NCBI RefSeq assembly: GCF_004102945.1
Contig: NZ_CP019384.1
Span: 1,830,001 to 1,862,000 of the forward strand
Direction of reading: 5' to 3'
Length of the DNA stretch: 32,000 bases
Origin: Candidatus Velamenicoccus archaeovorus
GTDB taxonomy: Bacteria; Omnitrophota; Gorgyraeia; Velamenicoccales; Velamenicoccaceae
In this document: positions 1 to 32,000 of the stretch, one piece after another
Layout of the letters: every line of letters starts with the position of its first letter
Position numbering within the stretch: the stretch's first letter is position 1
The notes under the pieces: model-generated
What the model was told of the DNA's origin: nothing
Seen by the model: the letters and a program-made list of their open reading frames with translations, nothing else
The model's database searches: none
Position numbers and translations under genes: made by a program

Positions 1-653
1 AAGGGACGCGCCGCCGGCGCCGCCTTGATCTCGAGGCGGTCTGCTGCCGCGGCGAGATCGCCGGGAAATATTTTAAGATCCAGGTACGATCGGGCGCGAA
101 GCTCGGCCTTTGGATCCGACGACAAACCGAGGACCATCAAAAAATTCTTTTCAACAAGAAAAACCTTCTGGGCACCCAATACCCTGACAAAACTCTCGTT
201 CCATGCCGCCTTTGTGAGACCTACGACCAGATGAACGGCCTCTTTGTCGGCCGTGTTCACAAGAACGATGTGCAGACCTTCGTTATCGGCGATCTGGAAG
301 TCAGAAAACACAGCCTTGGAATCCGTGCGCAACTCCCCCTTGAGCCCGGAAAGATATTTGATCAGCTCTTCGGGAACGTTCTTTCTGGCCGGTGCGGAAA
401 ATTTGTTTTCAACGATCCATTCCTTGGCCGCGTTCCTGGAAAAAACGACCTTTTTGGCCTCGCTTCTCCCCTGATACACAATGACCTTGGAGATAAAATC
501 TGCCGTGATCCTCGGCGTCAACTCGGAGAGCGTAGCTTCTTCGGCTTTTTCAAAAGGGATGGCCCGCGGCTTGACAACCGTCTTTTTCACAACGGCCAGG
601 AGAACAAGGGCCCCTAAAACAACAAACAGGATGATCAGTTTTTTAAACTTCAT
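1..653 (-). CDS. DUF4340-like membrane-anchored protein, 3' end cut by window edge (third gene of GldA/F/G-like ABC operon)
   Basis: Absent from the ORF track because there is no stop inside the window. Hand translation of the minus strand from ATG 653-651 stays open to position 3: MKFKKLIILFVVLGALVLLAVVKKTVVKPRAIPFEKAEEATLSELTPRITADF... It has an N-terminal TM anchor. It lies 22 nt downstream of the GldG-like gene, the slot DUF4340 proteins usually occupy. The family call rests on context and architecture only. Confidence 0.6.
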   Translation of the reverse strand, partial: MKFKKLIILFVVLGALVLLAVVKKTVVKPRAIPFEKAEEATLSELTPRITADFISKVIVYQGRSEAKKVVFSRNAAKEWIVENKFSAPARKNVPEELIKYLSGLKGELRTDSKAVFSDFQIADNEGLHIVLVNTADKEAVHLVVGLTKAAWNESFVRVLGAQKVFLVEKNFLMVLGLSSDPKAELRARSYLDLKIFPGDLAAAADRLEIKAAPAARP

Positions 654-675
654 AGGATCCGGCATCTGTTGCGGG

Positions 676-3207
676 CTAACGGCTGTGCGCCATGAGATAG
701 AACTGCTTTTCTTTGCGGCGCAGGAAAAGTCTCAGAGATGCAAAGCCGATCCACAGGATCGGCACAAGAACGACGGCCATGAACCTTAGCCCCAGCTTCT
801 GCGCATCGGAAAGCTTCTTGATATCGCGGCTCACTTCGGTCTTGGAACGGATCTGGACCACATCTTCTCCCAACGCAAGGCTATCCACCAGATTGGCAAA
901 AAGACTCAGGTTGGCGGGATTGCCGATCAGACTGTCCGAGAACATCTTGGAGCAACCCACGACAACAAGCTTACCAGGCCTGGGCTCAAGCTTTTCTTCT
1001 GCCTTCTGAGGCGGCACCGCCTCTGCCTGAGAAGCATTCGACGACACATCGATCTTGCTGGGCCACGGCGGCACACCCTGGTCTGCAAATGTATTCGTAA
1101 ACTGACCCTGTAAAATCATGCCTAGAACGAATTTTCCCCCGGTGTCCGCTTTTAAAAATCCAAGGGCATCCGGCTTCAGTAATCCGCCGGTATAAGGGAC
1201 CTTCCAGCTCTCGGCGCTGGAGGTAAACAAGACGGTGGGGCTCAAATTTAACGATTTGACCACTTCGTCGGCCACATCCAAAGCCGATCCCCACATATAA
1301 AGGAAAGCGGGCTGACGGCGCATCAAAGGCAGCTTGGAATTCATCGTGTCCTGCCGCACCAGGATCTGGTTCGGCACCTTGACGGGTATCGAAACTGCAA
1401 ACGGGCCGACCCGCTGCTCCGTCGAAACATTGACGATATCGCTGCTCTCGTCCATCAGCATATCTTCGTTGATCTTTATCCCCCATTTACCAAGAAGATT
1501 ATTGATATCGAGGCTGAGCTTGAACGGCTGGACTTGGACACCCCGCGGCGGCACCATCTGGAAAGCATAATCATATCCTTGGGCGGCGACAATGACCGAT
1601 CCCCCCTGGTAGAGATATTTATTGATCTCATACAACTGGCGGGCATTGAGGGAACCGGGATTGATCACCAAAAGTTCGGTCGCATCCGGCGGCAGAGGAT
1701 CTCCCTCGGTCAAGGCGACGCGTTGATAATCATAGCCGTTATTGCTGACCAATGGCGCGATGTTCTTGTAATCGTCTTCGTACTGCGGCGAGGCCTTGCC
1801 GAGCTTGAACAAGAGCTGGTTCATTTCCGGGGTTACGTCGGCCCCCCTCAAGGGCGAGAACAGCACAATCTTCGGCTTGTGGTCGAATGTCATCTTGACG
1901 ATGCGCGACAAGAGAAGATATTCGAGGTCCGGCAGCGTTTGCGGGACGATGCGCGGCAGGAGTTCCTCGCCTTTTTCCTTATAATCGATGGTCATGGCGG
2001 CATAGACGAGCTTGACGCCCACCTCATCCCTGTCAATGCTCTCCACCTGGAACGGCACAATGCCCTTTTCTTCCAAAGAACGCTCCAAGGAACCTTCCTC
2101 TTGCTTATTTGCCACAGCGGCGACCTTCTCGTCCGGCCCCTTGGCTTGCTCGATCAACTTGGCCGCGTCGATATGGATAATCTTGTAATCCAGCTTATTG
2201 TCGGAAACAAGCTTGAGCTCTTTGAGCCTTCCGGCGATCTCCTCCTCCATCGTCTTCATCATGGTCGGCATTTTGGCCGGCGGCGTCAGATAAACCCTGA
2301 TCTCCACGGGTGCTTTCAGCTGATCAAGGATTCTCTTGGAGGCCGGGGAAACGGTATAAATCTTCCCTTCCGTCACGTCAAAACGGCCCCATTGGAGATC
2401 ATGGACCAGCCAATTGAAGACAACCATGATGGCCAGGCCGACGACGACGGCGGTGCCGAAAACAAGCCGTGATTTCGGACGATACCGGCCCTCGAAGAAC
2501 AAGCTGTTAAGGAAAATGAAGATGCCGCAACCCACGGCAAAGTAAATGATGTCCTTGATGTCGATAACGCCTTTATGGAAACCATCGAGGTGAGAGGCGG
2601 CGCCAAGGGTATTCATGATGAACGTTCCCGCGCCCGCGATCCATCCGTCGATCAACGAAGCGAAAAGATCCGTGCCGAGAAAATAGACCATAAAACAGCT
2701 CAAGACCGTCAGGACGAACGCCACGATCTGTTCCTTTGTCAGCCCGGAAATAAAAATGCCGATCGAAAGAAAGAGCCCTCCGACAAAAAGCGCCCCCAGA
2801 TAGCCGCTGAAGACCACGCCCATGTCGGGTTTTCCGGTCATCAACAGCACGACGGGAATGGCGAAGGAACTCAGCAATGCGACGGCGTAAAAAACGAGAC
2901 TTGCCAAAAATTTCCCGATCACCAGCTCCAGGGGGTTCATCGGAAAAGTCATGAGGAGCTCGAAGGTATTCTCTTTGCGGTCCTCGGCCCATAGGCGCAT
3001 CGTGATCACCGGGATAAAAATAAAGAGGGTGAACGGCAAATTGTTGAAAAACAACCTCATATCCGCCTTGCCCAAGAGGAAAAACTGCGTCATGAACAAA
3101 CCGTTGTTGATCGCCACAAACACAACGAGGTAGATGTAGGCGATCGCGGAATTGAAATAAGCGCCCGTTTCCCTTCTGAAAGTGGTCCCGATATTTGCGA
3201 TGTTCAT
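676..3207 (-). CDS. Fused ABC-2 type permease (GldF-like) / GldG-like auxiliary component
   Basis: 843-aa ORF. The N-terminal ~245 aa is a multi-TM ABC-2 permease-like region. It is followed by a large soluble GldG-like region and a C-terminal TM (FMAVVLVPILWIGFASL). The ATG overlaps the stop of the upstream ATPase gene (ATGA at 3207-3204). Confidence 0.85.
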   Translation of the reverse strand: MNIANIGTTFRRETGAYFNSAIAYIYLVVFVAINNGLFMTQFFLLGKADMRLFFNNLPFTLFIFIPVITMRLWAEDRKENTFELLMTFPMNPLELVIGKFLASLVFYAVALLSSFAIPVVLLMTGKPDMGVVFSGYLGALFVGGLFLSIGIFISGLTKEQIVAFVLTVLSCFMVYFLGTDLFASLIDGWIAGAGTFIMNTLGAASHLDGFHKGVIDIKDIIYFAVGCGIFIFLNSLFFEGRYRPKSRLVFGTAVVVGLAIMVVFNWLVHDLQWGRFDVTEGKIYTVSPASKRILDQLKAPVEIRVYLTPPAKMPTMMKTMEEEIAGRLKELKLVSDNKLDYKIIHIDAAKLIEQAKGPDEKVAAVANKQEEGSLERSLEEKGIVPFQVESIDRDEVGVKLVYAAMTIDYKEKGEELLPRIVPQTLPDLEYLLLSRIVKMTFDHKPKIVLFSPLRGADVTPEMNQLLFKLGKASPQYEDDYKNIAPLVSNNGYDYQRVALTEGDPLPPDATELLVINPGSLNARQLYEINKYLYQGGSVIVAAQGYDYAFQMVPPRGVQVQPFKLSLDINNLLGKWGIKINEDMLMDESSDIVNVSTEQRVGPFAVSIPVKVPNQILVRQDTMNSKLPLMRRQPAFLYMWGSALDVADEVVKSLNLSPTVLFTSSAESWKVPYTGGLLKPDALGFLKADTGGKFVLGMILQGQFTNTFADQGVPPWPSKIDVSSNASQAEAVPPQKAEEKLEPRPGKLVVVGCSKMFSDSLIGNPANLSLFANLVDSLALGEDVVQIRSKTEVSRDIKKLSDAQKLGLRFMAVVLVPILWIGFASLRLFLRRKEKQFYLMAHSR

Positions 3208-4142
3208 TTGTCCGCCGTCTTAAAAAGACTCAGGAAAACCTCCTCTAAGGAAGGCTCCTGCAATGCGAGCTCTTTCAAAACCCATCCTCTTTGCTTAACC
3301 GCCTGATTGACAAAGATGCCGACCTCGTCAAACGAGGAGGTCGTGCACAAAAATCTCACATGTGAGCCAGACTCCCCGGCAACCTTAATGTCTCTGACGC
3401 CGGGGATAGACCTTAGAACCACAAACGCCTCGTTCTTGGGCGCCGTGAGCGTCACATAGACGAGGCTCTCCTTGCCCTTGATCTTCTTCAATTCAGCGGG
3501 GGTATTGTTGGCGATGACTTTGCCGCGATCGATGATGATAAGCCTGTCCGCCACGGCCGACGCCTCCTGAAGGATATGGGTGGAAAAAATGATTGTCTTC
3601 GTCTTGGCCAGCTCTTTGATAAGCTGACGAATGCCGATGATCTGCATCGGGTCCAGGCCCGATGTCGGTTCATCGAGGATCACCACGCGGGGGTCATGAA
3701 CCAATGCCTGCGCCAGGCCCACCCTTTGGCGGTATCCCAGGGAAAGCTCGCAGACCACATGCTTCCAGACACCGGCTATTTTTGTCGCTTCAACGACCCA
3801 GTCTATCCTCTTCTTCAATTCGTGGCCGGACAACCCGCGCGAACGGCCGACAAAATCAATGAACTCATCGACGCGCATGTCCATATACAAAGGAGGGGTC
3901 TCCGGCAGATAGCCGATGATCTTGCGGACAGCCAAAGGGTCTTGCGTCACATCGTGGCCGTCCACAACAGCCGTCCCGCGGGTGGGATAAATAAAGGTCG
4001 TCAGGATCCGCATGAGCGTGGTTTTGCCGGCGCCATTGGGCCCCAGTAGACCCACGATCTCTTTCTCGTTGACGTCGAAAGAGACGTCATCGAGGGCGAT
4101 GGTCGAGCCGTAATGCATGGAAAGATTTTTTGAAGTAATCAT
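3204..4142 (-). CDS. ABC transporter ATP-binding protein (GldA-like)
   Basis: 312 aa. Walker A GPNGAGKTT, ABC signature LSLGYRQR, Walker B VVILDEPTSGLD, H-loop FSTHIL. Confidence 0.95.
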   Translation of the reverse strand: MITSKNLSMHYGSTIALDDVSFDVNEKEIVGLLGPNGAGKTTLMRILTTFIYPTRGTAVVDGHDVTQDPLAVRKIIGYLPETPPLYMDMRVDEFIDFVGRSRGLSGHELKKRIDWVVEATKIAGVWKHVVCELSLGYRQRVGLAQALVHDPRVVILDEPTSGLDPMQIIGIRQLIKELAKTKTIIFSTHILQEASAVADRLIIIDRGKVIANNTPAELKKIKGKESLVYVTLTAPKNEAFVVLRSIPGVRDIKVAGESGSHVRFLCTTSSFDEVGIFVNQAVKQRGWVLKELALQEPSLEEVFLSLFKTADK

Positions 4143-4149
4143 CCTTTTA

Positions 4150-4177
4150 ATTATAAAAAAAGGAATTATTTTGTCAA
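4150..4177 (-). promoter_or_regulatory. Sigma70-like promoter of the ABC operon, possibly giving a leaderless or very short-leader mRNA
   Basis: On the minus strand: TTGACA (4177-4172), 16-nt spacer, TATAAT (4155-4150). Only 7 nt (TAAAAGG) separate the -10 from the ATG at 4142. Confidence 0.45.
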
Positions 4178-4301
4178 GAACGAGGCTGTTCTCGCGCGCC
4201 CGTCCGGGCGCGCTTCAGTATGTCTTTCTTCCTGGCGCCCGCGGGCAAGCCTCGCCCGTCCGCGGCGACCGGGAAATTCTGACAAAAGGTAACGATAGTG
4301 C

Positions 4302-5168
4302 TTATTTTCGGCGGATCAGCTTCACCATCCTCCCCAACATATCAAATCTCAGCGGATTAAGAAAGTACGCCTGGCGCAGAAAACGGCAAGCCTTCTGTGT
4401 CTTGCCGGCGCGCGCCATGTCCTTGGCCATCATGGTGTAGAATTTAAAAAGAAAGCGCCTGTCGCGCCGCATCTCCGGCAGCCACTTTTGAAGGATGCGT
4501 TCCCCTGTCTGCTCGGCGTATTTGTCCGGGACTTTGCCCTTCTGGCAGGTGTATACATGTTTGCGCAGCAGGATGTCGGCCAGGAAATACGCCGGGACCT
4601 TGCGCACCAGCCGCGCGAACATATCGAGGTCTTCCAAGGTCCAGAGCCCCTCATCAAAAAGTCCTGCGCTATCAAAACAACTCTTGCGCACCATCCAGGC
4701 GCTGGGAGGATTACAATAGATCGAAGCGGGAAAATGCCGGCCGACATGGACGTATCCGGATTTGATTTCTGGGGGAAATCTGGCGCTTTTGTTGCGGCCG
4801 ATCTCGCAATAATTCACAAAGACAAGACCGGTCGCCGCACTCAGCGCTTCAAAGGCGCGCACCTGCGCGCCCAGCTTCCCCGGGAGATATTCGTCGTCGG
4901 AATCGAGAAAGGCGATAAACGTGCCCTGGGCCGCCTGGATGCCTGTGTTGCGCGCGGCGGCGGCGCCCTTATTTTCGCTGCGGGCAATATAGCGGATCCG
5001 CGCATCCCGCAGCCCATCGACCACCTGGTGTGTCTCGTCAGCGGATGCATCGTCGACCACGATGATCTCCAGGGGCTCGTATTCCTGCGCCAAGACACTT
5101 TTGATCGCGCGCGTAACGACGGCGGCCCGGTTATATGTAGGAATGATGACGCTGACCAGAGAAGGCAT
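4302..5168 (-). CDS. Family 2 glycosyltransferase (GT-A fold)
   Basis: Motifs VSVIIPTYNRA, IIVVDDASAD and FLDSDDEY. The ORF-track start at 5189 is TTG. The first ATG at 5168 gives MPSLVSVIIPTYN and is used here; the true start is uncertain. Confidence 0.85.
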   Translation of the reverse strand: MPSLVSVIIPTYNRAAVVTRAIKSVLAQEYEPLEIIVVDDASADETHQVVDGLRDARIRYIARSENKGAAAARNTGIQAAQGTFIAFLDSDDEYLPGKLGAQVRAFEALSAATGLVFVNYCEIGRNKSARFPPEIKSGYVHVGRHFPASIYCNPPSAWMVRKSCFDSAGLFDEGLWTLEDLDMFARLVRKVPAYFLADILLRKHVYTCQKGKVPDKYAEQTGERILQKWLPEMRRDRRFLFKFYTMMAKDMARAGKTQKACRFLRQAYFLNPLRFDMLGRMVKLIRRK

Positions 5169-5230
5169 ATGTTTTTTCGCTGAAGGCAACAGTTGGCCCC
5201 TAAGGAATACGATTTTTTTATTTTACCCCA

Positions 5231-5268
5231 AAACAAAACCCCCTACAACGTATTTCATTGCAGGGGGT
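5231..5268 (-). terminator. Intrinsic terminator after tsaA-like gene
   Basis: Minus strand CCCCCTGCAA-loop-TTGTAGGGGG followed by TTTTGTTTTG. It lies between the stop at 5305 and the next gene start. Confidence 0.6.
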
Positions 5269-5304
5269 TAGGAAGCTCAAGCGCCCTTCGCGTGCGACTG
5301 TCGC

Positions 5305-5805
5305 TCAAACGCGTTGATCGACCAGCTTACCATGAATGGCCTTTGTAGGCAGCCTGCCCTTTGTCAGATGTTTCTGTGCCCAGCCGGTCCTAACATTTTC
5401 CCTTGTATCCACTTCTGCCATGTAGGGCTTGATGTCAAGCAAGGGCGTTCCATCCAGCATATCCACTTCAGAGAACGTCATGACGTTATTTCTTATCTTT
5501 TCTATTTTGACGATGGAAAACCCGATATGGTTCGGCCGGTGGGGGTTTCTCGTAGAGAAGACTCCATGGATAACGTCTTCCATGAATGGTTTTGTCAGCA
5601 GCCTTTCTTCTTTAGACTTGTGGATATGCCAAAGGAGAATCGCATGAGAAAAACCCTCTAGGTCTTTTAATCCTTCCACGTATTTTTGCAAAAGAATTGC
5701 CTTTCCTTTAATTTTTGGCTTGAATTTTCCCTGGATGGGCATGCCTTTGTGCGTCTTATAGGGCGTTCGAATTATACCAATCGGCCTGATTATGATCTTT
5801 TTCAT
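5305..5805 (-). CDS. tsaA: TsaA/YaeB (TrmO) family tRNA methyltransferase
   Basis: 166 aa. Motifs IRPIGIIRTPYK, GFSHAILLW, GVFSTRNPHRPNHIG and DMLDGTPLLDIKPY are typical of the YaeB/TsaA family. Confidence 0.8.
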   Translation of the reverse strand: MKKIIIRPIGIIRTPYKTHKGMPIQGKFKPKIKGKAILLQKYVEGLKDLEGFSHAILLWHIHKSKEERLLTKPFMEDVIHGVFSTRNPHRPNHIGFSIVKIEKIRNNVMTFSEVDMLDGTPLLDIKPYMAEVDTRENVRTGWAQKHLTKGRLPTKAIHGKLVDQRV

Positions 5806-5818
5806 TGTCGTGTTCTTT

Positions 5819-6139
5819 TCAGAACGTCACAACTTTGTCGCTTTCCTTGATGATCTCATACATGTCTCTCATAGTGTTGATCGGACACATCTCCGAGCCT
5901 TCCTGATCGCGGGATTTGATGCATGTGCCGCAGGCAAGAATCTTGCCTCCGGATTCCAAGAATTTCTCGGCTTGATCGATCGTATTAAATTTCTCGGTGC
6001 TTATCTTCTGGTATTCGACGCCCTTTCCTGTCAAAAAAATCTTAACTTCGTCCTTCTGTCCAAGACAGAAATTCGCATACCGAAGGGCATTCCAGCAGGT
6101 CTCCGCATCGTTGGTTGAGATGATAATTCCGATCTTCAT
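5819..6139 (-). CDS. DsrE/DsrF-like family protein
   Basis: Start trimmed to ATG 6139 (MKIGIIISTNDAETCWNALRYANF...) with AGGAGG 7 nt upstream. Small alpha/beta protein with a conserved ACGTC motif, as in DsrE-like proteins. Confidence 0.6.
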   Translation of the reverse strand: MKIGIIISTNDAETCWNALRYANFCLGQKDEVKIFLTGKGVEYQKISTEKFNTIDQAEKFLESGGKILACGTCIKSRDQEGSEMCPINTMRDMYEIIKESDKVVTF

Positions 6140-6153
6140 CCAAACCTCCTGGT

Positions 6154-6342
6154 TTAAGCGATCTTCATGGCTTGAACCGGACAAATCTTGACACAACCGC
6201 GCAGGCGGTCGCATTTCGATTCATCGGCGACCTTGCATTTTCCGCCTTTTGTATCGATATATAGGATTTTCTTCGGGCAAAGCGATACACAAGCCCCGCA
6301 GCCGATACAGCGTTCTTCGTTAATCATAACGATCCTATTCAT
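6154..6342 (-). CDS. 4Fe-4S dicluster ferredoxin-like protein
   Basis: Motifs CIGCGACVSLCP and CDRLRGCVKICP. Start trimmed to MNRIVMINEE (6342), which overlaps the stop of the upstream gene. Confidence 0.75.
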   Translation of the reverse strand: MNRIVMINEERCIGCGACVSLCPKKILYIDTKGGKCKVADESKCDRLRGCVKICPVQAMKIA

Positions 6343-6709
6343 GCGGGTGGCAGCCGTGCTGCGCGCAGGCATTCTCAACAGTTACCTCTTCCAGCTCTTG
6401 CGCCTTAAACTTTTCTATGATCTCTGCGACCGTTTCGGCGTTCGCGCGAAACGCCTTGAGGCCGGCTTCGTTGAGCTTCTGCACGGCCCTTGCCCCCATT
6501 CCCAGGCACACAACGGCGTCTATCGACGAGGTCCCCAGGACGCCGATCGGATGACACATCCCATGGGAGTGATGGGCATTCGTATTATCGACGACGCGGA
6601 CACTCTTGTTTTCCGTATCGTAAATCGTAAAAAACGGCGCGCTGCCAAAATGACCATGCACCTTGGCATACAACCCTTCCCTGCTTCCTGTCGGTATGCA
6701 GATTTTCAT
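6335..6709 (-). CDS. NifB/NifX-family (dinitrogenase Fe-Mo cofactor biosynthesis domain) protein
   Basis: 124 aa. MKICIPT...VHGHFGSAPFFTIYD...HHSHGMCHP... is typical of PF02579-like proteins. RBS AGGGAG. Confidence 0.8.
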   Translation of the reverse strand: MKICIPTGSREGLYAKVHGHFGSAPFFTIYDTENKSVRVVDNTNAHHSHGMCHPIGVLGTSSIDAVVCLGMGARAVQKLNEAGLKAFRANAETVAEIIEKFKAQELEEVTVENACAQHGCHPHE

Positions 6710-6723
6710 TTCATCTCCCTTGT

Positions 6724-7302
6724 TCAGTAATTTTCGCTTAGAATTTCATAAAACGCCTGCGGGTGTTTGCACGCAGGGCACTCCCTGGGGGCTTCGGGGC
6801 CCTCAAAGACATAACCGCAATTGATGCAATGCCACTTGACCACCATCTGTCTCCTGAAGACTTCGCCATGGGCGATGTTGTTGATAAGCTTCCTGTACCT
6901 TGCCTCGTGGAATTTTTCTACTTTTGAGATCTGCTCAAAAGAACGCGCTATCTCCGGAAAGCCTTCGTCTTTGGCCGTCTTGGCGAAATCCGCATAAAGC
7001 GTCGTCCATTCCAGGTTTTCGCCGGCCGCGGCCTCCTGCAGGTTATTCCTGGTGTCCCTGATCGCCCCGGCGGGATAGGACGCCGTGATCTCTACGTCTC
7101 CGCCTTCCAGGTATTTAAAAAATACCTTGGCGTGCTCTTTTTCGTTTTCCGCCGTCTTGATAAAAATATTGGCGATCTGTTCATAGCCTTCTTTTCTGGC
7201 GGCCGAAGCAAAATACGTATACCTGTTCCTGGCCTGGGATTCTCCGGCAAATGCCGCCAGAAGGTTTTTTTCCGTCTTTGACCCTTTAACCGACTTGTTC
7301 AT
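6724..7302 (-). CDS. rbr: Rubrerythrin
   Basis: 192 aa. Di-iron ferritin-like motifs ([26 protein letters not shown]) plus a C-terminal rubredoxin CxxC...CxxC (CINCG...CPACKHP). RBS AAAGGAGG. ATGA overlap with the DUF134 gene. Confidence 0.9.
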
Positions 7303-7607
7303 CGCCGTCCTCCTTTGTCGATCTTGACGACGCCGCCCTCTATCTTTAATGCCTTGGCATGGATAAGAACATCCGCGATCTTTCTATGGGCCGCCTGGAT
7401 GATGTTGCCGAAAGTCTGGCGGGAGATGTTCATTTTCTTGGCTGCGTCTTCCTGATACAGCTCTTCAAAATCTGCAAGCCTTATTGCCTCCAGCTCGTCT
7501 AAGGTCAGGTGGACCTCCTCTAAGTCATCCACCGGAATGCCGCGGGGCTTGAAGTAGCTCGTATCAGGGCTGCATCTTATTCGTCTACAACGGCAAGGTC
7601 TGGGCAT
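7299..7607 (-). CDS. DUF134 (UPF0251) putative DNA-binding protein
   Basis: 102 aa. N-terminal [10 protein letters not shown]...YFKPRGIP and a C-terminal HTH-like region ([18 protein letters not shown]), characteristic of DUF134. Confidence 0.85.
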
Positions 7608-7622
7608 ATCCCGTCCCGTTAG

Positions 7623-7642
7623 TTATTGGCATATGCCAATAA
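7623..7642. promoter_or_regulatory. Perfect 20-bp palindrome TTATTGGCATATGCCAATAA (candidate operator)
   Basis: Read directly from the sequence. It lies 16 nt upstream of the DUF134 ATG and overlaps the putative -10. Confidence 0.5.
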
Positions 7643-7667
7643 TAACACCTCTCTGGCACCCCGTCAA
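7639..7667 (-). promoter_or_regulatory. Sigma70-like promoter of DUF134-rubrerythrin operon
   Basis: Minus strand TTGACG (7667-7662), 17-nt spacer, TATTAT (7644-7639). Confidence 0.45.
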
Positions 7668-7706
7668 GACAAAACAAAACCCCTGCGATGGATTGGATCG
7701 CAGGGG
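7668..7706 (-). terminator. Intrinsic terminator (minus strand)
   Basis: Stem CCCCTGCGAT (7680-7689) with ATCGCAGGGG (7697-7706) and a 7-nt loop. On the minus strand it is followed by TTTTGTTTTG. It shares the 13-mer AAACAAAACCCCT with the terminator at 5231. Confidence 0.6.
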
Positions 7707-7900
7707 GCAAGAATGGCTGCCCCGCTTGGGTCGCTCGGTTTCCACCTCGCTCCCCATGGGGAACCTAACGGTCCCCCCTCTGGCGGGCTCATCCGCTTGC
7801 GCGGATTCGCTCCTGTCACCCCTCCCTCGATCTTCTCAGCGCCTCTTAAGGGGAAACGGTCTTTCCCCTTAACAACCCTTTTTTCCAAGCGGGTCCCTTT
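7707..7900 (-). ncRNA. Candidate structured RNA or cis-regulatory leader, unclassified
   Basis: GC-rich, with no credible ORF. A long-range 9-bp helix pairs CCCGCTTGG (7721-7729) with CCAAGCGGG (7885-7893) and encloses three hairpins. The first is an 11-bp stem at 7846-7872. The second is ATCCGC-GCAA-GCGGAT (7791-7806), with a GNRA loop on the minus strand. The third is 7758-7777, where the imperfect pair is G-U on the minus strand but A-C on the plus strand. The region is bounded by minus-strand terminators on both sides. Confidence 0.35.
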
Positions 7901-7936
7901 AAAAAATTTGAGCCCCGGGATAAACCCGAGGCTCAA
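7901..7936 (-). terminator. Intrinsic terminator (minus strand)
   Basis: Minus strand TTGAGCCTCGGG-TTTAT-CCCGGGGCTCAA (12-bp stem, one mismatch) followed by ATTTTTT. Confidence 0.5.
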
Positions 7937-8072
7937 AATTTGGCTGCCCTTCGCACTCTCGGCCAAAAAATCCGCTGAGATTTTTTGGCCTTGCGAAGGA
8001 CGCCAAATTTTTACAGAGTAAAAATTTGGCTGCCCCTATTGGACGAGTTTCGCAACTGGCTGCTCCAGCCAG
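7935..8072. repeat. Nested and alternative hairpins built on a repeated 15-mer AAAATTTGGCTGCCC
   Basis: The exact 15-mer occurs at 7935-7949 and 8021-8035. A long hairpin spans 7935-8011: outer arms 7935-7955 and 7992-8011, inner 11-bp stem 7961-7971 with 7980-7990. A competing perfect 13-bp hairpin pairs 8002-8014 with 8018-8030. A further 7-bp hairpin lies at 8056-8072. Confidence 0.6.
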
Positions 8073-8088
8073 AATATTCTTCTGTGTT

Positions 8089-9102
8089 CTAAGTTATCGA
8101 GCCATCCCAAGAGGCTACCCCAAGAAAATCCATTTGCTTTGGCTCAAAAGTTAGCCCCCTACAACTAACCTTTTTCCCTATGTTATCAGCAACTTGCTGC
8201 GATTGATCAAATACTTTAACTTTAATTGGCCGAATATACTGGCCTTCCTCCAGATGAGTAGTCCTATTGCTTGATATGCCCATCCTAATAGTGAGCTCGG
8301 CGAAGAAGTCTAATTCGGGGAAAGAATAACCTATTATATTAATTTCATCTGCCTTCTTTAATTCTTCGAAGGCTTTAGACCAAAGATCATGAATCCCCTC
8401 AAAAACTTTAAAGTAAGTGGGTGGAACAATGAAGGGAATTGCGTTTGTTTGTAACTCAAACTGTTCGATGGTATCTCTCAATCCTCGTAACGCACAATAA
8501 TATATACGACCCTTGCTAATATCGTCATTTTGCATTTGTTTATAAAAATCGCCTCTCGGCCTTAAATGTGGAGGGAAGAAAAACCAATTAACGGAGCCAT
8601 GCAACTTATAAATCGTTAATTCTCTGCCAGAATATCCTTGTGTATTCCTATACTGCCAACCGATGCCTAGCTCGTCCAACACTGATTCTAAGAGACAGTC
8701 CCAGTTAAATGTAAAAATTAGATCTTGAGCAGGATTCAATCTTGCAACAAATGAATTATAAAAATCCGTTCTCTGCTTATTTTCAACTTTTTCATTAAGA
8801 TAGAAGGCAAGAATCAATAACCAGCCTTTCCTAACAAAGGAATATTGTTCTACCAGTATTCCTTCTTTTAAACCGGCGTCTAACAAACTAATGAATTTTT
8901 CAAAATTAGTCTCTGGTTCTCCAGATGGATAAAGCATCGCATCCACGACGGCATATTCTTTTTCAAATTCTTGAAGGCATGGCAAATTTCTGTCTCTTAA
9001 ATCCTCACAGTAAAATCTTCTTAATTCTGCGAAGAGATTGCTGATAGCAGGCAGACCTGCCGGGACAGAAAATCCAGCTCCTAACATAAATATCCTTTTC
9101 AT
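8089..9102 (-). CDS. Stand-alone SIR2-like (SIR2_2 family) protein
   Basis: 337 aa. Motifs FMLGAGFSVPAGLP, IFTFNWDCLL, YKLHGSVNWFF and IIGYSFPELD match the order of SIR2_2 motifs. RBS GAGGAAAGAG. Confidence 0.85.
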   Translation of the reverse strand: MKRIFMLGAGFSVPAGLPAISNLFAELRRFYCEDLRDRNLPCLQEFEKEYAVVDAMLYPSGEPETNFEKFISLLDAGLKEGILVEQYSFVRKGWLLILAFYLNEKVENKQRTDFYNSFVARLNPAQDLIFTFNWDCLLESVLDELGIGWQYRNTQGYSGRELTIYKLHGSVNWFFFPPHLRPRGDFYKQMQNDDISKGRIYYCALRGLRDTIEQFELQTNAIPFIVPPTYFKVFEGIHDLWSKAFEELKKADEINIIGYSFPELDFFAELTIRMGISSNRTTHLEEGQYIRPIKVKVFDQSQQVADNIGKKVSCRGLTFEPKQMDFLGVASWDGSIT

Positions 9103-9119
9103 CTCTTTCCTCAGAACAA

Positions 9120-9152
9120 AACTCTCTGTAATTTATTAAATCACAGAGAGTT
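9120..9152. promoter_or_regulatory. Inverted repeat AACTCTCTGT-N13-ACAGAGAGTT in divergent intergenic region
   Basis: Perfect 10-bp arms read directly. It lies between the divergent starts at 9102 (-) and 9213 (+). Confidence 0.35.
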
Positions 9153-9212
9153 AGATAAATAAAACTGCCCGAACTGGACGCCAGACGAACTTCACAACTC
9201 CAAGTGATACAT

Positions 9213-9596
9213 ATGGTTGTGAGAATTTACACTCGCAGGAGCAAGAAACAATTAATCCGTTTTGGCGATCCTTTGCCTGAGAAACCTCAGCGGGCAAAGC
9301 GAATTTATCAAAATGTTATCTACGAAGGCCTCAAACTTCAAGCCTTCATTAATAACGGTACTTCCAGAATAACTTGGGCACAAACCCGTAAAGAGTTAAA
9401 AATTTCAGAATCCAAGTTAGCACACTTATTGAAAATAATCAATCAGTTACCGGCCGATTTCGTCGAAAACATGAGATCATGCGACAATCCGGAAATCCTA
9501 AAAATCTTCACCGGTCGAAGACTATTGCAAATCTCTCGCCTGAAAACCGAGAAAGAACGACGAAAAGAAATCGATCGTCTATTACCGAGAATTTAG
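9213..9596 (+). CDS. Hypothetical small protein with possible ParB/KorB-like HTH
   Basis: The ORF-track start at 9204 is GTG; the first ATG is at 9213. The segment ISESKLAHLLKIINQLPADFVENM resembles the HTH region of ParB-type proteins. No clear RBS, so weak support. Confidence 0.45.
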   Translation: MVVRIYTRRSKKQLIRFGDPLPEKPQRAKRIYQNVIYEGLKLQAFINNGTSRITWAQTRKELKISESKLAHLLKIINQLPADFVENMRSCDNPEILKIFTGRRLLQISRLKTEKERRKEIDRLLPRI

Positions 9597-9614
9597 ATAT
9601 CTTTGCCCTTTATA

Positions 9615-10649
9615 TTATTGAATATTATCTATCTCTTTTTCTAAAGCACGGTATTTGTCTCTAACATCTTCGCCTAAGTAGAAATCGAGCATATCCTTCT
9701 TACTTAATTTTCCATCTTTAAGAAACTTGGTTAAATATGCCTGATTGAATTCCATAAGCATCATACTTCTTTCTAACTGTTTCAAAATCTCTTTATTGTT
9801 TGCTATATTCGCCTCTACAAGTCTTTTAACGTTCAAGATATCATTAATGTCCTTGATAATGCGATTGATAATCATAGAAAGAAATTTCGTATCCAATTCC
9901 ACGCCTTTGGCATTCAACGCAATATCCCGAGCCAACATATATGCGATCGCAAGGTTCGAATAGTCACCGGACTGAGAATTGATCACTGCAACGAAACCAA
10001 TACCCTTAATATAACCAACATTTTCATATGCTTTCAGAATGCTATTATCAATTAACGATATATCAAAAACAATTATGCCAACCTTAGAGTCCCTGTTAAC
10101 TTGGGCTTCTAATAACTGACTCCAAGCTGTGTCCATCTTTTTTGTAAAAATATCCTTGGACTCAATATCCCCAAGCCTTATACTCTTATCAAATTTGCAT
10201 TCAATGGCTATCCTTAAACTTGGGTCCCCGTTTAGCTCACAAATAATATCTCCTGTTTTATTCTTTGGCAAAACACCAGTAGCATTTCCAATCAAAACGG
10301 CTTTATCGTTAATTCTTCTTGACGTAAAGTAGTTATTTAAGAATTCCGCTACTTGGTCTTCTGCAACAAACCCCTTTACGGTTGTCTTATAAAATAACTC
10401 CTTTTTCATTTCAAAAATCATTTTCAAACTCTCTAGCTCAGTCCCAAGTTCATTCGTCGTCTTGGCAAGAAAAGCAGAAATCCTATCTTCCATTAATGCT
10501 AATACCCCTATATAAATTGCACGGATGAGCTTTTCGTCCCTCTCATCTACTGGGATATTATTAAAAAAATTAAAAACTACGTTATTCGATAACTCAAAAT
10601 CTTTTATCTCTATCCTGCCTAGCTTCTGATTTAAATTAATAACAGCCAT
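9615..10649 (-). CDS. PD-(D/E)xK nuclease-fold protein, RmuC/DUF2130-like architecture
   Basis: The central motif KGFVAEDQVAEFL...KTGDIICEL...RIAIECKFDKS follows the pattern G-x-x-x-E, D, ExK, and is flanked by helical or coiled-coil regions. The ORF-track start at 10655 is GTG. ATG 10649 has AAGGAG 5 nt upstream and is used here. Confidence 0.6.
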   Translation of the reverse strand: MAVINLNQKLGRIEIKDFELSNNVVFNFFNNIPVDERDEKLIRAIYIGVLALMEDRISAFLAKTTNELGTELESLKMIFEMKKELFYKTTVKGFVAEDQVAEFLNNYFTSRRINDKAVLIGNATGVLPKNKTGDIICELNGDPSLRIAIECKFDKSIRLGDIESKDIFTKKMDTAWSQLLEAQVNRDSKVGIIVFDISLIDNSILKAYENVGYIKGIGFVAVINSQSGDYSNLAIAYMLARDIALNAKGVELDTKFLSMIINRIIKDINDILNVKRLVEANIANNKEILKQLERSMMLMEFNQAYLTKFLKDGKLSKKDMLDFYLGEDVRDKYRALEKEIDNIQ

Positions 10650-10660
10650 CGCCACTCCTT

Positions 10661-10873
10661 CTATCGAATTTTATTCTGCCGATATCGCTTATAAATATTT
10701 TGGTGTGCATACGTCCCATGAGAGTCGGCCGCCATCAAGCCATCATATTCATGTTGAGGAACATCAAAATATTCATAGGCTGAGCCGTCCTTAAATTCAA
10801 TATACAACACTGCTGAGTCGGGATCATATCCTATAGCCGCCAAATTAGAAGAATTAACTGGTATCATTTCCAT
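10661..10873 (-). CDS. KTSC domain-containing protein
   Basis: 70 aa. VNSSNLAAIGYDPDSAVLYIEFKDGSAYEYFDVPQHEYDGLMAADSHGTYAHQNI matches the KTSC (PF13619) pattern. The start is 3 nt after the HerA stop. Confidence 0.8.
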   Translation of the reverse strand: MEMIPVNSSNLAAIGYDPDSAVLYIEFKDGSAYEYFDVPQHEYDGLMAADSHGTYAHQNIYKRYRQNKIR

Positions 10874-10876
10874 TTT

Positions 10877-12667
10877 TTACCCCTTTTTCAGATGTTTTTG
10901 TTCTCTCCAAGCCTTAACAATATTCTTGTAGTGCTCTGCTTTTACAGTAAACTTCTTGCGCCAACCTTCAACCAGCTTAGGATCATTGCTGCTCGGCCGA
11001 GGTTCCACAAGTTCAATTCTAACCCTCGAAGGGATATTTATTGCCTCGCCAACAATTATCGCTTCACCAATCCTTAAGGATGGCAAAAGCTCCATTAAAC
11101 TATTCATATTATTAGGTGAGGCAGATTGAACGTTATTTTTGTCACTACTATTGGTAAGCCTCAATGCAACGAATGTGCCTACTTGAGCAAGAATTGTCTC
11201 CGAAATTTCTGACGGCCTTTGAGTTACAACCATTGCTCCGACGCCAAATTTCCGCCCTTCCTTATATATCTTTTCAACAGAGCGCCTTGCATACCCATAT
11301 ATATGCGAACTGCTTTCATTCTTTGGTAAATAAGAATGCGCCTCTTCGAAAACCATCAATATTGCTCGGTTCCTTCCGGTATAATCTTCATGTCTACCCC
11401 AATACATTGAATCAAAAATTAACCGTGTTATTAAACCTACCGTTATATCGATTAACTCGAAAGGCACCTCATTTAAATCCAATATGGTAAGACGCTGGGC
11501 ATGATCAATCCAGTCACGGAGAAGTTGATCTATGTCATGCTTGCTTGTAGTATCATAAAAATCTCCGGGATTAAACATAAAGTCAAAGCGCGTATCTTTC
11601 AGACGAGAGAGTATTTTCATTTCGTAAGCATACATCGTCTGTTCTTTAGATTTAAAAGGCGCGACGGCTCCCATAGAATAAGGTTTAAATCTTGCCGGTA
11701 TTAATTTTTGTGGATCTCCCTCTGCCTCCAACTCTTCTTTATCTTTTGTCTGCTTGTCGGCTGTAGCCTCAGAATAGGTTGCATTAATTTCCCTGTTAAA
11801 GTCATACCACATCTTCCTTATGTCGAATGGGATGGGTGAATCCGCGGTAACAAAATCCACATTGACATTACCCGCCTTCAACCTGGATGCATTATCTTTC
11901 TTTAGTTTAACAACTGCTTCGCGCAATTTCTTGTCCTCTGGTTTTTCGCTACCGGCTTGTCTTCCAACCAAGAAAAACGAAAGCTCATCAAAAGACATTG
12001 CCCAAAAAGGAATATACAAAGGACTTTGGTCGTCATTTATCTTGAATACCTTAGCCTCTGTTCCAAATGCAGAAGAATACTCTCCATGAGTATCAACCAA
12101 AACCACCCTCGAACCTGGGTAGTCATTCAAAATGCGCTTTAGAATATGTGCAGTCGTATTTGATTTACCACTACCGGTAGAGCCGAGAATAGCGCTGTGT
12201 CGCAAGATAAAATTATGCAGATCCAAATAAACAGGAAGATTCTCAGAAGAAGAGTGTTTCCCTATCTCAATCGTCCCTGCGCTATGATCACCGTAAATAA
12301 TTCTAAGGTCATCTTCTGTTACAATATGGACTTCATCATTAATCGTGGGATATGTCCCTACTCCCTTTTTAAATACATCTCCTCCCAATTGTTCACCAAT
12401 AAGCTGAACCTGCAAAAATCTGGAACCATAATCCGGCTCGTACTTGTTGACTTCAATTAAGGAAGGGGTATTGCTGACAGAAGAAACTATCCCAAACAAC
12501 GTCAGTCCCCCTACCGGAATTTTTACAAATGTCCCAATTTGTCCAAGCTTATATAGCCGCCCATTAATAATCGGCGTTGCTGAAGGGATATCTCGAGAAA
12601 TCTCAACTTCAATGCTTGAACTATTAACATTAATTACTTTGCCTAAATATGTAATTTCATTTATCAT
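10877..12667 (-). CDS. herA: HerA-like (DUF87/FtsK-HerA superfamily) ATPase of SIR2-HerA systems
   Basis: 596 aa. N-terminal HAS-barrel-like region (GKVINVNSSSIEVEI...GQIGTFVKIP...GIV). Walker A ILGSTGSGKSNT, Walker B ILMVFEEAHSYLP. Its start overlaps the SIR2 stop by 11 nt. Confidence 0.9.
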   Translation of the reverse strand: MINEITYLGKVINVNSSSIEVEISRDIPSATPIINGRLYKLGQIGTFVKIPVGGLTLFGIVSSVSNTPSLIEVNKYEPDYGSRFLQVQLIGEQLGGDVFKKGVGTYPTINDEVHIVTEDDLRIIYGDHSAGTIEIGKHSSSENLPVYLDLHNFILRHSAILGSTGSGKSNTTAHILKRILNDYPGSRVVLVDTHGEYSSAFGTEAKVFKINDDQSPLYIPFWAMSFDELSFFLVGRQAGSEKPEDKKLREAVVKLKKDNASRLKAGNVNVDFVTADSPIPFDIRKMWYDFNREINATYSEATADKQTKDKEELEAEGDPQKLIPARFKPYSMGAVAPFKSKEQTMYAYEMKILSRLKDTRFDFMFNPGDFYDTTSKHDIDQLLRDWIDHAQRLTILDLNEVPFELIDITVGLITRLIFDSMYWGRHEDYTGRNRAILMVFEEAHSYLPKNESSSHIYGYARRSVEKIYKEGRKFGVGAMVVTQRPSEISETILAQVGTFVALRLTNSSDKNNVQSASPNNMNSLMELLPSLRIGEAIIVGEAINIPSRVRIELVEPRPSSNDPKLVEGWRKKFTVKAEHYKNIVKAWREQKHLKKG

Positions 12668-13859
12668 TTGATTCCTTCACAACCTCTTCGATTTTTTCCT
12701 GCTTACCAGATATCTCCATTAAAAACCTGACCATTTCTTTGAAATCTCCTATTTTTAGACGATTGCCGCCAACATCCCAACAAGCATCTAACAAATGGTC
12801 TGTCTTATTTTTCTTCCACTCGCCCAAGAAACCTCTAATTATAGCTTTTCGGGGTCCGATTGCTGTAAAGTTCAGAAAAGTCCCGAGTTCGCTTATTTTC
12901 GCCAAATCGTCGTCGGAAAAGAAAAATCCTATAATATGAAGTCTGTTATTTTGTTTCAAACTATCAATAATTACGGCATTTATATGCTCATCAGAAAAAG
13001 AATATCCGTTTATAACAAAAATTCCCTCTCCATCCTGTAGAAAAGTTCTAAGCCGATCAAAATAAGCGATGAAAGGTTGTTTTCTAGAAGTCTCGTACTT
13101 TTCTTTTGACGGATAAATTACCAACTCATTTTCATTGTTAGATTTTTTCGATTCAATCCCAAGTCGAACAACTTTGTTGGGTTTCCCTTTAGCATTTTTC
13201 TTCCAGAACCAATTGATCGAGCCATGTAGCTTCCAAAATCTTATCCAAGAAACCGGTGGAATATCGTATGTATTCTTGCTCTCAAGACTCTCCGGAAAAA
13301 AGAACGGCTGATAAGCACCGACAAATCCATCAAAATAGGGGATATGCAAACTCTCTAGCGCCTTCTCAACAACCAGGTCATAATTGGTAGTAAAAACTTC
13401 TTTGGCATAATCTCTACTCAACCAATTTAACCATGTCACAAATTTCTTTGTATGCGATAAATCAACACTTCTCTCCTCTTCGCCTATAATCTCGTAAATA
13501 CGATTGCATATTTCCATATCCAAATCGAGAGCATCTTTTCCGCTTACCTTCTCAAAATTTCTGTCCGGGCTATCATTTGCAAGCTGTCGAATCAAACGTA
13601 CTTGATCAAGAATCTGCTCAATCGTTAATGGATCGTCACCTTCTTTTACGCTTAATCCAGTTTCGACATTTTTTAAGATATTCTTTTGTTTCTCTCCCAG
13701 CTTCTCTCGAACTTTTTTTGTTAGCCCAGCGAGATCGGATATATTTAATGCCTTCGAAGTCCCGGCCCCCAACAAGAATCCAATTCTTTTAACATAAGAA
13801 AGCTGATTTCTTACTTCGCAAATTTCTTTTTGTGGGTCATAAAATATTTCATTTGCCAT
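12657..13859 (-). CDS. SIR2-like NADase-family protein (SIR2-HerA system partner)
   Basis: 400 aa. Motifs GFLLGAGTSKA, VFTTNYDLVVEKAL, WKLHGSINWFW and INGYSFSDEHIN. RBS GAGGTGA. Confidence 0.9.
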   Translation of the reverse strand: MANEIFYDPQKEICEVRNQLSYVKRIGFLLGAGTSKALNISDLAGLTKKVREKLGEKQKNILKNVETGLSVKEGDDPLTIEQILDQVRLIRQLANDSPDRNFEKVSGKDALDLDMEICNRIYEIIGEEERSVDLSHTKKFVTWLNWLSRDYAKEVFTTNYDLVVEKALESLHIPYFDGFVGAYQPFFFPESLESKNTYDIPPVSWIRFWKLHGSINWFWKKNAKGKPNKVVRLGIESKKSNNENELVIYPSKEKYETSRKQPFIAYFDRLRTFLQDGEGIFVINGYSFSDEHINAVIIDSLKQNNRLHIIGFFFSDDDLAKISELGTFLNFTAIGPRKAIIRGFLGEWKKNKTDHLLDACWDVGGNRLKIGDFKEMVRFLMEISGKQEKIEEVVKESNDK

Positions 13860-13886
13860 ATTTCACCTCTTGTAGCCCCCCCAGAA

Positions 13887-14876
13887 CTATTTAAAAATCA
13901 AGGCCGATTGCTTGCTTCTTATTTCTACCTCTTTTTCGCTTAACAAGGCACCATAGAAACCCTGTATTTCTGAATCACTTTTATTATTTTCAAGAAACCT
14001 GAAAGACGATGCTGCCAAATAATCTTTTTCTTTCTCAAAAGCCAGCCATTTTCTGCCATGCCCTTCTGCAGCTTCTCCGGTGGTATTTGAACCCGCGAAT
14101 ATATCCAACACAACATCACCCGGATCGGTAAGAAACTTAATAAAAAATTCTGGCAACTGCCTTGGAAAACGAGCTGGATGTCCTTGTATATTCGCTATCT
14201 TACAAAACCGCAAATATTTTGAATTGCTTTCCGAATTCGATATCTGCAAAAGATTGGGAGGAATGGCGCCACCATTGCCATTCCCGTTGCCAAACTCTTT
14301 AGAAATATCATGTCCGGATGGCCTCTTCTTTGGCGTATAGAATTTCTCGCTATTCTTCAATAATTGTTTCATCCTCTCCGAGTAAGGAGTTAATACCTTC
14401 TTGATATCAGCCTTGGGATATTCTGACTTCGAAAACCACCATATTGTATTAACAGCGTCTTTCGCCCTTATCTTTCGCTTATTAACCCATTCAATCGGGG
14501 ACGGCAATTTCGAAGGATTAAACCAAAAAAACTCCTCTGCCAAAAAGAACCCAAGATCCTCGCAGAATTTAATCAATATTTTGTAGTTATAAAGCGACCG
14601 GGTCGGCCTTCCTTTTTCGTAAGCACCCCCAAGATCAAGAACAAAACTGCCATCATTCTTTATTACTCTCTTGATTTTTTTTGCAAAAACAGCTAACCAA
14701 TCGACATAATCTTCTTGCGATTTATTACCGTATTCTTTTTGCCTCTGCAACGCAAACGGCGGCGATGTTATGACAAGGTTGACAGAATTATCAGAAAGAC
14801 AATCAAGCAATTCTAAAGAATCGCCAACATAAGCCTTCCCATATTGCGTTGTGTACAATGGAGATGGTAATTTCAT
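13887..14876 (-). CDS. Beta-class N4-cytosine/N6-adenine DNA methyltransferase (SPPF type, M.PvuII-like)
   Basis: 329 aa. Catalytic motif IV VITSPPFAL precedes the SAM motif I VLDIFAGSNTTGEAA, which is the beta-class order. SPPF is typical of m4C enzymes. Long stretches (FWFNPSKLPSPIEWVNKRKIR, PPNLLQISNSESNS, HPARFP) match my recollection of the M.PvuII family; this needs REBASE confirmation. Confidence 0.88.
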   Translation of the reverse strand: MKLPSPLYTTQYGKAYVGDSLELLDCLSDNSVNLVITSPPFALQRQKEYGNKSQEDYVDWLAVFAKKIKRVIKNDGSFVLDLGGAYEKGRPTRSLYNYKILIKFCEDLGFFLAEEFFWFNPSKLPSPIEWVNKRKIRAKDAVNTIWWFSKSEYPKADIKKVLTPYSERMKQLLKNSEKFYTPKKRPSGHDISKEFGNGNGNGGAIPPNLLQISNSESNSKYLRFCKIANIQGHPARFPRQLPEFFIKFLTDPGDVVLDIFAGSNTTGEAAEGHGRKWLAFEKEKDYLAASSFRFLENNKSDSEIQGFYGALLSEKEVEIRSKQSALIFK

Positions 14877-14897
14877 CGACCCAGCAAACTCCTTTTA

Positions 14898-16364
14898 TTA
14901 ATAAATATCCAAATCGCTCACCCAACTCGAAAGAATTTTCCACAGCACTGTTACAGCAAAATACACCTCTTTATCTTTCTGCTTCAATTCTTCTATTTGC
15001 GTAATAAACTTCTCCTGCTTTTGGGAACCAATTATCCAAGCAACCCACTTCCGTGAATTTTCATCGTTCATTACAGAAGATAAGTCTTTGACGGAGAAGT
15101 TACCGCTTTTGCTCAATGCCCAAGAAATACCCGCTCGCACATCTTCGCTGCCCTTTGGGAATAATCCAATAATTTCCTTGCTATAAATCTCTGCCAACCT
15201 GAAAAGCGACCGAGCAGATTCAGATCTAACATCGATGTTTATATCGTCAAATACCGTAACTAACGCTTGTAGCGCTTCTTTATTCTTGAGTTCCCCCAAC
15301 GCCCAAGCTGCTCCCGCTCTAATTTCTGGATGCTGCTCTTTATCTAATAAAACACGGATGAGCAATTCAGCAGAATAACTACTATTAATTTCCCCTAGAA
15401 TAATAACACCTTCCAGCCTATTTTCTAAATAAGTATCCCTCAAAACCTCTTTAAAGAAATCTATGCTTTCTTTCTGCCCAAGCTTCAAAATACTTGATGC
15501 CGCCTCCAAACGAATATAAATATGATCTTTGGAGTCTCCCATTTTCTCCAATAAAGATTTAATCACTTGCAGATCTTTGGGGAAATATGAAAGTGCTTTA
15601 GCCGCTGCATATCTTTCACTTAATGAAGTACTTTTTAACATTTTCTGATAATCTGAAGCCCCTCTCCCGCCTAAGCACTTAAAATCTTGAATAACAGGAA
15701 CAACAGATGCGATGATCTGATCTTGTTTAACAACGCCATTAACAGTTACAATAGGTTTTATAGTGATATTTTTCTTTTTTAAGCTCAGACTTATTGTTCT
15801 GTTATCTTCAGTACGTTTAAACTTTATTCTGTTATTTATCTCTACCACTGTACCATCGCAACTAGCAACAGCACATGGCCATGAAATCCTTGTTTCAAAT
15901 CCTTCTTCAACACCTTTCGGTCTCTCGGTAATAACTTTTTTGTCACGAAAAACCTTCCTCAAATAATTGACTTGAATATATTGCACAAGATCCGAAGCCT
16001 TCCAATCTGTAGGATCTTCTCCTGCTTTTTTACAGCTTACCAAGGCGATAAAATCTTCATCATTCAAACCAAAATCCCACCCGCGTTCCGGGCTAGCTAT
16101 TGAATGTGACATGGTTATTTGCAACTTGGTTTTTGCTCTTGATTCCACCCGTTTTCCACATTTCACACAAAGGATATCAGGAACACGAACACGCTTAATT
16201 TTAATCCCCTTCCAAATCTTAAAACTCATTGACCCACGTTCCAACTCTATAGGGGCATGGGTTTGCCGTTTTAAGTCATCAAATACTTTCTTAGTCCCTG
16301 TTGCTCCAATAGAAATTTTTTCTAGAAAGCTTACATCGGTTTTGAATGACTGTCTATTTGCCAT
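14898..16364 (-). CDS. Putative PD-(D/E)xK-like N-terminal domain fused to C-terminal HEAT (PBS-lyase type) repeats
   Basis: 488 aa. The N-terminus has ELERG...RVPDILCVKCGKRVESRAKTK, an Hjc/restriction-endonuclease-like E, PD, E-x-(R/K) pattern. The C-terminal ~230 aa carries repeated HEAT-like units (EIRAGAAWALGELKNKEALQALVTVFDD, IDVRSESARSLFRL, DVRAGISWALSKSG). Confidence 0.6.
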   Translation of the reverse strand: MANRQSFKTDVSFLEKISIGATGTKKVFDDLKRQTHAPIELERGSMSFKIWKGIKIKRVRVPDILCVKCGKRVESRAKTKLQITMSHSIASPERGWDFGLNDEDFIALVSCKKAGEDPTDWKASDLVQYIQVNYLRKVFRDKKVITERPKGVEEGFETRISWPCAVASCDGTVVEINNRIKFKRTEDNRTISLSLKKKNITIKPIVTVNGVVKQDQIIASVVPVIQDFKCLGGRGASDYQKMLKSTSLSERYAAAKALSYFPKDLQVIKSLLEKMGDSKDHIYIRLEAASSILKLGQKESIDFFKEVLRDTYLENRLEGVIILGEINSSYSAELLIRVLLDKEQHPEIRAGAAWALGELKNKEALQALVTVFDDINIDVRSESARSLFRLAEIYSKEIIGLFPKGSEDVRAGISWALSKSGNFSVKDLSSVMNDENSRKWVAWIIGSQKQEKFITQIEELKQKDKEVYFAVTVLWKILSSWVSDLDIY

Positions 16365-16380
16365 AGAAACCCTTCATGTT

Positions 16381-16563
16381 TTAATTTTTATTTCTCCATT
16401 GTTTCCGATCCTTTTCAATCAGGTCCCGGATAATTGATATAATGGACGCGCTTTTATTTTGTTTTTGTAACTCAAGAGCTTTTTCTTTCAGGAAGAAATA
16501 CTGCTCCTCGCTAATTTCAATAGTCGTCTTTTTCATGTTGGTTTTGCCTATTTGCCGGTTCAT
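16381..16563 (-). CDS. Small ribbon-helix-helix (CopG/Arc-like) protein, putative
   Basis: 60 aa. KKTTIEISEEQYFFLKEKALE...ASIISIIRDLIEK fits a beta-strand plus two helices. An alternative start is M10 (16536). It ends 16 nt before the HEAT-fusion gene. Confidence 0.45.
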   Translation of the reverse strand: MNRQIGKTNMKKTTIEISEEQYFFLKEKALELQKQNKSASIISIIRDLIEKDRKQWRNKN

Positions 16564-16566
16564 CTA

Positions 16567-16617
16567 TTTTGTGCTCCAATCGCTATATCCCTTTATTTAT
16601 AGCAATATAGCACAAAA
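16567..16617. promoter_or_regulatory. Imperfect inverted repeat upstream of the RHH gene
   Basis: TTTTGTGC (16567-16574) and GCTATAT (16582-16588) pair with the contiguous ATATAGCACAAAA (16605-16617). The left arm carries a 7-nt insertion. Confidence 0.3.
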
Positions 16618-16651
16618 AGGCTGGATTGAGAAGGAAAAACTAAAGCAACCG

Positions 16652-17401
16652 CTAAGATAGTTTTTTGGCAATATCTCTAATGCCGGTGTCCGGATGCATA
16701 AGAAGTTTTTCTCTATCGTAGTCGATAAAATCAGGGTGGAGGGATATGCGGTATTGCTTTGATCCGTTATTCTCAATAAATTTCTGACCGTCTTTGTCCA
16801 GCAAGCTACCTTCTAAAGCCGTTCGGAGGTTACTATAAATCTGAAATTTTTCAACATCAGCAATTATCGTGTCGGAACCCAATCTATGCCTATGAACCCA
16901 GCCGTCCCTTTTCTTTTTCAATTCCAACACCAAACGGAGGAATAACTTGAATACCGAATCGCCGAGTTTTATTTTATGATTATTTACCTCGACTGCATTG
17001 CTTCGTCTCATCGGTATAGTACCCGGGATATAAACCTTGTCGTAGCATTTGTACTCAAAATTTTTGTAATCCTTATTCTGCTTTTCCGTCAGCTCTCTAA
17101 TGACAAGATCCGCCCCTATATTCGGCCTCAGCATTCCGGAAATAATCTCGCCGAGTAGTTTGCAAATTTGATTATCAAACGTCTTTCTGTAAATGCTCTC
17201 TTTCTTCATATGTTTTTTTAGGTCGAGGGCATCGCTGCGTGTTATCGGTGTAAAAACAACAAGGATGCTATTATCTTTATAAATATACTTTAAGGTAGAT
17301 AGCTTTAACAACCTGCCGTTGCCGATATTAAGAACGAAAACCAAGCCCGCTCTTCTACCGTTCCCTTTCTTGTTCGCTATATAAAAATATCCCTTTTTCA
17401 T
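16652..17401 (-). CDS. Hypothetical protein with possible C-terminal OmpR/PhoB-type winged-helix domain
   Basis: 249 aa, RBS AAGGATAGGGG. The C-terminal segment IKLGDSVFKLFLRLVLELKKKRDGWVHRHRL...IYSNLRTALEG...GSKQYRISL follows the Trans_reg_C pattern. The N-terminal ~130 aa is unrecognised. Confidence 0.45.
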   Translation of the reverse strand: MKKGYFYIANKKGNGRRAGLVFVLNIGNGRLLKLSTLKYIYKDNSILVVFTPITRSDALDLKKHMKKESIYRKTFDNQICKLLGEIISGMLRPNIGADLVIRELTEKQNKDYKNFEYKCYDKVYIPGTIPMRRSNAVEVNNHKIKLGDSVFKLFLRLVLELKKKRDGWVHRHRLGSDTIIADVEKFQIYSNLRTALEGSLLDKDGQKFIENNGSKQYRISLHPDFIDYDREKLLMHPDTGIRDIAKKLS

Positions 17402-17423
17402 CCCCTATCCTTGTCCTGCGGGT

Positions 17424-18629
17424 TTATTTAGACTCTTCCATGCCCGGAGGTCTTTTCCTCCATGGATAGCCTCCCGATGCCTCCTTAAATCCAAGATCAT
17501 AAAGCTCTCGCATTTCCGCGGGATCAAAAAGCTCTTTTGCTTTTGACACATGCGTTGCAGGAATATAGGCAAGATTAAAATCTCCCTTTCCATATTTAGT
17601 AAAAACGTACAACTGGTAAAGATCGCCTATGCCCTGAGCATTTATTATCGTGTCAACCGCACGCTCAGCAATTGCTGAAAGCCTATCCGGAACCTCTTTA
17701 TAGATAGGATCAACATAGCCGTTTCTTATTACATAGATTGCGTATTTAAGCTTAGATGCATCCATCCCCTTCTCTTTAAGAGCCTTGTCGAACCCCTGCA
17801 AAACATCGTGCAGAAAAAATACCTGCCTAGTTATGCCGCCGTCGACGTGCATCTCGTCGTACGTCTTATCATTGGCTTCTACATTCAGATATACCGGCGG
17901 GAAAGCAATCGGGATAGATGCCGACGCCAATATGACCTTGCGAAACAGCTTTAAAGCTTTATCATCTCCTATAGACGCGATTTTTCCCATATCCCAGATA
18001 ACCAGCCGCTGCGCATCTAAATTAGTAGTTCCGATGTAAAGCCTGCACCCTTTGGCATACTCAGCAGCTATTTGCTTCATCAATTCTGCATCAAAGTATT
18101 TCTCAATCAGACGCTCAAGCGGGCGGGTATTTGCAAAAGAATTAATAAACGGGATTCGTATTCGGACGATATCTCTCGTAGAATATTTTGTATAAAACTC
18201 TTTTAACTTGTAATCATATTCATTCCCGAGAAAGGCGATTGGCGCAATTATCGCTCCCGTGCTAATCCCTGTTACTACTTTAAAAACCGGACGCACCCCC
18301 GATTCACTCCAACCACTTAATAAACCGGCCCCGTATGCGCCCTCAGCAGCTCCTCCTGAAATAGCCAGCGCATATAAAGTCTGGCTATTATTAAAGTCAA
18401 AAAAAGAACTCTGTTCTTTTTTCTCTTGCTCTAATAATTTGATAAAATCTTCTTTGAAAGAATCACTAGGCATACCGCTGAATGCCCTGACATCCTGCAT
18501 GCCGAAAACCCGCGCGCTGCTTAATAAATCCGGAGGGACGGCATGCCGAACGCTTGCGCAACCGGAAATAAAAAAAGCGATCATGCTGAACAAGCATAAC
18601 CGCCTTCTTGTTCCTACCCACTTATACAT
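17424..18629 (-). CDS. Patatin-like phospholipase, predicted lipoprotein
   Basis: 401 aa. Lipobox FFISGC; oxyanion region ISGGAAEGAYGAG; GxSxG as GISTGA; catalytic Asp in HVDGGI. Confidence 0.85.
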   Translation of the reverse strand: MYKWVGTRRRLCLFSMIAFFISGCASVRHAVPPDLLSSARVFGMQDVRAFSGMPSDSFKEDFIKLLEQEKKEQSSFFDFNNSQTLYALAISGGAAEGAYGAGLLSGWSESGVRPVFKVVTGISTGAIIAPIAFLGNEYDYKLKEFYTKYSTRDIVRIRIPFINSFANTRPLERLIEKYFDAELMKQIAAEYAKGCRLYIGTTNLDAQRLVIWDMGKIASIGDDKALKLFRKVILASASIPIAFPPVYLNVEANDKTYDEMHVDGGITRQVFFLHDVLQGFDKALKEKGMDASKLKYAIYVIRNGYVDPIYKEVPDRLSAIAERAVDTIINAQGIGDLYQLYVFTKYGKGDFNLAYIPATHVSKAKELFDPAEMRELYDLGFKEASGGYPWRKRPPGMEESK

Positions 18630-19089
18630 GAGAACTCCCCATAGATTCTAAAGAATCAACGAGTATCGAGATTCCTCTTTCCATTATTTTTTTATCCTTT
18701 TCTTTTAGACCGTTAACGAGCGTCTCAAGAAACCGTTTTCTATGCTTTTCTAATTTTGCCAAATAATATCTCCCTTTGTCGGTAAGCGCGACAGTAACCT
18801 TCCTACGATCTTTCTCAGTCCGATGACGAACAACCAATTTGCGTTCAACAAGTCGATCGACAAGATTGGTCGCGAATGCACCGCTAACAGAGAGTTCTTT
18901 TTTTATTTTGTTCATCTCGCTCGGCTTGCCGCTACTTAAGAAATTTAATATTTGAAATTCTAAAAAACTTATCTTCTGAGATAAAAAATAACGTTTAGTA
19001 TGGACATGTAAACTCCTCATAAGCCTCTGAAGCAACTCGGAAAGCTTTAAATAATACGGCCTTTCAAACACAAAACTCACCTTTTTCAA
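18622..19089 (-). CDS. MarR family transcriptional regulator
   Basis: Winged-HTH core LEFQILNFLSSGKPSEMNKIKKELSVSGAFATNLVDRLVERKLVVRHRTEKDRRKVTVALTDKGR. The ORF-track start is TTG, so the true start is uncertain. It overlaps both neighbouring genes. Confidence 0.85.
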   Translation of the reverse strand: MKKVSFVFERPYYLKLSELLQRLMRSLHVHTKRYFLSQKISFLEFQILNFLSSGKPSEMNKIKKELSVSGAFATNLVDRLVERKLVVRHRTEKDRRKVTVALTDKGRYYLAKLEKHRKRFLETLVNGLKEKDKKIMERGISILVDSLESMGSSHV

Positions 19090-19630
19090 TAAGAGTTATG
19101 CCTACTGCAACCACCTCGGAATCGTATAGTGATCCGCTGTTTTGTTGAATTTCCTGCAAAGCATCCTCAATATTTAATGTTGGCCGATACACCTGTGGAG
19201 AAACCATCGTATCTACCACATCGGCAACTGAAATTATTTTTGTAACAGGATTAATCTCCTCGGCATGTAAGCCGAAAGGATATCCTGAACCATTCAATCT
19301 TTCATGGTGCTGAAGCGCAACCTCCGCTGCCATAGATTCGGACTTTATGTCTTTTAAAAGAGAATAGCCCAACTCCGGATGCTTTTTCATGATCTCAAAT
19401 TCATCATTATTCAGAGGGCCGCACTTATTAAGGATCTCCACCGGTATTTGAATCTTTCCAATATCATGAACGACTGCTGCAAAATGAATATGCTTAATAT
19501 CTGCGTCGGGGTGGCCAATTTTTTGAGCAATAGCACACGCAAGCCGAGCAACCCGACTTCCATGAGCATAAACCGCCTCATGTTCGCTTAACATTTTTAC
19601 GATTGAAAACAATGTGTCAAAATTTTTCAT
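19064..19630 (-). CDS. Stand-alone HD-GYP domain protein (putative c-di-GMP phosphodiesterase)
   Basis: 188 aa. Motifs HGSRVA, VVHDIGK and HHERLNGSGYPFGL. Confidence 0.85.
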   Translation of the reverse strand: MKNFDTLFSIVKMLSEHEAVYAHGSRVARLACAIAQKIGHPDADIKHIHFAAVVHDIGKIQIPVEILNKCGPLNNDEFEIMKKHPELGYSLLKDIKSESMAAEVALQHHERLNGSGYPFGLHAEEINPVTKIISVADVVDTMVSPQVYRPTLNIEDALQEIQQNSGSLYDSEVVAVGITLIEKGEFCV

Positions 19631-19634
19631 GCAT

Positions 19635-22600
19635 TTAATGTTTTATAAACCGCCTCTCAAAACGCTCCAGATACCAGAAGACTACCGGCACTAGAATAAA
19701 TGTAAAGATGATCGAAGCGAGCAATCCGCCGATCATCACCGCGCCCATAGACTGTTTAATTTTGCTTAAACTCCACAACTGCGGTAGAACGCCTAAAATA
19801 ATGGCAAACGAAGTCATAATAATCGCGCGGAATTTAGCTGAAGCGCCCTGCCAAAGCGCATCCTTAATCGCCAATCCCTCTTTCATCTTAACTAAGGTCT
19901 GATCCAGAAGCAGGATCGCGTTATTCACTACCATACCTACCAACATAACCATACCCATCATCGAAGCCACATTCATGCTCTGGTTAAGATAAAACAGCCC
20001 CAAGACCATCCCGGCGACGGAAGCAAGCACTGTAGTCATGACCGCCAAAGGATAAGCAATTAGTGAATTCATGATCGCGCACAACAGCATAAAGGTTAGG
20101 ATGATCGCCAAAAGAAACGCCCTGCCCAATTCAACATTTGTTTCTTCCATATACTCCGAATATCCCGAGTATTTATAGTTATAGCCGGAGGGAAAGTTAA
20201 TTGCCTTGAACTGTTTATCCAACTTCTTGCTGACGATAACCATGGAGCTCTTGCCCAGATACCCGTCAATTCGTATGATCCTGTTGCGATCGCGACGCCA
20301 GATGGTGGGAACAGCCTTATCGATTTTCAATTCTCCTAATTCATTGATAGGGATTAACCCTTTGCGCGAAAGAATTGATATTTCTTTAATATCGTCGAAA
20401 TTCCGAGCATAAACATCATCCATCTCCACGTTGACTTTATATTCTTCACCTTTTTCTTTGTAAATATTGGAATCCTCTCCGTAAATGGAGTATCGCATTA
20501 CTGCGCCCACGCTAGCTGCGTTGAGTCCGAACTCATTAAGTTTTTCCTCATTAGGAACCAAGCTCATCTGCTTCTTAGGGCTTTTATATGAAAGAACTAC
20601 GCTCTGAAAATCGCCGCTTTTATTCATGATATCTTTCATCTGTCTGGCCAGATCAACCATAACCGTGTAATCCGTGCCGTAAAGGTCTATAGCTACATCA
20701 CCTTCAGACATCGAGCTTATACCTTGCCGTACGCAATACGCTTCTACATCCGGCATCTTTGAGATGAAAACGATCAGATCGTCAATAATCTGCATATCGC
20801 TGCGTTTACGCTCGGTTGAAGGGATTAAATCCAGGGTAACCTTGGCGTTCTCTACTCCATTATTCCCAATATTAGACAAGTAAGCTCGTTTCTCTGGTAT
20901 CGTATCCAAGAAAGCTTCAATATGCTTGACCGCCTCTTCTGTACGTTCGACGGTTGAGCCTTGAGGAAGAGAAAGATTGATAATGACCTTATCTTCGTCG
21001 GACTTAGGCTGAAAATCATTTTCCACATAAGAGAAAAGTAAAAATGAACCGATCAGCGCCAAACAACAAAAAGCAATAGTCGAGCGCGGAAAACGGAACA
21101 TAAGCTCAAATATATGCTTATACTGCTTTTTAAGAAATTCCGTTAGTTTGTCCACGGAAATCGGAATCATTCTTATTCTAGAAATAACCATTTGCATCAG
21201 TCCGGGCCGGAAAGGTTTCTCAGTTTTTTGAGGTTGAAGCATTGCCGCGCACAACATTGGAGTCAATGAGAATGAGGCCAGCAATGAAAAGCAAGTAGCA
21301 TAAACCACTGTCAGACCGAATGATTTCATCATCAGCCCAACCATTCCACCCATCATAGCAATCGGCATGAATACAACAAGATTGGTGCCGGTAGAAGCAA
21401 TGACGGGAATTAAAACTTCCTTAGTCCCGTCTATCGCTGCCTTTTCCGGATTGTCGTGGCGGCTCAAATGTACCATCACGTTCTCTAAAATTACTAAAGC
21501 ATTGGATATAAGTGTTCCGATTACCGTAGCGATGGCAAGAAGGGTCATCATGTTAATGGAAAAACCCGACATCCACATAGGAAATAGCGTAGAGATAATC
21601 GAGGTAGGAATAATGATTGCAGAAATAAACGACATATCCCAACGCCCCAGAAACAGCAACAATAGGATTATGGTTAAAACGATTCCTATAAATATGTTCC
21701 GTTCGGTATCCAATGTTTCATTCGCGATAAAAGTAGTGGTGTCGGTAGCAATTTCCAGATGCATTCCCTGAGGTAGACTTTTCTGGAATTCCGCTAACCT
21801 CTTACGCATTTGATGAGAAATGAATACAGCGTTACCGTCGGAAGCTTTATTGACGGAAAGGCCAACTACAGGTTTACCGTTATAGCGAGCGACTGTAGAG
21901 ATTTTTTTATAGCTATCCTCGACTGCTGCAATATCCTTCAGGTGAAATTCACCGCCGTCGGATGAAACTAGAAGGGTATCGGCAATCTCTTTTACGCTTG
22001 TGAATTCTCCGGTAAAGCGCACGCTAAGAGCATCGTATCCCTTTTCAATATCCCCCGCAGGCACATTTTTATTGCGGGCCATGAGCGCCGCAATCACTTC
22101 GTTGATACTAATATAATGCTGCTTCATAAGCATGGGGTCCAAACGGACATTAATCTGCCGTTTCTCCCCTCCATATACGTCGACCTTGGCTACGCCACGT
22201 ATGGATGAAAATTTGGTCTTTAAGGTTTTATCCGCATATTCGTATACTTCGCGCAGATCACCGGAATCACTGCTTAAAACCATGTCCAACACCGGCTCAA
22301 TTAAAGGATCATATTTCTCTATTACCGGTTTTTCTATTGCATCAGGCAGGTCGTTAAGAATGGCCTCAACCTTGTCCTTAACTTCTATAGATTTGACGTT
22401 GACGTCTGCGGAAAGTAAGAATTCTACGAATATGTATCCGAAACTATCGTAAGACTGGCTTTTTATCTTCTTAATCTCGGAAATCTCAGAAATAGCGTCT
22501 TCAATCTTTTTGACTACCAGCGTCTCCACCTCCAAAGGATTCGCCCCCGGATAAGTCACGGAAACCGTCACAATCGGAAAATCAATCTTTGGGGTCTTCT

Positions 22601-22697
22601 CAATCATCAGATTGGAATAGCTGAAAAACCCCAAGACCACGAATACCAACACAAACATGACCGTGGTAATCTTATGTTTAACAAAAAATTCTATCAT
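19635..22697 (-). CDS. RND efflux transporter permease (AcrB/AcrD/AcrF family)
   Basis: 1020 aa. It has the 12-TM layout with two large periplasmic loops and family-typical N- and C-termini. ATGA overlap with the adaptor gene. Confidence 0.95.
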   Translation of the reverse strand: MIEFFVKHKITTVMFVLVFVVLGFFSYSNLMIEKTPKIDFPIVTVSVTYPGANPLEVETLVVKKIEDAISEISEIKKIKSQSYDSFGYIFVEFLLSADVNVKSIEVKDKVEAILNDLPDAIEKPVIEKYDPLIEPVLDMVLSSDSGDLREVYEYADKTLKTKFSSIRGVAKVDVYGGEKRQINVRLDPMLMKQHYISINEVIAALMARNKNVPAGDIEKGYDALSVRFTGEFTSVKEIADTLLVSSDGGEFHLKDIAAVEDSYKKISTVARYNGKPVVGLSVNKASDGNAVFISHQMRKRLAEFQKSLPQGMHLEIATDTTTFIANETLDTERNIFIGIVLTIILLLLFLGRWDMSFISAIIIPTSIISTLFPMWMSGFSINMMTLLAIATVIGTLISNALVILENVMVHLSRHDNPEKAAIDGTKEVLIPVIASTGTNLVVFMPIAMMGGMVGLMMKSFGLTVVYATCFSLLASFSLTPMLCAAMLQPQKTEKPFRPGLMQMVISRIRMIPISVDKLTEFLKKQYKHIFELMFRFPRSTIAFCCLALIGSFLLFSYVENDFQPKSDEDKVIINLSLPQGSTVERTEEAVKHIEAFLDTIPEKRAYLSNIGNNGVENAKVTLDLIPSTERKRSDMQIIDDLIVFISKMPDVEAYCVRQGISSMSEGDVAIDLYGTDYTVMVDLARQMKDIMNKSGDFQSVVLSYKSPKKQMSLVPNEEKLNEFGLNAASVGAVMRYSIYGEDSNIYKEKGEEYKVNVEMDDVYARNFDDIKEISILSRKGLIPINELGELKIDKAVPTIWRRDRNRIIRIDGYLGKSSMVIVSKKLDKQFKAINFPSGYNYKYSGYSEYMEETNVELGRAFLLAIILTFMLLCAIMNSLIAYPLAVMTTVLASVAGMVLGLFYLNQSMNVASMMGMVMLVGMVVNNAILLLDQTLVKMKEGLAIKDALWQGASAKFRAIIMTSFAIILGVLPQLWSLSKIKQSMGAVMIGGLLASIIFTFILVPVVFWYLERFERRFIKH

Positions 22698-23386
22698 TGA
22701 ATTTGTTCCTTTTTATCTGTTTCTCCGGCGTCTACCACCAGTAGCCGGTCATTATCCTCAAGCATACTCTGTCCGCTGAATATTACTTTATCGCCGGATT
22801 GCAATCCTTCGGAAATTATCGCGCCGTAGCCGTTGCGTAATCGAATAACCACTTTGCGTTTTTTGGCAAGACCGTTCTCATCCTTCCAAATAAAATATTC
22901 ATCTCCGGCAATATCCAGCACTTCATTGGGAACGGCTAATACATTATGTAGCGTCGAAGTATGAGCGCAAACCACAAACGCAACGCTCGGATCCCGAGAC
23001 TTATCAAACTCTACCTCTACCGGGAACATACCAGCGTCCATGTCTAGTTCCGCACCTATGCTTTTTAATCGAGCGCTAACAACGAATCTATCCTCCGGAT
23101 CGTATATCTCTTGTCCTTCCTGAAGCGCATTTTTAACTTCACCTGTAACAAACCCACGGGCAACCCGCCCGTCAACGATCCTGACCGTAAACTGAGCGTA
23201 AACGGGGACATCTCCGGCTTTAATCACCCGAACCTCAACCGGCTTTCCCGCCTTCTTCCATTCCCCATAGAAACTGACAATTGTCTTACCGCGTGCTGCC
23301 TTGACCGCGTGAATACGCAGTGGAACGGAAGCTAAACTAAGGATAATGATTATTAAATATATTGTTTTTCGCTTAAAGTTTTTCAT
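22694..23386 (-). CDS. Short RND periplasmic adaptor (MFP-like) subunit
   Basis: 230 aa with an N-terminal signal or anchor. Beta-rich C-terminal region (VLAVPNEVL...YFIWKDENG...KRKVVIRLRNGYGAIISEGLQSGDKVI). Positioned between the TolC and RND genes. Confidence 0.7.
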   Translation of the reverse strand: MKNFKRKTIYLIIIILSLASVPLRIHAVKAARGKTIVSFYGEWKKAGKPVEVRVIKAGDVPVYAQFTVRIVDGRVARGFVTGEVKNALQEGQEIYDPEDRFVVSARLKSIGAELDMDAGMFPVEVEFDKSRDPSVAFVVCAHTSTLHNVLAVPNEVLDIAGDEYFIWKDENGLAKKRKVVIRLRNGYGAIISEGLQSGDKVIFSGQSMLEDNDRLLVVDAGETDKKEQIQ

Positions 23387-24707
23387 GTTCGTATTTTTCG
23401 GTTATTAATTTCTCGATCTTTGACAGCGTTATATTTATGTTGTAAAGAGTGGCTTCCTTATTCAATCTTTGGTTAGTCAAAGAAAGTTCCGCAATATTGA
23501 GGTCGGTGATACTGACCTGACCTGAAGAAAACATCTCTTGCGTTTGTTTGAAGGCCTCTTCGGCAAGGCTCACTGCTTCAATGTTTGCCTTAAGATTATC
23601 CTTATACTGTTGGTATTCTAAGTAGGCTTTTTTAAGCTCCAGCAGTAGATTTCTTTCTACTTGTTTTTTCCTGAGAACGGCAATTTCTTTATTCGCTTTG
23701 GCTTGACTCAGTTGAGCTTCTTTTATTCCTCCTTCCCAAATCGGGATACTTACCTTAAGACCGGCGGCAGAGTAATTATCAAGCTCATCTTTTTTCAAAA
23801 AACTATTTTCATTGGAATCCCCTTTGTAATTCATAGAAGCAAAAGCAGAAATCGTAGGTAAAAAACTGGCGTATTTACTCTTTACGCTTGCTTCGGCAGA
23901 ATCGATTGATTTCTCAAGCCCCTGCAAAGAAGGCTCGTATGCATACATAGCACTCACCAGCGTTTCATAATTAAAATCTGTGTATTGTTCTTGAAAATTT
24001 CCCTCAAGTTCAATCTTCCGGTCAAAATCAACATCAATAACCCTTCTTAATGTTTCGATGGCCGCATCAAATTGTGTGCGGGCTTCATTGACTGCCGGAA
24101 TCCTAGCCGCGACATCAGCATTTATTTTAACAATTTCATATTTCGAGCTACGACCTCCGTAAGAGCGTTGACCGATTAACTTTTTATTTTCAAGAACATC
24201 GGCATATGATTTCTCGGCTATAGATAGGGTATTTTTAGCAAGAAGACAGCTATAGTAGCTTAATTTTGCGGCAAAAATCACATCTTGTCTGCTTGCTTCC
24301 CTATTCAAACGAGTCGCTTCAACAGCATTCTTAGCTGAATCTATTGCATACATCACTTTGCCAAACGACCAAATAAGCTGTGAAGCGCTTATGCCGTTAT
24401 CTAAGGAATGATCGTGATACTTACCGGTGGCTTTATCCGGATAATCCATATTGTTTGTCCAAACAGATTGGCCGCTGATATGCGGTAACGCCTCTGAGCG
24501 GACTTCCCCGTAAACACCTTTACTTTTCTTAATCTCGCTATCCTTTATCTTTAATTCTTCACTAGTATCCAGCGCCCTCTGAACGGTTTCCTCAAGGCTA
24601 ATCTTTAAAACGGTTTCCTCTCGGGAATTATCCGCATAAGCGCCAACGTTAAAGGTAAGCGCAACAATAGTGCTTAAGCTTGTAATAAATACAGATAGTT
24701 TTTTCAT
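23373..24707 (-). CDS. TolC-family outer membrane efflux protein
   Basis: About 444 aa from ATG 24707 (the ORF-track start 24713 is GTG). Signal peptide MKKLSVFITSLSTIVALTFNVGAYA. Two OEP-like repeats with coiled-coil character. Confidence 0.85.
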   Translation of the reverse strand: MKKLSVFITSLSTIVALTFNVGAYADNSREETVLKISLEETVQRALDTSEELKIKDSEIKKSKGVYGEVRSEALPHISGQSVWTNNMDYPDKATGKYHDHSLDNGISASQLIWSFGKVMYAIDSAKNAVEATRLNREASRQDVIFAAKLSYYSCLLAKNTLSIAEKSYADVLENKKLIGQRSYGGRSSKYEIVKINADVAARIPAVNEARTQFDAAIETLRRVIDVDFDRKIELEGNFQEQYTDFNYETLVSAMYAYEPSLQGLEKSIDSAEASVKSKYASFLPTISAFASMNYKGDSNENSFLKKDELDNYSAAGLKVSIPIWEGGIKEAQLSQAKANKEIAVLRKKQVERNLLLELKKAYLEYQQYKDNLKANIEAVSLAEEAFKQTQEMFSSGQVSITDLNIAELSLTNQRLNKEATLYNINITLSKIEKLITEKYEHEKL

Positions 24708-24775
24708 TATCACACCGTCACCCTAATATTAATCACGAAACCCTCTATTACGCTGCTCGTGAACATTCTATCAAT

Positions 24776-24828
24776 TTGTGAACAACTGTTCACAAATAAA
24801 GCATACCATTCATTTAGTGGCTTGTCAA
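24776..24828 (-). promoter_or_regulatory. Promoter plus palindromic TetR-type operator of the efflux operon
   Basis: Minus strand TTGACA (24828-24823), 17 nt, TATGCT (24805-24800). This is followed by the perfect palindrome TTGTGAACAACTGTTCACAA (24776-24795). Confidence 0.6.
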
Positions 24829-24876
24829 GGTAAATGATTTTGTAAAGAGTTCTCTGAGGAAATACTAAAAGGCAGG

Positions 24877-25488
24877 TTATTTACTTGCGGCACCGTATAG
24901 AAACAACCTAAGAATTGTATCGGATAGACCTACTAAACTTTCTTCTTTTCTTTTTTTCTTTTGTAACCACTTAAGAGTAATCGTTTTTAAAATAGATTCG
25001 AGCACATTGCTGATTTGCTCCGGGTCAAAATTACTATTAACAACCCCTTGCCCTTGCGCCTCCTTCAGCAGGCTTTCCGTGTATTCTTGCAATTGCAAGC
25101 CAATGGATGATTTTAAGAATCTTGTTTCAATGTATGACTCACTACCCTCCGAGACAAATATCTGAAAAAAATCCTGATTTTTCTCGAAGAAAACTAAACT
25201 TTCCTGTATAAAAATCTCCAGCTTCTTTTTCGAATCTTTCACTTGCCCTACTTTCTCTTTAATCAAAGCTAATAAGCACTTTAACTTTTCTTCAAGCAAA
25301 GCAAAATAAAGAGTGTCCTTGTTCTTAAAATGTAGATAAACCGTCCCCGTTCCGTATTGAGCTTCTTTTGCGATATCTCTTATTGTTGCCTTGTGATATC
25401 CTTTCAAAGCAAATACATGCTCTGCCGCTTTGAAAATGTCGGATCTGCGTAATTGCCTATCTCTCTCTTTTCTATTTAATATAGCCAT
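24877..25488 (-). CDS. TetR/AcrR family transcriptional regulator
   Basis: 203 aa. N-terminal HTH IFKAAEHVFALKGYHKATIRDIAKEAQYGTGTVYLHFKNKDTLY. RBS GAGGGGG. Confidence 0.9.
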   Translation of the reverse strand: MAILNRKERDRQLRRSDIFKAAEHVFALKGYHKATIRDIAKEAQYGTGTVYLHFKNKDTLYFALLEEKLKCLLALIKEKVGQVKDSKKKLEIFIQESLVFFEKNQDFFQIFVSEGSESYIETRFLKSSIGLQLQEYTESLLKEAQGQGVVNSNFDPEQISNVLESILKTITLKWLQKKKRKEESLVGLSDTILRLFLYGAASK

Positions 25489-25517
25489 TTATCCCCCTCA
25501 CGAACACTGTTTAATTA

Positions 25518-25568
25518 ATGAACAATGGTTCATAAATAGAATATACCATCTATTTTTACTTTTGTCAA
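25518..25568 (-). promoter_or_regulatory. Promoter plus near-palindromic operator of the tetR gene
   Basis: Minus strand TTGACA (25568-25563), 17 nt, TATATT (25545-25540), then ATGAACAATGGTTCAT (25518-25533, one mismatch). The ~47-nt module matches the module at 24771-24817 at 34 of 47 positions (hand alignment). Confidence 0.6.
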
Positions 25569-25684
25569 ATCAAACCCAGCAGTACTCTGTTTATTCCTTA
25601 AAATAAAATTTCCGTAGCTATCCATGTATATGCCCGTGGAACTCACAGCAGGTATTGGGCTTTCTTTACTACGACTATTTCTTT

Positions 25685-25951
25685 TTATAAAACCGACTCC
25701 TGCAATTTTCCGGTCATGACATCCAGCATCTGAAAATGCGTAACGCCCGCATCCTTCCACTGCTGTTCGATCGTGATCGACCATTTACCCAGCGGCATGA
25801 CCCGCTGGATCTCCCGCAGACGCAACTTTGCGGCCGGAAGATGATCCCGCATCCGGCCCGACACCGGAATGTTTTCGACGTACGTCTCCTCGCCGCCGTT
25901 CCTGACGCTGATATACCGCGTCTTTTTTGCCGTCATGTTTTCACGAACCAT
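25685..25951 (-). CDS. Hypothetical protein
   Basis: The ORF-track ORF is 25685..25984. The start was moved to ATG 25951 (MVRENMTAKKTRYISV...), which has AAGGAGG 8 nt upstream. No family recognised. Confidence 0.5.
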   Translation of the reverse strand: MVRENMTAKKTRYISVRNGGEETYVENIPVSGRMRDHLPAAKLRLREIQRVMPLGKWSITIEQQWKDAGVTHFQMLDVMTGKLQESVL

Positions 25952-26013
25952 AATCATCCCCTCCTTTCGAGGGTATAGGGCCATACGGTTTAATAGTTGG
26001 CAAGGCCTTTGTC

Positions 26014-26346
26014 TTAGAAATCTACCCGCACCCCGGCCTTGGCTCCGACCCCTTTTCGGTCATCGGATTCAGCGAAACCGTACCCCTCGACAAACGGATG
26101 AACCTCAAGCCCGGACTTCTTCTCTTCGCGCTTTTGATCAATAGTGACCTGCGCACCGGGCTGGGCGATGATATGCGTTTCCTGCTTCGTGGTTTGAGTC
26201 GGCATGAAGAAAGCCTTATAGATCGTCAATCCGATAAGCCCGATCGCCGCGATCCCGATCGCGTAACGCGCGGTCTTGACCCACGGCAACCACTGAACAA
26301 AACTTCCCAAAAACTTAAGGATGCTAAATCTTTCGTTTTCCGCCAT
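26014..26346 (-). CDS. Hypothetical membrane protein (one TM)
   Basis: 110 aa with TM segment ARYAIGIAAIGLIGLTIYKAFF. Its start overlaps the preceding small ORF. Confidence 0.55.
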   Translation of the reverse strand: MAENERFSILKFLGSFVQWLPWVKTARYAIGIAAIGLIGLTIYKAFFMPTQTTKQETHIIAQPGAQVTIDQKREEKKSGLEVHPFVEGYGFAESDDRKGVGAKAGVRVDF

Positions 26347-26443
26347 CCTGCACCTTGCCTTTTAACCACAAATAAAAGAACATCCCCAATCCCCCAACCA
26401 CCGCGCCCAGCGCGAAGGCAATAACCAGCTTGATCGTAATCAT
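26324..26443 (-). CDS. Unannotated 39-aa single-TM peptide
   Basis: Below the ORF-track cutoff. Hand translation: MITIKLVIAFALGAVVGGLGMFFYLWLKGKVQDGGKRKI. Its ATG (26443-26441) overlaps the TGA (26442-26440) of the upstream gene. Its 3' end overlaps the next gene by 23 nt. Confidence 0.45.
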   Translation of the reverse strand: MITIKLVIAFALGAVVGGLGMFFYLWLKGKVQDGGKRKI

Positions 26444-26712
26444 TGCGCCACCCCTTTCTTTAAGTCCTTCCTCAGCTCATCAATCGCCTTGATGATCCGG
26501 TCGTTCTCCTTTTCGATAAACCGGCTCTGCATATCGAACTCGGCCTTGGACACATACAAGGCCCGCGGCATGTGAATCTCGTCATTCGCCAGATGATGAA
26601 ACAGTTTCTCATCGATGCGGTTGACCTGCGTAATGATCGTGCCGAGCATGAAAATAACGATCGTCACCAATACCGGCGTGATGAACCTTGTCCAGTTTCC
26701 TTCACTCTTCAT
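26440..26712 (-). CDS. Hypothetical membrane-anchored coiled-coil protein
   Basis: Start trimmed to ATG 26712 (MKSEGNWTRFITPVLVTIVIFMLGTIITQV...), 4 nt after the stop of the upstream 59-aa ORF. One TM plus a helical C-terminus. Confidence 0.6.
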   Translation of the reverse strand: MKSEGNWTRFITPVLVTIVIFMLGTIITQVNRIDEKLFHHLANDEIHMPRALYVSKAEFDMQSRFIEKENDRIIKAIDELRKDLKKGVAQ

Positions 26713-26716
26713 AAAC

Positions 26717-26896
26717 CTATCCGATCTTCTTGATGTCATCATCGATGAGCGCGATCTGCTCATCGATCTTCTCCCTGCGCTTCACAAACATCTGCTTCGC
26801 AGTAGTTAAACTTTCCTTCGAATGCTCCCGCTTTTCGCCGGAAGGATACGTCACAATCTTCTTGCCGTCTTTGAATTCAATTGTAGGTTTTGCCAT
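26717..26896 (-). CDS. Unannotated 59-aa hypothetical protein
   Basis: Below the ORF-track cutoff. Hand translation: MAKPTIEFKDGKKIVTYPSGEKREHSKESLTTAKQMFVKRREKIDEQIALIDDDIKKIG. Strong RBS AAGGAGGA 6 nt upstream. Confidence 0.55.
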   Translation of the reverse strand: MAKPTIEFKDGKKIVTYPSGEKREHSKESLTTAKQMFVKRREKIDEQIALIDDDIKKIG

Positions 26897-26911
26897 TTGA
26901 AATCCTCCTTT

Positions 26912-27463
26912 TTATGCCTGCCCGCCGCGAACCGGCAGAACGTAACACATATCCCAAGGTCTGCCCCATGTCGTTTTGTACCCGTCATACGGATACATAC
27001 ACCACGCACCATCTGTCCAAGATACACAAACAGTTGAAGACCAATATGGCGTCCACATATCAGGCATAGGGGTAAAAACCATCGGATCAAACGCAGGGCT
27101 GTATCTTGAATGATCCACAATCGACATCAACTCATTAATATTCGGCATGCGCCAATCGTCATGCCCTGCAAAGAAAAGATTCTCACATGCATTAATCGCG
27201 TCATACCAGTACATCGTCATTCCAAACCCGGCCATCTGCAAATCCTTGACCCACATAAGGCCGGTCACGGTATCGACTACCGTCCCGTCACCGTTATCAA
27301 TAAACCTTTGACCTCCGCCAAGCGGATACCCCATCTGGTAATAGCCGTCATCACCCATCTGATAACTCATCATCTGCCCGGTTTTCGGCAGACCGCCATT
27401 CGTGACGATTTCATTGACCCGGGTGATGATCCGGTTCTTTTTCTGGTGTTTAATATGATCCAT
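26912..27463 (-). CDS. DUF1566 (Lcl C-terminal-like) domain protein
   Basis: 183 aa. TGLMWVKD...MTMYWYDAINACENLFFAGHDDWRMPNINELMSIV matches the DUF1566 pattern. RBS AAAGGAGGG. Confidence 0.8.
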   Translation of the reverse strand: MDHIKHQKKNRIITRVNEIVTNGGLPKTGQMMSYQMGDDGYYQMGYPLGGGQRFIDNGDGTVVDTVTGLMWVKDLQMAGFGMTMYWYDAINACENLFFAGHDDWRMPNINELMSIVDHSRYSPAFDPMVFTPMPDMWTPYWSSTVCVSWTDGAWCMYPYDGYKTTWGRPWDMCYVLPVRGGQA

Positions 27464-27477
27464 TTTGCGCCCTCCTT

Positions 27478-27768
27478 TTAACCTTCGTAAGTGACCGTAA
27501 TTTTTCCGTCATCATCGCCCGCCTTTATCACTCTAAAATCCTTGATGTGATAAATCGACGGAAGCTCAACGATATCGCCCTCCTCCAAAAGCACGCCCGA
27601 TGCCGCGCTCGGATTCTGGCCGTTGACGAAATATCGCATGTCACCGCCCTCGGCCGTAATCATCGCAAACGATGCCGAAACCCCGTTGCCCGGGTTATAA
27701 ACCGCCGGGGTCAATGCCACGGCCATACCACTGACCACAATTTCTTCATGATTGATAACTTTTGCCAT
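27478..27768 (-). CDS. Hypothetical 96-aa protein
   Basis: RBS AAGGAGGGA. Beta-rich sequence with no family recognised. Tightly packed between the rSAM and DUF1566 genes. Confidence 0.65.
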   Translation of the reverse strand: MAKVINHEEIVVSGMAVALTPAVYNPGNGVSASFAMITAEGGDMRYFVNGQNPSAASGVLLEEGDIVELPSIYHIKDFRVIKAGDDDGKITVTYEG

Positions 27769-27780
27769 TGCCGTCCCTCC

Positions 27781-28944
27781 TTATGTTTTCTTTAACGCTT
27801 CCAAGATTTCCTCGTTCTGTTTGGCCACATCCACCAAGACCTGCCCGACTGTGAAAAGCATGCGCTCCCGCCTGTCCGCCAGCTCGACCGGCAGAAAGCC
27901 CAGCGCCTGCTCGCTTTCGACCGCACATATCCGGCAGTATTTCGTAACCGGAACAGTCAGCTCCTGATTGACCTTGTAGTGCGTGATCACGCAACTGTGG
28001 CAGGTCCGAGCGTGCGGGCAGTTTTTCCAGCATCCGGTGTACTCCTTGTCGATATTGAGGAATATTCCGCGGATAAACGGTCGCACCTCGAAGATATTCC
28101 CCAGCTTAAATATTCGCGCGCTCGCCGCCCTGTGGCATGGATAAACGTCGCCGTTCTCCAGAACCGCGATATAGGTCTTGCCCGCCTGACAGTATTCCTT
28201 CTCCGGCGGCACCTCATCATTGACGATCTTGAGCGGTTTATCGATAAACGCAATCTCGATCGGCAGGCCCTGCCGCTTGCAGTACCGGCGATAGTGATAA
28301 ATCTGCGTCAGTTGATAACGGTATTGCTCGACCGCATCCTGAGTCCAATCCTCTTCCATGACCGCGTGATGCATGATCTTCGTAATGCCCAGCTCGTGCA
28401 GGTACTGCACGTTGATCGCCAACCGCCCGACCGTCTTGGGCGTAAACGTCATCCGAACACTCATATCCGGTTTGATGGCCAGAATTTTCTTTATGTTTTC
28501 GATAATGCGCGGATAGTCGCCGTGCCGGTATTCGGTATGCGTGATCTCATCGCCGTCACAACTGACCTGAACTGCCATTCCCAGCTCGGCAAATTTCTTG
28601 AACACCGTCTCATCGAAATACATGCCGTTTGTTGATATCGAAAAGGTCGAGGTGTGCCGCCCGTCTTTATCCGGCGACCACAGCTCCCGGGCATAAAGAG
28701 CCAGCTCCAAAACTGTCTGTGGATACAGAAGCGGCTCACCGCCGAAGAACGTTATCTGCAGGCCCGCAGGGCTTATTTCCTTCATCCGGGCAAGAATCTT
28801 CTTTCCCTGCTCGACCGACAGCACCGCCTCACCCTTAGGATGAAAACAGTAATCGCATTTCATGTTGCACTGTTCAGTGATGAACAGATCGATGCTCTTT
28901 ATTTCGTCTTTGGATTTGCCGCCGACCAATTCCGCGTTAGACAT
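27781..28944 (-). CDS. Radical SAM/SPASM domain protein (third of three)
   Basis: CX3CX2C as EQCNMKCDYCFH; GGEPLL. C-terminal SPASM-type Cys clusters (CQAGKTYIAVLENGDVYPC; GCWKNCPHARTCHSC; YCRIC). The ORF-track start 28989 is TTG. ATG 28944 (MSNAELVGG) with GGGAGAAAG upstream is used here. Confidence 0.9.
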   Translation of the reverse strand: MSNAELVGGKSKDEIKSIDLFITEQCNMKCDYCFHPKGEAVLSVEQGKKILARMKEISPAGLQITFFGGEPLLYPQTVLELALYARELWSPDKDGRHTSTFSISTNGMYFDETVFKKFAELGMAVQVSCDGDEITHTEYRHGDYPRIIENIKKILAIKPDMSVRMTFTPKTVGRLAINVQYLHELGITKIMHHAVMEEDWTQDAVEQYRYQLTQIYHYRRYCKRQGLPIEIAFIDKPLKIVNDEVPPEKEYCQAGKTYIAVLENGDVYPCHRAASARIFKLGNIFEVRPFIRGIFLNIDKEYTGCWKNCPHARTCHSCVITHYKVNQELTVPVTKYCRICAVESEQALGFLPVELADRRERMLFTVGQVLVDVAKQNEEILEALKKT

Positions 28945-30022
28945 GAACTTTCTCCCGTTTCTCTTTTTCCAATTGGATATATTTATCAATGACCTTGGCC
29001 AGAACCTTGTTCATGGCGCAGTAGCCCGGCTCGGGCTTTAACATGTCACCCATATGCTCAAGGTTAAGGCCCAGACATTTATTGCGCGGGCACCGCTTGT
29101 ACAGCTCGCAACTCTCGCAAAATCTGCCCAGATACTTCTCGCGGCTCTCATCGATCTCCCAAACGTAATCCAGCTTCGAATAATCGATGCCGTCATAAAC
29201 CGATCCCAGCCGGTTATGCCTGCAGATGTACATGTTGTCGCACTGCCAGATACCGCCTTCGGTATCGATAAAAATCCGCTCAAGGCCCGTCCGGCAAAAG
29301 TGAAACTCTCGTACCTGCGCCTTAAGCCCGAACTCCCGCACATAGGCGTTGCTGTGAAGAGCCGGATTAAGCGTCTGAAAAAGCTCCGCGTCTTTTTCGT
29401 GCTCGATAAGAAGTTCGAAATACTGCGCCGCGAACCTCTCCAAATCCTCTTGGCTGTGATCGTGTCGGGTTGCAAGGTCGATCGTGATATTGCGGGTGAT
29501 ATTCCGCGCGATAAAATCAAAATCCTCTTTCAGTTTCCCGTATTCAACGACCATGAAATTGACGTTATGGTTCGGGTTTTCTCTTACCAGCTTCAGCATC
29601 CACGGCTCTGCCTCGGCCTTCCAATGAGGCCCGCCGTATTTCTCATAGCAATTTCCGAACGACCATGTGATCCCGATGTTGCGATGCCGCGCGAAAAACT
29701 CATACATCCGCTCATCAATCAATGCGCCATTGGTGTTCATGTGAAACAGCATCTGCGGGAACCTCTCCATCACATGCCGGATGACCTCGAAATTCACCGT
29801 CGGCTCGCCTCCCCAAAAGTAGATCGTGAATTTGGGTGCCAGCTGAAGTTTTGAGAAACAAAAGTCCAGAATATCGTCCGCGGTCTGTTTCGACATCTTC
29901 ACCGGCCCGAGCGTCGATACCTTGTGCCTCTCGAACAAACCTCTGCGGTAACAGAACGAACAATTCGCATTGCACGCGTGCGTGAGATATAAATAAACCG
30001 ATTTATAGAGAGGGATCCTCAT
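28937..30022 (-). CDS. Radical SAM/SPASM domain protein (second of three)
   Basis: 361 aa. CX3CX2C as HACNANCSFCY; GGEPT. SPASM Cys clusters (FCRTGLERIFIDTEGGIWQC; CESCELYKRCPRNKC; YCAMN). ATGA overlap with the upstream rSAM gene. Confidence 0.9.
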   Translation of the reverse strand: MRIPLYKSVYLYLTHACNANCSFCYRRGLFERHKVSTLGPVKMSKQTADDILDFCFSKLQLAPKFTIYFWGGEPTVNFEVIRHVMERFPQMLFHMNTNGALIDERMYEFFARHRNIGITWSFGNCYEKYGGPHWKAEAEPWMLKLVRENPNHNVNFMVVEYGKLKEDFDFIARNITRNITIDLATRHDHSQEDLERFAAQYFELLIEHEKDAELFQTLNPALHSNAYVREFGLKAQVREFHFCRTGLERIFIDTEGGIWQCDNMYICRHNRLGSVYDGIDYSKLDYVWEIDESREKYLGRFCESCELYKRCPRNKCLGLNLEHMGDMLKPEPGYCAMNKVLAKVIDKYIQLEKEKREKVHV

Positions 30023-31242
30023 TTGCGCACCGCCCCCTTGTGATACAGCACGTCGATACCGGTCTCGATCGCCTTCTTGGCGATGTATTCATATGTGGCC
30101 GTTTCAATCCGGTTCGCCCAGCAGTGATTCGCCGCCGGTTTCAATGGATTGCCGGTCACGGTGTAATTCTCAGCCAAGCACATTGCCCGCGGGCAACAGC
30201 GGATATCGCCGTCAAAACAAACCTCGCAATCCCTGCAATGCTCGTAAAGCTCATCGATCCAATCGCCCATCTTTTTGAAAAAGAATGCCGTATCGTTAAA
30301 CCCGCTCCACACATCCCCGATCTTGAACTCCGGATAATTGGCAAAAAAATCGCACGGGTATATCTCGCCCTTGTTATTCACAGCCAGATACAGATACCCG
30401 CACCCGCAAAACGTGGGCGGCACGTCCTTGAGCGCGATACCTTTCAACTTGCGATAAATGTTGTTTTTTAACGCAATATCCCATTGACTCCGTCCGAACT
30501 TCGGCTTGCCTGAAAAGTAAACGTAATCCGCAACGCGCCTAAACAAGTCCTTGAACTGCTCGTTCTTGTCCCTGACCATATCCCAATGCCGGGCCGAGGA
30601 TATCCGCACCACTGGCACACCGTATTCATAAAGCCTGATAATCTCCTCATAGATCCCCGGCCGCTCCGAATCATCGACCACATAATGAACGTCTCCGCCG
30701 TTGGCCTTCACAAGATCAAGCACCTCTCCTGCCTTATCCAGATATCCCTCTCCCAGAACGCCGCGCAAAGCCGATATGCTGACGCTCAAATTGAGGTGGT
30801 ATTTATGCCTCAAAACCCATTCCCGAATGCCCGGATCATTCAAAAGAACCAACCCGTTTGTTGTCACCACATAGCGGTACATGCAATAGGTATCGCAAAG
30901 GTACTGCACCATTGGAAAATTCAAGAACGGCTCACCGCCGAATATACTGAACTTGACGCGCCTCTCATCGAACGTGCGTGAGGCCCAGTCCTCGGCCGCA
31001 TCAATAACATCCCGCGTGATCCCGCTGTCCTTCTGCCTGAATTCCTTGGGCTGATAGCAATAAGCACAGCGCAGATTGCAGTCCTGCGTCATCAGAAAAT
31101 AAACCGTGGTGTATTCCTGCTTGCCGTCCGTTATCGAACCGATATCGAACATTCCCTCGGCCTTGTACCGCTTGATCACCTCACGGCACTGTAACGGCAA
31201 ATCGCCGCACGCCTTGCTATTCTTAAGCTCAAATACCGGCAT
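30019..31242 (-). CDS. Radical SAM/SPASM domain protein (first of three)
   Basis: 407 aa. CX3CX2C as QDCNLRCAYCY; GGEPFL. SPASM Cys clusters (FCGCGYLYLAVNNKGEIYPC; CRDCEVCFDGDIRCCPRAMC; HCW). RBS GGAGGA. It overlaps the upstream gene by 14 nt. Confidence 0.9.
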   Translation of the reverse strand: MPVFELKNSKACGDLPLQCREVIKRYKAEGMFDIGSITDGKQEYTTVYFLMTQDCNLRCAYCYQPKEFRQKDSGITRDVIDAAEDWASRTFDERRVKFSIFGGEPFLNFPMVQYLCDTYCMYRYVVTTNGLVLLNDPGIREWVLRHKYHLNLSVSISALRGVLGEGYLDKAGEVLDLVKANGGDVHYVVDDSERPGIYEEIIRLYEYGVPVVRISSARHWDMVRDKNEQFKDLFRRVADYVYFSGKPKFGRSQWDIALKNNIYRKLKGIALKDVPPTFCGCGYLYLAVNNKGEIYPCDFFANYPEFKIGDVWSGFNDTAFFFKKMGDWIDELYEHCRDCEVCFDGDIRCCPRAMCLAENYTVTGNPLKPAANHCWANRIETATYEYIAKKAIETGIDVLYHKGAVRK

Positions 31243-31624
31243 TAATCCTCCAGTCCAGCTTGCTTAAGCCCGGCTCGATCTCCTCGATATCCAGCCCAAG
31301 CCTGTCTTTGAAGACCGTGCGATGCGTATCATTAAGCGCAACTACATGCGAGGCATAAATCTTGTCCCTGTGCTTCCCAGCCAGAAACAAAACAAACGCC
31401 GAAATATTGCCCTTGTCGCCCTCGACTCCCAGCTCCTGATAAACCTCGCATAGCGCATCTATGAGCGCTTGAACGCTCATGAACCGCTTATGCGTGAAAC
31501 ATTGAACGGTCAATTCATCGAGATTATTCCTGCACCAGTTAACCAGCTCGCTGACGGCGTTCTCGCCTTCCAGCCGCGCGATCCTGAACGATACTTCCTG
31601 TGCCTTTACCTGATCCTGAAACAT
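31229..31624 (-). CDS. Hypothetical 131-aa protein between the Cys-rich gene and the rSAM genes
   Basis: The ORF-track ORF (31229..31747) was trimmed to ATG 31624 (MFQDQVKAQEVSFRIARLEG...), which has GAGGA upstream and lies 4 nt after the stop of the Cys-rich ORF. No family recognised. Confidence 0.6.
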   Translation of the reverse strand: MFQDQVKAQEVSFRIARLEGENAVSELVNWCRNNLDELTVQCFTHKRFMSVQALIDALCEVYQELGVEGDKGNISAFVLFLAGKHRDKIYASHVVALNDTHRTVFKDRLGLDIEEIEPGLSKLDWRINAGI

Positions 31625-31628
31625 TTCC

Positions 31629-32000
31629 TCACCATGAATAAGGGTTACATTTACAATTCCACGCGCTATGGTTATGCCCGCCCGAATACTCGCACGTCCC
31701 CCAGTTCGATCCCGGCGGCGTATATACACACCAGTCCCACGGCACATAGCCGTCCCAAGCCACTGTCGACAACGGATTGCCGGATGCCGACTTGTACGGA
31801 TGCTCTGTTACCGAAGGCAAGTTGATGCTGGCGCAAATCCAGTAATGATTGATCGAGTGGTGGCATTCCGAATATTTATGGTCATCGCACGCCACGCCCG
31901 CGTGAGAACAGGTCGTATAGTGATATCCGCAGTCCGCGCAATACTGGCACTGCTCAGTTTCACAGATACAGCCGGTCATGAGCGCCTGAACTTTCTGCAT
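31629..32000 (-). CDS. Cys/Trp/His/Tyr-rich protein or peptide (candidate rSAM substrate); N-terminus at or beyond the window edge
   Basis: 123 aa are visible. My count gives 13 Cys, 7 Trp, 9 His and 10 Tyr. It ends ...GGHNHSAWNCKCNPYSW and lies directly upstream of the rSAM genes on the same strand. The first in-frame codon at the window edge is ATG, but the true start cannot be verified. Confidence 0.65.
   Translation of the reverse strand: MQKVQALMTGCICETEQCQYCADCGYHYTTCSHAGVACDDHKYSECHHSINHYWICASINLPSVTEHPYKSASGNPLSTVAWDGYVPWDWCVYTPPGSNWGTCEYSGGHNHSAWNCKCNPYSW

What the first reader, a model, noticed from the sequence alone, without database searches (positions are those of the whole stretch)
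9615..16563. Canonical SIR2-HerA pair embedded in a seven-gene, tightly packed co-directional string
**Core pair.** The SIR2 (400 aa) and HerA (596 aa) genes overlap by 11 nt. They carry the expected motifs: GAGTS/TTNYD/KLHGS/GYSFSD in SIR2, and a HAS-barrel, GSTGSGKS and FEEAH in HerA. As published, SIR2-HerA is a two-gene antiphage system.

**What is different here.** The pair is flanked on the same strand by five further genes:
- Upstream: an RHH protein, a nuclease-like/HEAT-repeat fusion and an SPPF DNA methyltransferase, with gaps of 16, 21 and 27 nt.
- Downstream: a KTSC protein and a PD-(D/E)xK protein, with gaps of 3 and 5 nt.

Spacing this tight suggests a single transcript and translational coupling. 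The locus may therefore be an expanded or composite system in which HerA is combined with both an NADase-type and a nuclease-type effector plus a modification module. I do not know of such a seven-gene arrangement being described.
Basis: partly seen in the sequence, partly recalled or inferred. Interest (0 to 1): 0.85.

Follow-up and report, generated by a model that had tools for sequence, protein, structure and literature searches.

The report
Three stacked defence modules, not one
The seven tightly packed genes are real, but they are three anti-phage modules placed head to tail: a restriction-modification unit, a SIR2-HerA system whose last HerA domain is a separate gene, and an uncharacterised, unusually conserved nuclease that trails many different defence operons.

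Summary
**Observation:** confirmed. All seven minus-strand ORFs, their lengths, their motifs, the 11-nt overlap and the 16/21/27/3/5-nt gaps are as described.

**Interpretation:** partly supported. Comparison with about 100 related loci splits the string into three units.

1. **RHH + HEAT-repeat protein + MTase.** The MTase is 62% identical to M.PvuII. The HEAT-repeat protein is followed by this MTase in 8 of 8 contexts, and the two co-vary in identity. Neither is found in any of the 80 P7-family loci. This is an independent R-M-like unit.
2. **SIR2 + HerA + KTSC.** This is the Paenibacillus sp. 453MF type. In that tested prototype (PDB 8wiv), KTSC is the C-terminal part of HerA. Here it is a separate gene that co-evolves with HerA (r = 0.91).
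3. **P7 (346 aa).** This is a family with an invariant E…D…ExK motif set and no Pfam, PADLOC or NCBIfam match.
   - About 38 of 82 sampled P7 loci read SIR2-HerA-KTSC-P7.
   - Elsewhere P7 follows OLD, PDC-S06, PDC-S46 or LmuB-like ATPases.
   - It evolves about 3.5 times more slowly than SIR2-HerA and is largely decoupled from it (r = 0.32).

A syntenic relative keeps RHH-HEAT-MTase and the downstream flank but replaces the whole SIR2-HerA-KTSC-P7 block with a different SIR2-HerA pair. Tight spacing therefore does not mark one system. The P7 "rider" nuclease is the new lead.

The parts
16381..16563 (-). 60-aa small protein, putative RHH-type controller of the R-M unit
   Evidence: - ORF; no Pfam, NCBIfam or PADLOC hit.
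- Conserved at 79% identity directly upstream of the HEAT gene in the syntenic relatives L106/L107.
- Replaced by a 59-aa HTH_17 gene in L108/L109 and absent in L089 and L091.
- A promoter-like site at 16632-16604 lies upstream (consensus match only).
14898..16364 (-). 488-aa protein with three parts: a conserved N-terminal domain (about residues 1-140, candidate nuclease), a beta-rich domain (about 145-225) and HEAT repeats (about 236-480). It is the candidate restriction component.
   Evidence: - HEAT_2, 1.7e-21.
- AF2 model with pLDDT 89 and pTM 0.83.
- Invariant residues over 34 sequences of 54-81% identity: E15, K16, E42, R43, P62, D63, C66, C69, E74, R76, K78, H87.
- Followed by the MTase in 8 of 8 contexts.
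- No PDB or Pfam match for the N-terminus.
13887..14876 (-). N4-cytosine DNA methyltransferase, close homologue of M.PvuII
   Evidence: - PDB 1boo, E 2.5e-140, 62% identity over 316 aa.
- PADLOC MTase_II PDLC03323, 2.3e-158.
- SPPF and FAGSNTTG motifs.
12657..13859 (-). SIR2 NADase-type effector of the SIR2-HerA system
   Evidence: - PADLOC SIR2 PDLC04093, 1.9e-117; SIR2_2, 3e-16.
- Motifs GAGTS, TTNYD, KLHGS, GYSFSD.
- Co-evolves with HerA, r = 0.98.
10877..12667 (-). HerA ATPase, Paenibacillus sp. 453MF type, lacking the terminal KTSC domain
   Evidence: - PADLOC HerA PDLC04105, 8e-159.
- PDB 8wiv, E 3.4e-129, aligned to residues 10-604 of that 696-aa chain.
- Walker A GSTGSGKS and Walker B FEEAH.
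- 11-nt overlap with SIR2.
10661..10873 (-). KTSC-domain protein, the split-off C-terminal domain of HerA
   Evidence: - PF13619, 7.5e-25.
- Matches residues 633-695 of the 8wiv HerA, E 2.8e-12.
- Fused to HerA in L050, L067 and L084.
- Co-evolves with HerA (r = 0.91) and SIR2 (r = 0.93).
- Follows HerA on plasmids that lack P7.
9615..10655 (-). P7: an uncharacterised protein with the PD-(D/E)xK motif set and long helical arms. It is a conserved 'rider' gene at the 3' end of ATPase-based defence operons.
   Evidence: - No Pfam, PADLOC, NCBIfam or PHROG hit.
- 2367 homologues and 273 clusters at 50% identity.
- Invariant E99, D136, E152, K154 across 43 sequences of 23-87% identity.
- Weak PDDEXK_15 hits in homologues, and SAP domains in distant relatives.
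- Context analysis.
9204..9596 (+). Convergent 130-aa gene. It is not part of any module, but it is the conserved downstream flank that marks the end of the exchangeable cassette.
   Evidence: - A 70%-identical homologue lies convergent to HerA' in L106/L107.
- DNA homology with L106 resumes at window 9575-9304.

Best explanation
The string is a defence island of three functional units that happen to be co-directional and closely packed.

**Unit 1 (16563-13887): a type II-like restriction-modification module.**
- An MTase 62% identical to M.PvuII methylates N4-cytosine. The site is probably CAGCTG (inferred from the identity, not shown).
- The 488-aa HEAT-repeat protein is the partner that attacks unmodified DNA. 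Its nuclease activity is inferred from strict pairing with the MTase and from an invariant D...ExRxK-type residue set.
- The small RHH-like gene acts as the controller (inferred).

**Unit 2 (13859-10661): a SIR2-HerA system of the Paenibacillus sp. 453MF type.**
- The KTSC part of HerA's C-terminal arm is encoded as a separate 70-aa gene.
- By homology it should assemble into the published SIR2-HerA supercomplex and deplete NAD+ on infection (established for the prototype, inferred here).

**Unit 3 (10655-9615): P7.**
- P7 is an ancient, strongly constrained protein with the PD-(D/E)xK motif set. It sits as the last gene behind many different ATPase-type defence cores (HerA, OLD, PDC-S06, PDC-S46, LmuB-like). 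These cores are usually preceded by KTSC-type or other small genes.
- Most likely it is co-transcribed and adds a DNA-cleaving activity downstream of whichever ATPase is present. It is an optional, generic add-on, not a dedicated SIR2-HerA subunit (inferred, about 0.4).

In this lineage units 2 and 3 are exchanged as one 4.3-kb cassette between the MTase and the convergent 130-aa gene.
For: **Partition of the string**
- none of the 80 P7 loci contains an MTase, HEAT or RHH homologue.
- HEAT-protein homologues at 81, 71, 69, 61, 55, 51 and 41% identity are each followed at once by the MTase, at 86, 77, 77, 72, 69, 68 and 65% identity. Their other neighbours are unrelated.
- L106/L107 carry RHH (79%), HEAT (81%) and MTase (86%), then a different SIR2 (30%) and HerA (30%) with no KTSC or P7, then the p130 homologue (70%).
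- blastn homology with L106/L107 covers only window 16536-13908 and 9575-9304.

**KTSC belongs to HerA**
- the window's HerA and KTSC match one PDB chain, 8wiv, the 696-aa Paenibacillus HerA.
- PMC11472057 describes a 'C-terminal arm domain, aa 576-696' in that protein and shows that the cloned SIR2-HerA operon alone defends.
- fused HerA-KTSC in L050, L067 and L084.
- r(KTSC, HerA) = 0.91.
- SIR2-HerA-KTSC occurs without P7 on plasmids.

**P7**
- about 38 of 82 non-redundant loci read SIR2-HerA-KTSC-P7.
- the others place P7 after OLD, PDC-S06, PDC-S46 or LmuB-like ATPases.
- median pairwise identity is P7 0.80, HerA 0.43 and SIR2 0.35.
- pN is 0.12 for P7 against 0.40 (HerA) and 0.45 (SIR2), with synonymous sites saturated.
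- P7 identity within an upstream type (0.817) equals that between types (0.816).
- the catalytic-type residues are invariant.
- 60 of 67 loci have a KTSC, f4 or f5 small gene or domain upstream.
Against: - No expression or activity data exist for any gene here.
- The nuclease nature of the HEAT protein's N-terminus is not shown. The Foldseek search hit only the HEAT part, and profile searches found nothing.
- The P7 model is poor (pLDDT 59.6) and its fold search was not significant.
- P7 loci were chosen as the 80 best matches to the window's P7. This inflates P7 identity, though not the contrast with its neighbours.
- The only sampling conditioned on HerA came from plasmids, mostly Proteobacteria. 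How often P7 accompanies SIR2-HerA-KTSC in Bacteroidota is unknown.
- Units 2 and 3 move together in the one natural swap seen. That also fits P7 being a true fourth subunit.
- The adjacency of HEAT-MTase with a SIR2-HerA recurs in L106/L107. These are close syntenic relatives, so this counts as one event.
Confidence: 0.75

Rival explanations
1. One reading: all seven genes form one integrated composite system. HerA would coordinate a NADase, two nucleases and a modification module, expressed from one transcript.
For: - All gaps are at most 27 nt, and no terminator-like hairpin falls in any junction.
- One promoter-like site lies upstream of the first gene.
- RHH-HEAT-MTase is again followed by a SIR2-HerA pair in L106/L107.
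- A DUF87/HerA-family ATPase lies just upstream of the HEAT-MTase pair in L089.
Against: - None of the 80 P7/SIR2-HerA loci has the MTase, HEAT or RHH gene.
- Five of the seven other HEAT-MTase contexts have no SIR2-HerA.
- L106/L107 are syntenic relatives at 75% nucleotide identity, and the SIR2-HerA block there was swapped independently of the R-M block.
- Equally tight spacing joins clearly unrelated systems throughout the Bacteroidota islands.
- The prototype SIR2-HerA works as a two-gene operon (PMC11472057).
Confidence: 0.04
2. P7 is a fully autonomous single-gene defence nuclease, or a selfish nuclease. Its place behind SIR2-HerA-KTSC reflects only cassette shuffling in a recombination hotspot, with P7 and the KTSC-type genes acting as conserved homology anchors. 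It has no functional tie to HerA.
For: - P7 identity is independent of the upstream gene type and only weakly tracks HerA (r = 0.32).
- Homology between loci starts exactly at the P7 start codon.
- Stacked arrays exist, such as SIR2-HerA-KTSC-f4-OLD-P7 in L013, L066 and L076.
- Distant P7 relatives occur without KTSC or HerA. One is the first gene of an operon and another sits beside a WYL regulator.
- SIR2-HerA-KTSC is common without P7.
Against: - P7 in this clade almost always has a same-strand ATPase gene a few nucleotides upstream, so it appears to have no promoter space of its own.
- 60 of 67 loci share KTSC, f4 or f5 small genes upstream.
- The partners are consistently NTPases (HerA, ABC/SMC-type ATPases, helicases), even for distant relatives. 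This suggests a functional pairing.
- In the one observed swap, P7 left together with SIR2-HerA-KTSC.
Confidence: 0.3
3. The HEAT-repeat protein is not a restriction nuclease. It would be a DNA- or protein-binding sensor or regulator, and the M.PvuII-like enzyme would act as an orphan or epigenetic methyltransferase, or as part of a non-classical methylation-based system.
For: - No nuclease family is detected by Pfam, PDB profile or Foldseek searches.
- The motif is E-x-R-x-K, not the canonical ExK.
- HEAT repeats are unusual in REases (own knowledge).
- CAGCTG is only mildly depleted: 2 sites seen against 5.7 expected.
Against: - Pairing with the MTase is strict and co-varying in 8 of 8 contexts in varied defence islands.
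- Small DNA-binding genes (RHH or HTH_17) lie upstream, as with R-M controller proteins.
- The N-terminal domain has invariant acidic and basic residues (E15, E42, D63, E74, R76, K78) on a helix plus strands.
Confidence: 0.15

Closest known systems
SIR2-HerA anti-phage system of Paenibacillus sp. 453MF (Garb et al. 2022, from my own knowledge; structures 8wiv etc., PMC11472057)
   Same: - A SIR2 with N/D/H-type motifs overlaps a HerA with Walker A and B motifs.
- The HerA matches 8wiv at E 3.4e-129.
- Both proteins hit the same PADLOC HMMs (PDLC04093 and PDLC04105).
- A KTSC domain is present at the C-terminal end of the HerA module.
   Different: - KTSC is a separate 70-aa gene here, whereas it is residues 633-695 of one 696-aa chain in the prototype.
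- A fourth gene, P7, follows.
- The published papers treat the system as two genes and, as far as the NAR 2024 text shows, do not name the KTSC fold.
PvuII restriction-modification system (M.PvuII, PDB 1boo)
   Same: - The MTase is 62% identical end to end, including the central region between the SPPF and FxGxG motifs.
- It has the SPPF N4-cytosine motif.
- It is adjacent to a candidate nuclease and a small DNA-binding gene.
   Different: - The partner is a 488-aa HEAT-repeat protein. The PDB sequence search with it returned only HEAT-repeat chains and no restriction endonuclease.
- The small gene looks like an RHH protein and not an HTH C protein (own knowledge for C.PvuII).
- All three genes are collinear.
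HerA-KTSC-endoDNase neighbourhoods noted by the Aravind group (PMC9503650, 'unpublished observations')
   Same: A HerA-like ATPase is coupled to a KTSC-domain gene and an endonuclease gene.
   Different: There the endoDNase is said to stand in place of the sirtuin, as mutually exclusive alternatives. Here SIR2 and the nuclease-like P7 are both present, and P7 also follows non-HerA ATPases.
Two-gene ATPase + nuclease defence systems (Septu PtuA/PtuB, PARIS AriA/AriB, Lamassu LmuB/LmuA)
   Same: An ABC/SMC- or HerA-type ATPase is encoded next to a nuclease effector in one operon.
   Different: - P7 matches none of their PADLOC models.
- One conserved P7 clade pairs with at least seven different ATPase families and does not co-evolve with any one of them.

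Membership tests
SIR2-HerA anti-phage system | SIR2-domain protein with the catalytic N/D...H motifs | tested here: met
   PADLOC SIR2 PDLC04093, 1.9e-117; SIR2_2, 3e-16. TTNYD and KLHGS are present.
SIR2-HerA anti-phage system | HerA/FtsK-type ATPase with Walker A and B motifs encoded next to SIR2 | tested here: met
   PADLOC HerA PDLC04105, 8e-159; DUF87, 3e-38; PDB 8wiv, 3.4e-129. The genes overlap by 11 nt.
SIR2-HerA anti-phage system | The two proteins evolve as a pair | tested here: met
   Pairwise identities of SIR2 and HerA correlate at r = 0.98 across 26-35 loci.
SIR2-HerA anti-phage system | NAD+ depletion and phage protection | not testable with these tools
   Shown for the Paenibacillus prototype (PMC11472057). 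No data exist for this locus.
Paenibacillus-type HerA with C-terminal arm | KTSC fold at the C-terminal end of the HerA module | tested here: met
   - The window's KTSC gene matches 8wiv residues 633-695, E 2.8e-12. It is present as a split gene.
- Fused forms occur in L050, L067 and L084.
Type II restriction-modification (PvuII-like) | DNA methyltransferase with AdoMet-binding and catalytic motifs | tested here: met
   62% identity to M.PvuII. N6_N4_Mtase, 1.2e-42. SPPF and FAGSNTTG motifs.
Type II restriction-modification (PvuII-like) | Cognate endonuclease related to R.PvuII | tested here: not met
   The phmmer search of the 488-aa protein against all PDB chains at E up to 1 returned only HEAT-repeat proteins. 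The profile of its N-terminus found nothing.
Type II restriction-modification (generic) | A nuclease gene strictly linked to the methyltransferase gene | tested here: inconclusive
   Linkage is met: 8 of 8 contexts, with co-varying identity. Nuclease identity is not shown: there are only invariant D63, E74, R76, K78 and a helix-plus-strands N-terminal domain.
PD-(D/E)xK nuclease superfamily (for P7) | Conserved E ... D ... (D/E)xK residues | tested here: met
   E99, D136, E152 and K154 are invariant in 43 sequences down to 23% identity.
PD-(D/E)xK nuclease superfamily (for P7) | Alpha-beta-beta-beta-alpha-beta core fold, or a significant family HMM match | tested here: inconclusive
   - The AF2 secondary-structure order fits, but pLDDT is 59.6.
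- The best Foldseek E-value is 0.046, with restriction enzymes among the weak hits.
- PDDEXK_15 scores 5.9e-05 in a homologue, below the gathering score, and there is no hit for the window protein.
KTSC domain (PF13619) | Match above the Pfam gathering score | tested here: met
   86.9 bits against a cut-off of 25. PDB 7x8c KTSC protein, E 2e-13.
RHH (CopG/Arc/MetJ-like) regulators | Ribbon-helix-helix fold or a family HMM match | tested here: not met
   No Pfam, NCBIfam or PADLOC match even at E up to 10. The fold was not modelled. The label remains a plausible reading of the sequence only.

The most novel reading that the evidence does not exclude
P7 and the KTSC-type small proteins form a universal plug-in pair, an adaptor plus a nuclease. 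At least seven unrelated ATPase-based defence cores would share it (HerA, two OLD families, PDC-S06, PDC-S46 and two LmuB-like families). The KTSC fold would dock P7 onto the ATPase, so that one slowly evolving effector serves many fast-evolving sensors. Under this reading, 'two-gene' SIR2-HerA and several 'single-gene' systems have an overlooked common output arm.
Probability: 0.25. Interest if true: 0.8.

Novelty: new variant of a known kind. Interest (0 to 1): 0.55.

Why it matters
- **Tight spacing is not proof of one system.** A co-directional, closely packed string was split by comparative genomics at a 27-nt junction.
- **SIR2-HerA has a third element.** The tested prototype carries a KTSC domain that is encoded separately in many genomes. 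Annotation tools that expect two genes will miss it.
- **P7 is an uncharacterised family with an unusual signature.**
  - It has more than 2,300 homologues and no match in the Pfam, PADLOC, NCBIfam or PHROG copies searched here.
  - It is under strong purifying selection.
  - It sits at the 3' end of many different defence operons.
  - If it is a shared effector, that would change how modularity in bacterial immunity is viewed. If it is an autonomous nuclease, it is a new defence candidate.
- **A candidate new restriction-enzyme family.** A HEAT-repeat protein is strictly paired with M.PvuII-like methyltransferases.

Tried and rejected
- **Metagenome scan with HerA.** No large sample conditioned on HerA could be made, so plasmids were used instead.
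- **Viral-contig scan with HerA.** Nothing found.
- **Foldseek with the full HEAT-protein model.** It returned only HEAT/ARM repeats, so the N-terminal fold stays unassigned.
- **Profile and Pfam searches with the N-terminus alone.** Nothing above noise. There was only a faint resemblance of residues 155-220 to a segment of an RNA polymerase beta subunit.
- **P7 structure.** Confidence was low and the fold search was not significant. The profile search against the PDB hit only coiled coils.
- **The 72-aa 'f4' genes as divergent KTSC.** hhalign gave a full-length alignment but only 5% probability. Not claimed.
- **The 95-aa 'f5' genes as WYL-like.** No support from PDB or Pfam searches. Dropped.
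- **An apparent KTSC-P7 fusion (P0292).** It looks like a frameshift artefact and is not used as evidence.
- **att-like direct repeats at the island edges.** None convincing.
- **tRNA and Rfam scans.** Empty.
- **CAGCTG avoidance.** Only 2 sites against 5.7 expected, too weak to use.
- **P7 in phage genomes.** None in INPHARED and 2 in IMG/VR. A phage origin is rejected.

Full report
**Source and setting**

The window comes from the genome of Candidatus Velamenicoccus archaeovorus (Omnitrophota). The last gene of the string is identical to NCBI protein BU251_08735.

The string lies in a low-GC stretch, about 0.35-0.41 against 0.51-0.55 in the flanks of the window. Other genes in or near this stretch:
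- a second SIR2-like gene at 8089-9102;
- a patatin-like gene, a MarR gene, an HD-domain gene and an RND efflux set at 17.4-25.5 kb.

There is no tRNA and no Rfam match in the window.

**1.

All seven minus-strand ORFs, the 11-nt SIR2/HerA overlap and the 16/21/27/3/5-nt gaps are as described. The quoted motifs can be read in the translations. HMM matches:

| Gene | Match |
|---|---|
| SIR2 | PADLOC PDLC04093, 1.9e-117 |
| HerA | PADLOC PDLC04105, 8e-159; DUF87, 3e-38 |
| KTSC | PF13619, 7.5e-25 |
| MTase | N6_N4_Mtase, 1.2e-42 |
| 488-aa protein | HEAT_2, 1.7e-21 |

Three labels rest on residue patterns only:
- 'RHH' for the 60-aa protein;
- 'nuclease-like' for the N-terminus of the HEAT protein;
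- 'PD-(D/E)xK' for the last gene.

**2. The upstream three genes are a separate restriction-modification-like unit**

- The MTase is 62% identical to M.PvuII over 316 residues.
- The HEAT protein belongs to a family of about 488-aa proteins with 1561 homologues.
- In every context I could read, its homologue is followed at once by the same MTase family, and the identities fall together:

| HEAT-protein identity | MTase identity |
|---|---|
| 81% | 86% |
| 71% | 77% |
| 69% | 77% |
| 61% | 72% |
| 55% | 69% |
| 51% | 68% |
| 41% | 65% |

- The rest of each neighbourhood differs. Examples are BrxC/D-like genes, a DruA/DUF87 set, an integrase with an MmeI-like enzyme, and a DEAD/MZB helicase set.
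- A small DNA-binding gene sits upstream in two lineages but is not orthologous: RHH-like here and in L106/L107 (79% identity), HTH_17 in L108/L109. Non-orthologous replacement of this kind would fit an R-M controller gene (own knowledge).
- None of the 80 loci that carry a P7 homologue has the MTase, the HEAT protein or the RHH.
- The AF2 model of the HEAT protein is good (pLDDT 89). It shows three parts:
  - an N-terminal helix-plus-strands domain with invariant E15, K16, E42, R43, D63, C66, C69, E74, R76, K78 and H87;
  - a beta-rich middle domain;
  - HEAT repeats.
- No search assigned the N-terminal fold. 'Restriction nuclease' is therefore an inference from linkage.

**3. KTSC is part of the HerA module**

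- The window's HerA and its KTSC gene both match a single PDB chain, 8wiv. HerA aligns to residues 10-604 (E 3.4e-129) and KTSC to residues 633-695 (E 2.8e-12).
- 8wiv is the 696-aa HerA of Paenibacillus sp. 453MF, the experimentally tested SIR2-HerA system.
- The structural paper describes a 'C-terminal arm domain (aa 576-696)', reports a unique C-terminal extension that stabilises the split-spiral hexamer, and shows that the cloned SIR2-HerA operon defends (PMC11472057).
- Fused HerA-KTSC proteins of 693-699 aa also occur in L050, L067 and L084.
- In 26 loci, KTSC identity tracks HerA (r = 0.91) and SIR2 (r = 0.93). SIR2 and HerA track each other at r = 0.98.
- On plasmids, the listed HerA homologues of at least about 35% identity that I cross-checked are followed by a KTSC gene. 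This holds even when nothing else follows, as in the Citrobacter IncR plasmid, which reads SIR2-HerA-KTSC and then a convergent chrA.
- The third gene is therefore a split domain of a known system, not an addition to it.

**4. P7 is the unusual element**

- **Family size.** It has no Pfam, PADLOC, NCBIfam or PHROG match. It has 2367 homologues and 273 clusters at 50% identity.
- **Catalytic-type residues.** Across 43 sequences down to 23% identity, E99, D136, E152 and K154 are invariant. Some homologues give weak PDDEXK_15 hits, and distant relatives carry a C-terminal SAP domain.
- **Structure.** The model is poor (pLDDT 59.6), so the fold is unconfirmed.
- **Context.** I called and clustered ORFs in the 80 best genome loci, mostly Bacteroidota, plus Ignavibacteria/Melioribacteraceae and the Omnitrophota member Zapsychrus.
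  - About 38 of 82 non-redundant loci read SIR2-HerA-KTSC-P7 on one strand.
  - In the rest, P7 directly follows a different ATPase: two OLD families, PDC-S06 (AAA_13), PDC-S46, or LmuB-like SMC proteins, one of these with an extra 344-aa gene.
  - These ATPases are usually preceded by a KTSC gene, a 72-aa gene (f4) or a 95-aa gene (f5). Of 67 loci with enough upstream sequence, 60 have such a small gene or domain.
  - Stacks such as SIR2-HerA-KTSC-f4-OLD-P7 occur (L013, L066, L076).
  - The four-gene form is also on a Paracoccus plasmid and an IMG/VR contig.
- **Evolution.** P7 does not co-evolve with what precedes it.

| Measure | P7 | KTSC | HerA | SIR2 |
|---|---|---|---|---|
| Median pairwise identity | 0.80 | 0.52 | 0.43 | 0.35 |
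| pN (synonymous sites saturated) | 0.12 | – | 0.40 | 0.45 |

  - P7 correlates with HerA at only r = 0.32.
  - P7 identity within an upstream type (0.817) equals that between types (0.816).
  - The conservation is therefore old purifying selection, not recent spread.
  - Homology between loci begins at the P7 start codon.
- **Optional and not phage-borne.**
  - Of 115 plasmids with a HerA homologue, one has P7.
  - Distant P7 relatives sit with DEAD, SNF2 or UvrD helicases or beside a WYL regulator, without KTSC.
  - P7 is absent from INPHARED phages.

**5. A natural swap fixes the unit boundaries in this locus**

Contigs L106/L107 read as follows:
- RHH (79% identity), HEAT protein (81%) and MTase (86%);
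- then a SIR2 of 354 aa and a HerA of 553 aa, each only about 30% identical to the window's, with no KTSC and no P7;
- then the convergent homologue of the 130-aa gene (70%).

blastn homology with the window covers 16536-13908 and 9575-9304 and nothing between. The 4.3-kb block SIR2-HerA-KTSC-P7 is thus one exchangeable cassette. The 27-nt MTase|SIR2 junction is a cassette boundary.

The promoter and terminator scan shows nothing beyond chance: 31 promoter-like sites against 25.5 ± 6.3 in shuffles, and no hairpin in any junction. In the Bacteroidota islands, unrelated systems are packed just as tightly. Spacing says little about function.

**6. Most likely mechanism**

- **Unit 1.** It marks self DNA with m4C, probably at CAGCTG, and cuts unmarked DNA.
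- **Unit 2.** It assembles the SIR2-HerA complex, with KTSC supplied in trans, and depletes NAD+ on infection. This is shown for the prototype and inferred here.
- **Unit 3.** P7 is probably co-transcribed and adds DNA cleavage downstream of the ATPase. I rate this as a generic optional add-on at about 0.4, a fully autonomous nuclease in a shuffling hotspot at about 0.3, and a KTSC-docked shared effector at about 0.25.

**7. Comparison with known work**

[quoted passage not shown] Here both SIR2 and the nuclease-like P7 are present.
- Full-text searches for KTSC with HerA or defence, and for the PDC names, found no description of P7 or of the KTSC...P7 arrangement.

**Verdict**

The seven-gene composite system is not supported. 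The four-gene SIR2-HerA-KTSC-P7 block is a recurrent variant of a known system. P7 and the HEAT-MTase pair are worthwhile leads.

Noticed in passing
window 8089-9102 (-): A second, divergent SIR2-like gene of 337 aa lies just beyond the string, with its own upstream region. It has GAGFS, KLHGS and GYSFPE motifs. Its hits are weak: SIR2_2 at 3.7e-4 and PADLOC Aga_SIR2 at 2.8e-10.
   Followed up: partly
window 16652-17401 (-): The 249-aa protein upstream of the RHH gene has no family match. Its homologues (cluster f39) occur as two tandem copies directly downstream of P7 in L050 and a few genes downstream of P7 in L026. It may be another defence-island gene.
   Followed up: partly
window 7907-7937 (-) and 9120-9152 (-): There is a strong terminator-like hairpin (13-bp GC-rich stem plus a T run) just after the second SIR2-like gene. 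A 15-bp AT-rich hairpin lies between the 130-aa gene and that SIR2-like gene.
   Followed up: no
window about 8000-25500: This is a low-GC stretch (0.35-0.43 against 0.51-0.55). It holds the defence genes, then patatin-like, MarR and HD-domain genes, then an RND efflux set with a TetR gene. No tRNA, integrase or flanking direct repeats were found.
   Followed up: partly
L014, L018, L033, L047, L054, L063, L064 (family f8, about 615 aa): This protein family combines HATPase_c_4, Fic-like_C and a C-terminal KTSC domain, and matches the PNTD region of pAgo-associated proteins in PADLOC. It often sits upstream of the KTSC...P7 arrays, so KTSC is fused to at least two unrelated proteins.
   Followed up: partly
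L013, L065, L066, L076, L084: These loci hold stacked arrays in which a second ATPase module (f4-OLD or f4-f14-f16) lies between the KTSC of SIR2-HerA and P7. The SIR2-HerA closest to the window's outside Omnitrophota (L065: HerA 72%, SIR2 53% identity) is of this stacked kind.
   Followed up: partly
L089 1802-5932: A DruA-domain gene, a 382-aa gene and a DUF87/HerA-family ATPase lie directly upstream of a HEAT-MTase pair. This is a second HerA-family neighbour of that pair, only distantly related to the window's HerA (E 7e-6).
   Followed up: no
window 14898-16364, residues 66, 69, 111, 230 and H36, H87: Invariant cysteines (including a CxxC between D63 and E74) and histidines in the N-terminal half of the HEAT protein suggest a structural metal site.
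   Followed up: no
loci L001, L008, L038, L052 and others (families f4, 72 aa, and f5, 95 aa): Two conserved small-protein families of unknown fold precede the ATPase genes in P7 operons. f4 aligns end to end with KTSC in hhalign, but at only 5% probability.
   Followed up: partly
window 10649-10655: The P7 start is ambiguous. A GTG start gives 346 aa and a 5-nt gap to KTSC. An ATG two codons later gives the 344-aa form on record at NCBI and an 11-nt gap.
   Followed up: yes

Follow-up and report, generated by a model that had tools for sequence, protein, structure and literature searches.

The window, the stretch of 32,000 nucleotides of Candidatus Velamenicoccus archaeovorus DNA analysed here, carries on its minus strand a run of genes ending in SIR2, HerA, KTSC and a 344-aa protein, hereafter X. 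The features discussed below were as follows, in window positions and in the order of transcription within the island.

8000-26000, no strand: low-GC genomic island of 18 kb carrying the operon (GC 37-43% against 51-55% in the flanks).
14898-16364, minus strand: upstream co-directional gene for a 488-aa protein with C-terminal HEAT repeats (Pfam HEAT_2, 1.7e-21).
13887-14876, minus strand: upstream N6/N4 DNA methyltransferase (Pfam N6_N4_Mtase, 1.2e-42; PADLOC MTase_II, 2.3e-158).
12657-13859, minus strand: SIR2-family NADase gene (400 aa), the first gene of the core system.
10877-12667, minus strand: HerA ATPase/translocase gene (596 aa), without a C-terminal KTSC domain.
10661-10873, minus strand: KTSC gene (70 aa), a detached HerA C-terminal domain.
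10655-10660, minus strand: AAGGAG ribosome-binding site of X directly after the KTSC stop codon, read from the sequence.
9615-10649, minus strand: X, a predicted PD-(D/E)xK nuclease of 344 aa with long flanking helices, at the operon end.
10194-10361, minus strand: predicted catalytic constellation of X, E99...G135-D136...E152-x-K154, invariant columns in family alignment A1.

The SIR2 and HerA genes share an overlap of 11 nt. Between the HerA stop codon TAA and the ATG of the KTSC gene stand only the letters AAA, the 3-nt gap of the original prediction. The junction of the KTSC gene with X reads TAG-AAGGAG-TGGCG-ATG. X had been placed 5 nt after the KTSC stop codon behind an AAGGAG site; the site is there, 5 nt 5' of the ATG at 10649, but that ATG is 11 nt past the stop codon. 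A distance of 5 nt applies to an alternative GTG start at 10655, which lies inside the ribosome-binding site and gives the 346 aa of the ORF list, while NCBI annotates X as 344 aa (P0003). Residue numbers of X (E99, D136, E152, K154) count from this GTG. SIR2, HerA, KTSC and X are translationally coupled on the minus strand, and the reading frames and junctions bear out the claim that KTSC and a PD-(D/E)xK-type protein sit directly behind SIR2-HerA. A convergent gene lies 18 nt downstream of X. Gaps of 21 and 27 nt separate the HEAT-repeat gene, the methyltransferase gene and SIR2, and the two upstream genes possibly share a transcript with the operon; they are not conserved beside X elsewhere. 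The N-terminal 233 aa of the HEAT-repeat protein had no match in the PDB. A scan of the window for promoters and terminators gave nothing above shuffle expectation, and Rfam and tRNA scans of it were empty.

The SIR2 protein matched Pfam SIR2_2 (3e-16) and the PADLOC SIR2 profile PDLC04093 (1.9e-117), and its best solved relative was the Paenibacillus SIR2 8w9l_A (1e-48). The putative SIR2 motifs TTNYD and KLHGS were seen by eye in its translation. HerA matched Pfam DUF87 (3e-38) and HerA_C (5.8e-11) as well as PADLOC HerA (8.1e-159), its translation shows the Walker A motif GSTGSGKS, and it aligned with residues 10-604 of the Paenibacillus HerA 8wiv_A (3.4e-129). The KTSC protein scored 86.9 bits against a cut-off of 25 for Pfam PF13619 (7.5e-25), matched 7x8c_A (2e-13) and 4rgi_A (2.8e-10) in the PDB and corresponded to residues 633-695 of 8wiv_A (2.8e-12). 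Since the alignment of the window HerA ends at residue 604 of that chain, the KTSC gene is the C-terminal domain of HerA, split off as a gene of its own. Four loci (L044, L061, L078 and L122) have the two fused again, and KTSC and HerA co-evolve (Spearman 0.69). The original prediction had seen KTSC as a new adaptor; it is instead the C-terminal tail of a validated HerA.

That HerA belongs to the SIR2-HerA anti-phage system of Paenibacillus sp. 453MF, reportedly described by Gao et al. in 2020, with 8WIV and 8WLD among its structures. With SIR2-family and DUF87/HerA_C genes in one operon, the window pair falls within Gao_Her_SIR. The NCBIfam equivalog cut-offs were missed (303.6 bits against 850), and the window system is thus a divergent SIR2-HerA member. 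Judged by homology, SIR2, HerA and KTSC are the validated Paenibacillus system, and phage resistance is predicted for them here. The two have close SIR2 and HerA homologues and identical gene order and overlap. They differ in that the Paenibacillus HerA carries KTSC fused, as the C-terminal end (633-695) of its 'arm domain', whereas the window HerA is split into proteins of 596 and 70 aa. A protein-collection search for the native 453MF locus with a 300-aa stretch of 8WIV gave only fragments at ≤60% identity. The second difference is X itself: the validated 3.8-kb SIR2-HerA(KTSC) construct protects E. coli without it, whereas the window has it as a coupled fourth gene (PMC11472057).

X had no match in Pfam, NCBIfam, PADLOC or the PDB sequences; compared with the PDB as a sequence or as a profile, it gave coiled-coil noise only. 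Its family is compact (273 clusters at 50% identity) and has no Pfam model and no solved structure. The motif GDIICEL...IAIECKFDKS named in the original prediction is present, and E99, G135, D136, E152 and K154 are invariant in A1, an alignment of 58 family members down to 21% identity. The AF2 model (pLDDT 86.8) has an alpha-beta-beta-beta-alpha-beta core made of helix 95-112, strands 118-121, 137-140 and 148-154, helix 177-187 and strand 192-198. E99 lies in the first helix, D136 at the start of strand 137-140, and E152 and K154 in strand 148-154. The model of X gave no significant match to solved nucleases; the weak best fold matches were all PD-(D/E)xK proteins (Bax1, EcoT38I, NucS, CinB, EcoRV and McrC), and the best structural match was a giant-virus Mrr-domain protein at 1.1e-4. 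Catalytic residues and core topology are both those of a PD-(D/E)xK protein, and the assignment to this type was upheld by the conserved constellation E...GD...ExK. Alignment and model therefore lead to the prediction that X is a DNA endonuclease and that its PD-(D/E)xK family had not been recognised before.

The sole recurrent Pfam signal in the family was PDDEXK_15 (PF24608), found in 12 of the 58 members at E≤1. The best score, 23.5 bits (5.9e-5), was under the gathering score of 27 bits and the window X itself gave no match, so that a distant relationship is probable rather than membership. The best structural matches of X were giant-virus or phage proteins with Mrr or restriction-endonuclease domains, a likeness to the 'phage putative PDDEXK endonuclease' PDDEXK_15 and to Mrr-type enzymes. 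However, X lacks an Mrr_cat match and is absent from isolated phage genomes: no match was found among 50,697 of them, which marks X as a host-side gene and led us to reject a phage origin. A scan of viral contigs with a single X protein gave two loci.

The original prediction had also called X RmuC/DUF2130-like. The RmuC HMM (PF02646) did not match X or two homologues at E≤10, nor any of the 58 family members at E≤1, and the DUF2130 HMM (PF09903) matched neither X nor 57 relatives. One locus, L140, has a bona fide DUF2130 protein (2.4e-88) 10 nt after SIR2-HerA-KTSC, in the slot of X, and hhalign of the A1 profile against it gave E=0.37. With support from neither HMM nor hhalign, membership was rejected. 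X does share the plan of these coiled-coil proteins, long helices and a PD-(D/E)xK core with GD...ExK, but it has no N-terminal zinc ribbon and its helices lie on both sides of the core. The resemblance of X to the L140 protein is an analogy.

Across 81 loci X is the last, tightly coupled gene. It is co-directional with the gene upstream in 80 of them, at a median gap of 2 nt (≤12 nt in 72/81), while the downstream gap has a median of 30 nt and the downstream gene is on the opposite strand in 19/77. About 35 of 80 genome loci, spread over several phyla, have the order SIR2-HerA-KTSC-X, which shows that the arrangement is not due to chance, and this order occurs also on a Paracoccus plasmid and in metagenomes. 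The new architecture that had been proposed is thus a recurrent one, but its nuclease is not specific to HerA. The genes before X may be SIR2-HerA-KTSC, OLD, AAA_13 (PDC-S06), PDC-S46, SMC-like ATPases (SMC/LmuB-like) or PIN-KTSC. X therefore occurs without HerA, as the original prediction had feared; the accompanying worry, a lack of defence context, was not borne out, as the context was defence in all loci examined. Conversely X is facultative for SIR2-HerA-KTSC, being present in 20 of 37 such loci and absent in 17 (about 54-63% with X). In the literature searched, SIR2-HerA-KTSC-X is not described beyond one 'unpublished observations' sentence in PMC9503650.

The methyltransferase of the window, type II-like, 3 kb upstream and in the same orientation, could with the restriction-endonuclease-like fold of X suggest that the two are partners between which SIR2-HerA has been inserted. 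This is extremely improbable. In the 80 other loci there is usually no methyltransferase adjoining X, RE19-MT11 pairs, where present, are complete by themselves, and the locus of the nearest relative (L001) has other upstream genes, none clustering with the window methyltransferase. Since the adjacency is not conserved and the conserved neighbours of X are KTSC-like genes and NTPases, this partnership was rejected.

A KTSC gene or a gene for the KTSC-like protein k4 is found upstream of X in 65 of 71 loci (92%) and downstream in none of 61 (Fisher 4e-31). k4 resembles KTSC only weakly (hhalign 1.3e-4), and its profile had no match in the PDB; that of another family, w6, gave only a weak WYL match (BrxR 7qfz, E ~0.1). 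Upstream of X, KTSC is also fused to three unrelated enzymes, namely HerA, AlbA_2/HATPase_c_4 proteins and PIN_8 proteins. No genuine fusion of KTSC with X itself was found: a 415-aa ORF in L081 proved to be an out-of-frame extension, and P0172, with KTSC joined to the N-terminus of X, arises from frameshifts in a noisy long-read contig that breaks up HerA and JetD as well.

KTSC and X adjoin with a 2-nt gap in 28 loci, which resembles the gene order of toxin-antitoxin pairs. X is also a conserved terminal gene common to many potentially toxic NTPase systems, and might be a regulator or safeguard, either a brake or antitoxin-like, that limits self-damage by the upstream NTPase. Neither form of this idea is at all likely. 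The invariant catalytic residues point to an enzyme, and many SIR2-HerA-KTSC loci do without X. Neither obligate pairing nor co-evolution of KTSC and X was seen: X accompanies only 2 of 13 KTSC genes that lack HerA, KTSC co-evolves with HerA and not with X (Spearman 0.20 for distances of X and KTSC), [k4-NTPase] cassettes insert between KTSC and X, and both the prototype and several loci have KTSC and HerA as one protein.

In Flavobacterium one chromosomal slot holds a KTSC or k4 gene with OLD, AAA_13, f14-f15 or f32 and then X. A clean 2-kb [k4-OLD] indel lies exactly between the KTSC stop and the X start. Indels precise to the gene boundary directly 5' of X, partners shuffled relative to X and a DNA history of X that differs from that of SIR2-HerA-KTSC (94.6% against 88.8% identity in one pair of loci, 90.8% against 75% in another) could mean that X serves DNA recombination or the exchange of cassettes, in an RmuC-like role or by capture of cassettes between KTSC and X 'arms'. 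We consider this very unlikely, because X has no homology to RmuC, transposases or integrases, the gene gaps before it (-1 to +8 nt) leave no intergenic room for recombination sites, and ordinary homologous recombination between shared KTSC and X genes explains the pattern. Nor is the DNA of X kept similar, given that its synonymous sites are saturated.

The same saturation excludes a recent spread as the cause of the conservation of X. Its pN is 0.13 at a pS of 0.81 while its neighbours have pN of 0.35-0.45, and purifying selection on X is much stronger than on its partners. The distance correlation of X with HerA was only 0.38, compared with 0.69-0.77 for KTSC-HerA and SIR2-HerA, and X identity was 81.6% in same-partner and different-partner pairs alike, which argues against a partner-specific interface. 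This absence of co-evolution would suit a nuclease that is autonomous, whether restriction-like, Mrr-like or abortive-infection, and that rides defence operons as a promoter-less 3' cassette with no tie to HerA or KTSC. That explanation is possible but rather doubtful. It gains from the facultative presence of X in SIR2-HerA-KTSC loci, from the Paenibacillus prototype, which functions without X, and from the Mrr-domain protein as best structural match. It is also favoured by relatives of X, at 40-47% and about 30% identity, that have neither KTSC nor an NTPase before them, and by more distant family members that are solitary or stand first in other operons. On the other hand, an autonomous cassette would hardly have KTSC-like genes so consistently upstream and never downstream, or an upstream gene that is almost always KTSC or an NTPase of a limited set. 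The coupling within a few nucleotides, kept over at least nine upstream families, is hard to obtain by random landing, and the KTSC fusions on three unrelated upstream enzymes suggest that KTSC is relevant to what follows it.

Taking both sides together, we tentatively favour the reading that the locus is a known SIR2-HerA system with a split KTSC and with X as a facultative, KTSC-linked accessory DNase of a portable module, while holding it at somewhat less than even confidence. X, placed last in the operon, would be expressed through translational coupling. It would belong to a module in which a small KTSC or KTSC-like protein is nearly always present, either on its own or as part of the upstream enzyme, and which is attached behind interchangeable NTPase defence genes (SIR2-HerA, OLD, AAA_13/PDC-S06, PDC-S46, SMC/LmuB-like or PIN-KTSC). 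In contact with KTSC, X may cut the DNA engaged by the NTPase and so contribute to defence, its cleavage adding DNA degradation to the NAD+ depletion by SIR2 in a manner analogous to HerA-NurA. A bolder version, to which we give rather little credence, is that X and the KTSC-type small proteins (KTSC and k4) form a portable nuclease module in which KTSC is a universal docking tag, free or C-terminally fused to HerA, Schlafen/AlbA-HATPase or PIN, by which the nuclease plugs into NTPase sensors or motors of six or more unrelated kinds.

The logic proposed for HerA and X, a hexameric HerA translocase with a nuclease from the same operon, is that of HerA-NurA in archaeal DNA end resection and of DUF4297-HerA (Gao_Her_DUF). 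The window X is neither NurA nor DUF4297 by Pfam or PADLOC match, and unlike them X also serves NTPases other than HerA. X coexists with SIR2 and does not take its place, against the 'mutual exclusivity' stated in PMC9503650.

Wider comparisons concern the pairing of NTPase and nuclease. A P-loop NTPase and a nuclease are coupled in one operon in McrBC, Gabija (GajA/B), Septu (PtuA/B) and PARIS (AriA/B), and in such pairs the two proteins are mutually specific and co-evolve. By contrast X stays constant (~81% identity) next to NTPases of entirely different families, and several X-associated NTPase systems have their own effector (the OLD TOPRIM domain, SIR2). One conserved protein combined with many unrelated partners is known from the 'Panacea' antitoxin PanA, and X is likewise a constant protein with many unrelated partners.

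SIR2-HerA-KTSC was already known and X is the new element. Although much work has been done on SIR2-HerA as a two-gene defence system, it seems to have gone unnoticed that the C-terminal 'arm' of HerA ends in a KTSC domain which is a separate gene in many genomes, that roughly half of the loci resembling the window continue with a very strongly conserved nuclease whose family has no name, and that X also ends operons of OLD, AAA_13 (PDC-S06), PDC-S46 and SMC-like ATPases with a KTSC-like protein nearly always upstream. Should X have a functional link to these systems, it would define a new effector family, and PADLOC and DefenseFinder would have to widen their definitions of several systems. 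The KTSC domain would then acquire a role, its first function if it is indeed a docking tag, and the mechanism of SIR2-HerA, at present NAD+ depletion alone, would have to be reconsidered. A docking tag would also make the 'single-gene' systems Old, PDC-S06 and PDC-S46 and the 'two-gene' SIR2-HerA parts of multi-component machines in Bacteroidota and other phyla. Were X independent, it would still be a new, widespread candidate defence gene under unusually strong sequence constraint. Other genes of the island that carries the operon are a SIR2-like one, a patatin gene and those of an efflux operon.

The four genes of the operon were located as follows:

12657-13859, minus: SIR2, 400 aa
10877-12667, minus: HerA, 596 aa, with an 11-nt overlap with SIR2
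10661-10873, minus: KTSC protein, 70 aa, matching Pfam PF13619 at 7.5e-25
9615-10649, minus: protein X, 344 aa from its ATG

In the junction sequences the TAA of HerA is followed by AAA and the ATG of KTSC, and the TAG of KTSC by AAGGAG, TGGCG and the ATG of X. This agrees with the first description as regards the 3 nt between HerA and KTSC and the AAGGAG motif. The start of X had been placed 5 nt after the KTSC stop; the actual ATG of the 344-aa protein lies 11 nt after it, and the GTG start of a 346-aa version in a mechanical ORF list falls inside the ribosome binding site. The annotation holds an identical 344-aa protein (hypothetical protein BU251_08735, Candidatus Velamenicoccus archaeovorus). 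PADLOC models for SIR2 and HerA matched the respective proteins at 1.9e-117 and 8.1e-159.

The SIR2-HerA core is already known. Among solved structures the best match of SIR2 was the Paenibacillus SIR2 (1e-48), and HerA matched residues 10-604 of the HerA chain of Paenibacillus sp. 453MF (8wiv, 3.4e-129). The KTSC protein matched a free KTSC protein (7x8c, 2e-13) and also residues 633-695 of the same 696-aa 8wiv chain (2.8e-12). HerA-KTSC fusions were found in the fetched loci L044, L061, L078 and L122, that of L061 being a full-length 8wiv homologue (3.3e-219), and across 30 loci the distances of KTSC and SIR2 tracked those of HerA (Spearman 0.69 and 0.77, respectively). Given the 8wiv matches, the fusions and this tracking, KTSC is a detached HerA domain rather than the new adaptor of the original prediction, and the three genes upstream of X amount to a known system whose HerA is encoded in two pieces. 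In the structural study HerA residues 576-696 form a 'C-terminal arm domain' that helps to stabilise the split-spiral hexamer, KTSC is nowhere named and the defence construct (nt 196,518-200,314) contained SIR2 and HerA only (PMC11472057). A separate KTSC gene is a minor variation that published structures allow one to recognise.

The X sequence gave no match in Pfam, NCBIfam, PADLOC or PDB sequences, and when 1.84 billion representative proteins were searched exhaustively only 273 clusters reached E<=1e-3. In an alignment of 58 members, down to 21% identity, E99, G135, D136, E152, K154 and L235 were invariant (numbered from the GTG at 10655) and K133, Q180, N187, R188 and D198 nearly so. The AlphaFold2 model (mean pLDDT 86.8) runs from N-terminal beta-hairpins through a 57-residue helix to the core and then to ~110 residues of C-terminal helices, the core being a canonical alpha-beta-beta-beta-alpha-beta fold that carries the invariant residues. 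The nuclease motif seen in the 344-aa protein is borne out by invariant E99, D136, E152 and K154 within this predicted core. Foldseek found no significant match to the model in the PDB; its non-significant top list consisted entirely of PD-(D/E)xK nucleases (Bax1, EcoT38I, NucS, CinB, SfsA, EcoRV, SgrAI and McrC). The supposed likeness to RmuC or DUF2130 did not hold at the level of family HMMs, neither family appearing among the Pfam matches of the 58 members at E<=1, where PDDEXK_15 was the only recurrent family (12 of 58, all below the gathering score). Alignment and model together indicate that X is a new PD-(D/E)xK family and a predicted nuclease. Against viral models the best matches were giant-virus proteins, one annotated as Mrr-domain (1.1e-4); A0A5J6VIU6 and E3T5I3 (Megaviridae, Cafeteria roenbergensis virus) are of similar length and match the whole model at E 4e-5 to 1e-4, which suggests that the predicted architecture of helices, nuclease and helices also occurs in eukaryotic giant viruses.

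An X-anchored scan with one genome per species yielded 80 loci, in which all ORFs were clustered into families and the recurrent ones annotated. The hosts were mostly Bacteroidota, together with Omnitrophota, Ignavibacteriota, Balneolaceae, one spirochaete and Limnohabitans. About 35 of these 80 loci carried SIR2-HerA-KTSC-X, which was also seen on pPZ02, a mobilizable plasmid of Paracoccus zhejiangensis, and on one IMG/VR contig; none of 50,697 isolated phage genomes contained X.

Gene immediately upstream of X in the X-anchored loci
KTSC: 28 loci
OLD-family nuclease: 17 loci
344-aa membrane/coiled-coil protein, itself after an SMC/LmuB-like ATPase: 8 loci
AAA_13 (PDC-S06): 7 loci
PDC-S46: 6 loci
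another SMC-like ATPase: 3 loci
PIN_8-KTSC fusion: 2 loci
HerA-KTSC fusion: 2 loci
other: 8 loci

X was always the last gene of its co-directional string. The upstream gene was co-directional in 80 of 81 loci with a median gap of 2 nt (<=12 nt in 72/81); downstream the median gap was 30 nt and the next gene lay on the opposite strand in 19 of 77. The ATPases are repeatedly preceded by one of three small genes, namely KTSC, k4 (72 aa; hhalign against KTSC 1.3e-4 over the full length) and w6, a WYL-like protein whose sole PDB match was the BrxR WYL domain at E about 0.1. A KTSC or k4 gene, free or fused, lay <=7 kb upstream of X in 65 of 71 loci and <=7 kb downstream in 0 of 61 (Fisher 4e-31). 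As to whether homologues always neighbour KTSC and/or HerA, most loci have a KTSC-like gene upstream; OLD, AAA_13, PDC-S46 and SMC-like ATPases also precede X.

Both k4 and w6 (95 aa) are conserved, lack a Pfam model and precede ATPases in loci L002-L080; k4, itself weakly KTSC-like, begins MERYRNS..GSGLNSYIN and in L138 lies between KTSC and X without any ATPase. KTSC is also fused C-terminally to Schlafen/AlbA_2-HATPase_c_4 proteins (family f7; L008, L041, L048, L057, L058) and to PIN_8 proteins (family f58; L034, L054), so that, with HerA, three unrelated enzymes bear a KTSC tail domain in X arrays. Three genes that we take by eye to resemble the Wadjet JetA-JetB-JetC set follow X by 15-18 nt in L046, L050 and L061, and in L059 and L070 X is followed by the three-gene set f78-f79-f80 with a 4-nt overlap. 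In these loci the arrays thus run on into additional systems.

A metagenome scan with the KTSC alignment added 80 further, KTSC-anchored loci. X followed HerA-KTSC in 20 of 37 loci with >=1.3 kb of downstream sequence and in 12 of 19 with >=4.5 kb, and was rare (2/13) where KTSC had no HerA upstream; in loci lacking X the operon mostly just stops after KTSC. Thus X is nearly always accompanied by a KTSC-like gene, but neither KTSC nor SIR2-HerA-KTSC requires X. At L140 (4043-5260) the usual slot of X, 10 nt after SIR2-HerA-KTSC, is taken by a bona fide DUF2130 protein (2.4e-88) with a zinc ribbon, a coiled coil and PD-ExK, to which the X profile had no detectable homology (E=0.37). We know of no published defence role for DUF2130.

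Over 30 SIR2-HerA-KTSC-X loci the mean pairwise identity was 46% for SIR2, 54% for HerA, 57% for KTSC and 81% for X, and X distances correlated poorly with those of HerA (0.38) and KTSC (0.20). Mean identity of X was 81.6% for same-kind and different-kind upstream partners alike. Median pS of X was 0.81 and pN 0.13, the neighbours having pN of 0.35-0.45; saturated pS rules out recent spread as the source of this conservation, which by these substitution values reflects selection. In Flavobacterium species a single chromosomal slot, flanked on one side by a histidine-kinase/response-regulator pair and on the other by a lipoprotein/EEP-nuclease cluster, is filled with different ATPases (KTSC or k4 with OLD, AAA_13, f14-f15 or f32), and X comes last each time. 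L010 and L007 share 94.6% DNA identity over SIR2-HerA-KTSC, ending exactly at the KTSC stop, and 88.8% over X, and L007 has a 2.0-kb k4-OLD insertion exactly between KTSC stop and X start. The different divergence levels within one locus pair point to a mosaic history, and the indel fits recombination between shared KTSC and X genes. The clean k4-OLD indel comparison also involves L070 and L060, the rest of the loci being 89-95% identical in DNA.

A functional link is favoured by the position of KTSC-like genes relative to X, by the fusion of KTSC to three enzymes upstream that are unrelated to each other, and by the strict coupling of X as terminal gene. Our tentative reading, held with somewhat less than even confidence, is that X would be a facultative KTSC-linked DNase effector beside the NAD+-depleting SIR2-HerA-KTSC. 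SIR2-HerA-KTSC would be the known NAD+-depleting system and X a second effector expressed from the same transcript; a KTSC domain or protein would link X to the NTPase, and X would cut DNA engaged by the motor, by analogy with HerA-NurA. That X is instead an independent, hitch-hiking nuclease we consider only somewhat less likely, since X lacks co-evolution with its partners and is facultative, the two-gene prototype is sufficient and KTSC-free distant relatives exist, all of which count against a specific physical interface. Distant relatives that share about 30-47% identity with X have different neighbours: in L083 they follow a NERD/UvrD helicase, a PTP phosphatase and an ADP-ribosylglycohydrolase, in L086 they precede DUF3293 and an SNF2 helicase, and in L091-093 a 131-aa gene is coupled to them, while others apparently stand alone. 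In L083 and L089 they adjoin PTP-family phosphatases with an ADP-ribosylglycohydrolase or PPDK_N protein, a recurring context that may define another system. A less likely reading is that KTSC serves universally as the tag by which a portable nuclease module docks. Other roles for X, whether regulator or member of a toxin-antitoxin pair, recombination factor or partner of the methyltransferase, are in each case weakly supported and partly contradicted.

Full-text searches found no KTSC defence study. PDC-S06 and PDC-S46 occur in survey papers only as PADLOC candidate names. The one relevant sentence is in Iyer et al. 2022 (PMC9503650), and the 'mutual exclusivity' stated in that paper differs from the present loci, where SIR2 and X coexist. 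The searchable literature describes neither the X family nor its very strong conservation, its promiscuous last-gene position after six or more NTPase defence modules or its dependence on genes of the KTSC type.

A low-GC island of ~18 kb (37-43% GC against 51-55% in the flanks) surrounds the operon, and its edges showed no tRNA, integrase or Rfam element. The island (8000-26000) carries the whole defence cluster, an AcrB/OEP/TetR efflux operon and MarR and HD genes; genes for a DNA methyltransferase, a HEAT-repeat protein, a further SIR2-like protein and a patatin are also present:

7626-8021: ~400 bp where the GC content breaks, from a DUF134 gene to the SIR2-like gene; its ORFs all overlap and are doubtful as genes, and there is no Rfam match; may be the island boundary
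8089-9596: stretch with a second, divergent SIR2-like gene (minus, 337 aa, weak SIR2_2 and Aga_SIR2 matches) and the next two features
9120-9152: perfect palindrome with a 15-bp stem between the SIR2-like gene and the 130-aa ORF; could be an operator or terminator
9204-9596, plus: 130-aa ORF divergent from the SIR2-like gene, HTH-like by eye
13887-16364, minus: N6/N4 DNA methyltransferase, PADLOC MTase_II 2.3e-158, together with a 488-aa protein
16652-18629, minus: patatin-like phospholipase, 401 aa, 2.9e-23, together with an adjoining 249-aa protein without a family

The 488-aa protein lies 21 nt upstream of the methyltransferase, and the two are directly upstream of SIR2 (27 nt). The C-terminal half of the 488-aa protein consists of HEAT repeats; its N-terminal ~230 aa gave no Pfam or PDB match and contain '...VPDILCV...VESRAK...'. 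The protein may act with the methylase as an unusual partner for restriction or sensing. The patatin and 249-aa proteins could be another defence or effector pair.

Follow-up and report, generated by a model that had tools for sequence, protein, structure and literature searches.

A HEAT-repeat protein family linked to M.PvuII-type methyltransferases: putative Type II restriction endonucleases of previously undescribed architecture

What is the role of a HEAT-repeat protein that is encoded directly beside a DNA methyltransferase? The protein in question, here called the R protein, is encoded in a window of 32,000 nucleotides (the whole stretch of DNA analysed) from Candidatus Velamenicoccus archaeovorus, and databases name its family only 'HEAT repeat protein' or 'hypothetical'. 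Our analysis argues that it is very probably a nuclease working with the neighbouring methyltransferase, because of the strict linkage of the two genes, the slot that the R gene occupies behind C.PvuII orthologues in distant subfamilies, and the avoidance of CAGCTG in host DNA. More specifically, we put the probability that it and the adjacent M.PvuII-type methyltransferase make up a two-gene Type II restriction-modification cassette, in which it is the endonuclease, at about 75%. The features under discussion are the following.

14898..16364, minus strand: R gene, a putative Type II restriction endonuclease of three domains (open reading frame, homologues, AlphaFold2)
15915..16364, minus strand: domain 1 (residues 1-150), a predicted basic, Hjc-like PD-(D/E)xK core (Foldseek, AlphaFold2, hhalign, pI 9.3)
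16125..16187, minus strand: putative active-site motif, residues 60-80, R-V-P-D63-...-E74-S-R76-A-K78 (conservation, model)
15660..15914, minus strand: domain 2 (residues 151-235), a β-barrel of the sandwich-barrel-hybrid (lipoyl/biotinyl-like) type (Foldseek, model)
14898..15659, minus strand: domain 3 (residues 236-488 and stop), an acidic PBS-type HEAT solenoid (Pfam, Foldseek, model)
14877..14897, minus strand: spacer between R and M, containing the M gene's AAGGAG ribosome-binding site (sequence reading)
13887..14876, minus strand: M gene, a 329-residue N4-cytosine methyltransferase of M.PvuII type, β class, with a TSPPF motif (PDB, PADLOC)
16381..16563, minus strand: open reading frame of 60 residues, ribbon-helix-helix-like, a possible local regulator of uncertain membership (open reading frame, faint family matches)

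The first-pass annotation had taken positions 14898 to 16364 as a single open reading frame, and rightly so: it starts with ATG and encodes 488 residues. Its strand, overlooked there, is minus. The AlphaFold2 model of the full-length protein (pLDDT 89.8, pTM 0.84) shows an N-terminal nuclease-like domain, a β-barrel at residues ~155-230 and PBS-type HEAT repeats at residues ~236-488. The two-part layout proposed earlier, an N-terminal domain followed by HEAT repeats, is thus correct in both its parts, but it passed over the third domain between them. In the model this barrel is all-β; Foldseek matches it to the hybrid-barrel motifs of RNA polymerase β/β' (probability 1.0, rmsd 2.4 Å, 64-75 columns) and further to biotin-carboxyl-carrier domains. 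The outer domains contrast in charge: the nuclease domain is basic, at about +7 on average (pI 9.3), the HEAT domain acidic, at -6 to -13 (pI 5.1-5.7). A build in which a small nuclease-like core is joined to a β-barrel and a HEAT solenoid has not been described before. No curated restriction-enzyme or defence model of Pfam, NCBIfam or PADLOC (REase_II included) matches the R protein of the window, in keeping with the initial impression that the combination belongs to no characterised restriction or defence family; the homologues at loci L094 and L095 match no restriction-enzyme model either, and no HEAT-repeat restriction enzyme was found described in the literature.

How much does the N-terminal domain resemble a nuclease? 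An Hjc/PD-(D/E)xK-like pattern had been proposed, and the motifs quoted for it are all present: ELERG at residues 40-44, RVPDILCV at 60-67 and VESRAKTK at 73-80. That they are not a matter of chance follows from their conservation, as P62, D63, E74, K78 and about 15 other residues of the domain are invariant or nearly so across 84 diverse family members. The same annotation had named a lack of conserved acidic or Lys residues as a point on which its reading would fall; D63, E74 and K78 are invariant in these 84 members, while position 76 is R or K, with Arg in 73 of them at the place where (D/E)xK canonically has Lys. D63, E74, R76 and K78 are the same as in the window in 101 loci, and 20 residues of the domain that were checked are so in nearly all of these. 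In the model, D63 marks the start of strand 2 and E74, R76 and K78 lie within strand 3, which gives a D...(D/E)xK motif on strands 2 and 3, in a variant form with Arg as the predominant third residue; the predicted order of secondary structure (helix 10-33, then strands 38-40, 64-66, 72-78 and 83-88) agrees with the αβββαβ core of PD-(D/E)xK enzymes.

The top 50 PDB fold matches of the domain include a single nuclease, Hjc (8 chains), the Foldseek match to the A. fulgidus protein being weak (probability 0.82-0.98, E ~1e-2, TM ~0.45-0.49 on the Hjc length). The hhalign register pairs D63 with D42, E74 with E55 and R76 with K57 of Sso Hjc, at a P of 0.013-0.023 and a probability of 2-3%, which is non-significant as a database search; the Hjc alignment comprised 3 sequences and then 62, the larger set being Sulfolobales-like only, and P was still ~0.02. 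Residues 1-235 match no Pfam, NCBIfam or PADLOC model, searches of PDB sequences with the single sequence and with a 28-sequence profile gave no meaningful match to the N-terminal domain, and none of 28 members matches the Hjc family PF01870 even at E <= 10. Foldseek matches of the domain to the viral structures of BFVD are weak and mostly unnamed, and tblastn returned no phage match and one irrelevant HEAT-only plasmid match. A zinc site built from C66 and C69 was considered and rejected, C69 being unconserved in the wider family consensus. We regard the domain as weakly Hjc/PD-(D/E)xK-like, along the lines proposed, in its modelled fold and motif register; sequence profiles give no significant match.

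The C-terminal repeats are of PBS type, as originally read. HEAT_2 (PF13646; 76.7 bits against a cut-off of 27.7, E 1.7e-21) and HEAT_PBS (PF03130; 42.7 bits against 20.9, E 4e-11) lie far above their Pfam cut-offs, matches that assign the repeat type only, and AlphaFold2 models the domain as an α-solenoid of 14 helices. Its best PDB matches in Foldseek are alphaRep/PBS-HEAT proteins and CpcE, others being deoxyhypusine hydroxylase and importin-α; the top 50 include no AlkD-type protein. Between subfamilies the identity of the HEAT domain falls to ~20%, while the partner methyltransferase stays M.PvuII-like and 59-66% identical. A HEAT domain that carries the specificity would be expected to diverge in step with the type of methyltransferase; this idea was rejected, four of the five sampled distant subfamilies with a methyltransferase nearby having kept an M.PvuII-like partner (at the sixth sampled locus, L097, the contig end is too close for any methyltransferase to show). 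An acidic domain that changes this quickly beside a constant methyltransferase probably serves as a scaffold and not, like AlkD, as a reader of bases, and the suggestion that its repeats read base damage or modification is not upheld.

The methyltransferase that the first-pass annotation had seen nearby is indeed the next gene downstream, separated from the R gene by 21 nt. Its product matches PDB 1BOO (M.PvuII) over nearly the full length (E 2.5e-140), is 62% identical over 316 residues to M.PvuII of pPvu1, and scores 524 bits with the PADLOC model MTase_II. R and M are presumably co-transcribed in the window. The linkage extends well beyond this genome: in a sample of 93 loci, three of which end at a contig edge, an M.PvuII-like N4-cytosine methyltransferase directly follows the R gene in all 90 informative ones, which span more than 15 bacterial and archaeal phyla. 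These methyltransferases are M.PvuII-like at 60-77% identity and lie on the strand of the R gene, at gaps of 3-47 nt or with the genes overlapping, two loci having 225 and 460 nt. The genes flanking the pair are unrelated between loci, and some R copies are pseudogenised beside an apparently intact M gene.

Two further neighbours in the window were considered. The 60-residue open reading frame lies 16 nt upstream of the R gene and recurs only in a near-identical Omnitrophota contig (L015); absent from all other loci, it was rejected as a conserved controller. The minus strand also has a promoter-like site, at 16604-16632. A SIR2-HerA pair also neighbours the R and M genes, and functional coupling to it was rejected since tblastn found no counterpart in other loci; the one HerA-type gene seen near the family elsewhere, at locus L004, is unrelated and stands in another order.

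The family itself is large. Full-length homologues of the R protein number more than 120 (53-100% identity); clustered at 50% identity, the family falls into at least 349 groups, of which nearly all have 485-525 residues. Relatives occur in 201 GTDB species representatives of bacteria and archaea (the 80 listed being about 50% identical or more), and carriers include ANME and methanogenic archaea. The distribution is patchy, in islands beside other defence genes, and such wide horizontal spread, typical of restriction-modification genes, argues for the restriction-modification reading.

Distant subfamilies place the R gene in a known setting. At loci L099, L101 and L095 the genes are arranged as M <- -> C -> R, with C proteins that are 49-59% identical to C.PvuII, have C.BclI and C.AhdI as their best PDB matches, and match the PADLOC model Control_protein at 4e-25. 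A C-box-like operator, ACTyATAGnnTGTAGA, is common to these subfamilies and pPvu1. Methyltransferase, controller and operator are orthologous to those of PvuII, and on pPvu1 it is R.PvuII that occupies the slot held here by the HEAT-repeat R gene. The two occupants are not recognisably related: R.PvuII and the R protein give no blastp match at E <= 10 and an hhalign P of 0.29, and the top 50 Foldseek matches contain no PvuII entry. In the window, neither a C gene nor, in a search for it, a C-box was found.

If these genes specify restriction at the PvuII site, their hosts might be expected to avoid CAGCTG, and this is what is seen. A locus-wide count over 832 kb of DNA from 82 non-redundant host loci ranks CAGCTG lowest among 2078 hexamer classes in its ratio of observed to expected sites, with 39 sites observed against 184 expected (ratio 0.21, bootstrap interval 0.13-0.29, z = -19); the flanks alone have 32 against 137. 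The site is absent from 61 of the 82 loci, and its one-base variants are slightly enriched. The window holds two sites where ~6 would be expected, none of them inside the 18-kb island. A counter-example is L074 (Pleurocapsa), with nine sites and an R gene that looks intact. N4-methylcytosine is not known as a deamination hotspot leading to T. From the CAGCTG avoidance and the 62% identity of the methyltransferase to M.PvuII, the R protein probably shares the CAGCTG specificity of PvuII.

Could the same genes be understood otherwise? The first-pass annotation had envisaged a modification-sensing or modification-dependent endonuclease, whose HEAT solenoid would bind DNA and read modification or damage as AlkD-type repeats do. 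Such a reading draws on the fusion of a nuclease-like domain to HEAT repeats next to a methyltransferase, on a solenoid kept at constant length in every full-length member, and on a pTM of 0.84, which suggests that solenoid and nuclease form one rigid unit; we nevertheless judge it very unlikely, as the domain is acidic, its top 50 fold matches include alphaRep, PBS lyase and importin but no AlkD, and it drifts to ~20% identity beside a methyltransferase that is still M.PvuII-like. Moreover, a nuclease that attacked modified sites would kill a cell that also carries the modifying enzyme, and the CAGCTG avoidance points to cleavage of unmodified sites. What stands of the earlier proposal is the very probable nuclease paired with a methyltransferase, to which linkage, R slot and site avoidance all point, and sensing in the ordinary Type II sense, blocking by cognate methylation, which we infer; HEAT-based sensing is not supported.

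Alternatively, the N-terminal fold might be inactive, and the protein a HEAT accessory or regulatory partner that targets or stabilises the methyltransferase, the pair being an epigenetic module outside defence. The failure of any nuclease-family sequence model to match, the Arg that replaces the canonical Lys in most members, and the protein-protein contacts that HEAT repeats typically make are all compatible with this. It is unlikely, however, in view of acidic and basic motif residues that are invariant at 101 loci in two domains of life, and of an R gene that sits behind a C.PvuII orthologue and operator, which in PvuII control a toxic R gene; nor would methylation alone explain so strong and specific a depletion of CAGCTG, and the occasional R pseudogenes next to an intact M are expected of a toxic gene. 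A structure-specific nuclease that only happens to accompany the methyltransferase, be it a repair enzyme or an Hjc-like resolvase of junctions or branched DNA, would fit Hjc being the sole nuclease structure matched, with its motif register in agreement. We consider this highly improbable: PF01870 does not match, the likeness to Hjc is at superfamily level only, a 90/90 linkage to one methyltransferase type and the site avoidance would not be expected of a repair resolvase, and the spread is patchy and horizontal, in islands beside other defence genes.

Under the preferred reading of a Type II restriction endonuclease, nuclease activity, exact specificity, cut position, dimerisation, m4C blocking and the part of the HEAT domain would combine as follows. 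The methyltransferase would place N4-methylcytosine at CAGCTG and so protect host DNA, while the putative endonuclease, probably a homodimer, would use its basic N-terminal domain and the basic barrel to bind CAGCTG where it is unmethylated in incoming DNA. Mg2+-dependent cleavage may then proceed at a putative PD-(D/E)xK-type site, formed by D63, E74, R/K76 and K78, E42 probably being the third acidic residue. The acidic HEAT solenoid is predicted to pack on the nuclease and barrel domains and could serve as a structural, oligomerisation or regulatory scaffold. In evolutionary terms, the R protein would have taken the place of R.PvuII within the M and C gene framework of PvuII, either as a non-homologous protein or as one that has diverged past recognition.

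It is doubtful, though conceivable, that the solenoid is a functional module new to restriction enzymes. Possibly it is an acidic, DNA-mimicking gate or an oligomerisation switch that holds the basic loop of residues 41-62 and delays or licenses cleavage, which could account for the C-protein-independent establishment of the window subfamily; its surface might instead be a sensor or decoy for phage anti-restriction proteins; or the solenoid might wrap the DNA as a clamp, in a new mode of CAGCTG recognition. With any of these, Type II enzymes regulated by an α-solenoid would have their founding example here. More generally, a large unannotated family would be reassigned as restriction endonucleases of predictable specificity, at loci where all that defence-annotation tools now report is a Type II methyltransferase, as 'orphan' or solitary, and members from thermophiles (Thermosulfurimonas, Chloroflexus, Methanophagales) could yield thermostable isoschizomers of PvuII. 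If correct, this is the first restriction-enzyme build to join a minimal Hjc-like core, a hybrid barrel and a HEAT solenoid, and it raises the question of what an α-solenoid does in a sequence-specific nuclease.

How does the R protein compare with known systems? With AlkD and AlkC it has in common an α-helical repeat solenoid in a DNA-acting protein, but its solenoid is acidic and its catalytic domain a separate, nuclease-like one; the concave surface of AlkD is basic. The repeat type is shared with PBS-lyase-type proteins (CpcE/CpcF, NblB and the alphaRep scaffolds; Foldseek E 1e-6 to 1e-8). The NCBIfam lyase models nevertheless stay far under their cut-off (27.6 bits against 330 for CpcE), and the R protein differs from the phycobilisome proteins in a gene context unrelated to phycobilisomes and in the fusion of its solenoid to a nuclease-like domain. 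Hjc (PDB 2WCW, 1HH1) offers a similar core fold, with a Foldseek probability of up to 0.98, and an E...PD...ExK motif in register with D63, E74 and R76. Against this, the likeness is statistically weak and without a PF01870 match; the R protein has a long basic insertion at residues 41-62, usually Arg for Lys at the third motif position followed by the extra invariant K78, and a barrel and HEAT solenoid fused to the nuclease-like domain; and its gene context is restriction-modification, that of Hjc recombination. The PvuII system of Proteus vulgaris pPvu1 (CAGCTG, m4C) has an orthologous methyltransferase (59-64% identity) and, to judge from the CAGCTG avoidance, the same recognition sequence. 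The window subfamily departs from it in a co-directional R -> M order, without C gene or C-box, and the distant subfamilies share its C protein, C-box-like operator and M <- -> C -> R order. Where PvuII has an endonuclease of 157 residues, the R protein has 488 in three domains, suggesting an R-gene displacement in which methyltransferase, controller and operator were conserved and the nuclease was swapped for an unrelated protein three times larger.

What function can be assigned to the 488-aa protein encoded beside the M.PvuII-type methyltransferase? The two proteins probably constitute a functionally ordinary Type II restriction-modification system, probably Type IIP, of PvuII specificity. 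The features concerned, all ORFs lying on the minus strand, are:

16652-17401, minus: 249-aa ORF without family match, upstream of the promoter-like site
16604-16632: promoter-like site, upstream of the 60-aa ORF
16381-16563, minus: 60-aa ribbon-helix-helix-like ORF, 16 nt upstream of the R gene
14898-16364, minus: R gene (putative restriction endonuclease), the 488-aa ORF
13887-14876, minus: M gene, DNA methyltransferase, 21 nt downstream of R, preceded by an AAGGAG ribosome-binding site
10877-13859, minus: anti-phage pair SIR2 (400 aa; PADLOC 1.9e-117) and HerA (596 aa; 8e-159)
9615-10873, minus: KTSC-domain protein (70 aa) and a 346-aa protein without family match, following HerA with gaps of 3-5 nt
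8089-9102, minus: 337-aa ORF with a sub-threshold SIR2_2 match (E 3.7e-4, 21 bits; cut-off 24.5)

The ORF, the motifs quoted for it in the first-pass annotation (ELERG, aa 40-44; RVPDILCV, aa 60-67; VESRAKTK, aa 73-80), the HEAT repeats and the neighbouring methyltransferase were all found on reading the ORF and in Pfam. The C-terminal half of the protein matches HEAT_2 (E 1.7e-21, 76.7 bits; cut-off 27.7) and HEAT_PBS (4e-11), and aa 1-235 have no family match in Pfam, NCBIfam or PADLOC. An AlphaFold2 model from 50 homologues (mean pLDDT 89.8, pTM 0.84) has three domains:

aa ~9-150: helix 10-33; strands 38-40, 64-66, 72-78, 83-88, 105-113 and 121-131; helix 132-140
aa ~155-230: all-beta
aa 236-480: 14 helices

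The nuclease-like domain and the HEAT repeats of the annotated fusion are thus both present; the central domain and the minus strand had been missed. The structure prediction and Foldseek search that had been proposed as a check yielded, for aa 1-235 and the full length, an Hjc-like core, a barrel and a PBS-type solenoid. In the search of the PDB with aa 1-235, the barrel aligns at probability 1.0 (rmsd about 2.4 Å across 64-75 columns) with biotin-carrier domains and with the sandwich-barrel-hybrid motifs found in the beta/beta' subunits of RNA polymerase. Domain 1 resembles the Holliday-junction resolvase Hjc of Archaeoglobus fulgidus, a PD-(D/E)xK nuclease and the sole nuclease among the top 50 fold matches; eight Hjc chains match it weakly (probability 0.82-0.98, TM 0.45-0.49 normalised to Hjc). 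For the full-length model the matches are alphaRep/PBS-HEAT solenoids, CpcE, deoxyhypusine hydroxylase and importin-alpha.

The case for placing the N-domain in the PD-(D/E)xK superfamily, statistically a weak one, draws on the fold of the model, on where the motif lies and on its conservation in the alignments, significant sequence homology not being among the grounds. The family is large and constant in architecture: more than 120 full-length homologues are 53-100% identical to the R protein, and an exhaustive HMMER search with aa 1-235 gave 349 clusters at 50% identity, almost all of 485-525 aa, the shorter members looking like fragments. Positions conserved at ≥98% in 84 diverse members include G20, E42, W51, K55, K57, R60, P62, D63, C66, G70, E74, K78, S86, R94, W96, D104, K150, G155, E157 and W162, so that the acidic and lysine residues whose conservation was to be checked are there (D63, E74, K78); position 76 is R in 73 and K in 11 of the 84. 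Twenty of the conserved positions are the same as in the window in nearly all of 101 fetched loci. D63 lies at the start of strand 2 and E74, R76 and K78 on strand 3, the predicted placement of a PD...(D/E)xK site. Alignment of the N-domain profile to Sulfolobus Hjc in hhalign pairs G20 with G8, PD with PD (D63 with D42), E74 with E55 and R76 with K57. Fold and motif register thus bear out the Hjc/PD-(D/E)xK-like reading of the first-pass annotation, while the similarity to Hjc itself is statistically weak (Foldseek E about 1e-2; hhalign P 0.013-0.023, probability 2-3%); Pfam and PDB sequence-profile searches with the N-domain gave no match, and none of 28 family members hit the Hjc model PF01870, even at E ≤ 10.

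In each of six homologues looked up, the next gene, on the same strand, encodes an N6_N4 methyltransferase (333-350 aa), and the flanks are unrelated. When one genome per GTDB species was scanned, relatives turned up in 201 species, from which 80 loci were fetched, both bacterial (Omnitrophota, Elusimicrobia, Planctomycetota, Nitrospirota, Chloroflexota, Verrucomicrobiota, Cyanobacteria, Thermodesulfobacteriota, Bacteroidota, Bacillota) and archaeal (Methanoperedens, Methanophagales, Methanothrix, Thermococci). By tblastn, a homologue of M (60-77% identity) follows the R gene in 90 of 93 loci, at 3-47 nt save for two gaps of 225 and 460 nt, and the other three reach a contig edge: R and M are strictly a two-gene cassette. 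R is disrupted beside a methyltransferase that aligns over its length in L038, L048 and L053 (internal stops) and L017 (truncated R, 225-nt gap), a decay path that leaves orphan M.PvuII-like methyltransferases.

The methyltransferase gives a near-full-length match (E 2.5e-140) to 1BOO, the crystal-structure chain of M.PvuII, and shares 62% identity with M.PvuII from plasmid pPvu1. From this homology CAGCTG was set as the hypothesis beforehand, and the counts of all hexamers in 82 non-redundant host loci, spanning about 10 kb around the cassette (832 kb in total), were compared with those expected under a maximal-order Markov model. Of the 2078 hexamer classes CAGCTG shows the strongest depletion, with 39 sites against 184.4 expected (observed/expected 0.21, bootstrap interval over loci 0.13-0.29; next-lowest class 0.58); its z-score is -19 relative to all classes and -8.5 relative to palindromes. 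The flanks alone hold 32 against 137 expected and the cassette 7 against 37; 61 of the 82 loci have no site, and the window has 2 against about 6 expected, with 0 in its low-GC island. Mild enrichment is seen for the one-base neighbours CAGCTT and CAGCTC. Neither CAGCGG nor CCGCGG is depleted in the host loci, which rules out a relaxed CMGCKG specificity. Since the host genomes are otherwise unrelated and share only the cassette, and since m4C is not known as a mutational hotspot of the m5C kind, the depletion argues for a cassette-encoded CAGCTG-cutting activity. One outlier, L074 from a Pleurocapsa minor genome, has 9 sites in 13.5 kb; its R gene is apparently intact, C66L being the single change at the checked positions; perhaps the system is inactive here, or was acquired only recently.

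The first-pass annotation had proposed that the HEAT repeats read DNA modification in the manner of AlkD. This is opposed by a solenoid of PBS/alphaRep rather than ALK type (the top 50 PDB fold matches of the full-length model contain no AlkD-type protein), by the acidity of the domain (mean pI 5.1-5.5, net charge -6 to -13) and by a rate of evolution far above that of the nuclease domain, with the methyltransferase type unchanged; judged by that type, specificity would have stayed constant as the HEAT domain diverged. The nuclease domain is basic (pI 9.3, about +7), as is the barrel in the window's subfamily (pI 9.0), and the invariant W51, K55, K57, R60, S86, R94 and W96 in N-domain loops are better candidates for DNA contacts. 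The pLDDT of loop aa 41-62 rises from 46-66 to 80-84 once the rest of the protein is modelled, which, with the pTM of the full model, suggests that the solenoid packs against the N-domain. With modest confidence, we infer a scaffold, oligomerisation or regulatory role for the HEAT domain.

The SIR2-HerA pair lies directly downstream of M, with very short or overlapping gaps; since tblastn finds nothing equivalent at the other loci, the pair appears to be a neighbour in a defence island and not a component of the cassette. The 346-aa protein, with a D...IAIECKFDK stretch of PD-(D/E)xK-like appearance, might serve the SIR2-HerA module as an unrecognised effector, and the 337-aa ORF at the island edge is possibly another SIR2-like defence gene. 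From about 8000 to 26000, GC is 0.37-0.43 (flanks 0.50-0.56), and this region carries the defence genes together with patatin, MarR, HD-domain, RND-efflux, OEP and TetR genes; no tRNA gene turned up in the window, nor an integrase in the ORFs that were scanned. The region may have been acquired horizontally as an island, or may reflect chimeric assembly. Other defence genes recur alongside the cassette: in L004 (3802-7932) the genes directly upstream are a DruA-like one, an unknown one of 382 aa and a DUF87/HerA one, and in L094 (3618-4394) an SRA-HNH (ScoMcrA-like) Type IV enzyme lies downstream.

How does the cassette relate to known systems? R.PvuII has 157 aa as against 488 and finds no blastp match to the R protein at E ≤ 10 (hhalign P 0.29); no similarity places the R protein in its family. 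No curated restriction-enzyme model matched, databases name the family only 'HEAT repeat protein' or 'hypothetical', and our literature search found no restriction enzyme of such build, in keeping with the earlier remark that the domain combination was not recognisable from a characterised restriction or defence family. Since isoschizomers are commonly unrelated, displacement of an R gene is in itself unsurprising; the interest, real but moderate, lies in the three-domain architecture, the breadth of the family and the clean displacement inside a conserved M/C/operator framework. Canonical R.PvuII-like enzymes also occur beside equally similar methyltransferases, as on an Apilactobacillus plasmid (65% identity). 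The window's subfamily is without a controller protein, for which the 60-aa ORF might be a local substitute; it and the 249-aa ORF recur only in the Omnitrophota contig L015 (98.6% DNA identity to 15364-17265). Six distant subfamilies were sampled (N-domain 36-50%, HEAT domain only about 20% identical). L094 and L098 have R followed by an M.PvuII-like M; in L097 the R gene lies 105 nt from the contig end, and the downstream genes are unrelated. In L095 (2909-8969) the R-family member follows a C.PvuII-like controller and pairs with a methyltransferase of another kind (576 aa, two N6_N4 stretches); it adjoins a PD-Lambda-5 defence pair, and this subfamily may differ in specificity. Its layout is that of L099 and L101, where a divergent M.PvuII-like methyltransferase is followed by a 78-81 aa HTH protein and then R. 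By sequence these HTH proteins are controller proteins (PADLOC Control_protein 4e-25; best PDB matches C.BclI, 9e-17, and C.AhdI), 49-59% identical to C.PvuII, and the region upstream of their genes shares ACTyATAGnnTGTAGA with that upstream of pvuIIC on pPvu1. The M/C/R organisation of these three loci is exactly that of the PvuII system, with R.PvuII replaced by a member of the R family.

Follow-up and report, generated by a model that had tools for sequence, protein, structure and literature searches.

The window, i.e. the whole stretch of 32,000 nucleotides that was analysed, ends in a row of genes encoding a Cys-rich protein, a small accessory protein (p131) and three radical SAM (rSAM)/SPASM enzymes, here called A, B and C. 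These genes and the ones that follow them are located as listed below.

31629..32000, minus strand: Cys-rich tail-fibre-like protein, C-terminal 123 aa, proposed substrate; the gene runs on past the window end
31229..31624, minus strand: p131, 131 aa, possible fibre chaperone or substrate-presenting partner
30019..31242, minus strand: rSAM/SPASM enzyme A, 407 aa
28937..30022, minus strand: rSAM/SPASM enzyme B, 361 aa
27781..28944, minus strand: rSAM/SPASM enzyme C, 387 aa from the ATG, 402 aa from an upstream TTG
27478..27768, minus strand: 96-aa protein, optional downstream module outside the conserved cassette
26912..27463, minus strand: DUF1566/Lcl_C protein, 183 aa, same optional module as the 96-aa gene
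25685..26896, minus strand: small prophage-end genes of 59 aa, 107 aa (N-terminal TM), about 39 aa (TM), 110 aa (TM) and 99 aa
25665..25684: end of the phage homology, coinciding with a junction in G+C from about 51% to about 40%

Enzymes A, B and C are intact, distinct rSAM/SPASM enzymes of the maturase type. An earlier note on this DNA described them as three different paralogues in a row, of 407, 361 and about 387 aa, with starts and stops that overlap by 4 and 8 nt, and this description holds. The overlaps are at 30019-30022 (A/B) and 28937-28944 (B/C), and the pairwise identity of 18-24% makes the enzymes true paralogues. All three pass the gathering score of 29.5 for the Pfam family Radical_SAM (PF04055), with 31.7 (A), 32.6 (B) and 61.1 bits (C). 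The CX3CX2C motif is found at residue 55 in A, 17 in B and 26 in C, and the GGE SAM-binding motif, GGEP, at residues 102, 71 and 68, respectively. In B the CX3CX2C motif occupies residues 17-24, so this enzyme has no N-terminal domain.

A SPASM domain is recognised by seven C-terminal Cys in the pattern CX9-15GX4C ... CX2CX5CX3C ... C, corresponding to two auxiliary 4Fe-4S clusters. Each of the enzymes carries such a signature, consisting of CX13-17GX4C, a CX2-3CX5CX2-4C quartet and a final Cys, and eight (A), seven (B) and seven (C) C-terminal Cys are invariant across orthologues of only 31-57% identity. The SPASM model PF13186 is passed by C (23.9, cut-off 21.5) and TIGR04085 by A (32.5, cut-off 27); the SPASM membership of B comes from the motif only. 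All three belong to the Radical SAM superfamily and to its SPASM-domain subgroup. C is the best conserved of the trio, and the family of A is sharply bounded, with 59 clusters running from 95% down to 35% identity, followed by a fall to 28% and 112 bits.

The claim that the trio fits no described class is borne out by the curated family models. No class cut-off is reached by A, B or C, and homology therefore does not reveal the chemistry. The top model for all three is PapB (NF047865), with 104.5 (A), 102 (B) and 167.1 bits (C), but the curated cut-off of 340 excludes them from this family of ranthipeptide maturases. A SCIFF maturase (CteB) is defined by at least 425 bits with TIGR03974, an N-terminal RRE domain and an adjacent precursor of about 45 aa with six Cys. 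This identity is rejected, as the trio scores 67.5 (A), 41.2 (B) and 107.1 bits (C), contains no RRE and adjoins a Cys-rich gene that encodes 245 aa. Among PDB structures, CteB (5WGG) is the best match for A and C and is level with 8vpo for B, with 78, 60 and 38 bits for the trio (78.5 bits for C). These alignments begin at CteB residue 91-95 (91 for A; 93 for C, where they continue through the SPASM motif), with only 4-38 query residues before them.

QhpD (TIGR03906) is rejected as well, the scores of 51.7 (A), 63.7 (B) and 61.1 bits (C) lying far under the cut-off of 453 and phage tail genes taking the place of the qhpA/qhpC neighbours. An anaerobic sulfatase-maturating enzyme (anSME, TIGR03942) is defined by at least 349 bits and a sulfatase substrate with a C/S-x-P-x-R motif. 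Here we find 40.2 (A), 39.5 (B) and 66.6 bits (C), and no sulfatase domain among the ten phage-block proteins and the ten proteins of the host flank at 1-8 kb that the scan covered. Matches to the defence protein prokaryotic viperin (pVip) are partial, covering positions 2 to about 110 of profiles with 257-262 positions at 21-61 bits. Only 80-110 positions at the start of the rSAM core are covered, and the presence of SPASM domains also speaks against this identity.

Positions 25,684-32,000 of the window belong to a lambda-like siphovirus prophage, of which they are the distal end. They are 87-93% identical to IMG/VR contigs of 34-38 kb, and the prophage is integrated in Candidatus Omnitrophota MAGs, the hosts. 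The upstream phage genes encode the tape measure, a gpM-like DUF2460 protein, Phage_tail_L, NlpC/P60 and a central tail fibre J of 1205 aa (phrog_31, 535 bits), and the head genes a gpA terminase, a lambda-family portal, capsid E and the tail tube. The G+C of the cassette is the same as that of the phage. The habitat is anaerobic, judging from the Omnitrophota hosts and from rubrerythrin, DsrE and a FeMo-cofactor-domain protein encoded in the window flanks.

A canonical RiPP biosynthetic gene cluster consists of a short precursor with leader and core, RRE/PqqD-like recognition and a leader protease and/or exporter. We reject this class for the locus, where the candidate precursor has 240-300 aa and family searches detect no protease, transporter, immunity gene, RRE or PqqD in the conserved block. 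The earlier note, too, saw no protease, transporter, sulfatase or recognisable PqqD/RRE gene. Its framing of the locus as a RiPP cluster stands for the maturase-type enzymes but not for the setting: the rSAM trio and the Cys-rich gene are a cassette inside the late/tail operon of a prophage, not a free-standing cluster.

The downstream genes, which had seemed unusual for a RiPP cluster, are simply the rest of the tail-fibre and end region of the phage. The 96-aa protein is 46-97% identical in many relatives and has no family or PDB match. The DUF1566 protein (Pfam Lcl_C, 95.7 bits) is the fastest-evolving of the block, with 43-94% identity to relatives compared with 93-97% for its neighbours. 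In the lineage of L064, L065, L171, L172 and L206 similarity to the window breaks off at 27,788-27,791, right where rSAM C ends, and the L065 lineage has no DUF1566 gene. Since some close relatives lack the 96-aa and DUF1566 genes, these do not belong to the rSAM system. A diversity-generating retroelement would be recognised by a reverse transcriptase together with a template repeat and a variable repeat at the C-terminus in which the changes are adenine-specific. The DUF1566 proteins of the window and of L009 differ mainly in the N-terminal part, and the phage-block ORFs listed for these two include no large extra gene suggestive of a reverse transcriptase. The small prophage-end genes are conserved in viral contigs and have no family matches.

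The Cys/aromatic-rich ORF upstream of the trio keeps its place as a candidate, but it is no short precursor peptide: 31629..32000 encodes just 123 C-terminal residues of a protein of 245 aa, whose gene starts 366 nt past the window end. The full-length gene is found in L001 (1486-2223) and L009 (6579-7316). At the N-terminus the protein has three "TDPxIT..T.IRKxHxDELR" repeats, and the C-terminal domain has the core motif CxCExEQCxYCxDCGY and, after it, more invariant Cys and Trp. The family alignment contains 11 invariant Cys together with E136, E138, G147, P209, W210, W222, W236 and P242; C92-x2-D95 and Y150 are near-invariant, as is D145, kept in at least 90% of the aligned sequences. The conserved Cys with E136, E138, D145 and C92-x2-D95 point to a putative modification site. 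The CX2CX2C...C spacing could equally bind a metal or an Fe-S cluster.

The family is small, an exhaustive HMMER search giving only 14 relatives among 1.84e9 representatives, and the protein has no match in Pfam, PHROG (tail PHROGs included) or PDB. The AF2 prediction has a pLDDT of 34 and gives no usable model. Family members usually have 240-300 aa. The exception is the 141-aa mini-variant of L230, which keeps the three N-terminal repeats plus a tail of only 28 residues, CICDCDYCSHCSHSPCCTCDCDHFHQW, and is still trailed by three rSAM genes. The gene is located after gpJ and after a fibre-like gene of 163-174 aa, and it has a tail-fibre position in sipho- and myo-type modules alike. One member of the family, P0130, has at its C-terminus a Peptidase_S74 intramolecular chaperone domain (E 9e-14) that matches tail-fibre PHROGs. 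The label tail fibre is suggested by this position, the single S74 fusion and the neighbouring genes. One property counts against it: with 79-80% identity the Cys-rich domain equals the enzymes in conservation (DUF1566 has 59-74% in the same comparison), unlike a typical hypervariable receptor-binding tip.

The earlier note named the Cys-rich ORF as the obvious candidate substrate of the trio. This proposal would fail if homologues of the enzymes never adjoined such an ORF in other genomes, and we found no exception among the evaluable Cys-rich loci. All 106 loci with at least 1.2 kb of sequence after the Cys-rich gene carry A; among the evaluable loci, B is present in 74 of 77 and C in 71 of 71. 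Identities run from 31 to 100%, and this linkage supports the candidate. Loci that lack a match to A either end at most 454 nt after the gene or are of the unrelated P0138 type; among true family members with sufficient sequence downstream, A is never missing. When the loci are clustered at 60% identity (25 clusters), A is found in 18 of the 19 evaluable clusters under a looser rule. The reverse search, starting from distant homologues of A (35-46% identity), finds the Cys-rich gene adjoining in L018, L019, L020 and L228. In L228 the order is fibre, A, C and then the Cys-rich gene, so even a rearranged locus keeps the enzymes and this gene together.

Both siphovirus modules (PhageMin_Tail) and myovirus modules (GPW_gp25, Baseplate_J) contain the cassette, which is embedded and translationally coupled among fibre and baseplate genes in at least four tail architectures. 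The flanking genes are exchanged while the five-gene block persists. No gene other than the Cys-rich one co-varies with the enzymes; the 96-aa, DUF1566 and upstream genes are all replaceable. B is missing only in the lineage of L019, L210 and L211 and in the two-rSAM variants L228 and L234.

The fifth gene of the block, p131, had been read as a 172-aa ORF between the Cys-rich gene and A. Its true start is at 31624, hence it encodes 131 aa, and it overlaps the gene of A by 14 nt. The protein is found at this place in all close and intermediate relatives, with 31-93% identity. Family profile searches give no match for p131, and its own HMM weakly matches the genes directly after rSAM C in L019 (E 1.2e-4) and L020 (E 0.024). 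It is probably a fibre chaperone or a substrate-presenting partner. An RRE-like role may also be considered, the AF2 model being poor (pLDDT 43.5).

On balance we think it probable, with moderate confidence, that the Cys-rich 245-aa protein, p131, A, B and C form a phage-encoded maturation cassette for a tail-fibre protein, likely acting through thioether-type cross-links. We infer that the Cys-rich protein is the substrate and that it is a part of the virion. During late gene expression the fibre-like protein would be made in the cytoplasm of the anaerobic host, where the three non-redundant, RRE-less enzymes would act on its Cys-rich C-terminal domain and install several covalent cross-links, intramolecular or between subunits. 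We expect thioether chemistry from A, B and C, the bonds most probably joining Cys sulfur to carbon of Asp, Glu or other residues, as with PapB, CteB and QhpD. The modified protein would then be incorporated into the virion beside gpJ. The presumed advantage is stability: the cross-links would stabilise an extracellular Cys-rich fibre domain as disulfides do in oxic habitats, would need no periplasmic step and would not be reducible in sulfidic, anoxic environments. It counts against this explanation that the lineages without B retain every invariant residue of the Cys-rich protein, and that L231 pairs A with C on a contig where this protein family is missing.

Alternatively, the cassette could be a RiPP-like "moron" carried by the phage, in which the TDP repeats serve as leader and recognition region, the Cys-rich C-terminus is the core, and the modified C-terminal part, once released or displayed, serves as a toxin, a signal or an exclusion factor instead of being a virion part. 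The region after gpJ is the classical site of morons, as lom and bor of lambda illustrate, and the L230 variant resembles a leader of about 110 aa with a 28-residue Cys/Asp core, followed by three rSAMs. In addition, a model of nif11-like long-leader maturases is the second-best for A (90.7 bits), and a large structured leader could stand in for the RRE that the enzymes lack. We nevertheless consider this unlikely, since the typical product has 240-300 aa, genes for a protease, a transporter or immunity are missing from the conserved block, and the cassette is coupled into fibre and baseplate genes of several tail architectures with the G+C of the phage. The S74 fusion argues in the same direction.

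It is also possible, but rather improbable, that the fibre protein is modified by something other than Cys thioethers: C-C or C-O cross-links onto the invariant Trp/Tyr (of the cyclophane, darobactin or streptide type), epimerisation, oxidation of Cys to formylglycine, or one reaction per enzyme. The invariant W210, W222 and W236 and the near-invariant Y150 beside Cys would suit such reactions, a paralogue identity of just 18-24% fits different chemistries, and there are weak matches to DynA (54 bits), YhhB (48), AmcB (44) and anSME (67). However, models of thioether families (PapB, SCIFF, CXXX-repeat) score clearly higher for all three enzymes, and the structural matches to CteB, the unusual density of invariant Cys beside invariant Glu/Asp and the missing sulfatase in the scanned phage-block and 1-8 kb flank proteins all favour thioethers.

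Least probable, and in our view quite unlikely, is that the Cys-rich domain is a metal- or Fe-S-binding fibre domain and the rSAMs have some other target, be it a different protein of the virion, a component of the host surface or cell wall, or a nucleotide (defence or anti-defence); the CX2CX2CX6C spacing resembles cluster-binding motifs, Fe-S sites in tails have a precedent in the lambda tail-tip protein gpL, which binds an Fe-S cluster, pVip matches exist in part, and the 13.5-kb contig L231 has an A+C pair (A 42% identical) among fibre-like genes while encoding no member of the Cys-rich family, but the pVip matches span only the start of the rSAM core, full SPASM domains are typical of peptide and protein maturases, no other gene co-varies with the enzymes, and the linkage in 106 of 106 loci survives rearrangement.

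More tentatively, we propose that phages living under anoxic conditions make RiPP-type chemistry a part of the virion itself. A fibre would be knotted by several rSAM-installed, non-reducible cross-links that replace disulfides, and the five-gene cassette would spread by horizontal transfer among the tail modules of siphoviruses and myoviruses. We regard this wider picture as plausible but somewhat doubtful. If true, it would be the first case in which enzymes cross-link a structural protein of a virus by radical chemistry, and it would add a new substrate class of SPASM maturases, namely large, RRE-independent, trimeric proteins.

The closest known parallel to the proposed maturation cassette is QhpD acting on QhpC, the gamma subunit of quinohemoprotein amine dehydrogenase. 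There a single rSAM/SPASM enzyme makes several Cys-to-Asp/Glu thioethers in a Cys-rich protein that stays in a larger assembly, which is protein maturation and not the synthesis of a peptide natural product. The proposed maturation of a Cys-rich protein within an assembly is alike, and the QhpD model gives 52-64 bits for the trio; here, however, three enzymes replace one, they are phage-encoded with a proposed target in a virion fibre, and genes for QhpA, QhpB and QhpC are absent. The PapB family forms thioethers from Cys sulfur to side-chain carbons of Asp/Glu. PapB and freyrasin resemble our system in providing the best curated model and in that the candidate substrate has invariant Glu/Asp beside invariant Cys. 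They differ in the substrate, short CX3D-repeat peptides in contrast to a 245-aa candidate with Cx2(D/E)-like spacings, and here the locus is a phage tail operon with no protease or exporter and the scores are under the cut-off. CteB and SCIFF share the rSAM core and a SPASM region that aligns, including the CX..GX4C motif, but the N-terminal RRE of CteB is absent here and the candidate is not a SCIFF peptide of roughly 45 aa.

Phage side tail fibres and their assembly chaperones form modules such as stf/tfa in lambda and H/G in P2. The cassette is similar in its site after gpJ or baseplate genes, in the small gene (p131) directly 3' of the fibre gene and in the one S74 fusion. It differs by the three rSAM enzymes inserted in the module, and Pfam and PHROG searches detect no similarity to the Stf, Tfa, H or G families. 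Covalent reinforcement of virions is known from the capsid of HK97, with its isopeptide chainmail. In the cyanophage Pam3 the tail fibres are anchored by disulfides, Cys-rich regions linking them to the baseplate (PMC9942802). As proposed here, covalent bonds reinforce or anchor extracellular virion proteins in these phages, but their bonds (disulfide, isopeptide) are spontaneous or autocatalytic, whereas the cassette would use dedicated radical enzymes to form bonds that are predicted to be non-reducible.

Three consecutive radical SAM (rSAM)/SPASM genes, here called A, B and C, lie in the window:

30019..31242, minus strand, rSAM A, 407 aa
28937..30022, minus strand, rSAM B, 361 aa
27781..28944, minus strand, rSAM C, 387 aa counted from ATG

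The earlier note had described such a trio, and the overlaps it gave, 4 nt for A/B and 8 nt for B/C, agree exactly with the ORF coordinates. The 387-aa form of C is backed by gene calls on L001, a 100% identical JGI contig, and calls on the related contigs L004-L006 begin B at the 4-nt overlap. With the shorter 319-aa call for B on L001 the cluster motif would be lost.

The three enzymes are intact. Each passes the Pfam Radical_SAM gathering score, contains CX3CX2C and GGEP, and shows the complete Cys pattern of SPASM domains (CX13-17GX4C followed by a CX2-3CX5CX2-4C quartet and one final Cys), with 8, 7 and 7 signature Cys invariant in A, B and C across orthologues only 31-57% identical. They are distant paralogues (mutual identity 18-24%). 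In distant phages the enzymes fall into three orthogroups whose order is conserved (identity 35-42% for A, 31-41% for B and 42-57% for C), which argues for non-redundant roles. The A family has sharp limits: its 59 clusters run from 95% down to 35% identity, after which identity falls to 28%.

None of the curated family cut-offs is reached by A, B or C. Of the curated models, that for the PapB ranthipeptide maturase scores best, with 104, 102 and 167 bits for A, B and C against a cut-off of 340, followed by other models of peptide-maturase type (nif11-like, CcpM, SCIFF, CXXX-repeat, QhpD); the anSME, DynA and cyclophane-forming models score lower. An anSME paired with a sulfatase was rejected, since all three enzymes fall below the anSME cut-off and family scans of ten phage-block proteins and ten proteins of the 1-8 kb host flank showed no sulfatase domain. 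The closest solved structure is CteB (5WGG) for A and C, while for B CteB is level with 8vpo. The alignments begin only at CteB residue 91-95 (query residues 39, 5 and 12 in A, B and C), so the N-terminal RRE of CteB has no counterpart in the trio. We also rejected pVip or another defence role, the PADLOC matches to pVip being partial and confined to the rSAM core.

The trio does not belong to a chromosomal RiPP cluster, and instead sits among the tail-fibre genes of a prophage. The G+C content divides the window into three blocks, ~53% (1-8 kb), ~40% (8-25.7 kb) and ~51% (25.7-32 kb). The last block, 6.3 kb, is 87-93% identical to at least 11 IMG/VR viral contigs of 34-38 kb, and two further IMG/VR contigs match it at 70-82%; the homology ends at 25,659-25,684. 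Upstream of the window end the viral contigs encode, in order, a tape-measure C-terminus, a gpM-like DUF2460 protein, Phage_tail_L, NlpC/P60 and a 1205-aa central tail fibre J (FNIII-A_GpJ, Phage-tail_3; phrog_31 at 535 bits). Between gpJ and the Cys-rich gene that precedes the trio there are two small genes and then a 163-174-aa fibre-like protein. A gpA-type terminase, a lambda-family portal, a capsid-E-like protein and a tail tube protein are encoded another 10 kb upstream. In MAGs named Candidatus Omnitrophota the same prophage element is found integrated in contigs of 320-820 kb, some of them labelled Planctomycetales by their depositors. The order of tail and head genes, together with the integration in MAGs, identifies a lambda-like temperate siphovirus whose host is an uncultured anaerobe, with the trio lying in its tail-fibre region.

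GenBank phages gave no match to the Cys-rich protein, and for rSAM C only superfamily-level matches at 20-30% identity, with no orthologue. The best of these, MT835702, a SCIFF-maturase-like gene with an N-terminal extension, was rejected as a relative of the system. This entry is an unverified human-gut 'Bacteriophage sp.' scaffold whose locus (L235, MT835702.1:13369-21004) encodes a 468-aa SCIFF-maturase-like protein beside SecDF- and RecJ-like genes; we take it to be bacterial chromosome rather than phage.

The window contains just the last 123 codons of the Cys-rich gene, and the whole gene (L001:1486-2223) encodes 245 aa. The N-terminal half has a conserved start, MAHxLPPxQCSxNT, and three repeats of the form (W/F)TDPxITxxxTxIRKxHxDELR (TDP repeats), and the C-terminal half contains 13 Cys. 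Cys and acidic residues are conserved. Among 15 aligned family members, 36-80% identical, the invariant Cys are C133, C135, C140, C143, C146, C153, C160, C168, C178, C238 and C240; the other invariant residues are E136, E138, G147, P209, W210, W222, W236 and P242, and C92, D95, D145 and Y150 are near-invariant.

The family is tiny, with 14 matches, about 11 of them convincing, in an exhaustive HMMER search of 1.84 billion representatives, and it has no relatives in Pfam or PHROG. A word-indexed protein search with the 123-aa C-terminus returned zero matches although identical proteins are present in the collection, and the N-terminal repeat region returned 4 only; as the family was found by exhaustive HMMER, an indexed negative does not mean absence for such Cys-rich sequences. 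Sequence and profile searches of the PDB yielded no significant match for the Cys-rich family, for the fibre-like protein of 163 aa or for a 96-aa protein encoded downstream of the trio. The AlphaFold2 model of the Cys-rich domain (13-sequence alignment) has a pLDDT of 34, too poor for a fold search. In one member, P0130, the protein ends in a Peptidase_S74 intramolecular chaperone (E 9e-14), a domain that many tail-fibre PHROGs match at their C-termini.

The linkage was examined first with the Cys-rich family as the starting point, across collections of viruses, genomes and metagenomes. An A-type rSAM lies directly downstream in 106/106 loci with at least 1.2 kb beyond the Cys-rich gene, two overlapping it by 3 nt; B was found in 74 of the 77 loci with at least 3 kb and C in all 71 with at least 4.2 kb. 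Across these loci the Cys-rich protein is 31% to 100% identical to the query. Loci without an A match all end within 454 nt of the Cys-rich gene, except the P0138 type, which shares the N-terminal repeats only, and every true family member with sufficient sequence downstream has A. Clustered at 60% identity, the loci form 25 clusters, and A is present in 18 of the 19 evaluable under a looser rule. In the reverse direction, starting from distant A-family members, the Cys-rich protein again adjoins in four loci:

L018, myovirus-type baseplate with GPW_gp25
L019, siphovirus with PhageMin_Tail, A and C only
L020, with A, B and C
L228, Baseplate_J, in the order fibre, A, C, Cys-rich protein

P0060, a fused enzyme with 28% identity to A, is preceded in locus L230 by a 141-aa mini-version of the Cys-rich protein that retains all three repeats and has CICDCDYCSHCSHSPCCTCDCDHFHQW at its end, with three rSAMs present; P0137 is another variant, with two rSAMs. 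The linkage is thus exclusive and survives rearrangement, with one exception: locus L231 has an A (42% identical) and C pair and a MiaB-like rSAM amid fibre-like genes, with no Cys-rich family member on its 13.5-kb contig. The earlier note had guessed that the Cys-rich ORF was the substrate and proposed looking for trio homologues beside it elsewhere; comparative genomics now strongly supports this substrate role, which we infer. The idea of one TDP repeat per rSAM was rejected, since the two-enzyme lineages (L019, L228) keep three repeats.

P0138 (L232:1328-1927) is a 199-aa protein that shares the three TDP repeats and has a signal-peptide-like segment at the N-terminus and a Cys-rich C-terminus of another kind; its 3.9-kb contig shows no rSAM. 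The TDP-repeat domain therefore occurs outside the rSAM-linked family too, and P0138 is possibly secreted. A DsbA-like identity for the adjoining gene was dropped for want of Pfam support. Three loci also encode a fourth rSAM, D, of 373-378 aa (59-66% identical among the three, no SPASM match), close to a GT2-like gene and some kb downstream of the trio:

L018:15009-16142, rSAM D
L019:17961-19097, rSAM D
L020:19502-20623, rSAM D

The MiaB-like gene of L231 (L231:867-2006; UPF0004 and Radical_SAM) lies between fibre-like genes. With D and this gene, the tail genes of some such phages have 4-5 rSAM genes around them.

In the lineage of L064, L065, L171, L172 and L206, homology to the window stops at 27,788-27,791, the last codons of C, and the 96-aa, DUF1566 and 59-aa genes are absent, so the conserved unit consists of the Cys-rich protein, the 131-aa protein p131 encoded between it and A, then A, B (mostly) and C. 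Weak, position-consistent relatives of p131 follow rSAM C in L019 and L020. Fibre chaperones usually occupy the position held here by p131, and such a role is our guess; its AlphaFold2 model (single sequence, pLDDT 43.5) is too poor for a fold search. The DUF1566/Lcl_C gene (window 26,912-27,463 against L007-L056) diverges fastest within the block, with 43-94% identity against 90-97% for its neighbours, and could be what actually sets the host range. DGRs are known to target DUF1566 domains; the ORF layout nearby includes no additional large gene of the kind expected for a reverse transcriptase.

We consider it fairly probable that the block is a phage tail-fibre maturation cassette, and infer both the chemistry and the location in the virion. 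The 245-aa Cys-rich protein would be modified in the cytoplasm during late expression and assembled as a fibre beside gpJ, where cross-links that cannot be reduced would replace disulfides in anoxic habitats. The enzymes may form thioethers from Cys to carbon, with Asp or Glu as the probable partners, as the best-scoring relatives PapB and QhpD do this and the invariant motif offers Cys/acid pairs (C133-x2-E136, C135-x2-E138, C92-x2-D95, C143-x-D145). CxCD units make up the core of the L230 mini-version.

A phage-borne RiPP with a long leader, its product being released, is suggested by the nif11-like model match and by the mini-precursor of locus L230; however, a protease or exporter is lacking, the cassette is embedded in four tail architectures and the family includes the S74 fusion, and we find this reading unlikely. 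The same substrate could also undergo other chemistry, such as cross-links to invariant Trp/Tyr, or three different reactions; this seems quite unlikely. That the Cys-rich domain is a metal or Fe-S binder rather than a substrate is very improbable.

At its other end, the phage block stops abruptly at a 40%-GC TetR/TolC-like/RND-type efflux region. Related prophages have ~850 bp extra here, with an HTH_17 excisionase-like gene besides three small ones. The missing ~850 bp and the abrupt end indicate that the window prophage is truncated or rearranged, or the contig chimeric; no tRNA or Rfam elements were found at the junction. A ~50-aa ORF at window 16,386-16,608 (minus strand; MKKTTIEISEEQYFFLKEKALELQ...), presumably a ribbon-helix-helix protein, has conserved counterparts (68-80% nt identity) situated just outside the prophage end in L007, L011, L013, L046 and L173. 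The window copy is separated from the prophage end by 9 kb that include the efflux operon. After the conserved prophage end and HTH_17 gene, the large non-phage genes differ: we take them to be BREX-like in L009:14400-19122, a 1081-aa helicase-like protein in L017:14177-17422, and a methyltransferase with a second enzyme, restriction-modification-pair-like, in L065:14182-16681. These putative identities suggest a variable defence-cargo spot. The window flank encodes rubrerythrin, DsrE and FeMo-cofactor-domain genes, and these fit, as do the Omnitrophota hosts, the anaerobic setting.

If the maturation cassette is real, rSAM/SPASM chemistry would extend to virus particles and could account for the stability of extracellular Cys-rich virion proteins in settings where disulfides do not last. 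The system would also give three sharply delimited new enzyme families with a genetically linked, defined substrate, directly testable, and a handle on phage-host recognition in Omnitrophota, to our knowledge a phylum without cultured hosts. As far as we know, rSAM/SPASM maturases have been studied almost solely as makers of small modified peptides, QhpD being a rare example with a protein-subunit substrate. In the literature searched, no paper connects rSAM/SPASM enzymes with tail fibres. We rate as new the proposed protein maturation by rSAM/SPASM enzymes in this biological setting, the three predicted enzyme orthogroups and the candidate substrate family.

In its working the proposed system comes closest to QhpD-QhpC, a pair in which the rSAM/SPASM enzyme introduces cross-links into a protein subunit, as we propose here from sequence. 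The thioether formation by PapB and CteB resembles the chemistry suggested for the trio, which is however a member of none of the QhpD, PapB and CteB families. The cyanophage Pam3 follows a parallel strategy with disulfide-anchored fibres (PMC9942802), whereas the phage described here encodes dedicated radical enzymes.

Follow-up and report, generated by a model that had tools for sequence, protein, structure and literature searches.

The described systems closest to the one reported here include those of radical SAM (rSAM)/SPASM maturases. PapB links Cys to Asp or Glu and tolerates spacings of 0-6 residues (PMC9413430). QhpD works in the cytoplasm, where it introduces three Cys-Asp/Glu thioethers within a protein subunit (PMC7876137). 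In the literature that combines rSAM, SPASM or thioether with tail fibre, virion or phage, no description of a system like the present one was found; a candidate retrieved there was rejected, as it concerns an unrelated cyanophage gene. Phage tail tips can carry metals, such as the Fe of T4 gp37 and the Fe-S cluster of lambda gpL, and to our knowledge covalent rSAM-dependent maturation is not known for phage fibres of the S74 type. The explanation we favour for the locus described here, with moderate confidence, is that the C-terminal domain of a tail-fibre or tail-tip protein is cross-linked by three dedicated rSAM maturases.

The window, i.e. the whole 32,000-nt stretch of DNA that was analysed, contains only the 3' 372 nt of the Cys-rich gene (123 codons and the stop codon; 31629..32000, minus strand), the remaining 5' 366 nt being located beyond the window edge. 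The full-length protein of 245 aa was read from a metagenome contig (L001), which is 100% identical to the window across 4,544 nt. The first-pass annotation had allowed that the ORF might continue past position 32000 and had proposed a search for its true start and ribosome-binding site. Both were found on this contig, the start 366 nt outside the window and the site, GGGAGAG, in front of the 245-aa ORF. The ORF runs on the minus strand, where the edge ATG of the window encodes a Met inside the longer protein. Translation of the visible part agreed with the composition reported earlier for its 123 residues (13 Cys, 7 Trp, 9 His and 10 Tyr, 31.7% of residues), and the motifs quoted there were present in the translated ORF. 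Compared with the composition of 27 other genes of the window, the excess of Cys had a binomial tail probability of 5e-9, that of Trp 6e-4, that of His 4e-4 and that of Tyr 0.02, with a value of 3e-14 for the four residues combined. Codon differences between the Cys-rich gene and related loci were mostly synonymous (7 synonymous vs 0 non-synonymous, 28 vs 3, 40 vs 7 and 43 vs 13); judged from these differences, the Cys-rich ORF is a real gene under purifying selection.

The 245-aa protein consists of two parts, an N-terminal triple-repeat domain and a 113-aa C-terminal domain rich in Cys and aromatic residues, and the portion lying in the window covers the last helix of the former and the whole of the latter. 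The N-domain is made up of three 'TDPxxT…R..H..ELR' repeats and was well predicted by AlphaFold (pLDDT 82-95). The C-domain, with the signature CxCExExCxYCxDCGY ... WxCKCNPY[ST]W, reached a pLDDT of 26-60, and of 54 when folded alone. Low confidence of this kind is as expected if the fold depends on cross-links, but it can also come simply from a shallow alignment. The N-domain (~130 aa) was also found fused to fn3, Ig-like and S74 domains in other proteins, and the triple-repeat module is shared with other fibre-like proteins of phages as well as with secreted proteins of bacteria. No rSAM neighbour was found for the secreted cellular proteins with this domain. The cellular homologues with Cys-rich tails appeared by eye to have signal peptides, no predictor having been used, and one of the cellular homologues adjoins a thiol-reductase-like gene (GILT), suggesting disulfide chemistry there. 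The idea that the three repeats are three docking sites for three enzymes was not supported, since one locus (L051/P0044) has three repeats but two rSAM genes and the cellular three-repeat proteins are without any rSAM gene.

Attempts to relate the Cys-rich protein to a known family were not successful. A word-indexed homology search with the 123-aa fragment gave no match; the fragment alone was insufficient, and the homologues were retrieved using the full-length 245-aa protein as the query. The protein has no family in Pfam, PHROGs or NCBIfam, only a chance-level match to PDB profiles (E 0.05), no match in GenBank phages (INPHARED, tblastn) and no Foldseek match in PDB or BFVD. Neither homology nor fold likeness to any known fibre or receptor-binding protein was detectable in these searches. 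The conservation of the Cys and aromatic positions had been proposed as a check. In an alignment with 59 homologues, a conservation of at least 93% is reached by 11 of the 13 Cys and by each of E136, E138 and D145, and W210, W222 and W236 are 98-100% conserved. His, which had been counted as part of the same signal, does not belong to it, as none of the nine His residues reaches 80% conservation in the 59 homologues; because no His is conserved in the family, a conserved His/metal site was ruled out. Five Cys that are at least 90% conserved have a similarly conserved D, E or N at position +3 (C10-N13, C92-D95, C133-E136, C135-E138 and C238-N241). The substrate motif C/S-x-P/A-x-R is absent from the 245-aa protein. 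Maturation of Cys to formylglycine of the anSME type was rejected, the target motif being missing and the anSME model matching the enzymes more weakly than PapB does.

An rSAM gene comes next in all 51 family loci that have at least 800 nt of downstream DNA, and the same three rSAM paralogues are present in the order A-B-C in 32 of the 33 loci with at least 4.2 kb downstream. The order persists at identities as low as 32-50% and in tail modules of both the siphovirus-like and the myovirus-like kind, the linkage being seen in lambda-like tails, other siphovirus-like tails and myovirus baseplate modules. All IMG/VR loci with a relative of rSAM_C at 30% identity or above have a triple-repeat Cys-rich gene upstream; in one of these contigs, which begins inside the cassette, the upstream ORF is represented by its Cys-rich 3' end alone. 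Throughout the cassette, neighbouring genes overlap at their start and stop codons or have these codons 4 nt apart, and no excess of promoter- or terminator-like sites was found in it. The earlier statement that the maturases share strand and operon with the ORF holds for the minus strand and the coupling of the genes, but a gene for an acidic accessory protein of 131 aa (pI 5.3; 31229..31624, minus strand) intervenes between the Cys-rich gene and rSAM_A. Its ATG is located 4 nt past the Cys-rich stop codon, and there is a 14-nt overlap between its 3' end and the start of rSAM_A. The 131-aa protein had no match in Pfam, PHROG, NCBIfam or PDB; it is homologous (hhalign 96%, E 1e-9) to the products of genes of ~125-145 aa that stand after rSAM_C in other cassettes.

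The first enzyme, rSAM_A (30019..31242, minus strand), is a 407-aa radical SAM/SPASM enzyme with a match to Pfam PF04055, the motif C55x3C59x2C62 and, in 30 orthologues, conserved C-terminal Cys at 279, 297, 336, 339, 350, 355 and 374. Its top NCBIfam match, PapB (6.5e-30), is under the family cut-off, and the SPASM model TIGR04085 is above its cut-off. The second, rSAM_B (28937..30022, minus strand; 361 aa), is radical SAM/SPASM-like, with the motif C17x3C21x2C24 and PapB as top match (3.7e-29); it is without the N-terminal extension, its SPASM domain is assigned by the Cys pattern only, and its start overlaps the rSAM_A stop codon (ATGA). The third, rSAM_C (27781..28944, minus strand), is a radical SAM/SPASM enzyme of 387 aa as counted from the ATG overlapping the rSAM_B stop, the longest ORF, from TTG at 28989, having 402 aa. 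It is the most conserved among the three, and both Pfam Radical_SAM (PF04055; 1.9e-16) and Pfam SPASM (5.2e-5) are above their cut-offs. Its NCBIfam matches include PapB (5.7e-49) and the SCIFF maturase (9.5e-31), and the best solved structure is CteB (5wgg; E 4.5e-21), aligned over CteB residues 92-428, which excludes the N-terminal RRE of CteB. The motif Cx3Cx2C, which begins at residue 55, 17 and 41, respectively, is 100% conserved in 22-30 orthologues of each enzyme, and each has the seven conserved C-terminal Cys expected for two auxiliary [4Fe-4S] clusters.

The top family matches in NCBIfam were the PapB, SCIFF/CteB, CXXX-repeat and QhpD maturases, and all three enzymes score best against maturases that form thioethers. 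No enzyme, however, passes the curated NCBIfam cut-off of any named maturase family: the best scores are 102-167 bits against a PapB cut-off of 340, those for TIGR03906 (QhpD) are 52-64 bits against 453, and the other families are far below as well. The reaction type therefore remains open (thioether, cyclophane, Cys-Trp or other). No RRE (PqqD-like) was recognised in the three enzymes, although an unrecognised one in the unmatched 131-aa protein is not excluded, and no neighbouring gene, either in the window or in related loci, was found to encode a leader peptidase or an exporter. Without RRE, leader peptidase and exporter, the usual recognition logic of RiPPs is not evident. A tblastn search of GenBank phages (INPHARED) with rSAM_C gave only matches below 30% identity. 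One of these was set aside as another system, since by reading only it looks like a bacterial SCIFF-type maturase beside a SecDF-like membrane protein.

Gene linkage of this kind is a functional connection and not necessarily a relationship between enzyme and substrate. The proposal that the ORF is the substrate of the neighbouring rSAM/SPASM trio is upheld as far as sequence evidence reaches, namely by linkage and enzyme class. The C-domain could also be a metal-binding module (Zn or Fe-S) of a tail protein, with the rSAM trio acting on something else, such as a nucleotide, a molecule of the host or a different tail protein. The arrangement C140-x2-C143-x2-C146-x6-C153, together with further Cys, resembles the spacings of cluster- or Zn-binding sites, and its CX2CX2C could equally be a metal or Fe-S site; moreover, no autonomous fold is predicted for the C-domain, and the metal-bearing phage tail tips provide a precedent. 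However, the near-invariant Cys of the C-domain are odd in number (11) and have no conserved His beside them, and no metal-binding family was matched in Pfam or NCBIfam. A metal site would also leave unexplained why SPASM maturases, with characterised relatives that act on Cys-rich polypeptides, are adjacent in 51 of 51 loci, and why rSAM genes in tail modules also follow unrelated Cys-rich tails carried on the same N-domain (P0065, P0085, P0130 and L093). We regard it as unlikely.

Within tail modules the Cys-rich gene is distal, coming behind a lambda-J-like gene or behind myovirus baseplate genes. It follows TMP, gpM-, gpL-, gpK- and gpJ-like genes (phrog_31, 1e-159) in one locus (L011), gp25, gpV and PAAR baseplate genes in two others (L008 and L009) and a tape measure gene in a further one (L007). 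The host prophages belong to Candidatus Omnitrophota. The suggestion of a larger, possibly surface or phage-like protein with the ORF as its C-terminal domain was borne out by the 245-aa product and its place at the end of a prophage tail module. One homologue (P0053) has a C-terminal Peptidase_S74 tail-fibre chaperone domain (9e-14) and retains the A-B-C cassette, and two others (P0130 and P0135) also end in an S74 domain; the window protein itself is without one. Gene structure, conservation, synteny, enzyme class and tail-module location are in this way demonstrated.

This location bears on the possibility that the cassette is a phage-borne RiPP-like 'moron', in which a long precursor with a cross-linked Cys-rich C-terminus is released as a toxin, signal or superinfection-exclusion factor and is not part of the virion. 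The cassette does travel as a unit among unrelated tail modules, its enzymes resemble RiPP maturases, and its Cys-rich protein, in which a C-terminal 'core' rich in Cys comes after a conserved N-terminal region, imitates the logic of leader and core. We nevertheless consider it quite improbable, as no cassette contains a leader peptidase, a C39 or ABC exporter, or an immunity gene. The 130-aa N-domain folds with confidence and recurs as a module in the fn3, Ig-like and S74 fusions, and one family member bears the tail-fibre trimerisation chaperone domain. In addition, the cassette always lies inside the tail block: it comes immediately behind fibre or baseplate genes, shares their strand and is translationally coupled.

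Downstream of the enzymes the block continues on the minus strand with a 96-aa protein of unassigned function (27478..27768), whose gene lies directly after rSAM_C with an AGGAGG ribosome-binding site. This gene is co-conserved in the lambda-like lineage of the cassette; its membership of the system is not shown. The same applies to the next gene, for a 183-aa Lcl_C (DUF1566) domain protein (26912..27463, minus strand; Pfam PF07603, 2.9e-27; synteny), which is a conserved neighbour in the tail-end block and is given as context only. The last small genes of the prophage block code for proteins of 59, 107, 110 and 99 aa (25677..26900, minus strand), and hydrophobic stretches were seen by eye in two of the four proteins. 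The homology with phage contigs stops at ~25677, where the GC content falls from 51% to 40%. As to a tRNA or att site marking the prophage end, no tRNA was found in the window.

In the explanation favoured here, a temperate phage of Candidatus Omnitrophota would make the 245-aa protein late in infection, from the tail-fibre/tail-tip block. The hosts look like anaerobes because rubrerythrin, DsrE and Nitro_FeMo-Co genes are located next door. Disulfides would be unable to form in the anaerobic host cytoplasm, and the rSAM cross-links would be installed there. Three mutually diverged maturases, often with the ~130-aa accessory protein, would add several intramolecular covalent cross-links to the C-domain, each maturase serving a subset of the sites. 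These cross-links would most probably be thioethers from Cys sulfur to carbon, like those of ranthipeptides and QhpC, and the acceptors would be Asp, Glu or Asn. The product may be a small knotted domain, resistant to reductant and protease, at the far end of a tail fibre that is probably trimeric, and the variable loops between the conserved Cys may contact the host surface. The substrate role, the cross-links and their chemistry, the presence in the virion and the role in receptor binding are inferred only, on genomic grounds and without chemical or proteomic evidence. A tail-fibre component with ordinary disulfides formed after release, next to rSAM enzymes that are assembly factors or coincidental, is very improbable in spite of the apparent signal peptides and the single GILT-like neighbour of the cellular homologues, as the hosts look anaerobic and disulfides would not persist in anoxic, reducing habitats, the number of Cys is odd, and coincidental upkeep of three oxygen-labile Fe-S enzymes in 32 of 33 loci is implausible.

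Tentatively, the maturation of this tail protein may be the first of the RiPP-style rSAM type for a protein of a virus particle, in which case the domain at the fibre tip would depend for its fold on several non-reducible cross-links made by the three dedicated enzymes. The system may also be a member of a wider undescribed class in which, in tail modules of phages of anaerobes, the triple-repeat domain is combined with diverse Cys-rich tails and each such tail has its own rSAM enzymes. If this is confirmed, rSAM cross-linking would reach beyond small secreted peptides and a single periplasmic enzyme subunit to structural proteins of the virion, and there would be a route by which phages of strict anaerobes come by a receptor-binding module that is stabilised covalently without disulfides. 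The system would likewise offer a natural scaffold of ~110 aa, with conserved staples and variable loops, for the engineering of reductant-stable binders. Three co-evolving maturases acting on one protein without a recognisable RRE would bear on how such enzymes recognise and order multiple sites, and the system would provide a handle on the phage biology of the uncultivated Omnitrophota.

Among the known systems, the ranthipeptide/SCIFF pairs (PapB-PapA, freyrasin; CteB-CteA) resemble the phage cassette in having a SPASM rSAM enzyme with two auxiliary clusters beside a Cys-rich substrate with conserved acidic residues, and they are the best NCBIfam and PDB matches of the phage enzymes. They differ in that their substrate is a peptide of ~45-50 aa, modified by one maturase, whereas the phage cassette has three diverged maturases, lies in a tail module and is without RRE, peptidase and exporter. 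Its Cys-rich gene is adjacent and strictly linked, as expected of a RiPP precursor, but the product, at 245 aa with a folded 130-aa N-domain, is not peptide-sized. In the QhpD-QhpC pair, an rSAM/SPASM enzyme likewise puts several Cys-to-Asp/Glu thioethers into a protein that is kept as a structural subunit, and QhpD is among the significant matches for all three phage enzymes. The QhpD reaction is cytoplasmic and substitutes for disulfides, in a substrate that is mostly coil (PMC7876137). Here, however, one enzyme acts on a substrate of ~110 aa with a cleaved 28-residue leader, the qhp operon includes a protease, an exporter and a flavoprotein, and the product is a periplasmic enzyme and not part of a virus; the qhp neighbours (QhpA, B, E, F and G) are absent from the phage cassette. 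The likeness to S74 phage fibres and spikes lies in the distal position of the gene in the tail module, in the S74 ends of the three homologues and in a modular build of a conserved proximal and a variable distal domain, although the window protein lacks S74 and has no homology to known fibre shafts or tips. The His-Fe sites of T4 gp37 and the Fe-S tip of lambda gpL, finally, are similar in that a small Cys- or His-rich element stabilises a tail tip assembled in a reducing cytoplasm. They do so by metal coordination and without dedicated enzymes, whereas the His residues of the phage family described here are not conserved and its Cys-rich gene is strictly linked to three maturases.

The minus-strand translation of 31629..32000 comprised 123 residues with 13 Cys, 7 Trp, 9 His and 10 Tyr (31.7%), exactly as counted in the first-pass annotation. 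Measured against the pooled composition of the 27 other window genes, the binomial tail probability was 5e-9 for the excess of Cys and 3e-14 for Cys, Trp, His and Tyr jointly. The frame is that of a real gene, because its codon differences from related loci were far more often synonymous than non-synonymous (e.g. 40 versus 7 and 43 versus 13). The ATG at the extreme window edge was found to be an internal Met. The full-length sequence was taken not from the window itself but from a metagenome contig (L001, JGI 3300010429) which is 100% identical to window 27457..32000; there the ORF encodes 245 aa, starts 366 nt outside the window and is preceded by the ribosome-binding site GGGAGAG. Both earlier suggestions, that the ORF may run past position 32000 and that it could be the C-terminal domain of a larger, possibly surface or phage-like, protein, are supported at the level of sequence, the 245-aa protein possessing a separate N-domain and being encoded in a tail module.

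The N-domain (residues about 8-132) carries three repeats, [W/F]TDPxxT..(S/T)..(V/I)R..H..(E/Q)L, at residues 17-37, 55-75 and 102-122, and was modelled confidently by AlphaFold2 from a 45-sequence alignment (pLDDT 82-95), with a predicted shape of three helices joined by extended segments. The C-domain (residues 133-245), the part visible in the window, was modelled without confidence both in the full-length model (pLDDT 26-60) and alone (59 sequences, mean pLDDT 54). Among 59 family members, Cys 133, 135, 140, 143, 146, 153, 160, 168, 178, 238 and 240 were at least 93% conserved, C213 75% and C225 53%, C225 nearly always being accompanied by C213 (both in 30 sequences, C225 alone in one). 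Also conserved were W210 and W222 (100%), W236 (98%), E136, E138 and D145 (at least 97%), and N182 and N241 (at least 92%). Of the unusual residues, 11 of the 13 Cys and three Trp were thus conserved but no His, none of the nine reaching 80%. Five Cys had a similarly conserved Asp, Glu or Asn at +3 (C10-N13, C92-D95, C133-E136, C135-E138 and C238-N241, each at least 90%), and the stretches separating conserved Cys, such as the loop of residues 183-203, differed in sequence and length.

The family is small and unnamed: clustering at 90% identity gave 45 clusters, and at 50% identity the family has 14 representatives among 1.84 billion proteins. No family model was found in Pfam, PHROG or NCBIfam, no sequence relative in the PDB, no Foldseek match in the PDB or BFVD and no match in GenBank phages. 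For a homologue of 64% identity (P0007), a match to PF27469.1 is precomputed in the database; scanned against a Pfam copy without that entry, P0007 gave no match. Part of the family, probably the repeat domain, may thus already be covered by a very recent Pfam entry. The N-domain alone was commoner (145 matches), the precomputed Pfam domains among these matches including fn3 (PF00041), PF18998, PF17957 and Peptidase_S74. Several matches were cellular proteins with signal peptides, judged by reading of the N-termini only, without a predictor; two cellular N-domain proteins had no rSAM neighbour. On phage contigs the N-domain also precedes unrelated Cys-rich tails (P0065, P0085, P0130 and a gene in L093), and such tails likewise adjoin rSAM genes in tail modules (L052, L053, L054 and L093). 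The second gene after P0130 (L054:2886-3743, contig ERR11523672) encodes 285 aa with one TDP..R..H..LR repeat, a CQxCQ/CNCNCGCGCC stretch and a C-terminal region opening 'CC FVDGTLVLMADGT', which by eye only looks like a Hint/intein-type autoprocessing domain. At L095:5911-8949 (IMGVR_UViG_3300031555_003801), two adjoining rSAM genes lie before, not after, the gene of a 228-aa protein ending in a CGYNCSCNYNCGYNCNYNCCNHNC-type Cys/Asn repeat; this protein may represent a further kind of substrate within the general class.

On the minus strand of the window, the Cys-rich gene is followed by a 131-aa gene (31229..31624), rSAM_A (30019..31242, 407 aa), rSAM_B (28937..30022, 361 aa), rSAM_C (27781..28944, 387 aa), a 96-aa gene, an Lcl_C/DUF1566 gene and small genes. 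Start and stop codons along the block overlap or stand a few bases apart, and promoter- or terminator-like sites were not in excess there. Over all loci fetched, an rSAM gene came next in 51 of the 51 family loci for which 800 nt or more of downstream sequence was available. The A, B and C orthologues stood in the same order in 32 of the 33 loci that extend 4.2 kb or more downstream, the sole exception (L051) carrying A and C only. Conversely, when IMG/VR was searched with an rSAM_C profile, every locus of at least 30% identity had a triple-repeat Cys-rich gene upstream, reduced to its Cys-rich 3' end in L091, whose contig starts within the cassette; weaker profile matches were unrelated 319-aa rSAM proteins. 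The proposal that the protein is an rSAM substrate gains from this linkage, although cross-links and chemistry remain inferred only. A metal or Fe-S binding domain, lying beside rSAM genes of unrelated function, is a plausible alternative given the CX2CX2C spacing, but it lacks a conserved His and leaves the strict linkage unexplained.

In a phage contig 93% identical to the window (L011), the upstream genes were a tape measure, gpM-like, gpL (PF05100), gpK (NlpC/P60), a 1205-aa gpJ (phrog_31, 1e-159), two small ORFs and a 174-aa ORF matching no Pfam or PHROG family. By position, the Cys-rich gene thus corresponds to the side tail fibre genes of lambda. Distant family members (50-58% identity) followed different siphovirus-like tail genes in L007 and L010 and the myovirus baseplate genes gpV, PAAR and gp25 in L008/L009, again with three rSAM genes downstream. 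In the 331-aa member P0053, a Peptidase_S74 domain (PF13884, 9e-14) follows immediately on the WxCKCxPF motif; this intramolecular chaperone is characteristic of trimeric tail fibres and spikes, and the cassette still lies downstream (42%, 31% and 53% identity for A, B and C). P0130 and P0135 follow the same logic, with an N-domain, a CQxCQ-rich stretch and S74. The tail-module position counts as evidence for a fibre part, virion location and receptor binding being inferred from sequence and gene order. A phage-borne RiPP moron, the other reading of such a cassette, is argued against by the absence of a protease or exporter, the folded and modular N-domain, the S74 fusion and the siting inside the tail block.

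Eleven prophage copies were found in MAGs, on contigs up to 820 kb, labelled Candidatus Omnitrophota (seven), 'Planctomycetales' (three) and Saccharibacteria (one). In the lambda-like lineage, the rSAM genes are immediately followed by two co-conserved genes, those of the Lcl_C/DUF1566 protein (26912..27463; PF07603, 2.9e-27) and of the 96-aa protein (27478..27768); both are absent from other cassette lineages. Homology to L011 (IMGVR_UViG_3300029959_001261, 93% nt identity) stops exactly at a GC drop at window ~25677 (L011:14693), just past a conserved 99-aa gene (25685..25984); beyond it, L011 carries different DNA including a BrxA (BREX) gene. The boundary between prophage and host probably lies here; no tRNA or att repeat was identified. 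Between the 51% GC prophage end and the 53% GC housekeeping genes of the first 1-8 kb (rubrerythrin, TrmO, DsrE-like, Nitro_FeMo-Co, ABC transporter, GT2) lies a block of ~17.6 kb and roughly 40% GC (8000..25680). It carries SIR2-like genes (8089..9102, a weak match, and 12657..13859), a HerA helicase (10877..12667), an N6/N4 DNA methylase, a HEAT-repeat protein, patatin, MarR, an HD protein, a TetR regulator and three further large genes (19635..24713) that, on reading alone, may form an RND-type efflux set. The block has the look of a defence or efflux island gained by horizontal transfer, and its SIR2 and HerA pair resembles a known anti-phage pair.

All three enzymes keep Cx3Cx2C and seven conserved C-terminal Cys (22-30 orthologues each). 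Their pairwise identity of only 18-24% marks them as ancient paralogues that have been retained next to one another, and this suggests that they act at different sites or catalyse different reactions. The best NCBIfam match of each was the PapB ranthipeptide maturase, followed by SCIFF, CXXX-repeat, nif11, CcpM and QhpD maturases, with every score well short of its curated cut-off. Among solved structures, rSAM_C matched CteB best (5wgg, E 4.5e-21); since the alignment spans CteB residues 92-428, the N-terminal RRE of CteB lies outside it, and none of the three enzymes has room for one. The 131-aa protein matched nothing known, but its gene is homologous to ~125-145-aa genes after rSAM_C (hhalign 96%, E 1e-9) at L007:14216-14593, L010:14222-14596 and L068:5631-6068, and is therefore a frequent fifth cassette component; no homologue was detected in L008/L009, L050 or L051. 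This conserved accessory protein has an unknown fold, and its place within the cassette differs between loci.

For a cross-linked fibre domain, we propose that during late gene expression, in the anaerobic cytoplasm, the three maturases would place several intramolecular cross-links in the C-domain, and the fibre tip would thereby gain a compact, non-reducible domain. The N-domain may anchor the protein to the fibre, serve as a retained enzyme docking element, or both. By analogy with ranthipeptides and QhpC, the links would most probably be thioethers from Cys sulfur to carbon, with Asp, Glu or Asn as acceptors; this chemistry, like the place and role in the virion, is deduced from sequence and gene neighbourhood. 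C-C or Cys-Trp links in the Trp- and aromatic-rich second half are possible instead or additionally, and the sequence data do not discriminate. Ordinary disulfides are unlikely, as the habitat is reducing and the enzymes would be left unexplained.

The full-text literature, whose coverage was incomplete, yielded no account of tail fibres or virion proteins modified by rSAM enzymes, so that prior work is not excluded. What is new is that the inferred substrate is a 245-aa phage tail-module protein, that it is paired with three dedicated paralogues, and that no RRE, peptidase or exporter can be recognised. The rSAM/SPASM maturation of Cys-rich polypeptides is itself already known, and two precedents fit the proposal. 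PapB, a ranthipeptide enzyme, forms Cys-to-Asp/Glu links and tolerates spacings of 0-6 residues (PMC9413430). QhpD introduces three Cys-Asp/Glu thioethers into an enzyme's gamma subunit; the reaction is cytoplasmic, the substrate is mostly coil, and the thioethers replace disulfides found in a related enzyme (PMC7876137).
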